This document shows positions 1 through 64,000 of a stretch of DNA of 64,000 nt, one piece after another; the stretch's first letter is position 1; every line of letters starts with the position of its first letter. Source of the DNA: Octopus vulgaris. Lineage: Eukaryota. Below the pieces are notes generated by a model. The model searched no databases. It had not been told where the DNA came from and saw nothing but the letters and a program-made list of their open reading frames with translations. Both the position numbers and the translations under genes were made by a program. The stretch spans positions 7,874,001 to 7,938,000 of the forward strand of contig OX597823.1 in NCBI GenBank assembly GCA_951406725.2. Reading direction: 5' to 3'.

Positions 1-1700
1 CACTACTTGACACTAAAGGCTATATTTGTAATGTCTCTGCCAGACTTAAAGCCACATTGAGACTCTGCAACAAAGATAGAATATATTAATGCGAGCGGCC
101 CATTCAATAAATTTGCTGAATATCTTACAGGCTGATACAAGTTAGAGTATATCATGAAAGTTACCACTGTTGGGCTTGGCACCTTTTCTCTTGTACAGTA
201 AAGTCAGTGTAGTATCTTTCCAAACCTGCAAAACCTGTGAGGCATTCCATACATTGATAATTAGTGTAGTTACAAGATCAGCTACAAAATCCACAATAAT
301 CTCATTTGGTAGTCTATCCACTCCTGATTCATAACAATTTCAATTTCCTCTATACTAGGATTTTATCCATTTCTTGAATAAGATGGTACTGCTAAAATCC
401 AGTTGAATATCAATGGATATGTTCTACCACCATCCATTCTTCATTGCTCCTAGTTTTTTCTGAAAAATTTCTTTTATTTCTTCAATAATTCTTCTGTCAT
501 CAACAGTTCCTTTCCAGGTGTAATTTATGGTTAATTTCTTGAAGCTCAGATATTTCTAAGTTATTTTCATTGAATCATCTATGTATTAGTGCGTCTTGAA
601 ACCCAAAATATTGGTTTCAAATTTTGGCACACGACCAGTAATTTGGAGGAAAGGAATAAGTCAATTACATTGATCTCAGTACTCAACTGGTACTTATTTT
701 ATTGATCCTGAAAGAATGAAAGGCAAAGTTAATCATGGCGGAATTTGAACTGGGAACATTTAGATGGCTTTTGCAGTAGTGGGAAAAGATGAAAGGCAAT
801 GCTGACCTTGGTGAAATTTGAACTCAGAATGTGCAAAGTGCAGACGGATGAAATTCTGCTAAGCATTTTGTGCTAACAATTTTGCCGACTCACTGCCTTC
901 TTGAAGCCTAAAATATTGACAGTGATAACAAACATTTTGTTTGAACTGATCACTAACCACCTGCTGATGGATTTCCTGGAACTTCACAAAAATATAGATA
1001 TGGCAGGATCTTGGAGTTTGTCAGTGTTCAGCCATTTCAGAACCTTAGTGTAACTTTTTCCTTAAGTTTGGTCATACAAGGTAAAACTTTAGGCAACAGA
1101 GATCACAAATATTACCTGATAAAGTGAATAAGATAACTCTGTTTTGACTGAGGGTAGATTCAAGTAACTCCGTAACCATTCGCAGTTGCAGAAGTTGTAA
1201 ACCGTTTCAGTTTATGTTACCCATGTTGAAATATCCTAAACTTGTTACAGCTCTGACTTAACCTGGCACTGAAGTCACCAGATAGGATGATTTTATCTCC
1301 AGAGAATAGAGCTTCTAAGATTCTTATAGAAAAGAGGTAGTTCCTGCCATTGATTGATAAGTTGGTGCATACACAGAAAAGAAAATCACAAGGCATCCAC
1401 AAGACAACAGTAAGTGGTATGTAATTATATGGTTAGCACACTGGATAACAAAACTTCTTATCTTCTATCAGCTTAATTTTTCTTGATTGCATAGCAACTG
1501 CAGTCTTTTCGTTTTTCAACTATCAGCTATTCTAATTAGCTGACTTTCTTCTGACAATCAAGCCTCAGCAAGTATACCAACATCGATCAGGTATACATCA
1601 AGCACTGCTGTAACAAAAGCAGTACGGTACTCATGTCTGCTGAACTTTGCATCATCCAGCTGAGTGGGCACTTTTTCAGCATCATAGATGTGCCCTTTGC
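1..1700 (-). mobile_element. Degenerate RTE-clade LINE (endonuclease to RT start), interrupted by a SINE
   Basis: Fragments DKIILSGDFSARL, KHPRS, WKDTTLTLLYKRKGAKPNSGNF and ESQCGFKSGR with many stops. Confidence 0.7.
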
Positions 1701-2530
1701 TTGTATATACTTTTGCATTTTAAACTTTAATTTTTTGCATTTGTTGTTCTAGCTGAAATGATAGCAAGTCACAGTAAATTAAACTTGTGGGAAAACAATA
1801 TTTGGCATACTTTCTAATAATTGGTTGGGTAGTATCCTCCTTAAATAAGACTGCTCAGTCACAGGGCATTCTATCCAATTTTTCTAACAGCCATGATTGA
1901 AGAATACAACATCAAGGTAAATTCACTGCCTCCTAATTTACAGATGTGAGACTGTATTCTTCTAGTGAGTCAAGTCTGAAAACATTACTACACCCATCAT
2001 CGAAGGAGTTTACGATATGGATAAGACTGGTTTATTTTGTTCTATCTCTATAAAAAAATTAATGTTTGATAGTAATAATTATGAGAAGCATAATGTACTT
2101 CAGTGTTTGTAAGTATTGATATATTGTAGACAGACATTTATTCAATATGAACAACACTCTGTAAATATCAGCTACCATGTTTCAGTGACGAGAAAATATG
2201 AAAATGACTATGGGAGTATCAACCAGAGGTTTTATATTAGGGTTTTCTTCTCTTAGTCTTCGCCACTCAAGGCAAGTTTAAAATTCAGGATTTTCTGCCT
2301 CCTGCATGCATATCCTCACTTGACTATCACCTCCAAGTGGTCTTAAAGAGCAATTTTTCACCATCTACAGGGCTTCCATACTTCTGAACTTTATTGCTAG
2401 TTAGTCATTGACCCTGTGCTGTGTTCCTCTGACTTGCATTTCTTCAGCTGGGTTTTTAGCAAACCTTCTTCACTAAGCGTTTCTAACAGGAGAGTTGATT
2501 TAGTCACCAACAAACCAACCAGGAATATGT

Positions 2531-2689
2531 CTTTTACTCTTTAAATTGTTTCAGTCATTTGATTGCGGCCATGTAAGCCCTGTACTTATTCTATCGGTCT
2601 CTTTTGCCAAACCGCTAGGTGACGGGGACATAAACACACCAGCATCGGTTGTCAAGCAATGCTAGGTGGACAAACACAGACACACAAAC

Positions 2690-2720
<31 letters not shown>

Positions 2721-2892
2721 CATATATACGACAGGCTTCTTTCAGTTTCCATCTACCAAATCCACTCACAAGGCATTGGTCGGCCCAGGGCTATAGCAGA
2801 AGACACTTGCCCAAGATGCCACGCAGTGGGACTGAACCCGGAACCATGTGGATGGTTAGCACGCTACTTACCACACAGCCACTCCTGCGCCT
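2531..2892 (-). mobile_element. tRNA-derived SINE family A
   Basis: Head GGCGCAGGAGTGGCTGTGTGGTAAG...GGTTCAGTCCC (A/B-box-like), internal (TA)(TG) microsatellite, GACTGAAAC tail. Confidence 0.85.
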
Positions 2893-3284
2893 ATGTGTAT
2901 GTACACATTTAAAACATATTTAACAAAAGATAGGATGGGTTGGATGGGACAAGCTAAGACACATCTACATTTTGTTTCCAGTCAAATAAAAGAGTTAATA
3001 ATTTGTACAAAGATAGGGAAATAGAGAGAGAGGAAGAGAGAGTGAAGAAAAATAGCTTAAATTTTGAATTATTCTATTTCTTCTTATCGTTGTCTGTCTT
3101 GAATATGGAAAGTAAACATAGCGACTTAAAAATCCCGCTTCATAAAAAATTTATAAAGCAGCATTTTCTTTAAATACTGTTGCACTCTGTATTGACATTT
3201 TCATTACGATATCTTTTATTGTCTTGAAAAGTATCTCTGCTACTACTACTACTGCTACTACTACCGCTGCTGCTGCTGTGGCTG

Positions 3285-3364
<80 letters not shown>

Positions 3365-3865
3365 TTATTCTTTTATTGGCCACAAGGGCTCACATAAAAT
3401 AACATTAAAGGACATGCAACAACATAAAAGACAAAAGCTGGACGATACAATGTGTTTTCCGCATGTAAACAATATAAATAACAATTAAAATTGAACAAAT
3501 TAAAACTCTCAATCGGGGAATCACTTTAAGGATTTCGTGGGAAAACTCACAAAAGCCATGGGCGCCTGATCAACAGGGCAAGAGCCCTTCTCCTTTAGTT
3601 CCCTTTTTTTACATGTGCATGCTCAGAGTTGGTCCTTTCGCACTGGCCATTCTTCCAACATTCACCCACCTTTCAACAAACTTGCTACAAGGCAACACTT
3701 CCCTTTCCACCCTCATCTTCCTTTACAAGTGAAACTCGAAAAAGTTGATGAGGGCTTGGCCAAAGAGGAAAGAGTCTGTCTTTAACCCTTTCAAACAGGT
3801 CCACTATACTACCTCTTTCGCTACAGCCACTAGAGAAATAAAAATTGCCTGCCCCTCCTGCTCAT
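3365..3865 (-). mobile_element. 3' end of an L1/Tx1-like LINE next to a (TAA)n tract
   Basis: Minus-strand peptide AIFISLVAVAKE..VW..RVEREVL...FVERW resembles Tx1 ORF2 C-termini. Confidence 0.55.
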
Positions 3866-3931
3866 TGGCAGTGGCAGTGATAATGATGATGATGATGATG
3901 ATGATGAACTGATCTTGCTATATAAGCCATA

Positions 3932-4255
3932 TGAGGGCGCGTGGCTTAGTGGTTAGGGCATTCGGCTCATGATCGTAAGGTTGTGAGTTCGATTCCCGGC
4001 GACGCGTTGTGTCCTTGAGCAAGACACTTTATTTCACGTTGCTCCAGTCTACTCAGCTGGCAAAAATGAGTTGTACTTGTATTTCAAAGGGTCAGCCTTG
4101 TCACTCTCTGTGTCACGCTGATTATCCCCGAGAACTACGTTAAGAGTACACGTGTCTGTGGAATGCTCAGCCATTTGCACGTTAATTTCATGAGCAAGCT
4201 GTTCCGTTGATCGTATCAGCTGGGACCCTCGTCGTCGTAACCGGCGGAGTCTTTA
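3932..4255 (+). mobile_element. tRNA-derived SINE family B
   Basis: GGCGCGTGGCTTAGTGGTTAGGGC A-box, GAGTTCGATTCCC B-box, GTGTCCTTGAGCAAGACACTTTA core. Confidence 0.82.
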
Positions 4256-4664
4256 AAAATATAAGCCAATAGACCAGATATTGTGGTAGAAAATCATATT
4301 GACCAAGCCTGTGTGCTCAGTCCCATCAGACTGCAACACTTTTGTAGAAACATTTGAGAAGTTAAGTAATTATAAGAACCTTGAAATAGAGGTCTGAAAA
4401 ATGTAGTATCTAAGAACAAGAACTGTACCTGTGATCACTGGAGCTTTGGGGACAATGCCAAATGACATTCTTGGATACTATAAGAAAATTGTTCAAGTGA
4501 GAACTTACCACATCATAAGAAAGACACTGCCATCTTGAAATACCTAACTCTCTTAAAACACTTGCAAAATCTGAAATATTACAAATTTAACAGAATCTTA
4601 ATTCTCAGATTCTCATCTCCTTCCAACACAATATATCATTGCTAGTTATTGGCAAACCAATCCT

Positions 4665-5022
4665 ATGACTGGCACCCGGCAGATGCCAGGACCCCTGGAC
4701 TGGAGATACGTAAAAAGCACTATCCGAATCGTGGCCAAAGCCAGCGCCACCTCAACTGGCTTCCGTGCCGGTGGCACGTAAAATGCACCAATCCGACCAT
4801 GGCCGATGCCAACCTCGCCTGGCACCAGTGCAGGTGGCACGTAAAAAGCACCCACTACACTCACGGAGTGGTTGGCGTTAGGAAGGGCATCCAGCTGTAG
4901 AAACCTTGCCAGATAAGACCGGAGACTGGTGCAGCCTTCTGGCTTCCCAGATCTCCGGTCGAACCGTCCAACCCATGCCAGCATGGAGAACGGACGTTAA
5001 ATGATGATGATGATGATGATGA
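4665..5022 (+). mobile_element. RTE-tail short repeat (truncated LINE or SINE) with (GAT)n tail
   Basis: GGTGGCACGTAAAAAGCACC subrepeats and GGCGTTAGGAAGGGCATCCAGCTGTAG. Confidence 0.8.
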
Positions 5023-5397
5023 TGTGAAGCATCCAACTTGCTGTTATTTGAGGTCTTTGAGTGAGGCTTGGAATTGCTCATATGAAACAAAGTAACAATG
5101 ACATAAACAACAACAATGTAGTGCATGTGAATGTATGCAGAGGAGAATATCATTGTCGTTATGCTGTGTAAATAATTTTAGGTGATATTTTTCCAGAATT
5201 AAATCTGGTCGTTTGGAAAAGTTCATGTTTTTTTTTTTTTAAATGTCATGACATTATTGACCCTTGTTGTTTACCATTCAATGTGTTACATGTATAAGTG
5301 CAGTAAAGAATTTTTTATATACAAATAATAATACATTATTTTATTAAGCAATTAATCTGCAGTAACTTGGTGCAATTATATCAGAAAAATTACTTAC

Positions 5398-5581
5398 CAA
5401 ATAAATCATTCTTGTTACATAAATTTCCGGTACAACAAGTAACACAAGAACTGCCGTTGTTCAAGGTTTTGCAGGTAAATACATTGTTTTTCTCAGCTTC
5501 GATACATTTTCTGTAAGTGCTGCATGATTTTTCAAACTTGATTGAATGGCCAGTCATTGATATTCTGCTCATGCAAAAAGG
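5398..5581 (-). CDS. Exon 14: C-terminal half of the Ly6/uPAR-like domain PFCMSRISMTGHSIKFEKSCSTYRKC...SSCVTCCTGNLCNKNDLF
   Basis: 184 nt, phase 0 to 1, diagnostic CCxxxLCN motif, GTAAGT donor at 5392-5397. Confidence 0.88.
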
Positions 5582-5621
5582 CTGCCATAATAAATATAAA
5601 AGGTATATAAAAGTTATGTAA

Positions 5622-5685
<64 letters not shown>

Positions 5686-5719
5686 ACTACTACTACTGCT
5701 GCACAATCAAACCAAGAAA

Positions 5720-6700
5720 TCTTAGATGATATTCTCAAGGGAAGTGTGAGAAATCATAAGAACAAATGTTGAAGAAACATGTTTGGAGGAGAAATTTGGG
5801 ACAAGAGTAGCAAGCACAATGGTAAAGCAAAGTGGATACAGCAAGTATAAAAGATTCGGAAGCAGAAGGATTTTACCAGCATGAAAGCAAAGATGCGAAA
5901 GCTGCTGGAGCAGATCTTGGTCCATGGTCACTGGCTGTAAGAATTCATAATAGAGATACAAGCAAATGTATACATGTTAAAGAGGGATGTGATTAATTAA
6001 ATGAAGACCTTGAAAGGCAAATTAAAAGGCAGGGTTGCCTCAAATCACCGCCCAGTTACAAGTTTGTTACGTGGAAACTGCAAATAGGGATATCATCAGA
6101 ATTATATTAATATCTTTATGAGAAACATTTCATAGCTTATGAACCAAAAGATTATCAAAAAATGGAGCAAGAAGATGAAAGTCCATTTAATGATCAATAT
6201 GATGGTTTTGGGGAATTTCAGAAACAAAACGATAAATATATGCATGGCTCTATTATAGAAGGGTATATTACTTAATTGCATATTCACGGATCAAGCATTA
6301 CCTAGAACTATTCAAGATGTCAAAAGCAGCTATCCAATAAAAATACAATGCGATTCTGGAGAGTAGAGTTAGCATCAGGAGGAAAAAGATTAGCAGATGT
6401 ATAGATTAGAAAAGGAATCTTTCAAAGGATGATTCCTCTCTTATCTTGTTTACAATTGCACTGATTCCATTGTTGATTATTCTAAACATAGCTGGGAAGG
6501 GATATTCACTGATAAAGAATAAAGGGGAAATGAATAATCTCTTCATCAATGATTTATGACAAAAATAAGCATCAATTAGATTCTTTGGTACAAATTGTAC
6601 AAATATTCTATACTCACATTGGAATGACATGACGGTATCTTTGAAATGGGTTATGATAGAGATGAAATGAGAGAATCATGAAAAGTGTTGGAATAGATCA
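5720..6700 (+). mobile_element. Highly degenerate R4/Dong-like RT fragment
   Basis: Remnants such as LADV-IRKGIFQ and NNLFIND; weak. Confidence 0.45.
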
Positions 6701-7149
6701 ATGAATATGTATGTGTCTGGGTCATTTGCATTGATGTTGGTGTTGCTCTGAGGGGTGGCCACTTCTCTTAGGACTTATGTTTTAAATAGACTAGTCTTAA
6801 TCCCCTTTGCTGTTTTGATTGTAGTATTGGTTTTTGCAACAGCAGTTGTTGCTGCTACTATTCATACTGATTTTGTTGTTGTTCTTACTGGTGCTACTCT
6901 TATTTCTGCTGTTGCAGGCATACGGTATCATCCAAAATACAGAAGATGCCCCTGTGTAATGCAAGCATTCACTCATCTTAAAAAGCAACCAATCATTATG
7001 CTCCCCAGTAAATAGGATAGTTACCAATTCTGAGGAATCCTTTCCCACACTACTTCTCAATACTAAAGATCCTGCAAGTAGTACTCTCTTGGAGAAAGCC
7101 TTCACAGATGTTCATATTGTATCCAATTTCACCCAGTACACTACTTAAA

Positions 7150-7647
7150 TCTGTTCCAAAATGTGGTATGCAAGAGAGGAGAAAGTGGATGGTACCTGTG
7201 GAAGAGAGATTCCCAAAAAGACATGGGATGAAGTGGTGAGGACCGACTGAGGAAGTTGGGGCTCACAGAGGAAATGACAGTGGACCAAGATGTTTGGAAA
7301 TATGTGGTTCTAGAGAAGACCCGTCCATGAAACTAAGTGCTAGAAGAGTTGCGTCCCACCTATATTTAACAACACACTTTTCATCCACTCTACCCTAAGA
7401 AACAGAACTACAACCCCTCTTCTAACTGCATTTTTCTCCTTGCATTTTCTCTTCATAAATTATGATTGCTTTCCAATCCCCTTTCTTGCCCTCACTACTG
7501 TGCTCACTGTATTACTATTTCCCACCCACCCCAACACCCACACCCTATTTTTTTACACAGGTTCTATGCTCAGATCCTTATTCCTTGTGAGTATACCCTA
7601 GCACTACACAATATCTCTTCTGCTCTCTCTAACACTTTTGCTGTTTC

Positions 7648-7684
<37 letters not shown>

Positions 7685-8310
7685 GACTAGGTAACCAAAT
7701 ATCTCCTTTACTCAGCACACTTGTTTCTGGCCTCTTTCTTGTACCTCTCTCTCACTCTCTATCTCTTTTCTCTCTCTCAATGGCTAACCATGTATCTCCT
7801 CTATAGCAAGACACCTATTTCTGCCTCTCTATTTCTCTGTTACACTCTAACCATTCATCATCTGATACTGGATCATCTTCTCTAATGACCCCTTTGTTGT
7901 GGCAAGACATCTCCTTCTGTCTCTCTGTCTCTTTGTCACACTCTAACCTTTCATCCTCTGATACAAGTTCCTTTCCTCAAATGCCCTGTCCCTCTCATAA
8001 TTCCTTGTCTTGTGCAGTTACTTGGTTACCCTGCCAGTGCTGGTGCCACATTAAAAGCATCCGGTCCACACTGTAATGTGGTTAGTGTTTGGAAGGGCAT
8101 TTAACTGTAAAGATCATGCCAAAACTAACCTTACCTCTGCTAGTACCATATTAAAAGTCTACTCTGTGGAGTGGTTGACGTTAGGAAGGGAATCCAGCCA
8201 TAAAATCCCTGTCAAAACAGGTACAGTAGCTTAGGGTAGTTTTTCTACCAGGCCAGATCCTGTCAACTGTCCTACCCATGCATGCATGGAAGATGGATGT
8301 TAAACGATGT
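7150..8310 (+). mobile_element. Older RTE LINE 3' end with long 3'UTR
   Basis: VDGTCG...PKKTWDEVVRTD remnant; terminal region homologous to the RTE-tail repeats. Confidence 0.6.
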
Positions 8311-8400
8311 GTGTGTGTGTGTTCGTGCATGCGCGTGTGTGTATGTATGTATTGTAGTGATATATGTATAATAGCAGAAGAGAAAAACATCTCAGTTTAC

Positions 8401-8492
8401 CTCTGCATCAGAACAATTAGTCACTTCTGGGTTATAGCACTTGAGCCCTGAACATGTTTGACACTGCAATTTTTTTTGAAAAAGTGAGTAAT
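8401..8492 (-). CDS. Exon 13: N-terminal half of a Ly6/uPAR-like domain (D)YSLFQKKLQCQTCSGLKCYNPEVTNCSDAE
   Basis: 92 nt, phase 1 to 0, TTTTGCAG acceptor and AG/GTAAAC donor; LxCxxC start typical of three-finger domains; bridges the phases of exons 12 and 14. Confidence 0.85.
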
Positions 8493-8988
8493 CTGCAAAA
8501 TATTAAAAAATATCCAGTTAGCAACCAAAGATTGTCATGTATTGAAGTTATAGAAAATATTTGCTTTGAGGTGTAAAACAAAAATGTATAAATATGAGTG
8601 ATTATAAAGTTTATATACCAAATAACAAAGACTGTAAAAAAGCTTCAATTTTTCTGTTGGAATTGTTTCAAATTCTTTTCTTTTGTCTGAAGCAGATTTG
8701 TTGCTCATTCAATTCAGCATGTTTCTAGAGTGTAATGGCAGCAATGATATTAATAGAAATTCTTGTTTTGGCACATCATAAATATTTGAAGAGAGGTAGT
8801 GTTAATCAACAGGTATTTATTTTAATGTCCCCGCAAATTATGAAAAGCAAAGAGATGTTTTTGGTAAACAAAGTAGGTTGTGACTAAATACTACTAGGTA
8901 TTTTAATCAATGCTCTCCTGGTTCTGTAAATGATTATAGTAATATCAAATTACAAAATAATAATAGAAATAAGGGGTATATTACTTAC

Positions 8989-9158
8989 CATGACATAATG
9001 GATATCTTGATGGATGTATTATATTTAGTTGGTTTGGGCCATGCCCCATATTGCAGTGGCTCCTGACAATCACGTGTCTGTTATATGTTTTATTTATATA
9101 ATCAACAACAGCTGGCAAATGACATCCACAGAACAAGTCTTTATTGTCTCTCAAGTCA
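8989..9158 (-). CDS. Exon 12: last LRR strand + LRRCT cap (F)DLRDNKDLFCGCHLPAVVDYINKTYNRHVIVRSHCNMGHGPNQLNIIHPSRYPLCH
   Basis: 170 nt, phase 2 to 1, open frame, N..FCGC.L...C...C LRRCT pattern, CAG/GTAAGT sites. Confidence 0.88.
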
Positions 9159-10829
9159 CTGTAATTACAGAGAGAATGCTAACAATATTTTCATGAGATC
9201 AATAAATTCCTAGATACAAAAGTTAAGTAATTTAGAGCAGATGCTCAGAGGATGTGACATTTTTTCATAAGGCATAACTAGTATGAGTGGAGTGAGATGG
9301 TTTCTAGTGGAAACTAGACTTTTCAGATTTTGCTTTCTAGTAACTTATGTCTTAAATAAGTCTCTTTGCTAGAAGATTTATAGGCAATTGAATCAACCCA
9401 ATTGTACATATTCTTCCTTTTTGTGGTAAATTATCAATGGAGAACTTGAAACTGAATGGAAACAGGATGAAACTGAAACATGAATGGAAATTGAATCTGG
9501 TAGGATCTGACCTTAAAGTGGGAAAATATTAAAGCCATTCACACTCACCACATCCCACCAGATAGTGTAAAGATTTATAAGAATTAGAAAGTGATACATT
9601 CATTTTATATAAGAAATAACTAAAGACTTGTTGAAGTTAGATCCAGATTACAGTGAGCTTACCACTTACTTTCTTGATCTATTAAATTGTTCACAAATAA
9701 CCAGTCAACAAAATATTAGAAGTAGTTCTGGGAGAAAACATCCAAATTGCTGATTCTGAACAACATCTTGTTATGTGCAATTAGCTCAGATTTCAGGACT
9801 GCTTGAACTTTCCCAAAACATTCCTTCCTGATTCTCTCTTTCATGCTTGCATGCTGAATGCCAAAGCCTTCATTTATTACCTGGTATTTGTAAGTTTATT
9901 CCTGTTCAAGCTCTTTTTTAACTGTGTCAGCATCTAACATGACTGAATTTGAGGTCTTCAAATTCCTTTTTCTGGAAAATAGACTTGGCACTGAATGCTT
10001 TCAAAGTACATGCTAGGCCTGTTCTAGAGGATTTTCAGGCTGTAGCCCATGGATAATTTTCAGAAATCCCTAATCTGGCAATGCTACTGAGAGCAATGTT
10101 GTTTCTGGATAATCTCTACAATCATGGAAGTGCCATCAACCAGGGTTGCCTGAGATATGCACAGAACTACAAAACTGTTCTGCATGCTCTTGTCCTAGCA
10201 TTGCTAACTAGTGGGTTCATGTCAAACACCTGTTGTCATGTGTAGGATGGTTCCAGTCATTGGCTGTGTCCATTGTAAAGATCATCTCAACACCTTCCTT
10301 TGACTAACAAAGGCAGGTAATGCTTATTTTTCTGGTGACTTTAGTGAAAGAGGTTGCATTGTTAACCAGATTGAAAGGGCTGAAGATAGACACTTTAGTC
10401 TTTGGTCAAGCATATGTCATGAAAAGGTAAAGGAAAATTAAGGGTAGAGAGAAAAGTGATGTTTCCCAGCAATTTTGTTAAAAGGTAGGTGAATGTGGCA
10501 AGAATGGTCTAAGTCAATGGACCTACTGTAAGCATGTGCCTGCAGATTAAAGGAAGATGTTGTAGAGAAGGTACTTGCCCCGGTGGTCAAGGCGATTGAG
10601 GTTTCCACAAGCAGCCCAAGGAAGTCTCTCATTTTGGGGGAATTATTTATTTTTAGAATTTATATTGTTAGTGGGTTTTTTTTTTACTTTTTTCATTCTT
10701 CTTTATGTAAACCCACAATGCATTGTCCTATACCATCCCCAATGCTTTTTGTGATCCTTAGTGGTGAATAAAGAAAAGATTATTATTGCTGCTGTTGTTA
10801 TCATTATTTATTATTATTATTATTATTCA

Positions 10830-11255
10830 GTAGTTTTATTTTTATAGTGTGCTTTCACTTCACTACCGAGCGCAGCTCTGTGTGCCTTGGGTATGTGCTG
10901 TGATTTGTTGTGATGCTCTGATGGTTATTGTATGGAAAGTGTTCTGCGTAGGATGTGTGCAGTGCCTAGTAGTGCAATTTTCTGTATGTTATATGTGTTT
11001 CTAAGTCCTGGTGTTTTTGTTATGTATTTGTCTGAATATTTTTTTATCATGCCTAATGCACCTACTATGATAGGAATTGTTTCTGTTTTCAGGTTCCACA
11101 TTCTAGTTACCTCTATTTCCAGGTCTTTGTATTTTGAGAGTTTCTCCATTTCTTTTAGAGACACGTTGTCATCTGCCGGTATTGATACATCAATTAGAAA
11201 GCATTTTTTTTCTTCATGATCTCTGACAACTATATCTGGTCTGTTGGCCTTAATT
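10830..11255 (-). mobile_element. R4/Dong-type non-LTR element 3' end (restriction-like endonuclease)
   Basis: NRPDIVVRDHEEKKCFLIDVSIP...EKLSKYKDL...IPIIVGALG; (TAA)n on both sides. Confidence 0.85.
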
Positions 11256-11811
11256 ATTATTATTATTATTATTATTATTATTGTCTCTCTATTGGTAAGA
11301 TGACTCTCAGATCGCTAGTAAAATTTTGCTTGCTTAACTTTGTTTGAAAAACTTATTATAAAACTGCACCATGTTGTTTCCAAACTAAGCAGGATTCTGT
11401 GGAGTTGGTCAGTTTTGCTTTGTTCTTGTCATTTACAGGGAACTGAATTGAATTATCAACAGAATGTCAGAGGGAGGTAAATAGTGTCAGGAGCAAAAGT
11501 TATAAAACCTCCATCTCCACCATAAGGGTGACTGTAAACCAAAGAACCACCAATGTCAATACAACAGGCAGCAGTAATAGAAACACATACAACAACAATG
11601 GCAACAAAAACCAAAGAGTGAGCAGCAACATCGGGTAATTGGTTCATCAGATGAAGAAGCTAGTGATGGCGGACAAGAAGAGATCAAGGCCAACAATACA
11701 TGAGAGAGCAACGTCTGCCTTGGTGAATAAGCATTGATGAGGACTGAGGATAGGCTAGATTTCTCACTTGTAGATAGTTGTTTATAGACAGAAATAATTG
11801 TTGGTAGGGGA

Positions 11812-12165
11812 TCATCATCATCATCATCATCATCATTATCGTTTAACGTCTGTTTTCCGCGCTAGCACGGGTTGGACGGTTTGACCGGGGTCTGGGAAGC
11901 CAGGGGGCTGCACCAGGCTCCAGTCTGATCTGGCAGTGTTTCTACAGCTGGATGCCCTTCCTAACGCCAACCACTCCGCGAGTGTAGTGGGTGCTTTTTA
12001 CGTGCCACCTGCACAGGTGCCAGGGGGGTCTGGCATCGGCCACGATCGGTTGGTGCTTTTAACGTGCCACCAGCACGGAAGCCAGCCAAGGCGGCGCTGG
12101 CATTGGCCACATTCGGATGGTGCTTTTTATGTGCCACCGGCACAGAAGCCAGTCGAGGCGGCGCC
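11812..12165 (-). mobile_element. RTE-tail short repeat
   Basis: Reverse complement of the 4665-5022 family with (CAT)n. Confidence 0.8.
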
Positions 12166-12452
12166 TGATTTAACTTTTTTGAGATACTTTAAGTAGGTGT
12201 TTGCTATTCCATGAAATGATTTTGAAATCATGGTGATGTGAAGTGAGTTGAGATAGCAGGTAGAGGTAGCGAGCTGGGATAGGAGGTGGGGGGAGTGACA
12301 TCAGTAAATATAAAATGTGACAATTATTCAGTGTCATGGCAACCGAATAATTGTCACATGTTACATTTACAGATAAATTCCTCTATTTGCATAATATCGA
12401 GGTCTCTTTCATTCTTTTGTTGTCTTGCCATTTCTATCAATATATATATATA

Positions 12453-12750
12453 TCATCATCATCATCATCATCATCATTATTGTTTAACGTCCGCTTACCA
12501 TCCTGGCAAGGGTTGGATGGTTTGACTGAAGTCTGGCAAGCCAGTGGGCTGCACCAGGCCCCAGTCTGATGCAGTAATGTTCCTACAGCTGGATACCATT
12601 CCTAATGCCAACCACTGTGTAGTGGGTGCTTTTTACTTGCCACTGGCATGGAAGCCAGTCACAGGGCACTAACCACATTCCGATGGTGCATTTTATGTGC
12701 CAATGACAAAGGAGCCAGTCAGCGGGCACTGACATCAACCATGCTTGGAT
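12453..12750 (-). mobile_element. RTE-tail short repeat, diverged
   Basis: Same family, (CAT)n start. Confidence 0.7.
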
Positions 12751-14889
12751 ATACATATATATAAAACAGGCAGGCTGGCAGGCACACAGGCAGGTGGGTG
12801 CCAATCCTGTAAGATATTAAGCAATAGAATGGTAACTTGCCTTTTTTTTTTATGTGTACTTATGATTATGGATCGAATATGATCAAATCAATCCTGATAG
12901 TATTTGAATGTAGTTATCAGAATCGAAAGCAAAAACTTTTCTAAGATATACGTATTCTTTTCTACTCAAGAGTAAGTCCAAAATTTTGGGGGAGGGGTCC
13001 AGTCGATTAGATCGACCCCTGTATGCAAATGGTGCTTAATTTATTGACCCCGAAGGGATAAAGGGCAAAGTTGAACTCGGCCGAATTTGCACTCAGAATG
13101 TAAAGACAGAGAAAAAACTGCTAAGCATTTTGCCTGGCTGGCTAATGTTTCTGCCAGTTCACTGCCTTATAAGATATACTTATTAAGCTACCAATATTTC
13201 TACCAGCTAAAAACTTTTTCTTGTTAGTTGTATCAAACAAACAATTGTGAATTTGCTAACTTCTACACTTAGGTTTTATTTTTGTAATTAGTGTTAAAAT
13301 TATGGTTTGTTATACATACATTTCAATTATATTGGGGAGAAATAAGAAAGAACCATCTTGAAAACGCTTGATTTGGTTGTTCCTCAAAATTCTGAAACAA
13401 AGACAAAAACAAATATTTAGTAAGTTAAGGTGTCTAAGTAAATAGTAATGGCTTTTGAATTCTCTTGTTCATAAATATCTGAATTTCCCTTCAGTCAAAG
13501 CAAACAAAATAAATTCTCATTGTCACAGTACAATTCTTCGTTTCTCTTTATGCTCCTCTTGTCTGCATAATTTAGAGAGAAATAAGTTCTATGAAACAAA
13601 CTTATCATAGATATGCTAAGTGAAGAGAAAATCTTCTGTGTTGCCACAACAGTACAATATCAAACATGATAATAAAAACACAATCAAAAGAACAACATAA
13701 CTATTTTATGGCTGCAATTAATGTGAGATTTTTATGTAACATTCTCATCTATGAAACATATATTTCAGGGTTGGACATACTTAGCAATTAACTTGCTCAT
13801 TGATCATGTGTTGAAACTTAGCTAACGATATCACATAAGACTCAATGTAGCCAACTGAAAACATATAAAAATAGTTAAATTCACCAAAAAAAAAAAGAAA
13901 AAAAAAAGAAATTCATGATTTGTCTGTTCATCACCAAGTTGTAAATTGACAAATCATGGAACCAGGAAATCATTAGCAACAATTGATATCAAAATGTCTA
14001 GGTCAATATATTACGGAATCATATGTCTGAAAGGGCAAAACGAAAAGCATAAAACGTGAGACTTGTAAGACCTTTCTATTTACAAAATTTCAAGCAGTTG
14101 CATTGGAATGCTAGTGATCAGGTCACAGAGGTATGACAGAAATTTTCACACTTCAAAAAAGAGATGAAAATGAATTAAATGTTTTTGAGAGCTAAAATGC
14201 TCCTACACAATGAAATTGATATAAATATTACTTTCAACATATTTCATAATATATTAACATAACCACATGGAAGAGAAGAAATTTAGAAATATTATACATT
14301 TCAATATGCCCTCAGAACAGGGTGACACATGCGTGATCACATAGTCTCAACAGCTTTTGTGTGGTCTTCTCACTAACTTCCATCAGGTTTCCATAAAAGG
14401 GTTTACTTGTCATATGTTGCTGCCATTTTACCACTTCATGGTGATGTAAGAAGAGGCAAACATCATCACACTTACATCAACAACTGGATTACAGATACTG
14501 GCCTGGAATGTACCTAGGACCTTAAGGCAGTGATGTAGGACTGCAAAGTGTAGCAGGTAAATTTTGTTGTGGCCCAGGTTGGAATCCAGCCATAAGAAGA
14601 CATTTCGATATTAAAATTTATAAAACAATAATATTGGATATCTTAAGAACAGATCACTGTAGGTAGACACATGATAGATATTCTTATATAACCTTTAGTT
14701 GAAAACTATGTCTTTCACAGTATCAAAACTTAGTTCCAGATTGTAGGAAATAATAATACTTTAGAATTGCGTATGGCTTAAATATTAGAAGACTGATAAA
14801 AAAAAACAAGCAAAATACTAAATAGCATGTACTACTGTTATACATGATATGAGGAGCATTTTAGAAGTTTGGAAAATTTTTTAGAAGAA

Positions 14890-15187
14890 TAAGTTATAAC
14901 TGCAGTGTGGAAGGTGTTTATAAGCCATTTAAGAAACACACAAAAACCGTTAGATTCACTTCAACATTTAAATTTAATTTGCCAATTTTGTCAGTGAACA
15001 GGTCGTGGTCTCAAAGCAACAAAAATATTTTGGTAAATTAAATTTAAATGTTGAAATAAATCTAACAGTTTTTGTGTGTTTCTTAAATGGCTTATAAACA
15101 CCTTCCATGCTGCAATTGTTTTCGTTCCAGCACACGATCTCAGATCAGTTCACTTGCTATGCAGGTACATCTCTGTAAGTTATAACT
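14890..15187. repeat. Fold-back element: ~80 bp inverted arms, flanked by a 12 bp direct repeat
   Basis: 14901-14980 pairs with 15035-15114; TAAGTTATAACT occurs at both ends. Confidence 0.75.
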
Positions 15188-15204
15188 GTCCTAGATTATT
15201 AAAA

Positions 15205-16085
15205 TTATAGTTTGAAGATAGCTGTGTGAAAAAGTGTCACACCCTAGCAGTTGAGGGAACCTGTGGAAGAGGTAGACCCAGGAACATTTGGGACAAGGTG
15301 GTGAAGCATGATCTTCGAACATTAGGCCTCACCAAGGCAATGACCAGCAACCGAGACCTTTGGAAATATGCTGTGCATGAGAAGACCCAGCAGGACAAGT
15401 GAGACCATAACCCATGGCCTTTACCAGGATGTAGCCAGCCCACTTATGCATACCTTTCCTTCTTTGGACACGAAACTCTGCTTGCGAAGACCTGTTGAGG
15501 CAAGTGAAATCAAAATTAAATTCGAAATCGAACCAAATTCATCGACTGGCACCCATGCCAACCTCCCTTCACTGGACACTAAACTCTGCTTGCAAAGACC
15601 TGTTAAGTGAAATCGAAATTGAACCAAACTCGATGACTGGCACCCATACCAGTGGAGTGCTAACAGCTCCATCCAAGCGGGATCACTGCCAGAGCAGCTG
15701 TCTGGCACATAAAGTGCACCATTTGAGCATGATCATTGTCAGTGTCGCCTCACTGGCATTTGTGCTGGTGGCACATGAACAAAACATTTGAGCGAGGCTG
15801 TTGCCAGTGCTGCTGGACTGACTCCTGTACAGGTGGCACGTAAAAAACACCATATTCGAGTGTGGCCGTTGCCAGTACCGCCAGACTGGCCCTCGTGCCA
15901 GTGGCATTTTAAAAGCACCCACTACACTCTCGGAGTGGTTGGCGTTAGTAAGGACATCCAGCTGTAGAAACTATGCCAGATCAGATTGGAGCCTGGCACA
16001 GCCATCTAGTTCTCCAGTCCTCAGTCAAATCATTCAACCCATGCTAGCATGGAAAGCAGACGTTAAACGATGATGATGATGATGA
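15205..16085 (+). mobile_element. RTE LINE 3' end (ORF C-terminus + 3'UTR + (GAT)n tail)
   Basis: VEGTCGRGRPRNIWDKVVKHDL...DLWKYAV followed by the common ...GGACGTTAAACGATGATGAT-type tail. Confidence 0.8.
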
Positions 16086-16199
16086 TAATTACTATATATG
16101 TAATAAACTGGCCCACCAACTTCTTTTATTGGAGATTGAAAGAGTTGGCTGTAACAGCACTTTAAACACATCCAACTAAACGATGCTTGTCAAGGATGA

Positions 16200-17283
16200 C
16201 TAGTTTGTAGAATTCAGTTGGGACATTTGGAAGCCCACTGTGCAATAAAAAAGTTTTTTATGTGTTAAACTAAGAAAAAATGCTACAGAAACTTGTGAAA
16301 TGCTCCAGACTACTTATGGATTAACTTATATTAGCTGAGCATCTGTTTCTTGCTGGCACAAGAGGTTCAGAGATGGTATGTGCAAGGGACAGGAATGTCA
16401 GAATACTGGAGCTGGTTGAGAAAATTTGCAGCTTTCTTGATGAAGATCATCATGTGTCTATCAACTCAATAAATGTACAATGTGGCAACTGTATACAGAA
16501 GTATTCATAAAAATCTGAACAAGCACAAAATTTGCATAAAGTTTCTTCCAAGGGTGCTCAGTGATGAACACAAGGAAAGATGCATTGGTGACAGTGTGGA
16601 GATAGCTGGCTCATTAACTCCAATCCAAGAGTACTCAAGTCTCTACTGAACTGTGACAAAAGCTGGATCTGTTATAATCCAGAGACGAAGAGACAGAATG
16701 CCTAATGAAAGTAACCTGGCTCTCTCAGACCCAAGGAGGTCAGGCAAAGCAAGGGAAGTGCATGATAATCCCCTTTTTTGACAGTAAGGGCATCATCTAC
16801 ATCCACTGGATACTGTCTGGCCAGATGGTCATTAAGTAGTACTTTGTGGAAGATTTGACTGAGTTCAGAGAGAGATTTCATTGCAAATGGCTAGAGCTCT
16901 TTCACTCAGGTCACTGGTACCTGCACCAAGGTTAATTTACCAGTTCACAATTCAATCCTGGTAACCAACTACTTCATGAAGACGAGCATCAAAACTGTCC
17001 TTCATCCTTCCTATAGTCCAGATCTTGCTCTCAGTGAGCTCTGGTTGTTCTCTAAAGGAGAAACACAGAGAATCACTTTTGAAGATGTTGAGAAGATGAA
17101 GAGGTCCTGGATATCTTAACTTTGGAGGAATTCTGTGGGGCCTCCACTAAGTGGCTGGAGTGCTACAATAAGTGTACTGAAGTCAGAGAGTCCTATCTTG
17201 AAAGAAACTGGAGTTTTGTACTTCCCTGAACTTAATAAATGTGTTTCCTGGAAAAGAATCAAAATATCCGGGTGCACCTCATA
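16200..17283 (+). mobile_element. Degenerate mariner of a different subfamily
   Basis: KNATETCEMLQTTYG, CDKSWI..YNPETKRQ and HPSYSPDLALSELWLF remnants. Confidence 0.75.
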
Positions 17284-17394
17284 CCTATATTACATCTTAT
17301 TAACAACTAACAAAAAAAACTACATTTTCAGTACACAATCATACCATTGTAAAACATTGAAAATACACAGAACACATAAATAACAATTACTTAC

Positions 17395-17469
17395 AATTTC
17401 TCCAAAGATGGCAGATGTTGAAACATTGTTGTTGATGGGATGGATGGCAGCTTATTTCCATAGAGATGC
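17395..17469 (-). CDS. LRR exon 11 (L)HLYGNKLPSIPSTTMFQHLPSLEK
   Basis: 75 nt, TTTTAG acceptor, GTAAGT donor, phase 2/2. Confidence 0.9.
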
Positions 17470-17621
17470 CTAAAATGCAGTCAACATAGACATATATATA
17501 TATATATATATATATATAGTCAACGTATACATACATATATACAGAGAGGCCTTAAGCCAACAGGTTTTGGGATCTGATGATACACCATAAAGCTAAGCAC
17601 TTTATGGACTAACTGTTTATA

Positions 17622-17666
<45 letters not shown>

Positions 17667-18039
17667 CAGAGTAAGCACATAAATGTGAAAGAAGGTGGAA
17701 AAAGAGTACTCAAATACCAGAGGTAGAGTAATATGCTTTATTTAAAAGCAGCAGAAAAATAACAAAAACTGTTACTCAGAGTTTCATGTTCCCATTTGGC
17801 AGACATGTTTGTTAAAACAGAACAGAAATAACGATATGATCAAAACTAGTTAAAGGATACACCTTCAAAAATGGATTTGTTTCATTGGTCCTTTCAAATA
17901 ACGGTATTAAACATGCAATAAACAAAATAAACAAAATAAATGAGTTCAATATAAATTCATCCTATTATAAAAAAGGCAAACATTTATATGATAACATTTC
18001 CAGTCACTTAAGATCAGAAACCATTAGAGCCAGTGCCTG

Positions 18040-19590
18040 ATTATCCTTATTATTACTATTATTTAAGATGACACAGTATCCAATATCATGATGTTGATTG
18101 AAGGTATTGTGTCTACCGGAGGTTTGTACTGTTTGTCAAGTCACAACAAGGACCTCAGACAGACAGTACTTTACACAATATGTATGCTGTTCCAAGTAAT
18201 GCTGATTTTTGCAATACACCTAGATTGTAGAGTATTTCTAAAGTTTCCAGATGTTTCTTCAGGTTGTGTGGTATTGAACTCAATGCTCTGATGACAATAG
18301 GAGCAACCTTTATATTTGACTCATAGCTGTCACATCTTAGTGATCTCAGTTCTCAGGTCTCCATATTTATCGATCTTTTCTCTTATTTTCATGATCTCTT
18401 GGCATTGCCATGTTGATTATTAGGCACTCTTGTTGGTGCTTCCTAAAGGTTACCATGTCCAGCCTTTGATGCTCTAACACCCTGTCTGTTTGGATGTCAA
18501 AGTCCCCAGAAGATTTTTGCCTTCCCTTTTTCATCCATTATCTTTTCTGGTGTATGTTGGTACCAAGCACCCGTTACCTTATATCCATACTTCCAGCATA
18601 GTAGCCAGTGAACGTTTTGGGCTATCTTGTATCTGTGCTTGTACTCTTTCTGTGCAAGACTTTCACAAGCACTAACAATGTGAGTCACGCTTTCAACCCT
18701 CTTCCCACACATTCTGCAGAGGTTCGTTGTACTTGTGTGATATATATCTCTTTTCACTGAGTTGATATTCAATGCCTGATCCTAGGCAGCAATGATTAGG
18801 CTTTCAGTCTTCTTTTTTAAGTCACCCTTGCTGAGCCACCTCCATGATGCTTCATGATCTTTTAAGTTGTTAGTTTCATGGTGGAACTGATCATGTAATT
18901 CCATGCGGACTAGTGTTTCTTCTCTCTAATTGGCTATTCATGATTGGAATTGATTAACACTCTCAAGTCCATTTTTGGTAACTCCTTCTGTATTAGCAGC
19001 ATACTGTAGCTGATCTTGTTTGTTATTTATCAAATACTCTATCATGCTTCCTCTTTCACTGTTGATGCACTCCTATATGCTAATCACCTTTACACCTCTT
19101 TATGTAGACCCTGTGTACGTTCACCTTAGACTGGAGGGCACCATGCAACATCATTGTCTTTCAGGTTGTGCAATTGAGTTGGTCAATCTCCACTTGCATC
19201 CATTTCAGGATGAGTACACTAAAGCAGACTACAGCAACAGCCCATCATCATAGTTGTACTCACCATCATCTGGGTCTTCCATTCTCTCTCTATTTGGCAA
19301 TTCTATGCCCTTACTATCTGCTCTTTTTCCCTGTTTCAAAATGAGCACCACACACTTTGAGATACCGATTTCCATTCCTATATCTTTCCTGTACAACTGT
19401 ACAGTCTCAACCAGCCTCTCTCTATTTCAGGCTCTGTTTTTGTGATCAGTTTTAAATCATCCATGAAGAGAAGGTAGTTCAGATGGGGTCCATTCTTTCT
19501 CAATTCATAGTGCACATTGACTTTGCATAGGACTAAAGAAAGTGGAATCAAGGCTGTACAAATAACAAAGGTAAACAAGAGTCTCCCTGG
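18040..19590 (-). mobile_element. Degenerate R4/Dong-type element (RT, CCHC, RLE)
   Basis: HLNYLLFMDDLKL, CRMCGKRVESVTHIVSACESLAQKEYKHR and KIFW motifs with frameshifts. Confidence 0.8.
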
Positions 19591-19841
19591 AGACTCGTGT
19601 GTGTGTGTGCATGTGCATGTGCTGTGTGTGTGTGTGTGTGCGATCGAATGTATGTGTATGCATGTGTTTCCATAATTTTGTTTGTTGTGGCATTTCATTA
19701 ATCAGTGCTCACAGAGTACACCTACAATCAAAAGTTTTCTAGACACACAGAGAGGCAAAAAATGAGAAAGAGAGGGGAAACTTTTAATTTTTAGAAACCT
19801 AAAACTAATGAAATAATGTCAACATGTTTGATGCAACTTAC

Positions 19842-19913
19842 AATGACTTTAAATTGTTAAGATTTCTGAACTTTCCGTTTGAAATAAATGTGATTCTGTT
19901 ATAATATAGATAT
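19842..19913 (-). CDS. LRR exon 10 (L)YLYYNRITFISNGKFRNLNNLKS
   Basis: 72 nt, TTTCAG acceptor, GTAAGT donor, canonical LxLxxNxIxxLxxxxFxxLxxLxx. Confidence 0.9.
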
Positions 19914-21974
19914 CTGAAACAAGAAAGAGAAATTATAAGAAATTGTATATAGTATGTGTCATATCAAAAGTGAAAGAATAAAAGTAAAACAATATTATAC
20001 TGCTGAAAAAAAAAATTGGAAGTGCTGTATAGTTGTGCAGCAAAGATATAGGTACATCACCAATATGAAATGAATTTGAGGACTGAGAACACTTCACTAG
20101 TGTTCAGGACACTGGAAAAGTATATCTGCTCAGACATAAATTCCCATCGATTTTATTTTGATCTACTCCTATGCTTTTTTATTAAGATCAATTGTCATGA
20201 AACTTACAGCAGATATCAAGTGAAAGATTTAGATGTTTGGTTTATCTACATATTCTAACACATCCAAATGAACTCAGCCCAAAGTATTCATTTGGTTGAT
20301 CATGCCTTCAAATCATGACCTCTGAGGAAATGAATGGAGTATAGGATTATTATTACATATTTCCATATAGTATGACATCTATTACATAACATTGTATGCA
20401 TTCCATAACATTGTATAAGATATGGAATTAAAATATTGTCGCTTTATGGAAACAACTATAATGTCAGTCTGACTTCACCTTTCTTCATTCAAATTATTAC
20501 CTTTGTATATAATAACACAAATTGGTTGCAGTTCACTACAGCCGTTTCGGACATGTTTTTTATTGAGGAACATATCACTTACATCATGTAAAAAAACCTT
20601 TTCTTCAGGTGAATTAAAAACAAATCTAATATTTAGAATTTTTTACAGAAATAGTATAGAATGAATATTCACTGTCTCATCTCAGTGTCAGTAGAAAGAG
20701 TAAAATGGGGAATATTATTTCAATGTTAAATATACATGGCAATAAATCTATCAGCACCTCTAAAGGATGGAGAGAGAGGAAGAAAAGAAAAAGAAAAAAA
20801 ACGCTTACCCTTTTATAGGAGTCTAAAGGGTTTCTTTTGGGGATTGACTTCATTTATAGATATGAAAATAAGGTGACTCATTAATTATCAGCATGCTATT
20901 AAGACTGGCAAGAGAATAAAGGATGATAAGTAATAAAATGAAGATAAAATGAAAGAAAATAAAAGACTATAAGTAAAAGTAAAATTAAAATTAACATAAA
21001 ATCTCATTATAAGGAATGATAAAAGAAGAACAATAAAATTACAAGGTATAGATACAAGTGGAACACAAAATGCTAACACGTGTGTATACAGTACTATCGT
21101 AAGACAGGTTGAATAACTTAGTCCTAAACATGTCATTAGACGTCAATGTCATAGGTCTATGATCTACATTGACCATGAGTTTAGTAACAGCAACAAATTT
21201 GTAGACGCAGATGAACCTGCATACAAGTACATTAGAGCATGTACCAATATATACCCCTACCAACACATCCTCTCCCCACACCACCACACCACACCACAAC
21301 ACTCCACATCACTCCACACACACTAGCCCTGACCACTTCCCAGCACCCACACCACACACCATTATCTGCACCCCAATACACCATCATCCACACACCCACA
21401 CGCAATCTTCAATAGCATCACCACACATACCACTATATGAGCAGCCACACATTACAGACACACACACTTTACACACCCACAAACGTCAAAGTCACTAGAC
21501 CCTATCAATACACACACATTCTCACATATACACACACACCTTGATTTCAGGATCACCAATACTTTATTATCTCCCTTTCTTTCAACCTCTTCTTTCAAAC
21601 TTTTCTTCTAGTCAGTCACCATGCTTGACTGCTAAATCCACAAGTGTTTTTTTTATATTTTTTTTTTGTTTATTTTCTGTTGAAGAGTATAGGCTCGAAA
21701 TGTAAAAGACTTTTTCACAATCCTGAGTGTCAAACTAATACACCGGCTTGTTGTTCATCATCTGTCTTTGTCTTTTGTTTTTCTATAAATTTCATTAATA
21801 TATATATATATATCAATGTTTGTTTTTGTCTTCAGTTATAATAGAAACAATTTTTCATTAATCAGATGAGTTACTCTATACATTTCTAGAGTACAAATTT
21901 ATTATGCCTAAACAAGAATTTTAACAGTCACTTCAAAGCTTCAGCCAGCTAAGCCATTATTGGATTATCTCTCC

Positions 21975-22039
<65 letters not shown>

Positions 22040-22043
<4 letters not shown>

Positions 22044-22709
22044 ATTATTGTTCCTAAATCTCTCAATGAGAGACATTCAGTAACAGTACTTTAAAGTAAA
22101 GATTATTTGCTAACATAATGTGGCAGTTGCGGTTGGGATGAATGTTATTGTTGTTTTGCCCCAGGAAACATCGTCTCCAGCTGGTTATTTGACACAATAT
22201 CTATGTCCTTATATTTTCAAACAGCAGAATTTAGCACCCCCATCCAGCACAATGCAATATCTGTGGACCTCTGTTTCTGGGTTGCTTCCCTTCCTCGGCA
22301 CAGAAACATGCATCCCAGCTGGGACGTCTACATTATGTTGGCAAATAATCTTTACTTTAAGGTACTGTTACTGAATGTCTCTCATTGAGACATTTAGGAA
22401 AAATAATGTTTCTATTTATTAGCTCAGTGACTGTGAGTCACAATGAAAACTATATTTTCGAATGGGGGTTTAGCAGCACCATCTCAGCCTAGCGGTTATT
22501 CTGTGCTGAGGAAGGGAAATTACCCAGAAACTGTGGTCCACAGATATTGCTTTGTGCTGGGTGGGGGTGCTAAACTCCCCTGTTAGAAAATATAAGGACA
22601 CAAATACTGTATCGTATAGCCAGCTGGAAACGATATTTCCTGGGGCTAAACAACAGTAACATTTGTACCAACCAGGACTGCCACATTATGTTGGAAAATA
22701 ATCTTTACT

Positions 22710-22712
<3 letters not shown>
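22040..22712. mobile_element. Penelope-like pseudo-LTR cluster in inverted + direct arrangement
   Basis: 22040-22305 is the reverse complement of parts of 22330-22712; a related tandem copy lies at about 60200-60660; contains a hammerhead motif. Confidence 0.6.
22500..22544 (+). ncRNA. Minimal type I hammerhead ribozyme-like motif
   Basis: TCTGTG-CTGAGGA-aGGGaaattaCCCa-GAAA-CtgtgG-TC-CACAGA: stem I, CUGANGA, stem II, GAAA, short stem III and a GUC site. Confidence 0.6.
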
Positions 22713-23835
<1,123 letters not shown>

Positions 23836-24090
23836 AACTGTCTAATCCATGCCAGAATTAAATGATGGTGGTGATGATGATGATGATGATGATGATACAG
23901 AGAGAGAGAGAGGGAGAGAGAGAGAGACAGAGACAGAGACAGACAGACAGACAGACAGACAGACTGATAAGCAGGCAGACAGGCAGGCAGGCAGGTTGGG
24001 AGAGAATCAGATAAAGAGTGTGAGATGGCAATATTTGATATTTAGAAATATAGCCATCAAAGAAATGTTAACAATTTTTATCCAACTTAC

Positions 24091-24162
24091 AAATTCTCTA
24101 GCTTGGGAAGGTCTTTAAATGCAGCTTCATTAAAATAGGTGATATTATTATATTTCATCGCT
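24091..24162 (-). CDS. LRR exon 9 (L)AMKYNNITYFNEAAFKDLPKLEN
   Basis: 72 nt, CAG acceptor, GTAAGT donor, phase 2/2; paralogous to exon 8. Confidence 0.88.
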
Positions 24163-24409
24163 CTGCAAACAAAAGAAAATATAAAATATTCAGGGCAAAC
24201 ATGTTAAAAAAAACAATAAACTGTAATAAATAAGAAATCAGGGATATTAATGATCATACCAGTTGAGGAATCCTGATGTTTAACAATGAAAATATCTTTC
24301 ATATGTGTTTATTAATGAGTGCCTTTTGAAGCTTAGTATGTATATATTTTATACATAGTGTAAGTATTTACAGTGAAATTATTAAAGCTGAAACTATTAT
24401 CTCACATTA

Positions 24410-24660
24410 CAATAGAGATGTTATTGTTTCACTTTTGACGTAATACCAAAACAGCCTAAGAAGTTTGGCAAGAAGTTGAAAATGTTTTTGGTGCATAAAA
24501 CTCCATGGATCCTAAGTAGGGTATGTGTACAATTTGAAGGAAATCAATTGGGTAGTTCTCAAGATTTAGTGATGCACACATACAGACACATGCAGAGACA
24601 GACACATACAGAGACAGACACACACACAGACAGATACACATTCTCAGTTTTACATATATA
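24410..24660 (-). mobile_element. Old 5' fragment of Helitron family H
   Basis: Reverse complement resembles AAAACTGAGAATGT...TTGAGAACTAC...CTTAGG.TCCATG of family H. Confidence 0.6.
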
Positions 24661-25107
24661 GGTATATTCTATGAGATAATACCCAAAAGTAACTGGAGAT
24701 GTTCTCTGTGAGTGAAGCCCATTGTAGTTCAGATTTCCACCCCTAGAAGCCACTTGATGCAACCCTCAGGCATCAGTCTGCCAACCAGTGTCAGCAATTG
24801 AGGTCATACTCCCACATAGTGTGTCTTTGTTAGATTCCTGGACTGGTAGTGGGTCCTTGGGCAAGATGAGTCAAGTTCCTCCAGGGACTGACCCAGATGG
24901 CTTGCGCTTGTAGTGTGCATATTTGATTCACTGCTACCAAGTAGGATCGTCTACAGCTGGGTAAGCAATGGTCAATGCCTTGACAAATGAGAAACAAGAC
25001 CACTCAGAGGGTGCAAACCACCGCCAAGGCAACACCAATGTCCCCTCAACAATATATATATGTGTATATATATGTATATATACTTTATATATATATAAAG
25101 TATCAAA

Positions 25108-25139
<32 letters not shown>

Positions 25140-26050
25140 TTTGATACTTTGATACTTTGATAGGTTTCGGCCATTATTGGCCCAGGCCATGTCTAACTTA
25201 ATAGCACCACCTGGTGAAGTCTTTCAAGTCAGAATTTGGGCACTATGGCCCACTCAAGTAGAGAGTTATTGTTTACAGAGACATATCCGGGTGTAGGGGG
25301 TTTATCCGGGATTTCTTGAAGGAATCTGTCCAAAGACTTCTTGAACCCTATAGGGTCAGTTTCTGTTTTAATGTGTTTTGGTGTAATGTTAAAGAGAGCG
25401 GGGCCAATTGAGGTGAAATAATTGTGCCGTATTGTTGTTATGAGATGAGAGTGCAATTTTTGTTTTGGGCGGATGGCACGGGGCCCAAGCCTTGGATGTA
25501 CCTTAAAGGTGATGCCAACATCATTTGGGCAATGCTGATGGAATATTTTCCACATCATGCAGATGATGTAGCGCTCACGACGACGTTGGAGAGAATAAAG
25601 TTTTAGCTTTTCTAGTCGACCCCAATAGTCGAGGCCTGTCATGCCATCTATCTTTTTTGTGATTGCCCTTTGAGGTGCTTCAACTTTTATGATACTTTGT
25701 ATTGTGTGGGGAGACCACAGTGGACAACAGTATTCAAGGTGGGGTTGGGCAAAAGTGGAGAAGAGAAGGATAATGGTGTGGATATCTCTTGACTGGAAAG
25801 TTCTGAGAATCCAGGAACACATTCTGCGGGCCATGTCAACTTTGGTGTTTATATGAGTGGCCCAGCTTATGTTGTTGTCCATAATTACTCCCAAGTCTCT
25901 GATGTTGTTGGACGTCGCGAGAGTTTCACCTGAAGGAAGGGAGTATGGGAGTTTCAGGGCATCCTCTTTTCCAAAGTGGATTAACTCAAATTTATCCTCG
26001 TTCAGCAGCATATTGTTTTTTTTTCTGCCCATTGGATAACAGCCAGTAGA
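25140..26050 (-). mobile_element. 5'-truncated CR1-group LINE, same family as 53530-57930
   Basis: NNMLLNEDKFELIHFG...PDKPPTPGYVSVNNNSLLEW and the 3'UTR match the long copy; (TATCAAAG)n tail; (TA)n on both flanks. Confidence 0.92.
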
Positions 26051-26074
26051 TCTATATATATATCTACAGCCAGT

Positions 26075-26114
<40 letters not shown>

Positions 26115-26118
<4 letters not shown>

Positions 26119-26810
26119 TGGAAGCACTCCATCGGTTACGACGATGAGGGTTCCGGTTGATCCGAATCAACGGAACAGCCTGCTCGTGAAATTAACATGT
26201 AAGTGGCTCAGCACTCCACAGACACGTGTACCCTTAACGTAGTTCTCGGGGATATTCAGCGTGACACAGAGAGTGACAAGGCCGGCCCTTTGAAATACAG
26301 GTACAACAGAAACAGGAAGTAAGAGTGAGAGAGAATTGTGGTGAAAGAGTACAGCAGGGATCACCACCATCCCCTGCCGGAGCCTCGTGGAGCTTTGGGT
26401 GTTTTCACTCAATAAACACTCACAACGCCCGGTCTGGGAATCGAAACCGCGATCCTATGACCGCAAGTCCGCTGCCCTAACCACTGGGCCATTGCACCTC
26501 CATATATATATATATATATATGAAGGCACATGGCTCAGTGGTTAAAGGGTAGAGCTTACGATTGTGAGGTTGTGAGTTCAGTTCCTGGACTGAGCTGCAT
26601 GTTGTGTTCTTGAGCAAGACACTTTATTTCACGTTGCGCCAGTTAACTCAGCTGTAGAAATGAATTGCAACATCACTGGTGCCAAACTGTATCGGCCTTT
26701 GCCTTTCCCTTGGATAACACTGGTGGCGTGGAGAGAGGAGGCCGGTATGCATGGGCGACTGCTAGCCTTCCACAAACAATCTTGCTCTGACTTGTACCTC
26801 GGACTGAAAT
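26115..26810. mobile_element. Two divergently oriented SINE family B-related copies (about 26115-26500 minus, 26522-26810 plus)
   Basis: tRNA-like heads either side of a short TA tract; bodies share sequence with 3932-4255 and 43925-44170. Confidence 0.75.
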
Positions 26811-27391
26811 TATCATCATCATCGTCTACTTTCCATGCTGGCATGGGTTAGACGACTTGATGTGGAGGTAGCTACTTGGGAAGCTGGCCAGACTCCAATT
26901 GTCTGTTATGGCATGGTTTCTTCAGTTGGATGCCCTTACTAACACCAACCACTTTACAGAATGCAGTGGGTGCTTTTTACAAGTGCATGTGTTTTCAGCT
27001 ATAATAAAAACAATGTTTCATTAATCTGATGGATTGTTCTATACATTTGTAGAGTACAAATTTATTATTCCTAAACAAGAATGTTGTTGACAATGACATC
27101 ACAGTTTTGACCAGTCTAAACTGTCATTAGACTTTCTCTTTCTCTCTTTCTCACACACACATACGCGCTTGCGCACGCACAGACACATACACATATATAT
27201 ACAGAGAGAAAAAGAGAAAAGGATAGAGAAAGAGAAAGGGAGAGAGAAAGAGAACGGGAGAGAGCAAGGCAGATACAGATGGACAGACAGACAGGTGGGG
27301 AGAAGACCAGATAAAGAGTGTGAGACAGATATCTGATACTTGGAAATATGGCCATCAATGAAATGTTATTAGCAATTTTGATCTGACTTAC

Positions 27392-27463
27392 AAATTCTTT
27401 AGTTCGGTCAAGTTTTTCAATGCAGCTTCATCAAAATTGTTGATTTTATTATATTTCAATGTT
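27392..27463 (-). CDS. LRR exon 8 (L)TLKYNKINNFDEAALKNLTELKN
   Basis: 72 nt, CAG acceptor, GTAAGT donor, phase 2/2. Confidence 0.88.
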
Positions 27464-27717
27464 CTGTTAACGAAAGAAAGTTAATAAGAAATTATATAGG
27501 GAAGATTTGAGTGATAAAATATCAAATATTCAGAACAAACTGTAATAAGAAATAAGAAGTCAAGGATATTATGATAATACAAGTTGGTGAATCCTGATGT
27601 TTAATAAAGAAACTATCTTTCATATGTCTTTAATTAATGAGTGTCTTGTGAAGCATAATTGTAAAACTTAGGTTCTATTTTTTCTTGCATTTTAATTTTA
27701 TATTTTTCTATATTCAA

Positions 27718-28121
27718 CTAGCAGTATCGCCTGGTGTTGCTCGGGTTTGTAAGGGAAATAACTATATAAGCATTTTTAGAGAGTTATAGCCAAAAAATAG
27801 CAAAAAAATGCATTAAAAATGGAAAAAAAGGATGGTAAATTTTTTTTTAAATCGTTGACTCATCGTAGACATTTTTAGAGAGTTACTTCCCTTATATAAT
27901 AGCGAAAAAATGCATTAAAATGGAAAAAAATGATGGTAAATTTTTTTAAAATCGTAGACTCATTGTAGACATGCGCTAATACCCAGAAGGGCTCGATATG
28001 AATCACGACTATAAGATACCCGGTTTTGGTTAAACTGCATCGCAAAATGTGGGAGTAGTTAGGAATCTAAATCGGAGGAGACAGAGTCTCACACACACAA
28101 CTTCAATTTTATATATAAAGA
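27718..28121 (-). mobile_element. Non-autonomous Helitron family 2 (~400 bp)
   Basis: A|TCTTTATATATAAAA...CCCGAGCAACACCAGGCGATACTGCTAG|T on the minus strand; no TSD. Confidence 0.85.
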
Positions 28122-28699
28122 TAAGTCAACATTAAATACAAGTTATTTAACAAACACTATTTTATGGAAACAATACATACTATGGAGATATGAGAGATAG
28201 CAGGATATATGATATACAAAATTATTCTTTGCTTTTCTGATGTCAGTTTCTCATGCATTGTGTTGGTGGGAAATAAAATTTGAGTTGTAGGTGCACTAAA
28301 TTATTTGGGGCTCATTCGTGGTGTGATGGATGTAAAGAGATATGTCTAGCTGGGTAATTTCAGGGCCAGTATTATTTATATCAGATGTTCTTCAATACTT
28401 GAAGTACATTTGCTGCCAAGAGTAGTCAACATAAAACTGTCAGAGTGCAGCATTTAGCTGATTTAAATTTCCCAAAGGTTTAATGTGATCCAGACTATTG
28501 TGTTATAATGTACAGAGACATACTCAATATTATCTGAGTTAGAGGATTGAGTCTGTAGGTGAGAAAGATGACCAGCATATTTGTTGAGTCAGTATGATTG
28601 TCAATGATCTAGATGGATATGAGTATTGATAATGCTGAAATAGTAAATAAGCTGACATCAAAGACAATAGCCTCATAGTGTGAAGAGTCTAAGACACAA

Positions 28700-29652
28700 A
28701 GAGAGCTCTGCATACTGAAATCCACACTTAAAATAAATTTCAGTCTTAAAATGAATTTCAGGATGTCCAATTGATTTTGATGACAAGCTCCTGTTGACAG
28801 AACTTGAAAAAGATCATGCAGTTTCAGTGGAAGAATTGGCAAGCAAACTTCTTTCAAGACATACAGCTGTTCACCACCATCTCCAACAGCTTGGAAAGGA
28901 CCCAAAACTCAGAAAATGGGTGCCTTATGATTTGTTTGAAGCCAACCACAAATCCTGAGTGGATATCTGGTTGTCTTTTCGTTTTCACCCTTTTTGGACA
29001 AACTGGTGACTGGTGATGAAAAATGGGTTTGTTATGAAAATGTTAAGCTTTGTAGATATTAGCTTGGTGAAGGGAAAAGGCTCAACCATAACTGAAAAGG
29101 GAACTCCACGTTAAGAGGGATTTTCTTTCTGTTTGGTGGGATTGCAAAGGAATCTACTTTGAGTTGCTTCCAACTAATGCAACAATCAAGGATCAAATCT
29201 ACAGTCAGCAATTAGAGCATTTGAATGCTGCTTTGGAGAAAAGAGGCTAGTTTTAGTGAATTTAAGAGGAGTGGTGTTTCATCAGGACAAGACCCCACAC
29301 CGCAAAGATCACATCACAGAACATTGAGGAACCTGGCTGGGAGAAAATTGCTCATCCACCTTATTCTCTAAACCTTGCTCCTTTAGATTACAATTTGTTC
29401 TATAGTTTACAGAAACATTAGGATGGATTAACTCTCAAAATAACTGAGGGAGTCGAAACTGACCTTTCAGAGTTCTTCTCTTTCAAACAGAAAGATTTTT
29501 TCACTAATAGAATTAAAAAGCTTATGAGTAGACGGGAAGATGTCATAGATAATTATGCAAACTACATTGACAATTAAGTTTCATTGAAATGTAAGATTTG
29601 ATCACTTGTTTTCCATATTTAAGAGGTGGACATTACTTATGGGATGACATGC
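28700..29652 (+). mobile_element. Degenerate mariner related to 46763-48046
   Basis: LVTGDEKWVCYENVK and HPPYSLNLAPLDY remnants; right TIR remnant CTTATGGGATGAC. Confidence 0.8.
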
Positions 29653-29737
29653 TAATTATTAATTCAAATATTCTCATTCACATGTTTTAGTGATTCACAT
29701 TATTATTAAAAATATGGAAAGGATTGTTTCAGTTCTT

Positions 29738-29963
<226 letters not shown>

Positions 29964-29964
29964 A

Positions 29965-31222
29965 AATCCTTAAAATCCTTAAAAATGTTTTAGCCTGAAG
30001 GCCGCGGCCATGCTGGGGCACCACCACTGAATGAGCTACACTAATTTGTGAATCCACCTCTGCTACGTGGCACTTGATCAACAAGGGAGTTCGATGCTGC
30101 TGCCCGCATCCGCATCTCCTGTCGTGAGGTAGGTTCATCTGGGACTTCCGACAAGAAGAGATCCAGTTTAGTTTTAAAGAAACCCACATCCACACCATGT
30201 AAGTCTCTCAGGCATTTAGGGAGGATGTTAAAGAGCTGTGGTCCTCTGAAACCCAAGCTGTTGCAGTATCTGGACCTGTATTTTGATGGTGATGTTGGAA
30301 TCCTTGGCACCATGCAGTGGCGCCCCATTCTGCGGTTGGGGTAACTTTGAATGCCAAAGTTTGGGACAAGACCCTCCAGAATTTTCCAGATGTATATCAC
30401 CGCATATCTCTCCCACCTCCACTCTAGGGAGAAGAGGTTTAATACCTTCAGTCTTTCCCAGTAGCTGATATTTTGCATTGAGACGATTTTCTTTGTGTAG
30501 CTTCTCTGAATTGCTTCGATTTCTGCTGTTAGTTTTATATTGTGTGGTGACCACAGTTGGGAGCAGTAGTCCAAGTGGCTGAGGACGAATGTTTTCCATA
30601 GGACCATCAGTGTCTCCTTCTCTCTTGTTCTGAAAGTTCGGAGAATCCATCCAGCTAGCCGTCTGCATTTTATCACCAGATTAGCAATATGCACTTGGAA
30701 AGATGCATCATTGCTCATGTCAATGCCCAGGTCACGCACTGATTTTGACTCAGGGATTGCAATTCTTCCTGGGCCAGTGTATCCAGTCTGCACGTCGTTT
30801 ACCTTTGTGTGCCAGTAGCGCAGGGCCTGGAACTTACCTGCATTAAACTGCATGTTGTTGTCCTCAGCCCACCTGTATATTGTGTCCAGCTCCTGTTGCA
30901 GATGCGCAATATTTTCAGGGTTTTGTATTGCATGGGAGACTTTTGTGTCATCTGCATAGCTAGCAAGGGTGGTCATCGTAGCAACTGAAGGCATGTCTGA
31001 AAGGGCCACTATGAACATCAGTGGCCCCAAGACAGTGCCCTGTGGAACACCGCTTGTTATTTGCGTTTCTTGGAGGTGGCTCCATTGCTCACAACTGCCT
31101 GTTTTCTGTCTTTTAGGAAGTTGTGCAGCCACTCTCCAAGTTTTCCGCCTATGCCGAGACCACGCAGTTTGTGACAGATCATACCATGGTCGACCTTATC
31201 AAAGGCTTTTGCAAAGTCGATA
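29965..31222 (-). mobile_element. 5'-truncated CR1-group LINE, second family
   Basis: [31 protein letters not shown] and LDYCSQLWSP motifs; one frameshift; long (TA)n tracts on both sides. Confidence 0.92.
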
Positions 31223-31231
31223 AATATATAC

Positions 31232-31272
<41 letters not shown>

Positions 31273-31303
31273 CATATATATACGTATACATATATATATA
31301 TAC

Positions 31304-31334
<31 letters not shown>

Positions 31335-31357
31335 TATATATATACATATATATATAT

Positions 31358-31402
<45 letters not shown>

Positions 31403-31824
31403 TATACATATATATATATACATATATACATATATATATACATATATATATACATATATATATATATACATATATATATACATATATATATATATATACA
31501 TACATATATATACATATATATATATATATATACTCATATATATATACATATATATATATACATATATATATAACATATATATATATATATATATACACAT
31601 ACATATATATATACACATATATATATACATATAGATATATATACATATATATCATCATCATCATCATCATCATCGTTTAGCGTCTGCTTTCCATGCTAGC
31701 ATGGGTTGGACGGGTCAACTGGGGTCTGTGAAGCTGGAAGGCTCGCCAACCACTCCGCGAGTGTAGTGGGTGTTTTTTACGTGCCACCTGCACAGGTGCC
31801 AGACAGAGCTATATATATATACAA

Positions 31825-31891
<67 letters not shown>

Positions 31892-31926
31892 TATATATAC
31901 ACATATATAGATATACATATATATAC

Positions 31927-31976
<50 letters not shown>

Positions 31977-32025
31977 GTATATATATATACATACATATAT
32001 ATATACATATATATATACATACATA
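31223..32025. repeat. (TA)n/(TACA) microsatellite interrupted by an RTE-tail fragment
   Basis: Seen directly in the sequence. Confidence 0.95.
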
Positions 32026-32459
32026 TACTCTTTTACTCTCTTTTACTCTTTTACTTGTTTCAGTCATTTGACTGCGGCGATGCTGGAGCACCGCCTTTAG
32101 TCGAGCAAATCGACCCCGGGACTTATCCTTTGTAAGCCCAGTACTTATTCTATCGGTCTCTTTTGCCGAACTGCTAAGTGATGGGGACATAAACACACCA
32201 GCATCGGTTGTCAAGCAATGCTAGGGGGACAAACACAGACACACAAACACACACAGACACACTAAAAAAACACAGACATATATATATATATATACATATA
32301 TACGACAGGCTTCTTTCAGTTTCTGTCTACCAAATCCACTCACAAGGCATTGGTTGGCCCGGGATCTATAGCAGAAGACAATTGCCCAAGATGCCACGCA
32401 GTGGGACTGAACCCAGAACCATGTTGTTGGTTAGCAAGCTACTTACCACACAGCCACTC
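32026..32459 (-). mobile_element. SINE family A
   Basis: Homologous to 2531-2892. Confidence 0.85.
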
Positions 32460-32534
32460 ATATATATACATACATATATATATATACGTATATATATATA
32501 TATATATACATACATATATATATATATACATACA

Positions 32535-34391
32535 CAGGCATGCGAACTGTGTGATTCGGCCACTCTATGGCTCAAATATAGAGACAACCTGGCTGAAGAC
32601 TTTCAGCGCCAAGCTCAATTGCTCTATCCTGACATGCAGGGTATCAGCAATGAAATCTATAACAAAACACTCATTGACATTGAAGTCAAAATTGCTAAAC
32701 TGGGTGGAAATGAATTGTCGACGTATGGCCTGCCACAAGCATTCAGGTCAGGGTCAAATAGCCTTCCCACTGCTGTCATTCGTGAAACAACCTATGACAC
32801 TCAAGTGCTTTCAAGTACATTGTTGAAAACAAGCCTAAATTACTTCTGGACCAGCTGCAGGCCTACAGAACTATTCTTAACAGTGTACGCTAACGCGGGG
32901 GACAAATCTTCTTCCTCGATGCTCCTGGAGGAACAGGAAAAACATTTATTACAAAGCTTCTCCTTGCAGAAGTTAGGAAGCATCAGGACATTGCAGTAGC
33001 TGTAGCCTCCTCTGGCATTGCAGCTACTTTGTTACCCAGTGGCAGGACAGCACACTCAACTTTTAAACTCCCTCTCAATTTAGCAGCATCCGAAATGCCT
33101 TCATGCAACATCAACAAAAGCTCAGATCAGGGACAAGTACTTAAAATGTGTCATCTAATTGTCTGGGATGAGTGCATTATGGCTCACAAGGGAGCTTTGG
33201 AAGCATTTGATAGAGCCCTGAAAGACATCCGGGACAGTCAGCCTCCAATGGGAGGTGTAACGCTTCTGTTGTCAGGTGATTTCAGGCAAACTCTTCCTGT
33301 CATTCTAAAAGGCACTAGAGCAGATGAAGTCCAAGCATGCCTAAAGTCCTCTACGCTGTGGCATCATGTTACAATCCTCAGTCTCACTACTAACATGAGA
33401 GCTCAGCTACACGGCGACAAAATGTCCACAAAGTTTGCACAGGACATTTTGACACTTGGTGAAGACAAGATGCCTCTCGATGCTGCAGGACAAATGGAAG
33501 TGTGGTCATTTTCCTCTGTTGTTAATTCTGTAGATGACCTCAAAAACAAAGTCTTTCCCAGCTTCACACAAAACTACCAAAATCACAATTGGCTGTGTGA
33601 AAGAGCAATATTAGCTCCAAACAACGTCACTGTTAACAAAATTAATCAACAGCTAATGCATTCTCTTCCCGGCACTATACACACTTACAAGTCTGTTGAT
33701 ACAATTCCAGATATAAATGAATTTGTGAACTATCCTCCTGAATTTCTCAATTCACTGGAGCCTCCTGGACTACCTCCACACATATTAGCACTTAAAGTTC
33801 GAACTCTTGTAATGCTACTCCGCAATCTGGAACCACCAAGACTTTGCAATGGAATACGACTGGTGATAAAGAAAATGATGTCACGCGTTATCGAGGCGAT
33901 CATTATTTCTGGATGTGGAAAAGGTGATGACATCTTTATTCCAAGAATTCCTCTTACTCCATCAGGAGCAGAAATTCCATTTACATTCAGAAGACTGCAA
34001 TTCCCCCTTCGTGTCAGCTTTGCCATGTCCATTAACAAATCTCAGGGTCAAACCCTCTCTGTAGCTGGTCTTCTCGTGGAAGAGCCCTGCTTTTTGCATG
34101 GGCAACTGTATGTTGGCTGCTCAAGAGTAGGAACCAAAAGAAACCTTTTTGTATATACCCACAAGGAAAAACAAGGAACATTGTTTACAACGAGGTGTTA
34201 TAATCTCAACAGCCAGGAGGTATATACATGATCCCCTTTTTTTTTTAACAAACTTCATGTACTTTCATGTATTTATATTAATATACATATATATGTGTGT
34301 GCGTGTGTGTTTGTGTGTATCCATATATATATAACAGAAAAGTCTAATTCTTCAATTGAATGTAACCGGGCAACGCCAGGTATCTCTGCTA

Positions 34392-34392
<1 letters not shown>
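32535..34392 (+). mobile_element. Helitron, 5'-truncated autonomous-type remnant (PIF1-family helicase, frameshifted) with intact 3' end
   Basis: Motifs FFLDAPGGTGKTF, ASSGIAATLLPSGRTAHS, IVWDECIM, GDFRQTLPV, FAMSINKSQGQT and HGQLYVGCSRV. 3' hairpin ACCGGGCAACGCCAGGT followed by CTAG at 34389-34392. No Rep domain seen. Confidence 0.93.
33029..34231 (+). pseudogene. Helitron PIF1-like helicase, main open segment
   Basis: 400-aa ORF with SF1B helicase motifs. The upstream portion lies in a different frame and the C-terminus appears frameshifted. Confidence 0.88.
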
Positions 34393-34434
<42 letters not shown>

Positions 34435-34602
34435 GTCACAATGAGGTTATTTAAACTTCTTATATGGATATGTTTATCCAAGATACACTGCATACACATA
34501 TACATAAAGAGACAGGTACACAAAGAAGGACAAATGTGATATATTAAATGTTCAGGTACATAGTGCTAATGAAATAATATGAAAAAGGGTAATCCAACTT
34601 AC

Positions 34603-34674
34603 AAACTATTCAAAGTGGGAAGATCCCTGATTGCCCCTTCCATAATAAACGATATTGTATTATGTTCCAGAGAT
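34603..34674 (-). CDS. LRR exon 7 (L)SLEHNTISFIMEGAIRDLPTLNS
   Basis: 72 nt, intact splice sites, tandem copy. Confidence 0.8.
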
Positions 34675-35200
34675 CTATAGCAAAGAAAGAGATCATAAGA
34701 ATGTTAGCAAAAGATATTAAACATTAGGCTTAAATAATTAATTCTAAGCCGAATGATTGCTTAATAGTGATTGATTAATAGGAAAAATGAAGTCATGCTG
34801 ACAATTAATGATTCCAAATTGCATATATATTCATAAAAGCATAACGTCATTTATTCTGAAGGTGTCATCGTAGCTGTTATCCATTTTCTGTTAAATTGAA
34901 AAATGACTTGTCATTTGTTGTGATGTGTTATTCTTGTTTCCATTGTTAAACATGAATTTTCCAATTTGAATGAAATTATTTTTCTGCCCTAGTTGTTGAT
35001 TTTCCTATGCTATTCTTTGTCTTAATTAATTTTCATATTAATGTAACTGTTGTTGTATTGTTGCAATTCTATTTTAGTTTAATCTCGAGTGTGTGATTGA
35101 ATCAGATGTTTTATGACTGGTTATTAAAATAAGAAATATTGGCCTCATACTCTAAAACATATATGTGTGTCCTTATAAATGACATAATCATATATATACA

Positions 35201-35254
<54 letters not shown>

Positions 35255-35263
<9 letters not shown>

Positions 35264-36699
35264 CTGAGAATGTGTGTCTATCTGTCTGTCTGTGTGTTTC
35301 CCTAAAACTTGAGAACTACACAACCAATTTCATTCAAATTTTACACATGCCTTACTTAGGGTCCATGTAGTTTCATGGGCAAAACAAATGTTCAACTTCT
35401 TGCTTAGAGCGAGCCCAAAGCAATATCATATCTTCTCCACTATTTCAGTATTACATGTTAAAAGTGAAACAAAAACATTTCTCCATTTTATGTCAGATGC
35501 TTTCACTTTTACAATAAAAATAATAATAACAATTGAATTATATGTAGTAAGTAATAATTAAAATCAAACTAAAGTATAATATAATCGTAACATAACAAAA
35601 GTAAAAATAGCAATTGGTATAAAATTGCATCAATGACTTGAACTTGAATAAGTGGTTTCACATGAATGGGAATAAATTAAAAATAAAATTAGCGTGCAGA
35701 AATGGAATAGTCCAGATGGATAATAAAAAATTGAATTAAAGAAAAGACTATTGTCTATAAAGTATACAATGTAGAGAAAAAAGATTTGAACACCTGGAGG
35801 AAAGCACCATCGAAAAGTGTCTTGGTGCGACTATGAATGATATCTAACCAGAGGCGGTAAATTCGCCAGAATAGAAGCAAGGTTCGAGTCAACAGAGCAT
35901 TCAAAGGAGTACTCGACTTGAACTTGTGAAGTGGAAATATTTTATTTTTACCTTTACATCTGGGACGTAGGACGTCCTGGAAAAAAAATTTTAATGTCCT
36001 CCCCCCCCCCCGAAGTAGAGGTAGGCTGGATTGTAGCCACACTTCTGTACAAGAGGGAGGACAAGATACAATTGATCGAAATTACAAGAGACAGGCTAAC
36101 AATTCCAGTCTGTTATATATTTTGAGTATTGTTATCACTAGCGATATCAAGATATAACCTTGTATTTTGTATTTTATATGTAGATGTATATATATAGATG
36201 TACATGTAATAGATGTACAGGCGCAGGAGTGGCTGTGTGGTAAGTAGCTTGCTAACCAACCACATGGTTCCTGGTTCAGTCCCACTGCGTGGCACCTTGG
36301 GCAAGTGTCTTCTGCTATAGCCCCGGGCCGACCAATGCCTTGTGAGTGGATTTGGTAGACGGAAACTGAAAGAAGCCTGTCGTATATATGTATATATATA
36401 TATATGTGTGTTTGTTTGTGTGTCTGTGTTTGTCCCCCTAGCATTGCTTGACAACCGATGCTGGTGTGTTTATGTCCCCGTTACTTAGCGGTTCGGCAGA
36501 AGAGACCGATAGAATAAGTACTGGGCTTACAAAAAGAATAAGTCCCGGGGTCGAGTTGCTCGATTAAAGGCGGTGCTCCATCATGGCCACAGTCAAATGA
36601 CTGAAACAAGTAAAAAAAAAAAAGTAAAAAAAAGTAATATGTACACATATATACATGCACTAGCACTATGACCCGGCAACGACAGGTCTTTAATGCTAG
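35255..36699 (+). mobile_element. Non-autonomous Helitron family H, copy 1 (with SINE insertion)
   Basis: 5' region ...TATAACTGAGAATGTGTGTCTATCTGTCTG; 3' hairpin GACCCGGCAACGACAGGTC plus CTAG|T. Confidence 0.82.
36219..36633 (+). mobile_element. SINE family A nested in Helitron H copy 1
   Basis: Full head and tail; imperfect TSD gtaata(g)atgtaca / gtaatatgtaca. Confidence 0.85.
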
Positions 36700-36948
36700 T
36701 ATATATATAAGACTGAGAATGTGTGTCTGTCTGTCTGAGAACTACACAACGAATTTCATTCAAATATATATATATACATAGTCACAATGATGTTATTTAA
36801 ACCTCTTATATGGATATGTTTATCCAAGATACACTGCATACACATATACATAAAGAGACAGGTACACAAAGAAGGACAAATGTGATATATTAAATGTTCA
36901 GGTACATAGTGCTAATGAAATAATATGAAAAAGGGTAATCCAACTTAC

Positions 36949-37020
36949 AAACTATTCAAAGTGGGAAGATCCCTGATTGCCCCTTCCATAATAAACGATA
37001 TTGTATTATGTTCCAGAGAT
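36949..37020 (-). CDS. LRR exon 6 (L)SLEHNTISFIMEGAIRDLPTLNS
   Basis: 72 nt, intact splice sites, tandem copy. Confidence 0.78.
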
Positions 37021-37546
37021 CTATAGCAAAGAAAGAGATCATAAGAATGTTAGCAAAAGATATTAAACATTAGGCTTAAATAATTAATTCTAAGCCGAAT
37101 GATTGCTTAATAGTGATTGATTAATAGGAAAAATGAAGTCATGCTGACAATTAATGATTCCAAATTGCATATATATTCATAAAAGCATAACGTCATTTAT
37201 TCTGAAGGTGTCATCGTAGCTGTTATCCATTTTCTGTTAAATTGAAAAATGACTTGTCATTTGTTGTGATGTGTTATTCTTGTTTCCATTGTTAAACATG
37301 AATTTTCCAATTTGAATGAAATTATTTTTCTGCCCTAGTTGTTGATTTTCCTATGCTATTCTTTGTCTTAATTAATTTTCATATTAATGTAACTGTTGTT
37401 GTATTGTTGCAATTCTTTTTTAGTTTAATCTCGAGTGTGTGATTGAATCAGATGTTTTATGACTGGTTATTAAAATAAGAAATATTGGCCTCATACTCTA
37501 AAACATATATGTGTGTCCTTATAAATGACATAATCATATATATACA

Positions 37547-37577
<31 letters not shown>

Positions 37578-37585
<8 letters not shown>

Positions 37586-39022
37586 CTGAGAATGTGTGTC
37601 TATCTGTCTGTCTGTGTGTTTCCCTAAAACTTGAGAACTACACAACCAATTTCATTCAAATTTTACACATGCCTTACTTAGGGTCCATGTAGTTTCATGG
37701 GCAAAACAAATGTTCAACTTCTTGCTTAGAGCGAGCCCAAAGCAATATCATATCTTCTCCACTATTTCAGTATTACATGTTAAAAGTGAAACAAAAACAT
37801 TTCTCCATTTTATGTCAGATGCTTTCACTTTTACAATAAAAATAATAATAACAATTGAATTATATGTAGTAAGTAATAATTAAAATCAAACTAAAGTATA
37901 ATATAATCGTAACATAACAAAAGTAAAAATAGCAATTGGTATAAAATTGCATCAATGACTTGAACTTGAATAAGTGGTTTCACATGAATGGGAATAAATT
38001 AAAAATAAAATTAGCGTGCAGAAATGGAATAGTCCAGATGGATAATAAAAAATTGAATTAAAGAAAAGACTATTGTCTATAAAGTATACAATGTAGAGAA
38101 AAAAGATTTGAACACCTGGAGGAAAGCACCATCGAAAAGTGTCTTGGTGCGACTATGAATGATATCTAACCAGAGGCGGTAAATTCGCCAGAATAGAAGC
38201 AAGGTTCGAGTCAACAGAGCATTCAAAGGAGTACTCGACTTGAACTTGTGAAGTGGAAATATTTTATTTTTACCTTTACATCTGGGACGTAGGACGTCCT
38301 GGAAAAAAATTTTAATGTCCTCCCCCCCCCCCGGAAGTAGAGGTAGGCTGGATTGTAGCCACACTTCTGTACAAGAGGGAGGACAAGATACAATTGATCG
38401 AAATTACAAGAGACAGGCTAACAATTCCAGTCTGTTATATATTTTGAGTATTGTTATCACTAGCGATATCAAGATATAACCTTGTATTTTGTATTTTATA
38501 TGTAGATGTATATATATAGATGTACATGTAATAGATGTACAGGCGCAGGAGTGGCTGTGTGGTAAGTAGCTTGCTAACCAACCACATGGTTCCTGGTTCA
38601 GTCCCACTGCGTGGCACCTTGGGCAAGTGTCTTCTGCTATAGCCCCGGGCCGACCAATGCCTTGTGAGTGGATTTGGTAGACGGAAACTGAAAGAAGCCT
38701 GTCGTATATATGTATATATATATATATGTGTGTTTGTTTGTGTGTCTGTGTTTGTCCCCCTAGCATTGCTTGACAACCGATGCTGGTGTGTTTATGTCCC
38801 CGTTACTTAGCGGTTCGGCAGAAGAGACCGATAGAATAAGTACTGGGCTTACAAAAAGAATAAGTCCCGGGGTCGAGTTGCTCGATTAAAGGCAGTGCTC
38901 CATCATGGCCACAGTCAAATGACTGAAACAAGTAAAAAAAAAAAAAGTAAAAAAAAGTAATATGTACACATATATACATGCACTAGCACTATGACCCGGC
39001 AACGACAGGTCTTTAATGCTAG
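37578..39022 (+). mobile_element. Non-autonomous Helitron family H, copy 2 (with SINE insertion)
   Basis: Near-identical to copy 1; CTAG at 39019-39022. Confidence 0.82.
38541..38956 (+). mobile_element. SINE family A nested in Helitron H copy 2
   Basis: Same insertion site as in copy 1. Confidence 0.85.
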
Positions 39023-39271
39023 TATATATATAAGACTGAGAATGTGTGTCTGTCTGTCTGAGAACTACACAACGAATTTCATTCAAATATATATATATAC
39101 ATAGTCACAATGATGTTATTTAAACCTCTTATATGGATATGTTTATCCAAGATACACTGCATACACATATACATAAAGAGACAGGTACACAAAGAAGGAC
39201 AAATGTGATATATTAAATGTTCAGGTACATAGTGCTAATGAAATAATATGAAAAAGGGTAATCCAACTTAC

Positions 39272-39343
39272 AAACTATTCAAAGTGGGAAGATCCCTGAT
39301 TGCCCCTTCCATAATAAACGATATTGTATTATGTTCCAGAGAT
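39272..39343 (-). CDS. LRR exon 5 (L)SLEHNTISFIMEGAIRDLPTLNS
   Basis: 72 nt, intact splice sites, identical to the copies at 36949 and 34603. Confidence 0.78.
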
Positions 39344-39869
39344 CTATAGCAAAGAAAGAGATCATAAGAATGTTAGCAAAAGATATTAAACATTAGGCTT
39401 AAATAATTAATTCTAAGCCGAATGATTGCTTAATAGTGATTGATTAATAGGAAAAATGAAGTCATGCTGACAATTAATGATTCCAAATTGCATATATATT
39501 CATAAAAGCATAACGTCATTTATTCTGAAGGTGTCATCGTAGCTGTTATCCATTTTCTGTTAAATTGAAAAATGACTTGTCATTTGTTGTGATGTGTTAT
39601 TCTTGTTTCCATTGTTAAACATGAATTTTCCAATTTGAATGAAATTATTTTTCTGCCCTAGTTGTTGATTTTCCTATGCTATTCTTTGTCTTAATTAATT
39701 TTCATATTAATGTAACTGTTGTTGTATTGTTGCAATTCTTTTTTAGTTTAATCTCGAGTGTGTGATTGAATCAGATGTTTTATGACTGGTTATTAAAATA
39801 AGAAATATTGGCCTCATACTCTAAAACATATATGTGTGTCCTTATAAATGACATAATCATATATATACA

Positions 39870-39907
<38 letters not shown>

Positions 39908-40037
39908 ATTGAGGTAATCAGATCAGATGGTTCATATTTGTAGATATTTATTTATATATTACATTTTTTACATATATATCATATCATTCGGATTAGCGCT
40001 TGCTCCCATTCTAGTGGGTTTTATATATATATATATA

Positions 40038-41064
40038 TATATATAACTGAGAATGTGTGTCTATCTGTCTGTCTGTGTGTTTCCCTAAAACATGAGAACT
40101 ACACAACCAATTTCATTCAAATTTTACACATGCCTTACTTAGGGTCCATGTAGTTTCATGGGCAAAACAAATGTTCAACTTCTTGCTTAGAGCGAGCCCA
40201 AAGCAATATCATATCTTCTCCACTATTTCAGTATTACATGTTAAAAGAGAAACAAAAACATTTCTCCATTTTATGTCAGATGCTTTCACTTTTACAATAA
40301 AAATAATAATAACAATTGAATTATATGTAGTAAGTAATAATTAAAATCAAACTAAAGTATAATATAATCGTAACATAACAAAAGTAAAAATAGCAATTGG
40401 TATAAAATTGCATCAATGACTTGAACTTGAATAAGTGGTTTCACATGAATGGGAATAAATTAAAAATAAAATTAGCGTGCAGAAATGGAATAGTCCAGAT
40501 GGATAATAAAAAATTGAATTAAAGAAAAGACTATTGTCTATAAAGTATACAATGTAGAGAAAAAAGATTTGAACACCTGGAGGAAAGCACCATCGAAAAG
40601 TGTCTTGGTGCGACTATGAATGATATCTAACCAGAGGCGGTAAATTCGCCAGAATAGAAGCAAGATTCGAGTCAATGGAGCATGCAAGGCAGTACTAGAC
40701 TCGAACTTGCAAAGTGGAAATATTTTATTTTTACGTTTATATCTGGGACGTAGGACGTCCCGGATAAAAATGAAAAATGTCCTCCCTCCCAGCAGTAGAG
40801 GCAGGCTGGATTGTAGCCACACTTCTATACAAGAGGGAGGACAAAATACAATTGATCGAAATTGCAAGAGACGGGCTTACAATTCCAGTCTGTTATATAT
40901 TTTGAGTATTGTTATCACTAGCGATATCAAGATATAACTTTGTATTTCGTATTTTATGTGTAGATGTATATATATATAGATGTACATGTAATATGTACAC
41001 ATATATATACACATATATACATGCACTAGCACTATGACCCGGCAACGACGGGTCATAATGCTAG
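40038..41064 (+). mobile_element. Non-autonomous Helitron family H, copy 3 (no SINE; diverged 3' part)
   Basis: Same 5' region; hairpin GACCCGGCAACGACGGGTC plus CTAG at 41061-41064; empty SINE site. Confidence 0.82.
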
Positions 41065-41086
41065 TATATATATATATATATATATA

Positions 41087-42668
41087 TCTTTATATATATA
41101 AAACTGAGAATGTGTGTCTGTCTGTCTGTGCGTTTCCCTAAAACTTGAGAACTACACAACCAATTCCATTCAAATTTTACACAAGCCTTACTTAGGGTCC
41201 ATGTAGTTTCATGGGCAAAAAAAATGTTCAACTTCTTGCCTAGAGCGAGCCCATAGCAATATCATATCTTCTCCACTACGATTCCCTAAAACTTGAGAAC
41301 TACACAACCAATTCCATTCAAATTTTACACATGCCTTACTTAGGGTCCATGTAGGTTCATGGGCAAAACAAATGTTCAACTTCTGGCCTAGAGCGAGCCC
41401 ATAGCAATATCATATCTTCTCCACTATTTCAGTATTACATGTTAAAAGGGAAACAAAAACGTTTCTCTATTTTATGTCAGATACTTTCACTTTAACAATA
41501 AAAATAATAGTAACAATTGAATTATATGTAGTAAGTAATAATTAAAATCAAACTAAAGTAACATGACAAAAGTAAAATAGCAATTGATATAAAATTGCAT
41601 CAATGACTTGAACTTGAATAAGTTGTTTCACATGAATGGGAATAAATTAAAAATAAAATTAGCGTGCAGAAATGGAATAGTCCAGATGGATAAAAAAAAA
41701 TTAAATTAAAGAAAAGACTATTGTCTATAAAGTATACAATGTAGAGAAAAAGATTTGAACACCTGGAGGAAAGCACCATCGAAAAGTGTCTTGGTGCGAC
41801 TATGAAAGGTAGCTAATCAGAGGCGGTAAATTCGCCAGAATAGAAGCAAGGTTCGAGTCAACAGAGCGTTCAAAGGAGTACTCGACTTGAACTTGTGAAG
41901 TGTAAATATTCTATTTATACCTTTACATCTGGGACGTAGGACGTCCCGGAAAAAAAATTTTAATGGCTCCCCCCCCCCCCGAAGTAGAGGTAGGCTGGAT
42001 TGTAGCCACACTTCTGTACAAGAGGGAGGACAAGATACAATTGATCGAAATTACAAGAGACGGGCTAGCAATTCCAGTCTGTTATATATTTTGAGTATTG
42101 TTATCACTAGCAATATCAAGATATAACCTTGTATTTTGTATTTTATATGTAGATGTATATATATAGATGTACATGTAATAGATGTACAGGCGCAGGAGTG
42201 GCTGTGTGGTAAGTAGCTTGCTAACCAACCACATGGTTCCTGGTTCAGTCCCACTGCGTGGCACCTTGGGCAAGTGTCTTCTGCTATAGCCCCGGGCCGA
42301 CCAATGCCTTGTGAATGGATTTGGTAGACGGAAACTGAAAGAAGCCTGTCGTATATATGTATATATATATATGTGTGTTTGTTTGTGTGTCTGTGTTTGT
42401 CCCCCTAGCATTGCTTGACAACCGATGCTGGTGTGTTTATGTCCCCGTTACTTAGCGGTTCGGCAGAAGAGACCGATAGAATAAGTACTGGGCTTACAAA
42501 AAGAATTAGTCCCGGGGTCGAGTTGCTCGATTAAAGGCGGTGCTCCAGCATGGCCACAGTCAAATGACTGAAACAAGTAAAAAAAAAAAAAAGTAAAAAA
42601 AAGTAATATGTACACATATATACATGCACTAGCACTATGACCCGGCAACGACGGGTCTTTAATGCTAG
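41087..42668 (+). mobile_element. Non-autonomous Helitron family H, copy 4 (complete A|TC 5' end, ~150 bp internal duplication, SINE insertion)
   Basis: Begins TCTTTATATATATAAAACTGAGAATG, ends with the hairpin plus CTAG at 42665-42668; about 41135-41280 is repeated at about 41282-41427. Confidence 0.85.
42188..42602 (+). mobile_element. SINE family A nested in Helitron H copy 4
   Basis: Same insertion site as in copy 1. Confidence 0.85.
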
Positions 42669-42917
42669 TATATATATAAGACTGAGAATGTGTGTCTGTC
42701 TGTCTGAGAACTACACAACCAATTTCATTCAAATATATATATATACATAGTCACAATGAGGTTATTTAAACCTCTTATATGGATATGTTTATCCAAGATA
42801 CACTGCATACACATATACATAAAGAGACAGGTACACAAAGAAGGACAAATGTGATATATTAAATGTTCAGGTACATAGTGCTAATGAAATAATATGAAAA
42901 AGGGTAATCCAACTTAC

Positions 42918-42989
42918 AAACTATTCAAAGTGGGAAGATCCCTGATTGCCCCTTCTTTAATAAACGATATTGTATTATGTTCCAGAGAT
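42918..42989 (-). CDS. LRR exon 4 (L)SLEHNTISFIKEGAIRDLPTLNS
   Basis: 72 nt, intact splice sites, tandem-duplicated copy. Confidence 0.82.
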
Positions 42990-43504
42990 CTATAGCAAAG
43001 AAAGAGATCATAAGAATGTTAGCAAAAGATATTAAACATTAGGCTTAAATAATTAATTCTAAGCCGAATGATTGCTTAATAGTGATTGATTAATAGGAAA
43101 AATGAAGTCATGCTGACAATTAATAATTCCAAATTGCATATATATTCATAAAAGCATAACGTCATTTATTCTGAAGGTGTCATCGTAGCTGTTATCCATT
43201 TTCTGTTAAATTGAAAAATGACTTGTCATTTGTTGTGATGTGTTATTCTTGTTTCCATTGTTAAACATGAATTTTCCAATTTGAATGAAATTATTTTTCT
43301 GCCCTAGTTGTTGATTTTCTTATGCTATTCTTTGTCTTAATTAATTTTCATATTAATGTAACTGTTGTTGTATTGTTGCACTTCTTGTTTAGTTTAATCT
43401 CGAGTGTGTGATTGAATCAGATGTTTTATGACTGGTTATTAAAATAAGAAATATTGGCCTCATACTCTAAAACATATATGTGTGTCCTTATAAATGACAT
43501 ATTC

Positions 43505-43591
<87 letters not shown>

Positions 43592-43594
<3 letters not shown>

Positions 43595-43895
43595 TCATCA
43601 TCATCATCATCATCGTCGTTTAACGTCCGTTCTCCATGCTAGCATGGGTTGGACGGTTCGACCGGGGTTCTGGGAAGCCAGAAGGCTGCACCAGGCTCCA
43701 GTCTAATCTGGCAATGTTTCTACAGCTGGATGCCCTTCCTAACGCCAACCACTCCGTGAGTGTAGTGGGTGCTTTTTACGTGCCACCTGCACAGGTGCCA
43801 GGCGGGGCTGGCAACGGCCACGGTCAGATTGGTGTATTTTATGTGCCACCGGCACGGAAGCCAGTTGAGGTGGTGCTGGCATCGGCCACGAGTCG
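43592..43895 (-). mobile_element. RTE-tail short repeat
   Basis: Same family; further partial copies at about 26812-26980 (-), 31651-31805 (-) and 48480-48740 (+). Confidence 0.8.
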
Positions 43896-44318
43896 GATAA
43901 TATATACATATACATATATATATATCAAAGCACTTTATTTCACGTTGCTCCAGTTCACTCAGCTGTAGAAATGAGTTGCGACGTCACTGGTGCCAAGCTG
44001 TATCGACCTTTGTCTTTCCTTTGGATAACACTGGTGGCATGGAGAGGGGAGGCTGGTATGCATGGGCGACTGCTGGTCTTCCATAAACAACCTTGCCCGG
44101 ACTTGTGTCTAGGAGGGTAACTTTCTAGGTGCAATCCCATGGTCATTCATGACCGAAGGGGGTCTTTACCTTTATATATATGTATGTATTTATATAGTCG
44201 CAATGAGGCTATTTAAACCTCACATACACATATACATAAAGAAGGACAAATGCGAAACATTAAATGTTTAGGTACATAGTGCCAATGAAATAATATGAAA
44301 AACAGTAACTCAACTTAC

Positions 44319-44390
44319 AAAGTCTTCAAAGTGGGAAGATCCCTGATTGCCCCTTCTATAATAAACGATATATTATTATGTTCCAGAGAT
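44319..44390 (-). CDS. LRR exon 3 (L)SLEHNNISFIIEGAIRDLPTLKT; most diverged copy of the duplicated exon
   Basis: 72 nt, TAG acceptor, GTAAGT donor, phase 2/2, typical extracellular LRR. Confidence 0.88.
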
Positions 44391-44559
44391 CTATAGCAAA
44401 GAAAAAGATCATAAGAATTTGAGCAAAATCTGTGATAAGACTTAAATATTAGGCTTAAACAATTAAAATTTTTAAAGCAATTGCTTCATAAGGAATATAA
44501 AGTTGAGGTGGCTAATTATGGAGATAAAAGCAATTAGTATATATCTTTGTTGACAAAAG

Positions 44560-44860
44560 ATGACATGATCCTGCTTTCCCATCTTCCCTATTCACCTGAT
44601 CTTGCTTCCAGGAGAAAGTCCGGGATGGAAAACGTTTTGCAGATGTGGAGGAGGGGATTAAATTTAAAAAAAAAACAGAAATTGAAGTGTTAAAAGGCAT
44701 CACTTTACAAGAGCTACAGAACTGCTTCGAACAGTGGTAAATGTGTCCGGACCAATGCATTGCTTCAACTGGAGAATAGTTGGAAGGTTATAAAAGTGTA
44801 AACATGTAAAATTAAGTGAATAAAATAATATTGCAAAATTCTGCTTTTTTTCAGGTAGCC
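44560..44860 (+). mobile_element. Mariner transposase C-terminal fragment
   Basis: YSPDLA and GKRFADVEE...QNCFEQW...CIASTGE.LEG remnants. Confidence 0.65.
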
Positions 44861-45076
44861 ATTTTACATTCCTTTTATATTTCTATATTTATACATATAT
44901 ATAATTCCTTTTATATCCCCTTGATATTGTTTACATATTTTTATTTTATTTATATTTAAAAATGAATATTTCATATTCAAAATTTTCTCTTTGTGTGTGT
45001 TTGTGTGTGTCTATGTGTGTGTGTGGATGCATGCATGTGTGTGCATGTTTATGTGTATATATGAAAGCTATGTGTG

Positions 45077-45483
45077 TAGGAGTGGCTGTGTGGTAAGTAG
45101 CTTGCTAACCAACCACATGGTTCCGGGTTCAGTCCCACTGCGTGGCATCTTGGGCAAGTGTCTTCTGCTATAGCCCCAGGCCGACCAATGCCTTGTGAGT
45201 GGATTTGGTAGATGGAAACTGAAGGAAGCCTGTCGTATATATGTATATATATATATATGTGTGTGTGTTTGTGTGTCTGTGTTTGTCCCCTTAGCATTGC
45301 TTGACAACCGATGCTGGTGTGTTTACGTCCCCGTCACTTAGCGGTTCGGCAAAAGAGACCGATAGAATAAGTACTGGACTTACAAAGAATAAGTCTCGGG
45401 GTCGAGTTGCTCGACTAAAGGTGGTGCTCCAGCATGGCCATAGTCAAATGACTGAAACAAGCAAAAGAGCAAAAGAGTAAGAG
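45077..45483 (+). mobile_element. SINE family A
   Basis: Homology to the other copies. Confidence 0.85.
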
Positions 45484-45636
45484 TATATTAGTTGTGCTAA
45501 CCTCATGAAGGGATGGTTTCACCCAAAGAAATACTGGTTCAAAACCTAGTATTTTGGGGGAATTAAAATAATAGGTATATATATAAAAATATATAGCTTA
45601 TTTTCAAATAAAATAAATATAAAAATATATATATAT

Positions 45637-46042
45637 AGGCGCAGGAGTGGCTGTGTGGTAAGTAGCTTGCTAACCAACCACATGGTTCCGGGTTCAGTCC
45701 CACTGCGTGGCATCTTGGGCAAGTGTCTTCTGCTATAGCCCCGGGCTGACCAATGCCTTGTGAGTGGATTTGGTAGACGGAAACTGAAAGAAGCCTGTCG
45801 TATATATGTATATATATATCTATATATATGTATGTGTGTGTGTTTGTGTGTCTGTGTTTGTCCCCCTAGCATTGCTTGACAACCGATGCTGGTGTGTTTA
45901 TGTCCCTGTCACTTAGCAGTTCGGCAAAAAGAGACCGGTAGAATAAGTACTGGGCTTACAAAGAATAAGTCCCGGGGTTGACTAAAGGCGGTGCTCCAGC
46001 ACGGCTGCAGTCAAATGACTGAAACAAGTGAAAGAGAAAAAA
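45637..46042 (+). mobile_element. SINE family A
   Basis: Homology to the other copies. Confidence 0.85.
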
Positions 46043-46762
46043 ATATTTATGTATATCTACGTATATACATGTATATGTATATATGTATATGCGTGTATGC
46101 GTGTATATAAATATATGCATTCATGAGTCTGTGTTTGTATACATATATATATTTTTCAGATAAAAGAAATATAAATATAACTATACAAATTTATGTATAT
46201 GTATGTATATACGTGTGTATGTGTATGTGTATATATATATGTACAGGTACATATATGAATATGTGTGTGTATATATGTACATATATATATATATATACAC
46301 ACACACACATATATATAATAAATTAAATTATTTGCCTTAAAAAAACTGCCTTCTCATATTCCATTACACATGCTTCTCAAAAGCTCTTTTACTGGACCTT
46401 TCCACAGACACTTTCATACTATAAATTAGTAACCACACTCACTAAACACTCTTCAAATATTCATTCTTCATAGAATCAAAGGTTTTTTAATGTCTTTCAT
46501 CACTGCATGATGAAGCATTCGCAGCCAGATTCCTTACAAATTGTACAATACTTTCTTAAAATACGTAAGAACAAACCAGATCTTTGAATCCTGAATGTAC
46601 AATTTGGTAGAAGTGTCACAGCCAGAAAACCTTTCTCGTTGGTGTATGACGAACGCTGATCTTAGGTACACAACTTAACAAATGCAAAGGACACAAATGT
46701 GCACTCATTTGTATATACTCAAACACAATCACACACACACACACACAAAATATAATGATAAA

Positions 46763-48046
46763 TCAGGTCATCCCATAAGTTCTGTCCGATTTTATCTTTT
46801 TTAAAATTGAACGAAATTTAATAGTATTTTAGACTGTCTGATGGAATTAAAAATTATTTTTATGCATTTGTGTACATTTAAACTAATTAAATATTATTTT
46901 ACAGAATAATAGAATTAAAATTTCTTTGATTAAAACCCTTTCTAACGTGGAAGTATCCAAAGAACATATTTAAGGCACATAATGCTTTTTGAGTACAAAA
47001 AATGGAAACTCCGCAGCTGAAGCGACTTGAAACATACACTCAGTTTATAGGAAAGAACGCTTGAATGAAAGAACTTGCAGAAGATGGTTTGCAAAATTCA
47101 GAAGTGGAGATTTCAGCCTTGAAGATGAAGATCAAACAGGACGTCCAGTTGAGTTTGATGATAAGCTCCTTGGGGCATTACTTGAAGAAAATCCTGCATT
47201 ATCAGTTGAAGAATTGGCAATAAAGTTTAGTTCAAACCATACAACTGTTTGTAGTCATCTTCAACAACTTGGAAAGGTTCCTAAACTTGGAAAATGGATG
47301 ACTCATGAATTGTCCGAAAGCAACTGCAAATCCCGAGTTGACATCTGCTCTTCTCTCCAGTCTCGCAAACTTATTTCACCCTTTTTGGATAGACTTGTGA
47401 TGAAAAATGGATCTTCTATCGAAATGTTAAATGTCGTAAACAGTGGCTTGGTAAAAGGGGGAAAAGCTCAGCCACAACTGAGAAGGGAACTTCATGGTAA
47501 AAAGGTTCTTCTCTGTATCTGGTGTGATTACAAAGGAGTAATTCACTTTGAATTGTTACCACCTAATGCAACAATCAATTCTCAAGTCTACTGTCAGCAA
47601 ATTGAGCGTTTGAAACAAGCTTTAAAGAAAAAAAGACCCACTTTAGTGAATCGAAAAGAGTGATGTTTCATCAGGACAATGTGCAACCCCACACCACAAA
47701 GATCACATCACAGAAGATCGAAGAGCTTGGTTGGAAAAAAATTCCTCATCCACCTTATTCTCCCAACGTTGCTCCTTCAGACTACCATTTGTTTTGTAGT
47801 TTACAGAATCATTTGGGGGACATAACTTTCGAAAGTCAGGAGGGGGTCGATTCTGATATTTCAGAGTTCTTTGCTTTGAAACCAAAAGAGTTTTATATTG
47901 ATGGGATTAAAAAGCTTGTAAATAGATGGAAGGAAGTCATAGATAATCAAGGAAAGTACATTGATGACTAAATTTCAATTAAATATAACATTTTATCACT
48001 TGTTTTCTTTATTCAAAATTTGGACAGAACTTATGGAATGACTTGA
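46763..48046 (+). mobile_element. Mariner DNA transposon, full length, frameshifted transposase
   Basis: TIRs TCAGGTCATCCCATAAGTTCTGTCC / GGACAGAACTTATGGAATGACTTGA followed by TA; motifs WFAKFRSGDFSLEDE, WMTHEL, FHQDNVQPH and HPPYSPNVAPSDYHLF. Confidence 0.93.
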
Positions 48047-48176
48047 TAGAATGATTGACAAATAGAGACAAATAGATAAAGAAAGTGAGACAGTGAGGTC
48101 TGCAGAAAGAGAAGCAGAGTATATTTAATATTTACATTGTTAATGAAATTATATCACAAATTGTAATCCAACTTAC

Positions 48177-48248
48177 AATTCTTTTAAATTCAGAAGGGTT
48201 CTGATTGACCAAAGTTGAAAAAAGGCGAAGTCATTATAAGTCAGGTTC
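48177..48248 (-). CDS. LRR exon 2 (L)NLTYNDFAFFQLWSIRTLLNLKE
   Basis: 72 nt, AG...GTAAGT, phase 2/2, matches the LxxLxLxxN register. Confidence 0.88.
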
Positions 48249-49442
48249 CTATAATAAAGAAAATAATTGTTTAAAATTGTTTAGAACAGATCATCAATAA
48301 AATATTAGATATTAGATTAAAAGAATTAGTTGATTTTTAAAGTAGATGTTTAATGAAAATAGGAAACCTTGATGGACATAGTATTATAATAGAGTAAGGC
48401 ACATGCTGTCAAGCTAAGTAAAATCGCTGTCATCCGTACATAAAAGCTAAGTAAGATCACTGTCAACCATACATACAGGCTTGTCCTGTACAGGTGCTGG
48501 TACCACATAAAATGTACTCATGCCAGTGTTGCGTAAACACACCTGTGCTGGTGGCATGTAAAAAGCCCTAAGCACACTCTATAAAGTAGTTGGTGTTAGG
48601 AAGGGCACCCAACCATAGAAACGATGCCACAACAGACAATTGGAGTCTGGACAGTTCTTGGGCTGGCCTACTTCTGTCAAACTGTCCAACCCATGCCAGC
48701 ATGGAAAATGGATGTTAAACAATGATGATGATGATGATGTCGATGTGGTTAAAACTGCAGCAAACTTAACGTTTTAACTAAAAGGAATAAGTACAATTTC
48801 ATTTCAATGTGAATGTATCTTTGTAAAGTCTCAAAGGCTTCAAAGTGGCTGTCGACCATTTTCTTTCAAATAGAATAATTAACTCTAATTTACTATGCTG
48901 TCTATATCCTGTCACCATTTCTAAAGTTGATCACTTCTTTGTCACTACCATTTCTTGAGAGCCACAAATGAATTGTCATGTAATGAGTTCTTGAATTATT
49001 TTCCTGGTGTGTCATTTCTATTATTTTTGTGCTATATTTCTGAACTTGTCTGACATCAAAATGAAACAAGAATTATATGGATGAATACTGTTCTTAGTCT
49101 ACGCAACATAACAAATACATTGGACATAAAGGGTGCGTTTATTTGGATAAACATGTACATACTCACATGCAGTCACAGATACAGACTCATACACACAGAC
49201 ACATAAGCTATAGAGATATAGAAAGATTGACAATTAGAGATGATATAAAGAGTGACTTAAACAGTAACAGTGAAGCAATCTCATTTTTAAAAGGGGCAGA
49301 TGATAAAAAATTCATTAATATTCATAGGGGCTGATATTTGTCGGTTTGAAATCCGCTATTTTAAATGACAATATAACCAATATGAATAAAATTTAGAAAA
49401 ATTATGTATGTAATAAATATTTTGAAATTGTTTAAAACTTAC

Positions 49443-49642
49443 AATTTTGTCACATTCATTGGAAATGAGCTGGGCCATGGCTTTTTACATTCCATATCAG
49501 TCTGAAACTGATCACATGTGCATGAGGTGTAACATTTAGTTGTCATTGACTGGTCAACATATATTAAGATTAACAAAATCATTAACATAAATTTGATTTT
49601 GATAGAATCAAAAGAAAATCTTGATTTACTATTGTAGGTCAT
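49443..49642 (-). CDS. LRR-LU gene coding exon 1: signal peptide + LRR N-terminal cap (MTYN...MLMILLILIYVDQS...KCYTSCTCDQFQTDMECKKPWPSSFPMNVTK)
   Basis: Hydrophobic leader and a CxxxCxC...C LRRNT pattern. Ends in phase 2 at a GTAAGT donor (cttac at 49438-49442 on +). A polypyrimidine/CAG acceptor at 49750-49751 implies the exon extends to 49749 as 5'UTR. Confidence 0.88.
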
Positions 49643-50901
49643 ATTCTAAAAAGAAATATTTCACCACTGAACACGAACGTTAGGCGTCGAGAATCTCTTA
49701 CTAAGCCGACAAAAGTTCCGTTTTCAAGATCAGTCACATGTAAAATAATCTGTAAGAGAAGAAAATGCAAAATAACAGAAGCTTATATTTTATTTACTTC
49801 ACATTACTGACTCATTGTTCTAAGTAGAAATTGGATCTTAGGACTCAATTACTTTCCATTAGATTTTTAGAATTACGAAACTGGATGTCACTGTAACAAT
49901 ATACAATACATTAATAGATATCCTTCTAATTAGTGATAATGTTGATTGAAAGCCTAAGATAAATCGCTTTAACTCACACACACACATCTAAACGGTAGAT
50001 GCTGGGTTCTGCAACTTGGTATCTTTACTTTGATCTTGAGCCAAACATTGATTATGTATGAGATGTTTTATGGTGCTGACTGATGATCTTGTGTAGGTCT
50101 ATGCTTTCTGCTGCGGGTAGTGAGTCCTGCTTTGGTGTGTGCTACGAATCCACAATCATCACAAATAAAGACATTTGAAGAGAACTTAATCACAATGTTT
50201 CTATCTACTCATTTCAAACTATTTCAGACTAGTGAAATACGATGTTCTTACATTTTACTTTTCAGTAAGATTCTCATCAACAGTTAAATTCAATATTACA
50301 GTGCTTGAAATTATCCTTAAGCATTGTTATAAACCCAAACTCGAATATCAAAGTTTAAAAGGTTTTAATTGACTAAAAATACAGCAATATACAATACAAA
50401 GATTGCTAAATTGTAAGCAAAACCAAACTTCAACGCAATAACATTTTTATGCAGTGAGTTGCTACATTCTAGACAAACTAAAATCAACGCTGAACACGTC
50501 ATCTGAAAACAGAACAGAACTCAAGAGGGACGATATACAGGACTTTCTTTATTCCAAAGCAAACCATACATCTTTCATCTGAACAGAGTACCCTGCCTAT
50601 CTCAACTGAATTAATATGCATATATAAGTAAAGCAGGTGTCAACATGCCAAGAAATTTCAATGAATTAAAATTAGTGATGCGGACAACTATTATCTGAAT
50701 TCTAGTCATACGTGTGTTTGTGTGTATGTTTAGAAGGATAAATGGTATTCCATCTAACGTGACTTCGCTCAGAAGGCTGTAATGTCATTGTGGTAGGAAC
50801 CCGGTAAAGAAATACATGGAGCAAAGATGATAACTTTAAATACGTTTATTGTAGTCACACGTATATATATACACTAGCTGAATGTAAGTGGTTGATGTAC
50901 A

Positions 50902-51291
50902 TCTTTATATATAAAAAAGAGGTTGTGTGCTGTCTGTCTCCTACGATTTAGATTCCTAACTACTCCCACATTTTGCGGTGCAGTTTAACCAAAACCGGGT
51001 ATCTTATAGTCGTGATTCATATCGAGCCCTTCGAGCGCGTCTATGATGAGTCTACGATTTTTAAAAAAATTTACCATCAATTTTCCCCATTTTTAATGCA
51101 TTTTTGGCATATATAAGGGAAGGAACTCTCTAAAAATTTATTATTAAATCTCAGAACGTAAAAAGCTACAGTAACTCCCCACCCCCTTTGTGGTTAGCCA
51201 TATTGAGATGGCTATTATACTTTACATCTCTAAAAATGCTTATATAGTTATTTCCCTTACAAATCCGAGCAACGCCGGGCGATACTGCTAG
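50902..51291 (+). mobile_element. Non-autonomous Helitron family 2
   Basis: A|TC start, CCGAGCAACGCCGGG hairpin, CTAG|T end; homologous to 27718-28121. Confidence 0.85.
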
Positions 51292-52104
51292 TTTATTCAT
51301 ATATCTACATGCATCTGTGTGGGTTGTATGTTAGCTGTTAACACTGGTGAGGAAAGCTCACGAACAGCGATATGTTAGAACCAGTGCAATGTGTTGGAGC
51401 TGTGTAAGTATTGTTGACGACGTTGGTGAGAGACATGATGGTGGTGACGAAGATGGAGGTTGCTGTAATGTTGTCAGTGGTTAGACCTTAGAAGGTCGGG
51501 AACCAACAGTATTTCCTTATTTTAGCGCTCAGGCTCATACACAAGGACAGACAGGACGGACACTACAGTGGGGACAAAACACAGAATGAACGAATGGAGG
51601 GTGAATGTATCATTTAAATCTGTTTTACAGTCATAGAATTTCAAACATTTTTCTCCTTTTCGTTTTTCTTTTCCTCACCATTTTATGTAAGGTATTAAGT
51701 TCCTGTAATCTATTACTGGCGGAAAGTCATCGAACTCCACGCGCACTCCCATTGAGTCTTTCTTGTTTCCAAACAATTCGCCCCGCCTCTCACACCTCTC
51801 GTTGTCAATTACAAATGCCTTGGTACTCTCAGGATAAAATTCTGTTTTAGCTTCACTCTTATTACCGTCTTCATTTTTGTTATTTTCTTTTCGATTTCCG
51901 TACTTTTCACATATGTCACCAAATACCATTTATTTTTCCATTCTTTCTTAGTTACTTTTTCCTTCAGTCCCACTTGATTTTCCACGTTGGTTTCCCTTGC
52001 TGATGTTGTTGTACTCTGCTGCTGTGTCTCTTCCTTTTTATTTTCCTTCCTTTTCTTTAACGGACGCTTTGGCGGTGAGTCCACGCCTTCCTTCCTTTTC
52101 TTTT

Positions 52105-52540
52105 GGATCTTTTCGGTTTGAACGGCAGTTTGTTTCTAGCGGTGTCATATGAAATAATCACCCATAATTATGACACTAGTATCGATCTATTGCATTTCAA
52201 TCTGTTTTAGGGTTAGGGTTAGTTAGGGTTAGGATTAGGGGTGGGGGGAAGGGTATCTTTTTTTTTCTTCACAAATGTGAATAAACCCAATCTGTTTCTT
52301 AAACAAGGGACATATTCATACGGCACATAATGTTTTTTACCTCAATAGACGTCAGTGATTGGTTGAAATTGCAGAAATTGAAGAAAAACAACAACAAATA
52401 TCTTACAAACTATAGAATTTTCTCAATAAAGCCAAGAGAAAAAGATGTTTTATAAACTCATTCTACCAGTATACGAAGTTTAAAATTTTTTAGTTACCTA
52501 GAAATTATGTTAAAAACTGCCGTTCAAACCAAAAAGATTC
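52105..52540. mobile_element. MITE-like element with ~27 bp TIRs and internal TTAGGG-like repeats
   Basis: GGATCTTTTCGGTTTGAACGGCAGTTT ... AAACTGCCGTTCAAACCAAAAAGATTC, flanked by T runs. Confidence 0.75.
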
Positions 52541-53194
52541 TTTCATTTTTCTATTTACTACCGTATAATCCTCCACCACCTTCTTCAGACACTTCTCATT
52601 TACTGGGTCCGTTACTTCGTCACTCTGCTCCCGCTCGGTACCCTGCTGCTTCTATTCTTCTATACTTTTCTTGTCTTTCTGGGGACACCTTGCTCTCATG
52701 TGTCCTCTTTCTCCACACTGGTAACAAGTTGGAGGTCTTCCCTCCACCACTATTCTTACTCTCGCATCTTCCGGTAGCACTATCTCTTCTGCTATTTTGT
52801 GCAGGTCTTGTAAACTGACTTGGATAGCGCCGCTTCAAGGTTGTATCTCCACTAGTTTACCTCTTTCGTCCTTGTTATTTTTAAAACTTTTGCGTCTTCT
52901 TCCATATTATACATAATTGCTACTACCAGCCACGCTTCCTCAATCTCCGGGGCACTCTACCAATCCTTACCCTGGCCACTCGTTTGCCACAGTAAGTCGT
53001 CAGAAGCACCCATTCCACTGTTCTTATTGGCTCAGTGGCGTGGTTTTTCGCGTCTTCTTCTTTACCAAACCTTACTTTCACCGTTCCGTACTTCTTTCCA
53101 CATGTATAAAATGTGGTAAGCCTCTTTATTCCCTTGAGACACTCCTCTATTGTCTCTATTGGGGCTACTTCTGTCTTTTTAGAGGATAATGTTT

Positions 53195-53428
53195 TTATTT
53201 CTTTATTGCCCGTGAGGGGCTAAACCCAGAGGGGACAAACAAGGACAGACAAATGGATTAAGTCGGTTATATCGACCCCAGTGCGTAACTGGTACTTATT
53301 TAATCGACCCCGAAAGGATGAAAGGCAAAGTCGACCTCGGCGGAATTTGAACTCAGAATGTAACAGCAGACGAAATACCGCTGTGCATTTCACCTGGCGT
53401 GCTAATGATCCTGCCAGCTCGCCGCCTT
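53195..53428 (-). mobile_element. SINE family C (conserved GGTCGACTTTGCCTTTCATCCTTTCGGGGTCGAT core)
   Basis: Other copies at about 610-900 (-), 12955-13170 (-), 59020-59250 (+), 61177-61400 (+) and 62797-62980 (+). The core resembles the MetaSINE-type central domain (from memory). Confidence 0.82.
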
Positions 53429-53448
53429 GTCAGTATATATATATATAC

Positions 53449-53530
<82 letters not shown>

Positions 53531-53756
53531 CTAAAGGATCACCCACACATTAAAAATTAGAAAAAGAGGGAAAAAAAAAGAAAAGAAAAGGAAGATAAAA
53601 TAACTGCAAGCTCATAATTCAAATACAAATTTCTCAGTATTACAGCAAACATTCTGTACACTCTATTCTACATACTTCTCCTTAAAAAAAAAATAATTAA
53701 AAGTTATCAACAAAACAAACGAACAAAATAAAATTTAATAAAACATATCCACCAGA

Positions 53757-54839
53757 ATGGCTAGCCACCAAAAATCCAACAAAAACTGGTCTGATAATGA
53801 AATCGACGTTCTTATCAACACATGGCATGGCCTTACCCAAACAGAGAGCATAGGTGCTTCGTGTCTGAACGAAATTGCTAAACGAACAGTTCACCATTTG
53901 CAAACTCAATCTGAACAGCAGATACAAAATAAATTAAAACAAATCGAAGTTGCTTTTAAATTAATAAATAAACACTTCGATAAACTGAGATGTGTTTTCT
54001 CTTCGAACGCATCACCAGCGCAACAACAACAACAACAGCTACAGCAACAACAACAACTTCAGCAGCAACAACCTCAGCGGCAACAACAACAGGATGAACC
54101 ACTCCTTGATTCATCTACAATGGCCGATTTGCTAAACGAAACGATTGACCGCCCAGTCATCAGGGTCACACAGCAGGAAGCACCACCCCTTCCTTTCACT
54201 GCCCCAGCAGCTCAATCATCATCACTGTCAACATCTCTTCTACCTACTACTACTACTAATGCTATCTCAAGGAGTTTACCTCCTACAGGTCACAAAGGTC
54301 GCCAAAACCTCAACAAACTATCATCTACACCTCTCACAACTCACACACGCACCTACACACCCACTCGAAACCCCATCATTTGCCGATATTCTCTTCGCCA
54401 CAGATTATGCACTGATAGAGACTGCAAATTCACCCATTTACCTGGAACAAAACGCTTTATCCCCACAAACTACAACAGCAACCACCATAATACATACTCT
54501 ATTACAACACCACCACAACCACCAATATCTCAAACAAGGAATCCCCAAATCTGCCGCTATTCCCAGCGAGACAGATTGTATTTGCACAGGGATTGCCCCT
54601 TTACCCATCTCCCGGGGACTCGTCGGACAAATGACATTATACGACTCATATACGACTCATATAGAAATAACCACTCATATAAAAATAACCACAACCACAG
54701 TCACCTACAGTTCCCAAGACAGGAAACCTCTTCTTCCTCTTTTTTAGCTATAATGAATCTAGCAAAAGAACTGGAAAAAAACATCCGAGCTATCACCCAC
54801 CACCATCCACCACTATCACCCCACTGCACATGCCATTAA
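53757..54839 (+). CDS. LINE ORF1 protein (360 aa): Myb/SANT-like N-terminus, polyQ, two CCCH-type finger repeats
   Basis: Intact ATG ORF directly upstream of ORF2 and overlapping it by 10 nt. Contains CRYSLRHRLCTDRDCKFTH (C-x8-C-x4-C-x3-H) and a second copy with one C>Y change. Confidence 0.8.
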   Translation: MASHQKSNKNWSDNEIDVLINTWHGLTQTESIGASCLNEIAKRTVHHLQTQSEQQIQNKLKQIEVAFKLINKHFDKLRCVFSSNASPAQQQQQQLQQQQQLQQQQPQRQQQQDEPLLDSSTMADLLNETIDRPVIRVTQQEAPPLPFTAPAAQSSSLSTSLLPTTTTNAISRSLPPTGHKGRQNLNKLSSTPLTTHTRTYTPTRNPIICRYSLRHRLCTDRDCKFTHLPGTKRFIPTNYNSNHHNTYSITTPPQPPISQTRNPQICRYSQRDRLYLHRDCPFTHLPGTRRTNDIIRLIYDSYRNNHSYKNNHNHSHLQFPRQETSSSSFLAIMNLAKELEKNIRAITHHHPPLSPHCTCH

Positions 54840-57800
54840 AAAGCAATCAAATAAACAAATCACCAAAACAATTAAAACCATCCACTCTCGCCTCAACATT
54901 TTTGCTTAATGCCCAAGGCATCAGCCCTTTCACCAATACCCAAAAATGGAAGATAAAATTCCTGGAGGACTGGGTCGATGCCCATCCAAACCACATCCCT
55001 TTCTTCGTCCTCACTGAAACCCATCTTAGTAACCTTCACTTGGAAGCCGAGGTGAAAGTTAAAAATTTCAAAGCCATTCGTGCTGATCGTGCTGGCAGAA
55101 GAAAGGGTGGGACTGCCATTTATGTTCATGATTCATTCTCAACAGAAGCTATGAACATATTTTCCAATGGATACTGTGAAGCAGTCGCTGTATTCAGTCA
55201 AACCAACAACTTAACATTAGTTGGGCTCTACAGACCACCCCAAACGCCCCTACCATGCTTCAAGGAATGCCTCAACAACATAAAGTGTTTCATGCAGCAG
55301 TGTCAACCTGACAACATTTTAATGATGGGAGACTTCAACCTTCCCGGGGTTGACTGGTCTACAAACAGTCTGCCGCCAGGTTCTTCTCTCTCAACCCCTG
55401 ACAGGGAGGCAGTGGAATCGCTTCTTGACTTCATGGATGATTTCTTCCTGTCCCAACTGGTACTCGAACCAACGAGATGTCATAAAAACGTCTTAGACCT
55501 AATTTTCAGCAATCACACTGATACTATCCACAATATTGCAGTGGAGAAAACTCTACTCTTTGATCATGACATGGTTCTCTGTGATCTGAGATTTCACTGG
55601 CCAAAATGCAAAACAAATGTCATCCCTCCTGTTCATCCATTTGACACTATGGATTTCCACAATGCAAACTGGGAAGCGATCAATAATGATCTTGCACAAG
55701 TCGATTGGTCCTTCATGCACACATACACACCCACTAACATCAAAAAGTCCTGGCAGTCATTTGTAGACACCATTACGAACATATGTGCAAAACACACCCC
55801 ATTAAGATCTGCAAACAAATCTAAGTGTCGAATCCCTAGAAATAGAAAATCTCTCATCAGGAAAATTAAAAGAATTAACAAAAAAATCAACAAGCTGAAA
55901 TACTGTCAACAGCAACACATCAACCTGACTGCCATCTCGTCGCTAGAGATTAAAAAACATAAACTCCAAAACAACATGATGTCTATCATCAATAGTCAGC
56001 GAAGAGCTGAAGAGGCTTGGGCCATTGAGAAGATCAAACTCAATCCCAAAGTGTTCTTTTCATTTGCAAAAAAACACGGAGTCACTGGTTCTACTGTTGG
56101 CCCTCTGATTGATGAAAATGGTACTCTTCAAGACAATGCCAAAACCATGGGAGAGATATTGCAGAAACAATATTGCTCTGTTTTCAGCAATCCTGATATG
56201 ACTGATCTGGGCTGTATCAGCGATGTTACTCCCCAATACACTTTATCGGACATAACTTTTAGCGCTCCTGATGTCTTAGCAGCAATAAAGGAAATGAAGC
56301 ATAATTCAGCAGTAGGTCCCAATAGGTTCCCTGCTTGTGTCTTGAAGATGTGTCAAAACCAACTTGCACCCCCTCTAGCCAATCAGTGGCGGAACTCACT
56401 GGATGCTGGATATATACCAGAAGACCTTCTATCCCAGTCTGTCATCCCAGTTTTCAAAATAGGAAACAAATCGCTTGCCGTGAATTACCGTCCAATCTCA
56501 CTCACCTCTCATATCATTAAGGTATTTGAGAGAGTGCTGAGATCGCGTATGACTCACTTCCTTGAGAGTCATAATATGCTGAACTCCAACCAGCATGGAT
56601 TCCGTAAGAGATTGCCTGACGCAGCTACTGCATCATTTTGATGACATTTTGAGAGCCTTGGGAGAGGGTTCCAACACTGATATCATCTACCTTGATTTCA
56701 GCAAGGCCTTTGACAGGGTTGATCATAAGATCCTTCTGAGAAAGCTGTCCAATATTGGTGTCACTGGAAAGCTGCTGCGGTGGATCAAGTGCTTCCTGTC
56801 TAACAGAACCCAACATGTTGTAGTCGAAGGAGTCAAATCCAGCCCAGCCAAAGTCAGCAGTGATGTCCCACAAGGCACTGTGTTGGGCCCACTTCTCTTC
56901 ATCATCTACATAAATGATATTACTGACACCATCAAACACAGTAGCATCAGAACCTTCGCTGAAGATTCCAAGCTCCAGAAGGTCATCAATGGCGTGGATG
57001 ACCGAATAAGCCTTCAGTCAGACCTACTGGCTGTTGTCCAATGGGCGGAAAAGAATAACATGTTGCTAAACGAAGACAAATTCGAACTGATCCATTTTGG
57101 AAGAGAGGACGCTCTGAAACTCCCATACTCCCTTCCTTCTGGAGAAATTCTCACGGCGTCCAACAACATCAGAGACTTGGGAGTAACAGTGGACAACAAC
57201 ATAAGCTGGGCTACACATATAAGCAGCAAAGTTGACATGGCCCGCAGAATGTGCTCCTGGATTCTCAGAACCTTCCAGTCGAGAGATTCCCACACTATTA
57301 TCCTTCTCTTCTCCACTTTTGCCTGACCCCACCTTGAATACTGCTGTCCACTGTGGTCTCCCTACACAAAACAAAATATTATGAGAATTGAAGCTCCCCA
57401 AAGGTCAATCGCAAAAAAGATAGATGGCATGTCAGACCTTAACTACTGGGGTTGACTGAAAAAGCTGAAACTGTATTCACTCCAACGACGCCGTGAACGC
57501 TACATTATCTGTATGATGTGGAAAATATTCCATCAGCAATGTCCGGATGATGTTGGCATCACCTTCAAAATACATCCAAGGCTTGGACCACGTGCCATCC
57601 GTCCACAACAAAAATCTAAATCGCATCATATAACGACAATACGGCAGAATTATTTCACCTCAATTGGACCCGCTCTCTTCAACATTACACCAGGACACGT
57701 TAAAAAAGAAACTGACCACACAAAATTCAAGAAGTCTTTGGACAAATTCCTTCAAACAGTCCCGGACAAACCACCCACACCCGGATATGTCTCCGTAAAC

Positions 57801-57842
57801 AATAACTCTCTGCTCGAATGGGCCTCGGTGCCCAAATCCTGA
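54830..57842 (+). pseudogene. LINE ORF2 (AP endonuclease + reverse transcriptase), disrupted
   Basis: Split into 54830-56641, 56595-57326 and 57513-57842 by a frameshift near 56605 and in-frame TGA codons; catalytic FADD appears as FAED. Confidence 0.92.
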
Positions 57843-57925
57843 ATTGAAAGACTTCGCCAGGTGGTGCTATTAAGTTAGACATGGCCTGGGCCAATACTGG
57901 CCAAAACCTTTCTAAGTTATTCTAA

Positions 57926-58213
<288 letters not shown>

Positions 58214-59019
58214 TGAATGAACAGATGAATGTATACATTTATCAATTTGTTTTGCAAGATTCCTGATGTGAAATCATGTGTTGAAACAGATATTGTCGTA
58301 TTTTAGGATGGTCATCCCCCCACTCCAAATAATTTACATACATGCGCATAAGTGTTTTATTAACCCTTTTGAACTTTCAAAATATTATTCCAAATGACTG
58401 AAATATGTGTTATAGAAGAACTCTTGAAAAATAATCAATTACAGATGATGGCAGACCAATGTCGAAATTACCCAATTTGCAAAGTTCCAACAAGAAATAT
58501 ATTCGACAACTTCAGACTAATCTAAATGAGAGGAAAATATGGTTAACTGGAGATCTTAAATTAAATAAGTTATTCTGCTGGCCATGCTTGTTATTTAGTT
58601 TGAAAAAAATTGTTTGGAGTAATTTAGATCACTGGTTCTCAAACTTAAAAAAAAATTTACATGCTGGTCCCCTTACAGCTTTTTTCGATGATTCCCACTT
58701 CCCTATAAAATGCAGGATAATTAACATGGAAAAAATGGCACACATTCATGTACTGTAATTTCTGGACTGTGAACCGCAATCCTGAAAACTACAACTTAAT
58801 CCACACAATGCCCCATTGGGATACAATAAATATACATGAAAATACAGGGAATCAGTTGATCAATTGGTTACAAACAAATGAGAAACGAAAACAGTTTGAA
58901 AATATCCCAAGCATCCAGCATTAACAACTGCATAAGACCCATTTATGTCTGTTTGGCAGAAAGAAACCGTGGGTTATACATGGAAACTACGATATATATA
59001 TGTATGTATACGGTATATT

Positions 59020-59250
59020 AGGCGGCAAGCTGGCAGAAACGTTAGCACGCCGGGCGAAATGCTTAGCCATATTTCGTCTGCCGTTACGTTCTCAGTTCAA
59101 ATTCCACCGAGGTCGACTTTGCCTTTCATCCTTTCGGGGTCGATAAATTAAGTATCAGTTACACACTGGGGTCGATATAATCGACTTAATCCGTTTGTCT
59201 GTCCTTGTTTGTCCTCTCTGTGTTTGGCCCCTTGTGGGTAGTAAAGAAAT
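59020..59250 (+). mobile_element. SINE family C
   Basis: GGCGGCAAGCTGGCAGAAACGTTAGCACGCCGGGCG head plus core. Confidence 0.82.
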
Positions 59251-59548
59251 AGGTATAAATATGTACATGAGAGTGGTTCTTGAACTTTTGGCGTCCCCTT
59301 CCCCTTTCACCATGTTTGGGATGCTATTCCTCCCCATTGTCAGGTCATTCCTCATATTGATTATCCAAGTGAGGCATTCCAACCAATTTAGCTTTTTTCG
59401 GCAAAAGTTTCGGCAGAAGTTTCTGCAATTGGACCACTAGTATGCAAGGAAACCCACAATTTTAGTAGAAACACTGTCTTCTCCTCCTCCCCTGGAGGAT
59501 TGCCATCCCTTTTCCTGAATCACTGGTAAATAACATGACAACAAAAAA

Positions 59549-59945
59549 TCTTTATATATAAAAGTGAAGTTGTGTGTCAGTCTCCTGCAATTTAGATTCC
59601 TAACTACTCCCACATCTTGCGGTGCAGTTTAACCAAAAGCGGTTATCTTATAGACGTGATTCATATTTAGCCCTTCTGGGTATTAGCGCGCGTCTACGAT
59701 GAGTCTACGATTTAAAAAAAATTTACCATCATTTTTTCCCATTTTTAATGCATTTTTTTGGCTATTATATAAGGGAAGTAACTCATGTCTACGATGAGTC
59801 TACGAATTAAAAATAAAATTTTCCATAATTTTTTCCGCATTTTTAATGCATTTTCGATCGATTTATATAAAGGAAGTAACTGTCTATAAATGCTTATATA
59901 GTTATTTCCCTTACAAACCCAAGCAACGCCGGGCGATACTGCTAG
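59549..59945 (+). mobile_element. Non-autonomous Helitron family 2
   Basis: A|TC start, hairpin and CTAG|T end. Confidence 0.85.
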
Positions 59946-61176
59946 TACTATATAAGAAACTATTCACAACAGCACACCGTCTGTCATTTTATATACAGCA
60001 AAGTAACCAGCTCTTCTATGTTCGGCTTTGTTTTAGAGAGGGCAACTCTAATTTCTGGTGTGATATCCAGTCGATTTTGTGACTTAGTTTTGATGGCAAG
60101 GAAAGTGGAAAATGCGGTCTCACACTCATAGGTAGTTGGAAATGGCATTATATTGCATTAATAAATCAAGCTATTGGAATTACTGCAGACTCCCTAGCTC
60201 ACAGTATATGGACACAGATCATATGTCAGTAGCCAGCTGGAAAAGATGTCTTGCTAAGGCTAAAAAGTAGTAATATTGTCCTACGTAGGACTGCCACTTT
60301 GCATCGGCAAATAGACTTTACTCTACAGTACTGTTACTACTTATTTCTCGCTCAGAGATTTAAAACTAGTTGTTTTTCTCTTTATGAGATCAGCGACTGT
60401 GTGTTACTTTAAAAGTATATACTGTGAGCAAGTGCAAGTGGCTGCCATCTCTAGCCGATGGTTGTCTTGTACCAATGAAGGGAAATTACCCAGAAACCAT
60501 TGATCTACAAGTATCGCTATGGCTAGAAAGGGAGCAATAGAGTCCCTTTCTTGCAATATACGGACACAGATCATGTGTCAGTAACCAGCTGGAAAAGCTG
60601 TTACATCATCCTACATAGATCTGCCACTTTGCATTGGCAAGTAGACTTTACTGTAAAGATATGCTTGTTTTCTGTATAATGGACATAGAATGTGCTGGGG
60701 GATTGCCGTTGTCTGTTTCCAAATAGGAAACATATAGCTAGTGCACAGTGGTTAAAGCAAGATATAGTTTCATAGGAAGTTAGTTATTATAAACAGTTAG
60801 AAGTTCAAGGATGTAAGAAAACAGTAGATTAACTGTGGTAAGGACAAACAATAACAACTACTACTTAGAATGATAAGTAGACTAGAAGTTGTTTTAAATA
60901 ATTGAAAACAAACCAGGATAAGCAATTTCCAAATTTCTCCATGGTCAGTCACAATTTTCAAGGGAAGCAGGAAGCAAACATCATTTGTGTGAGGGTGATG
61001 CTCTTTTACAACCATTATATGTTGTCAAGAAAATGCTTCACACATGTATCTACTTATCTTTCTATTATCTATATATCTATCTACACACACACACACACAC
61101 AATGACCCATTTCAGGTTTCCATCGACCAAATCTAGTCACATGGTTTTGGTCAACCTGAAGCTATAATAAATGACA

Positions 61177-61400
61177 AGGCGGCAAGCTGGCAGAAACGTT
61201 AGCACGCCGGGCGAAATGCGTAGTCGTATTTCGTCTGTCGTTACGTTCTGAGTTCAAGTTCCGCCGAGGTCGACTTTGCCTTTCATCCTTTCGGGGTCGA
61301 TAATTAAAGTACCAGTTTCGCACTGGGGTCTATGTAATCGACTTAATCCCTTTGTCCTTGTTTGTCCCCTCTATGTTTAGCCCCTTGTGGGTAGTAAAGA
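61177..61400 (+). mobile_element. SINE family C, nested in a decayed family A copy
   Basis: Full head and core; flanks match consecutive parts of family A on the minus strand. Confidence 0.8.
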
Positions 61401-63072
61401 AATATATAATAGATGACACTTGCCCAATATGCCACACGGTGGGACTGAACCCACAACCACACTAGTGGTATTTTTCCATTGTACCATGGAGTCAAAAGCC
61501 TGTGAGAAATCAACAAACAGTGATATTGCTTCATGATTTCTGACTTTTACTCCTTCCAGTATTCCCTATTCCTTCATTTCTTAATATAAATCATAAACAA
61601 TTCATATTATTTAAGAAGTTTAATTAGAAAAAGATCTTCTTTGTTATATTCCAAGATGGTTATTTTCCCTCTTGCCAAATAAACACATGCACTATATATT
61701 CATTTTACACTCATTTATTATTGTTCTTATTTTATTTTACATCCATTGTCTGGAAATCTTTTATCACATACCCATGACCTCTTCAGTGACCCTTCCATCC
61801 CACGTGTCTCCTCCAGTGTGTTTATTTAGCAAGACACAAAATAACCATCCCGAAATACTGCAATATCTGTTTCAACACACAATTTCACATCAGAGATCTT
61901 ACAAAACAAATTCCACTGCTGGAATTCAAGCAAAAACTTCAGACTGTCCATATTTTAAACTCTGATTTTAAAATAATATTCAAAAAAGAGTGGAAATTTT
62001 ATGTTTAAGTGGGAATAAAAATTGCACATCTGTAACTGCTCATAATCTGTGCAGTGTAAATACATGTAAGTCATGAGGATCATAATAATATGGTATGTAA
62101 AATTGCACAATAAGAGAAAATAAATTTTGAGGATGAACAAGTCTCCATGTTCTATATTGTTATGATTATTGCCAATATATCTATATATGTGTGTGTTTGT
62201 GTATATATATGCATATATATATATATAATATATATATATATATATAAATATTAAAATTACTAAGTCTCTCTAAAGGAGATTATGGCAGCATTACTGGATA
62301 TTAATAGTTATCGCCATACTAATATGGTAGTCTATAAATATAAAACTAAAGCTGTCGCTCTTGGTGCTAATCAGCAACAGCTTTAGTCTTATATTTATGT
62401 GAAGACACATACAATAGAAATACAAACTGGCTGACAGTTAGTAAGGAGAGACACACAAATAAGAAAGAAGAAAGCAAAGGACCACTGATGTGGTCACAGC
62501 AGTGTGACGAAAGAACTCTGGCCGAAATAAGATTAAGTTTAATGTAAAAAATAAATAACACTGAAGCTAAGTAACACCAAATATATAGTGCATATGTTTT
62601 TATTGGCTAAACTGGCAAAATGACCATTCCAAAATACAACAACATATATATATATATATATACACACATCATTAATAAGAGCATTGAAACAAAGTCTTGT
62701 AAACGAAATAACTGTATGTTAATTGAAGTAACTGCACTGAATGTGTTAAACCTGTATGTTCATTGAAATTTTGTTTCAATATAGTAATACTGTATAAGGT
62801 GGCAAGCTGACAGAATTGTTAGCATGCTGGGCAAAGTGCTTAGCTACATTGCATCTGTCTTTGCATTCTGAATTCAAATTCCACTAAGTTCAACATTACC
62901 TTTCATCCTTTCCAGGTTGATAAAATAAGTACCAGTTGAGCACAGGGATCAATGTAATTGATTTACCATTTTCCCCAAATTATTATATTTTACTTTCCAT
63001 TTCTTAAAATATGTTTAACAAATACGTCAAAGAATAATTGTACTGGTAATTTTATATGAACCACAGTATGAT

Positions 63073-63109
<37 letters not shown>

Positions 63110-63110
<1 letters not shown>

Positions 63111-63405
63111 AATTATTGTATACAGTGCTCAGGTGCACCACAACTTGTCAGAAAGTGCATATAAAGTACATGCAGTAATGTACAAATGTCTGGAAAGCGA
63201 ACAATGCATGAGTCAGATACATGCTTGTATGCGTATGGAGAGGAGAAAATCAGGTGTAGTGTTGGCGAATCTCAGAAAGCATGGAAGTTTTGAAGGATGC
63301 AGTGCTTCGACAACTAACAACTGATGCTGGCAGTTTGTTCCATGCTTCAGCAACTCTCAGCATGAAAAGTGTTTCCTGAAGTCATGGGAGCTGTGCTGTT
63401 TTCTG
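63110..63405 (-). mobile_element. 3' end of a CR1/L2-type LINE with (TTA)n tail
   Basis: Minus-strand translation ...FRKHF / LRVAEAWNKLPASVVSCRSTASFK. Confidence 0.7.
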
Positions 63406-63841
63406 ATGCCCTACCAATTTAATTATTCAGTGCAATCTACATATCAATGTTATTAAGTCTTAAGAAAAGAAAAATTGTCCTTACCTCTTTATGTCTATTC
63501 TAAATTTGATTTACGTTGTGTTTAGTTGTTCTGTTTCAATCATTCTGTTGATATTTACTATATTAGTCTTTATATTATATATTCTTATTTTTCAAGTGTG
63601 TCACTTGAAAACACAAACAACAAGTCATAAGTTAAGTGCTTAACCACTCACGTACCAATCCTTTATGCAATTCAATATTCTCTAAATATATTTTATCTAA
63701 GTTAATACACGTGTCTCAACAGTGTATCTCTTTCTTGTGACTCAAAAGCAGGCTGTGATTTTACACACATCCGGGCATATATATATATTCACACACACAT
63801 ACCAACCTGCCGTTTTACCTACCAATATATATATATATATG

Positions 63842-63953
<112 letters not shown>

Positions 63954-64000
63954 AAAAATTATTATTTTATCTATTATTTTCTCTAATTTATATATATATA

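Follow-up and report, generated by a model that had tools for sequence, protein, structure and literature searches.

A 72-nt LRR exon occurs five times in tandem within an adhesion GPCR gene of Octopus vulgaris. The array most probably grew by unequal crossing-over in which neighbouring Helitrons served as passive homology, with tandem splicing of the copies lengthening the LRR solenoid of the receptor (we give this reading a probability of about 0.75). The locus is clearly a fresh case of an already known process. The window referred to below is the whole analysed stretch of 64,000 nt, and all coordinates are positions in it.

The exon array and its spacers

All five copies of the exon lie on the minus strand in phase 2/2, each with intact splice sites (ttgctatag/gtaagttg); the number of copies, the phase and the intact splice sites are just as the original prediction had described. 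Because the exon encodes exactly one 24-residue repeat in this phase, the reading frame is kept at any copy number. Three copies are identical, with the sequence ..TISFIME.. in common, and the copy at 42918 carries an M>K change. The copy at 44319 is set apart by 5 nt and is the old one; with its flanks (~44195-44466) it shows 9.5% divergence from block B4. The four young copies sit in blocks of about 0.76 kb each, close to the ~0.77 kb that had been predicted. The features of the array are as follows:

32535..34392, plus strand: autonomous-type Helitron fragment with hairpin and CTAG; PIF1 helicase ORF at 32894-34228
34431..35186, plus strand: block B1, with TA tracts on its flanks and without r on its left
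34603-34674, minus strand: exon copy in B1
35263..36699, plus strand: H1, chimeric Helitron with a SINE at 36220-36634
36700..36776, plus strand: r1, a copy of r
36777..37532, plus strand: block B2, identical to B3
36949-37020, minus strand: exon copy in B2
37585..39022, plus strand: H2, chimeric Helitron with H3-type 5' part, H4-type 3' part and SINE
39023..39099, plus strand: r2, a copy of r
39100..39855, plus strand: block B3, identical to B2
39272-39343, minus strand: exon copy in B3
39900..40022, no strand given: x, terminal part of a Penelope-type retroelement, very young and lying in a TA tract
40046..41064, plus strand: H3, non-autonomous Helitron that lacks a SINE and has lost its TC head
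41087..42668, plus strand: H4, non-autonomous Helitron that is complete from its TC to its hairpin and CTAG
42669..42745, plus strand: r4, decayed 5' piece from a different H-family element, with no TC and an 18-nt deletion
42746..43501, plus strand: block B4
42918-42989, minus strand: exon copy in B4, K variant
44319-44390, minus strand: old exon copy (N-IS-F-II-E..KT)

Blocks B2 and B3 show 0/754 differences; relative to B2, 3 sites are changed in B1 and 7 in B4. B2 and B3 are mosaics, with a left end of B4 type (the r flank and site 27) and a right part of B1 type. Three B4 intron alleles are held in common with organism C. No second locus with full-length block B was found in the 2.8 Gb genome, which argues that the exon array is not a chance occurrence. 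Short genome matches to the initial 46-68 bp of B represent the end of a different repeat.

The spacers between the blocks are, as predicted, genuine non-autonomous Helitrons, and they belong to a dispersed H family (3602 candidate matches, 40 scored) that is spread over many contigs with unrelated flanks. Reading by eye, a TC head was seen in 21 of 27 other H copies and a CTAG|T end in 26 of the 27; the 3' hairpin GACCCG..CGGGTC with CTAG|T is present in those 26 and in H1-H4. Within the array only H4 keeps the 5' TC, which is absent from H1-H3. The interior of H4 has a 148-bp duplication and a SINE insert at 42189-42603. One correction to the predicted layout concerns the third spacer, which consists of x, H3, H4 and r, and so holds two distinct Helitrons plus the young Penelope-type end. 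Between H3 and H4 lies a TA tract, and the two diverge by ~4-12%. The element x shows 100% identity in all 40 scored matches (687 candidates), its parent copy contains a GIY-YIG ORF, and it is missing from the chimeric units.

The array was also correctly predicted to start right after the CTAG end of a helicase-encoding Helitron: the PIF1 fragment (Pfam PIF1, 1.5e-57) ends at 34392, just left of B1. This Helitron (1571 candidates, 40 scored at 93-96%) is a remnant, without an intact Rep and PIF1 ORF or a 5' end. The copy is 5'-truncated and frameshifted, its relatives continue beyond its 5' break, and its 3' tail is unlike that of H. Helitron ends number ~5 per 100 kb in this TE-dense genome.

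Chimeric spacers and their junctions

H1 changes from H3-type to H4-type sequence between 35848 and 35882. From 35311 to 35860 it has a single mismatch to H3 in 550 sites and 20 mismatches to H4 in 535; from 35870 to 36190 the counts are 32 of 318 against H3 and 11 of 321 against H4. Of the alleles that are rare among 27 other family copies, left of 35848 H1 has 6 in common with H3, and right of 35882 it has 12 in common with H4 (two of these lie in a poorly aligned homopolymer); H1 and H4 also carry the same SINE insertion. Judging from sequence comparison, H3 is the apparent donor of the 5' half of H1 and H2, and H4 the apparent donor lineage of the 3' half. The H3-derived part has 2/598 differences and the H4-derived part 23/1648 (Fisher p=0.04); the H3-derived part is the younger, as expected with diverged alleles or units as partners.

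Such chimeras with a mid-element switch argue for unequal crossing-over of neighbouring Helitrons, followed by unequal crossing-over between exon blocks. They fit one of the two mechanisms that the original prediction had offered, namely crossing-over seeded by the Helitrons and TA tracts, and the breakpoints are unrelated to Helitron termini, an outcome named in advance as speaking against a rolling circle. In Alu-Alu exon duplications, repeat-mediated NAHR leaves a chimeric junction element with the crossover in shared homology and the product in frame. The same hallmark is present in H1 and H2, whose switch (35848-35882) lies inside shared homology; the octopus case differs in its substrate, two Helitrons, and in a product that seems to be tolerated and transcribed. 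The divergence between H1 and H4 is uneven (3.2% over the 339 bp before the SINE, ~0.9% further right), and the rare allele at 35899, in the H4-type part, is also found in H3, so that the history was messier than a single clean crossover. Chimeric elements can also be produced by gene conversion or template switching, and no diagnostic junction of the first B duplication is left.

Each spacer had been predicted to end in a hairpin and CTAG, followed by an aborted restart of the Helitron 5' end. The hairpin and CTAG held, but r does not follow every element, since it adjoins the 3' side of H1, H2 and H4 and not that of H3 or the helicase fragment. Its interpretation as a rolling-circle restart was rejected, because r has no TC, mismatches the head of the preceding element (against H4, AAGACT vs AAAACT and AATTTC vs AATTCC) and forms a junction type that is common elsewhere. 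The junction CTAG|TATATATATAA(A/G)ACTGAG is the commonest of its kind genome-wide (23/43 matches), and just 2 of the 43 CTAG-to-head junctions begin with TC. At other loci this junction joins different family members; 29 loci were examined, and the junction neighbours are 81-91% alike in all 11 with an alignment of at least 200 bp. One of the 29 (L102) has a 110-bp, 99% match between its upstream and downstream sides. In organism C, the first 7 letters of the main B contig are unlike r, a faint hint that the block there may be without r, but the joint from 36681 to 36761 (22-letter side) is ambiguous.

The host receptor and its transcripts

The host gene encodes an LRR–GAIN/GPS–7TM adhesion GPCR and is a member of a large octopus family. 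Pfam domains GPS, 7tm_2 and LRR_8 were found on the protein records P0019 (O. vulgaris) and P0021 (O. sinensis), and the corresponding exons were mapped:

49442..49642, minus strand: first coding exon, signal peptide and LRR N-cap (tblastn with O. sinensis P0021, 98.5%)
48177..48248, minus strand: single-copy LRR exon upstream of the array
27392..27463, minus strand: first LRR exon on the downstream side of the array
24091, 19842, 17395 (75 nt) and 13320, minus strand: more downstream LRR exons
8989-9158, minus strand: LRR C-cap
as far as ~50 kb left of the window, minus strand: GAIN/GPS and 7TM exons

The host 7TM exon has 51 genome matches at at least 50% identity and E<1e-24, and these paralogous exons, together with the domain content, would fit the octopus-expanded adhesion GPCR group 3. 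According to the available part of Ritschard et al. 2019 (PMC6408891), group 3 is an octopus-specific expansion with LRR in 5/22 members; the host gene resembles it in its GPS and adhesion 7TM domains, with LRR in part of the members. That part of the account treats gene-level expansion, and not the duplication of LRR exons within genes or its mechanism. One paralog, on C29, has 15 LRR exons of the same type. A stretch of them is triplicated at 94-98% identity, and in it a search pattern tuned to three families detected no Helitron ends. A DNA search with one paralog exon gave 16 matches, all of them C29 neighbours. A 1.1-1.3 kb repeat also occurs at this paralog.

Contigs of 4 of 24 listed runs were compared over 901 bp, among them the putative RNA runs X2 and X8, which come from two studies. 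The contigs of both include the exon and leave every intron bin from 36754 to 37530 uncovered, and each run yields one 39-nt and one 93-nt contig. When contig graphs were simulated for seven models at k=31, exactly this pair arose only from multi-copy models with young-type ends; single-copy models gave no break, and the exact assembly model (old, K and three young copies) gave other unitig sizes unless bulges were removed. From this 39+93-nt graph loop in assembled contigs of two studies, we infer that several exon copies are likely spliced in tandem. Contigs of X2 and X8 also hold the 3 diagnostic differences of the old copy in exon positions 1-64, and the old-type contig of X8 has a loose end at the exon edge that is the sequence of exon 48177..48248. 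The K variant of B4 was not seen in contigs of either run, contigs showing presence and not absence. The depths of young-junction vs old-start contigs are 154:42 in X2 and 6.1:2.8 in X8; these ratios would hint that a transcript holds more than two copies, but contig depth cannot rank gene parts, and we do not rely on them.

In the protein records, P0019 includes 3 exon copies, and O. sinensis P0021 has 3 copies that its isoforms omit each in turn; the differences among the 7 O. sinensis isoform records all come from skipped LRR exons or a truncated start. The O. bimaculoides records begin downstream of the repeated exon and hence lie outside the copy count. The predicted in-frame addition of LRR modules to a host receptor is therefore supported, with tandem inclusion the likely mode.

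Variable sites number 6/72 in the exon and 11/682 in the introns (p=0.003, or p=0.12 with adjacent sites merged), and a single codon is seen to encode M, K, I, Q or E when copies and species are compared. Among the copies, changes that alter an amino acid are not in significant excess of silent ones (p=0.30), and for the paralog pN and pS are both 0.058. Repeat positions were assigned from the LRR consensus.

Growth of the array, alternatives and meaning

The probable history would begin with an old duplication that gave rise to the 44319 copy (~9.5% diverged). Block B would then have duplicated between TA tracts (~1%), and Helitrons, prone to TA tracts here, would have settled between the copies to give B-H3-H4-r-B. 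A misaligned exchange, in which H3 paired with the H4 of a slightly diverged allele or unit, may next have produced the short chimeric spacer, and exchanges among B blocks may have added the spacer-plus-B unit one or two times. Insertion of the Penelope-type end between B3 and H3 would have come last.

The original prediction had put rolling-circle expansion foremost. On a route of this kind, H4 or the helicase element would bypass its terminator, capture r and B, and re-insert or concatemerise them locally, the junctions being blurred by later recombination. Each of the four young blocks does have a true Helitron 3' end on its left, adjoining it or with r in between, the H4-r-B orientation is that of a 3' transduction, read-through has experimental precedent in Helraiser (PMC4778049, in the part available), and it could account for the first B duplication. 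Helraiser is also of the same class as the H family and has the same termini (5' TC, hairpin, CTAG, A|T target). However, its transduction, in the same part of that source, yields dispersed composites through circles with precise CTAG|TC joints, and its re-insertions are not clustered near donors; the octopus locus has neither dispersed composites nor such joints. Full-length B is confined to this locus in the genome-wide search that had been proposed, and it follows 0/27 other H copies. No array junction is a CTAG|TC head-to-tail junction, no unit starts at a Helitron 5' end, no new hairpin or CTAG lies right of any B (every B ends in a TA tract), and left of B1 there is neither H nor r. With the mismatched r, the TC-less H1-H3, the rarity of TC starts at such junctions and the broken helicase fragment, we regard this route as highly improbable.

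There are two further alternatives. The array may be real but shorter, one chimeric H+r+B unit being a false assembly duplication, so that there would be four exon copies; the mechanism would stay as it is and the count alone would change. This is possible but doubtful: units 1 and 2 reach 99.8% identity, with a single substitution (at a CpG) and 3 homopolymer indels over 2.29 kb, B2 equals B3, and P0019 uses just 3 copies, but B1, B3 and B4 have distinct flanks and alleles, B3 carries its own young insertion x, and both the r-B junction and the chimeric-unit allele at 36791, a B2-type T, occur in a contig of the DNA run X13, which comes from a separate study. The distinct blocks, x and the X13 junction mean that the array as a whole cannot be an artefact. 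A somewhat stronger possibility, still short of an even chance, is that the young copies are mostly neutral clutter, included or skipped at random and without effect on receptor function. They are without sign of purifying or positive selection, the variable O. sinensis isoform records resemble loose splicing or mapping ambiguity, and the genome is dense in TEs and Helitron ends. Against this stand the intact splice sites of all five copies, the likely tandem inclusion in two studies, the multi-copy state of O. sinensis, and the five residues at one codon in an exon more variable than its introns, at the p values given above.

Copy number and exon skipping may adjust how long the ectodomain is and what side surface the solenoid presents, and extra copies would lengthen the outer, putatively binding, surface of the receptor. 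A model for such an effect may be CD97/ADGRE5, also an adhesion GPCR, in which individual exons determine how many EGF repeats there are, a number that changes ligand affinity; in the part of that source available (PMC8191316), its exons are ancient and divergent, and splicing alone varies them, whereas the octopus copies are young, near-identical genomic duplicates. LRR genes with 90-bp exons in Tetrahymena, as described in part of PMC6564038, likewise have one LRR per exon, phase 2 introns and arrays expanded by unequal crossing-over, with an adjoining transposon proposed as recombination substrate. There, thousands of genes and a LINE-like REP element are involved, and the TE role is proposed from association; in the octopus it is one animal adhesion GPCR with 72-nt exons and Helitrons, and the crossover is mappable inside the element. 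The genes for ROCO and NB-ARC-TPR proteins in Ectocarpus are similar in that a repeat equals an exon and exon duplication alters how many repeats the candidate recognition proteins have, but these are cytoplasmic GTPases or NLR-like proteins, not GPCRs, with diversifying selection shown (PMC3341825, in part), in contrast to the non-significant N/S test (p=0.30) and equal paralog pN and pS here.

The locus shows with unusual legibility how transposon remnants can reshape a protein, since the exon-multiplying crossover can be placed within 35 bp inside a Helitron. It also carries a caution, since in TA-rich, Helitron-dense genomes, Helitron ends beside duplicated exons are not proof of rolling-circle capture. 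A far bolder and rather unlikely extension is that the ~50 octopus-expanded adhesion GPCRs, where LRR-bearing, form a cassette-built recognition repertoire, in which repeat number would change among alleles and species through TE-seeded unequal crossing-over and once more through exon skipping, with hypervariable residues on the solenoid side. If true, octopuses would have in a GPCR a diversity code resembling that of Dscam or the protocadherins, or else a set of immune or chemotactile sensors, and the present locus would be its diversity engine caught mid-action. No paper was found on intragenic LRR-number change in the octopus adhesion-GPCR expansion, and the array points to such change as a second diversity layer in that expansion. 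It offers a small testable system, in units per haplotype, copies per transcript, and binding as a function of length and side-surface residues.

The host receptor and its repeated exon

The gene that carries the array encodes the Pfam domains LRR_8, GPS and 7tm_2, and the host is therefore an LRR-bearing adhesion GPCR.

Exons of the host gene
49442-49642: signal peptide/N-cap exon
48177, the five array copies, 27392, 24091, 19842, 17395 and 13320: LRR exons
8989: C-cap exon
reaching some 50 kb beyond the window's left end: GAIN/GPS and 7TM exons

The closest proteins come from octopus, and one of these, P0019 of Octopus vulgaris, has the exon variants seen in the window. Among the 58 genome matches listed for the 7TM exon, 51 reach at least 50% identity (E<1e-24), and 34 of these close paralogs are clustered on three contigs (C29-C31). 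Their abundance fits the octopus-specific adhesion GPCR expansion, with LRRs in 5 of 22 members, described in an excerpt of PMC6408891. LRR exon 17395-17469 has 75 nt in the window (an extra Thr) versus 72 nt in O. sinensis, and is missing from O. bimaculoides records and one O. sinensis isoform. Receptor introns also hold two decayed copies (47031-48000 and 28737-29606, 74% alike) of what we take, from motifs, to be a mariner-like transposase. Upstream of the gene, 53742-57839 (plus strand) presumably holds an almost complete LINE-like element, with frames for ORF1, endonuclease and reverse transcriptase, to which fragments at 25232-26191 and 30044-31195 appear akin. A C2H2 zinc-finger array (291-aa open frame, minus strand) lies about 23-24 kb right of the window.

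A scan of the window for AG..GT exons carrying the LRR pattern recovered all five exon copies named in the original prediction, each of 72 nt, on the minus strand, in phase 2/2 and with intact splice sites. Sequence comparison found no differences among copies 34603, 36949 and 39272; copy 42918 has two adjacent bases changed (M to K), and the old copy, 44319, has five base differences. The young copies lie in four 0.76-kb blocks, B1-B4, of which B2 and B3 are identical; B1 differs from B2 at 3 of 754 positions, B2 from B4 at 7 of 754, and B4 from the old copy at 27 of 285. Every block, like the old copy, has at its left edge (34431-34490, 44195-44222) the TA-adjoining end of a different dispersed repeat; a left boundary at a TA tract is thus common to the old and the young duplications.

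Within the exon, S, E and H, which precede the conserved Asn, are invariant across copies and species. The variable positions are 10 (T/N/R), 13 (F/Y) and 15 (M/K/I/Q/E), which from the LRR consensus we assume to lie on the side of the solenoid, not the middle of its concave face. The exon has a higher density of variable sites (6/72) than the introns (11/682); p is 0.003, or 0.12 once adjacent sites are merged. Amino-acid-changing substitutions show no significant excess (p=0.30), and pN equals pS in the paralog. Together these tests give no clear sign of selection.

Origin of the array

The array runs in the order helicase fragment, TA, B1, TA, H1, r, B2, TA, H2, r, B3, TA, x, TA, H3, TA, H4, r, B4, TA, where H1-H4 belong to a true non-autonomous Helitron family and r is a short decayed Helitron 5' fragment. 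A helicase-encoding Helitron had been thought to precede the array; a fragment with a PIF1 domain is indeed followed by TA and B1, but it is 5'-truncated and frameshifted, with a 3' tail unlike that of the H family. The segment x (39900-40022) is the end of a Penelope-type element that is very young: of 687 candidate matches in the genome, the 40 scored are all 100% identical over 108 bp, and a parent copy encodes a GIY-YIG ORF. This element is likely active now, and the absence of x from the H1 and H2 units is most simply explained by later insertion. Copies of x often occur in inverted pairs, 0.7-6 kb apart, beside TA tracts.

The spacers themselves support the proposal that Helitron-seeded unequal crossing-over added exons, since H1 and H2 are mosaics of H3-type and H4-type sequence. 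Left of 35848, H1 differs from H3 at 1 of 550 positions and from H4 at 20 of 535, and shares with H3 six alleles seldom seen in 27 other copies. To the right of 35882, H1 differs from H4 at 11 of 321 positions and from H3 at 32 of 318, and H1 and H4 have their SINE insertion in common, together with 12 rare alleles. The switch falls about 600 bp within the element, distant from both termini. B2 and B3 likewise match B4 in the left flank and the site-27 allele (a single informative site) and B1 further right. Starting from B-H3-H4-r-B, two or three unequal exchanges would give the present order. Divergence is lower in the part derived from H3 (2/598) than in that derived from H4 (23/1648, p=0.04), which is what recombination between H3 and the H4 on a diverged allele or unit should leave. 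One loose end for a simple crossover history is the 339 bp before the SINE, which are 3.2% diverged from H4 versus about 0.9% elsewhere; another is that the first duplication of B left no diagnostic junction.

The other proposed route, rolling-circle read-through, can be compared with Helraiser, whose transduction and circles, in an excerpt of PMC4778049, show precise CTAG|TC joints and dispersed insertions with no local clustering. A search of the 2.8-Gb genome for the exon block found full-length B at the array locus only, no B block ends in a new terminator, and H1-H3 lack a TC head; these results argue against read-through expansion. Left of B1 there is neither H nor r. The fragment r had been read as an aborted restart of the Helitron 5' end; as a restart of H4 it was ruled out by its missing TC, its differing letters (AAGACT and AATTTC versus AAAACT and AATTCC) and an 18-nt deletion.

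Genome-wide there are 43 CTAG-to-head junctions, 23 with the spacing of r (three from the array itself) and two starting with TC. Likeness was examined at 29 of the 40 outside the array, and the joined elements are 81-91% alike in all 11 that align over at least 200 bp; L102 is an exception, with a 110-bp, 99% match across the junction. These outside junctions look like one Helitron inserted into the TA head of another. Head-to-tail chains of at least three H-family Helitrons occur at L105/L106 (C8:78.53 Mb) and L102. Ten loci (L089-L092, L095-L098, L104, L108) have in common a CTAG|TATATCGATATATATGAAACTGAG-type junction, probably from the spread of a composite Helitron with an internal old 3' end. 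The 3'-end pattern of the scanned families occurs 8 times in 164 kb at the array locus and 10 times over 200 kb of C29, so there is nothing unusual in a Helitron end at a TA tract. At 50901-51292, 59548-59946 and 27717-28122 lie members of a further Helitron family, a short one (TC ... GCAACGCCGGGCGATACTGCTAG), which is frequent at the C29 locus too. An excerpt of PMC13282606 describes Helitron expansion and 178 recently active insertions in O. vulgaris.

Copy number and splicing

Assembled contigs of four out of 24 sequencing runs were aligned to 36630-37530. A single 793-nt contig of X13 (DNA, organism A, separate study) runs from inside r through block B. At 36791 it has the base typical of B2/B3, and its exon is a new variant (F to Y); the r-B junction is thus not peculiar to the window's assembly. 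In X14 (DNA, organism C), B agrees with B4 in three intron alleles, and its exon has the codons R, Y and Q. The contigs of this run break at 37035, the first site separating old-type from young-type acceptor flanks, so organism C likely holds both kinds of copy. The differences between units 1 and 2 are one substitution at a CpG and three homopolymer indels, and with such near-identity the count of five exons is the weak point: one chimeric unit may be a false duplication.

In X2 and X8, presumed to be RNA, the exon is covered, with no intron bins between 36754 and 37530. A 507-nt X8 contig continues into exon 48177 (29 of 30 letters); in the repeated exon it has three differences, the same number as the old copy over that stretch. 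Each run also has two short contigs, one of 39 nt that consists of exon positions 35-72 and one further base, and one of 93 nt in which positions 1-64 are joined to 29 other letters. When contig breaks were simulated (k=31), single-copy transcripts gave no break and multi-copy transcripts with young-type ends gave exactly 39 and 93, which suggests splicing from the young-type end of one exon copy to a further young copy. In agreement with such tandem splicing, P0019 includes three copies (old, K, M), as does P0021 of O. sinensis (R-F-Q, T-Y-E, R-F-Q), whose isoform records drop each in turn.

Exon multiplication in the receptor family

The paralog P0006 (G000:C29:18672800-18708000) has 15 exons of 72 nt in the same phase 2/2, with a 3-exon unit triplicated at 94-98% identity. 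The triplicated stretch contains no Helitron ends of the scanned families; another repeat, of 1.1-1.3 kb, occurs four times inside it. The three family members compared have between about 4 LRRs (P0004, by eye) and 15. Alu-mediated exon duplications represent a matching process. So, in excerpts of the two papers, do the LRR exon arrays of Tetrahymena (PMC6564038) and ROCO exon shuffling in Ectocarpus (PMC3341825). No paper on the array locus, or on duplicated LRR exons in the GPCRs of octopus, emerged from a literature search. The array is a new, well-resolved case of a process that is itself already known. In an excerpt of PMC8191316, on CD97, the ectodomain repeat number of an adhesion GPCR can alter affinity. 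That octopus receptors form a cassette-built, diversified repertoire seems to us rather improbable; judging from the exons of P0006, multiplication of LRR exons may be a family habit of these receptor paralogs.
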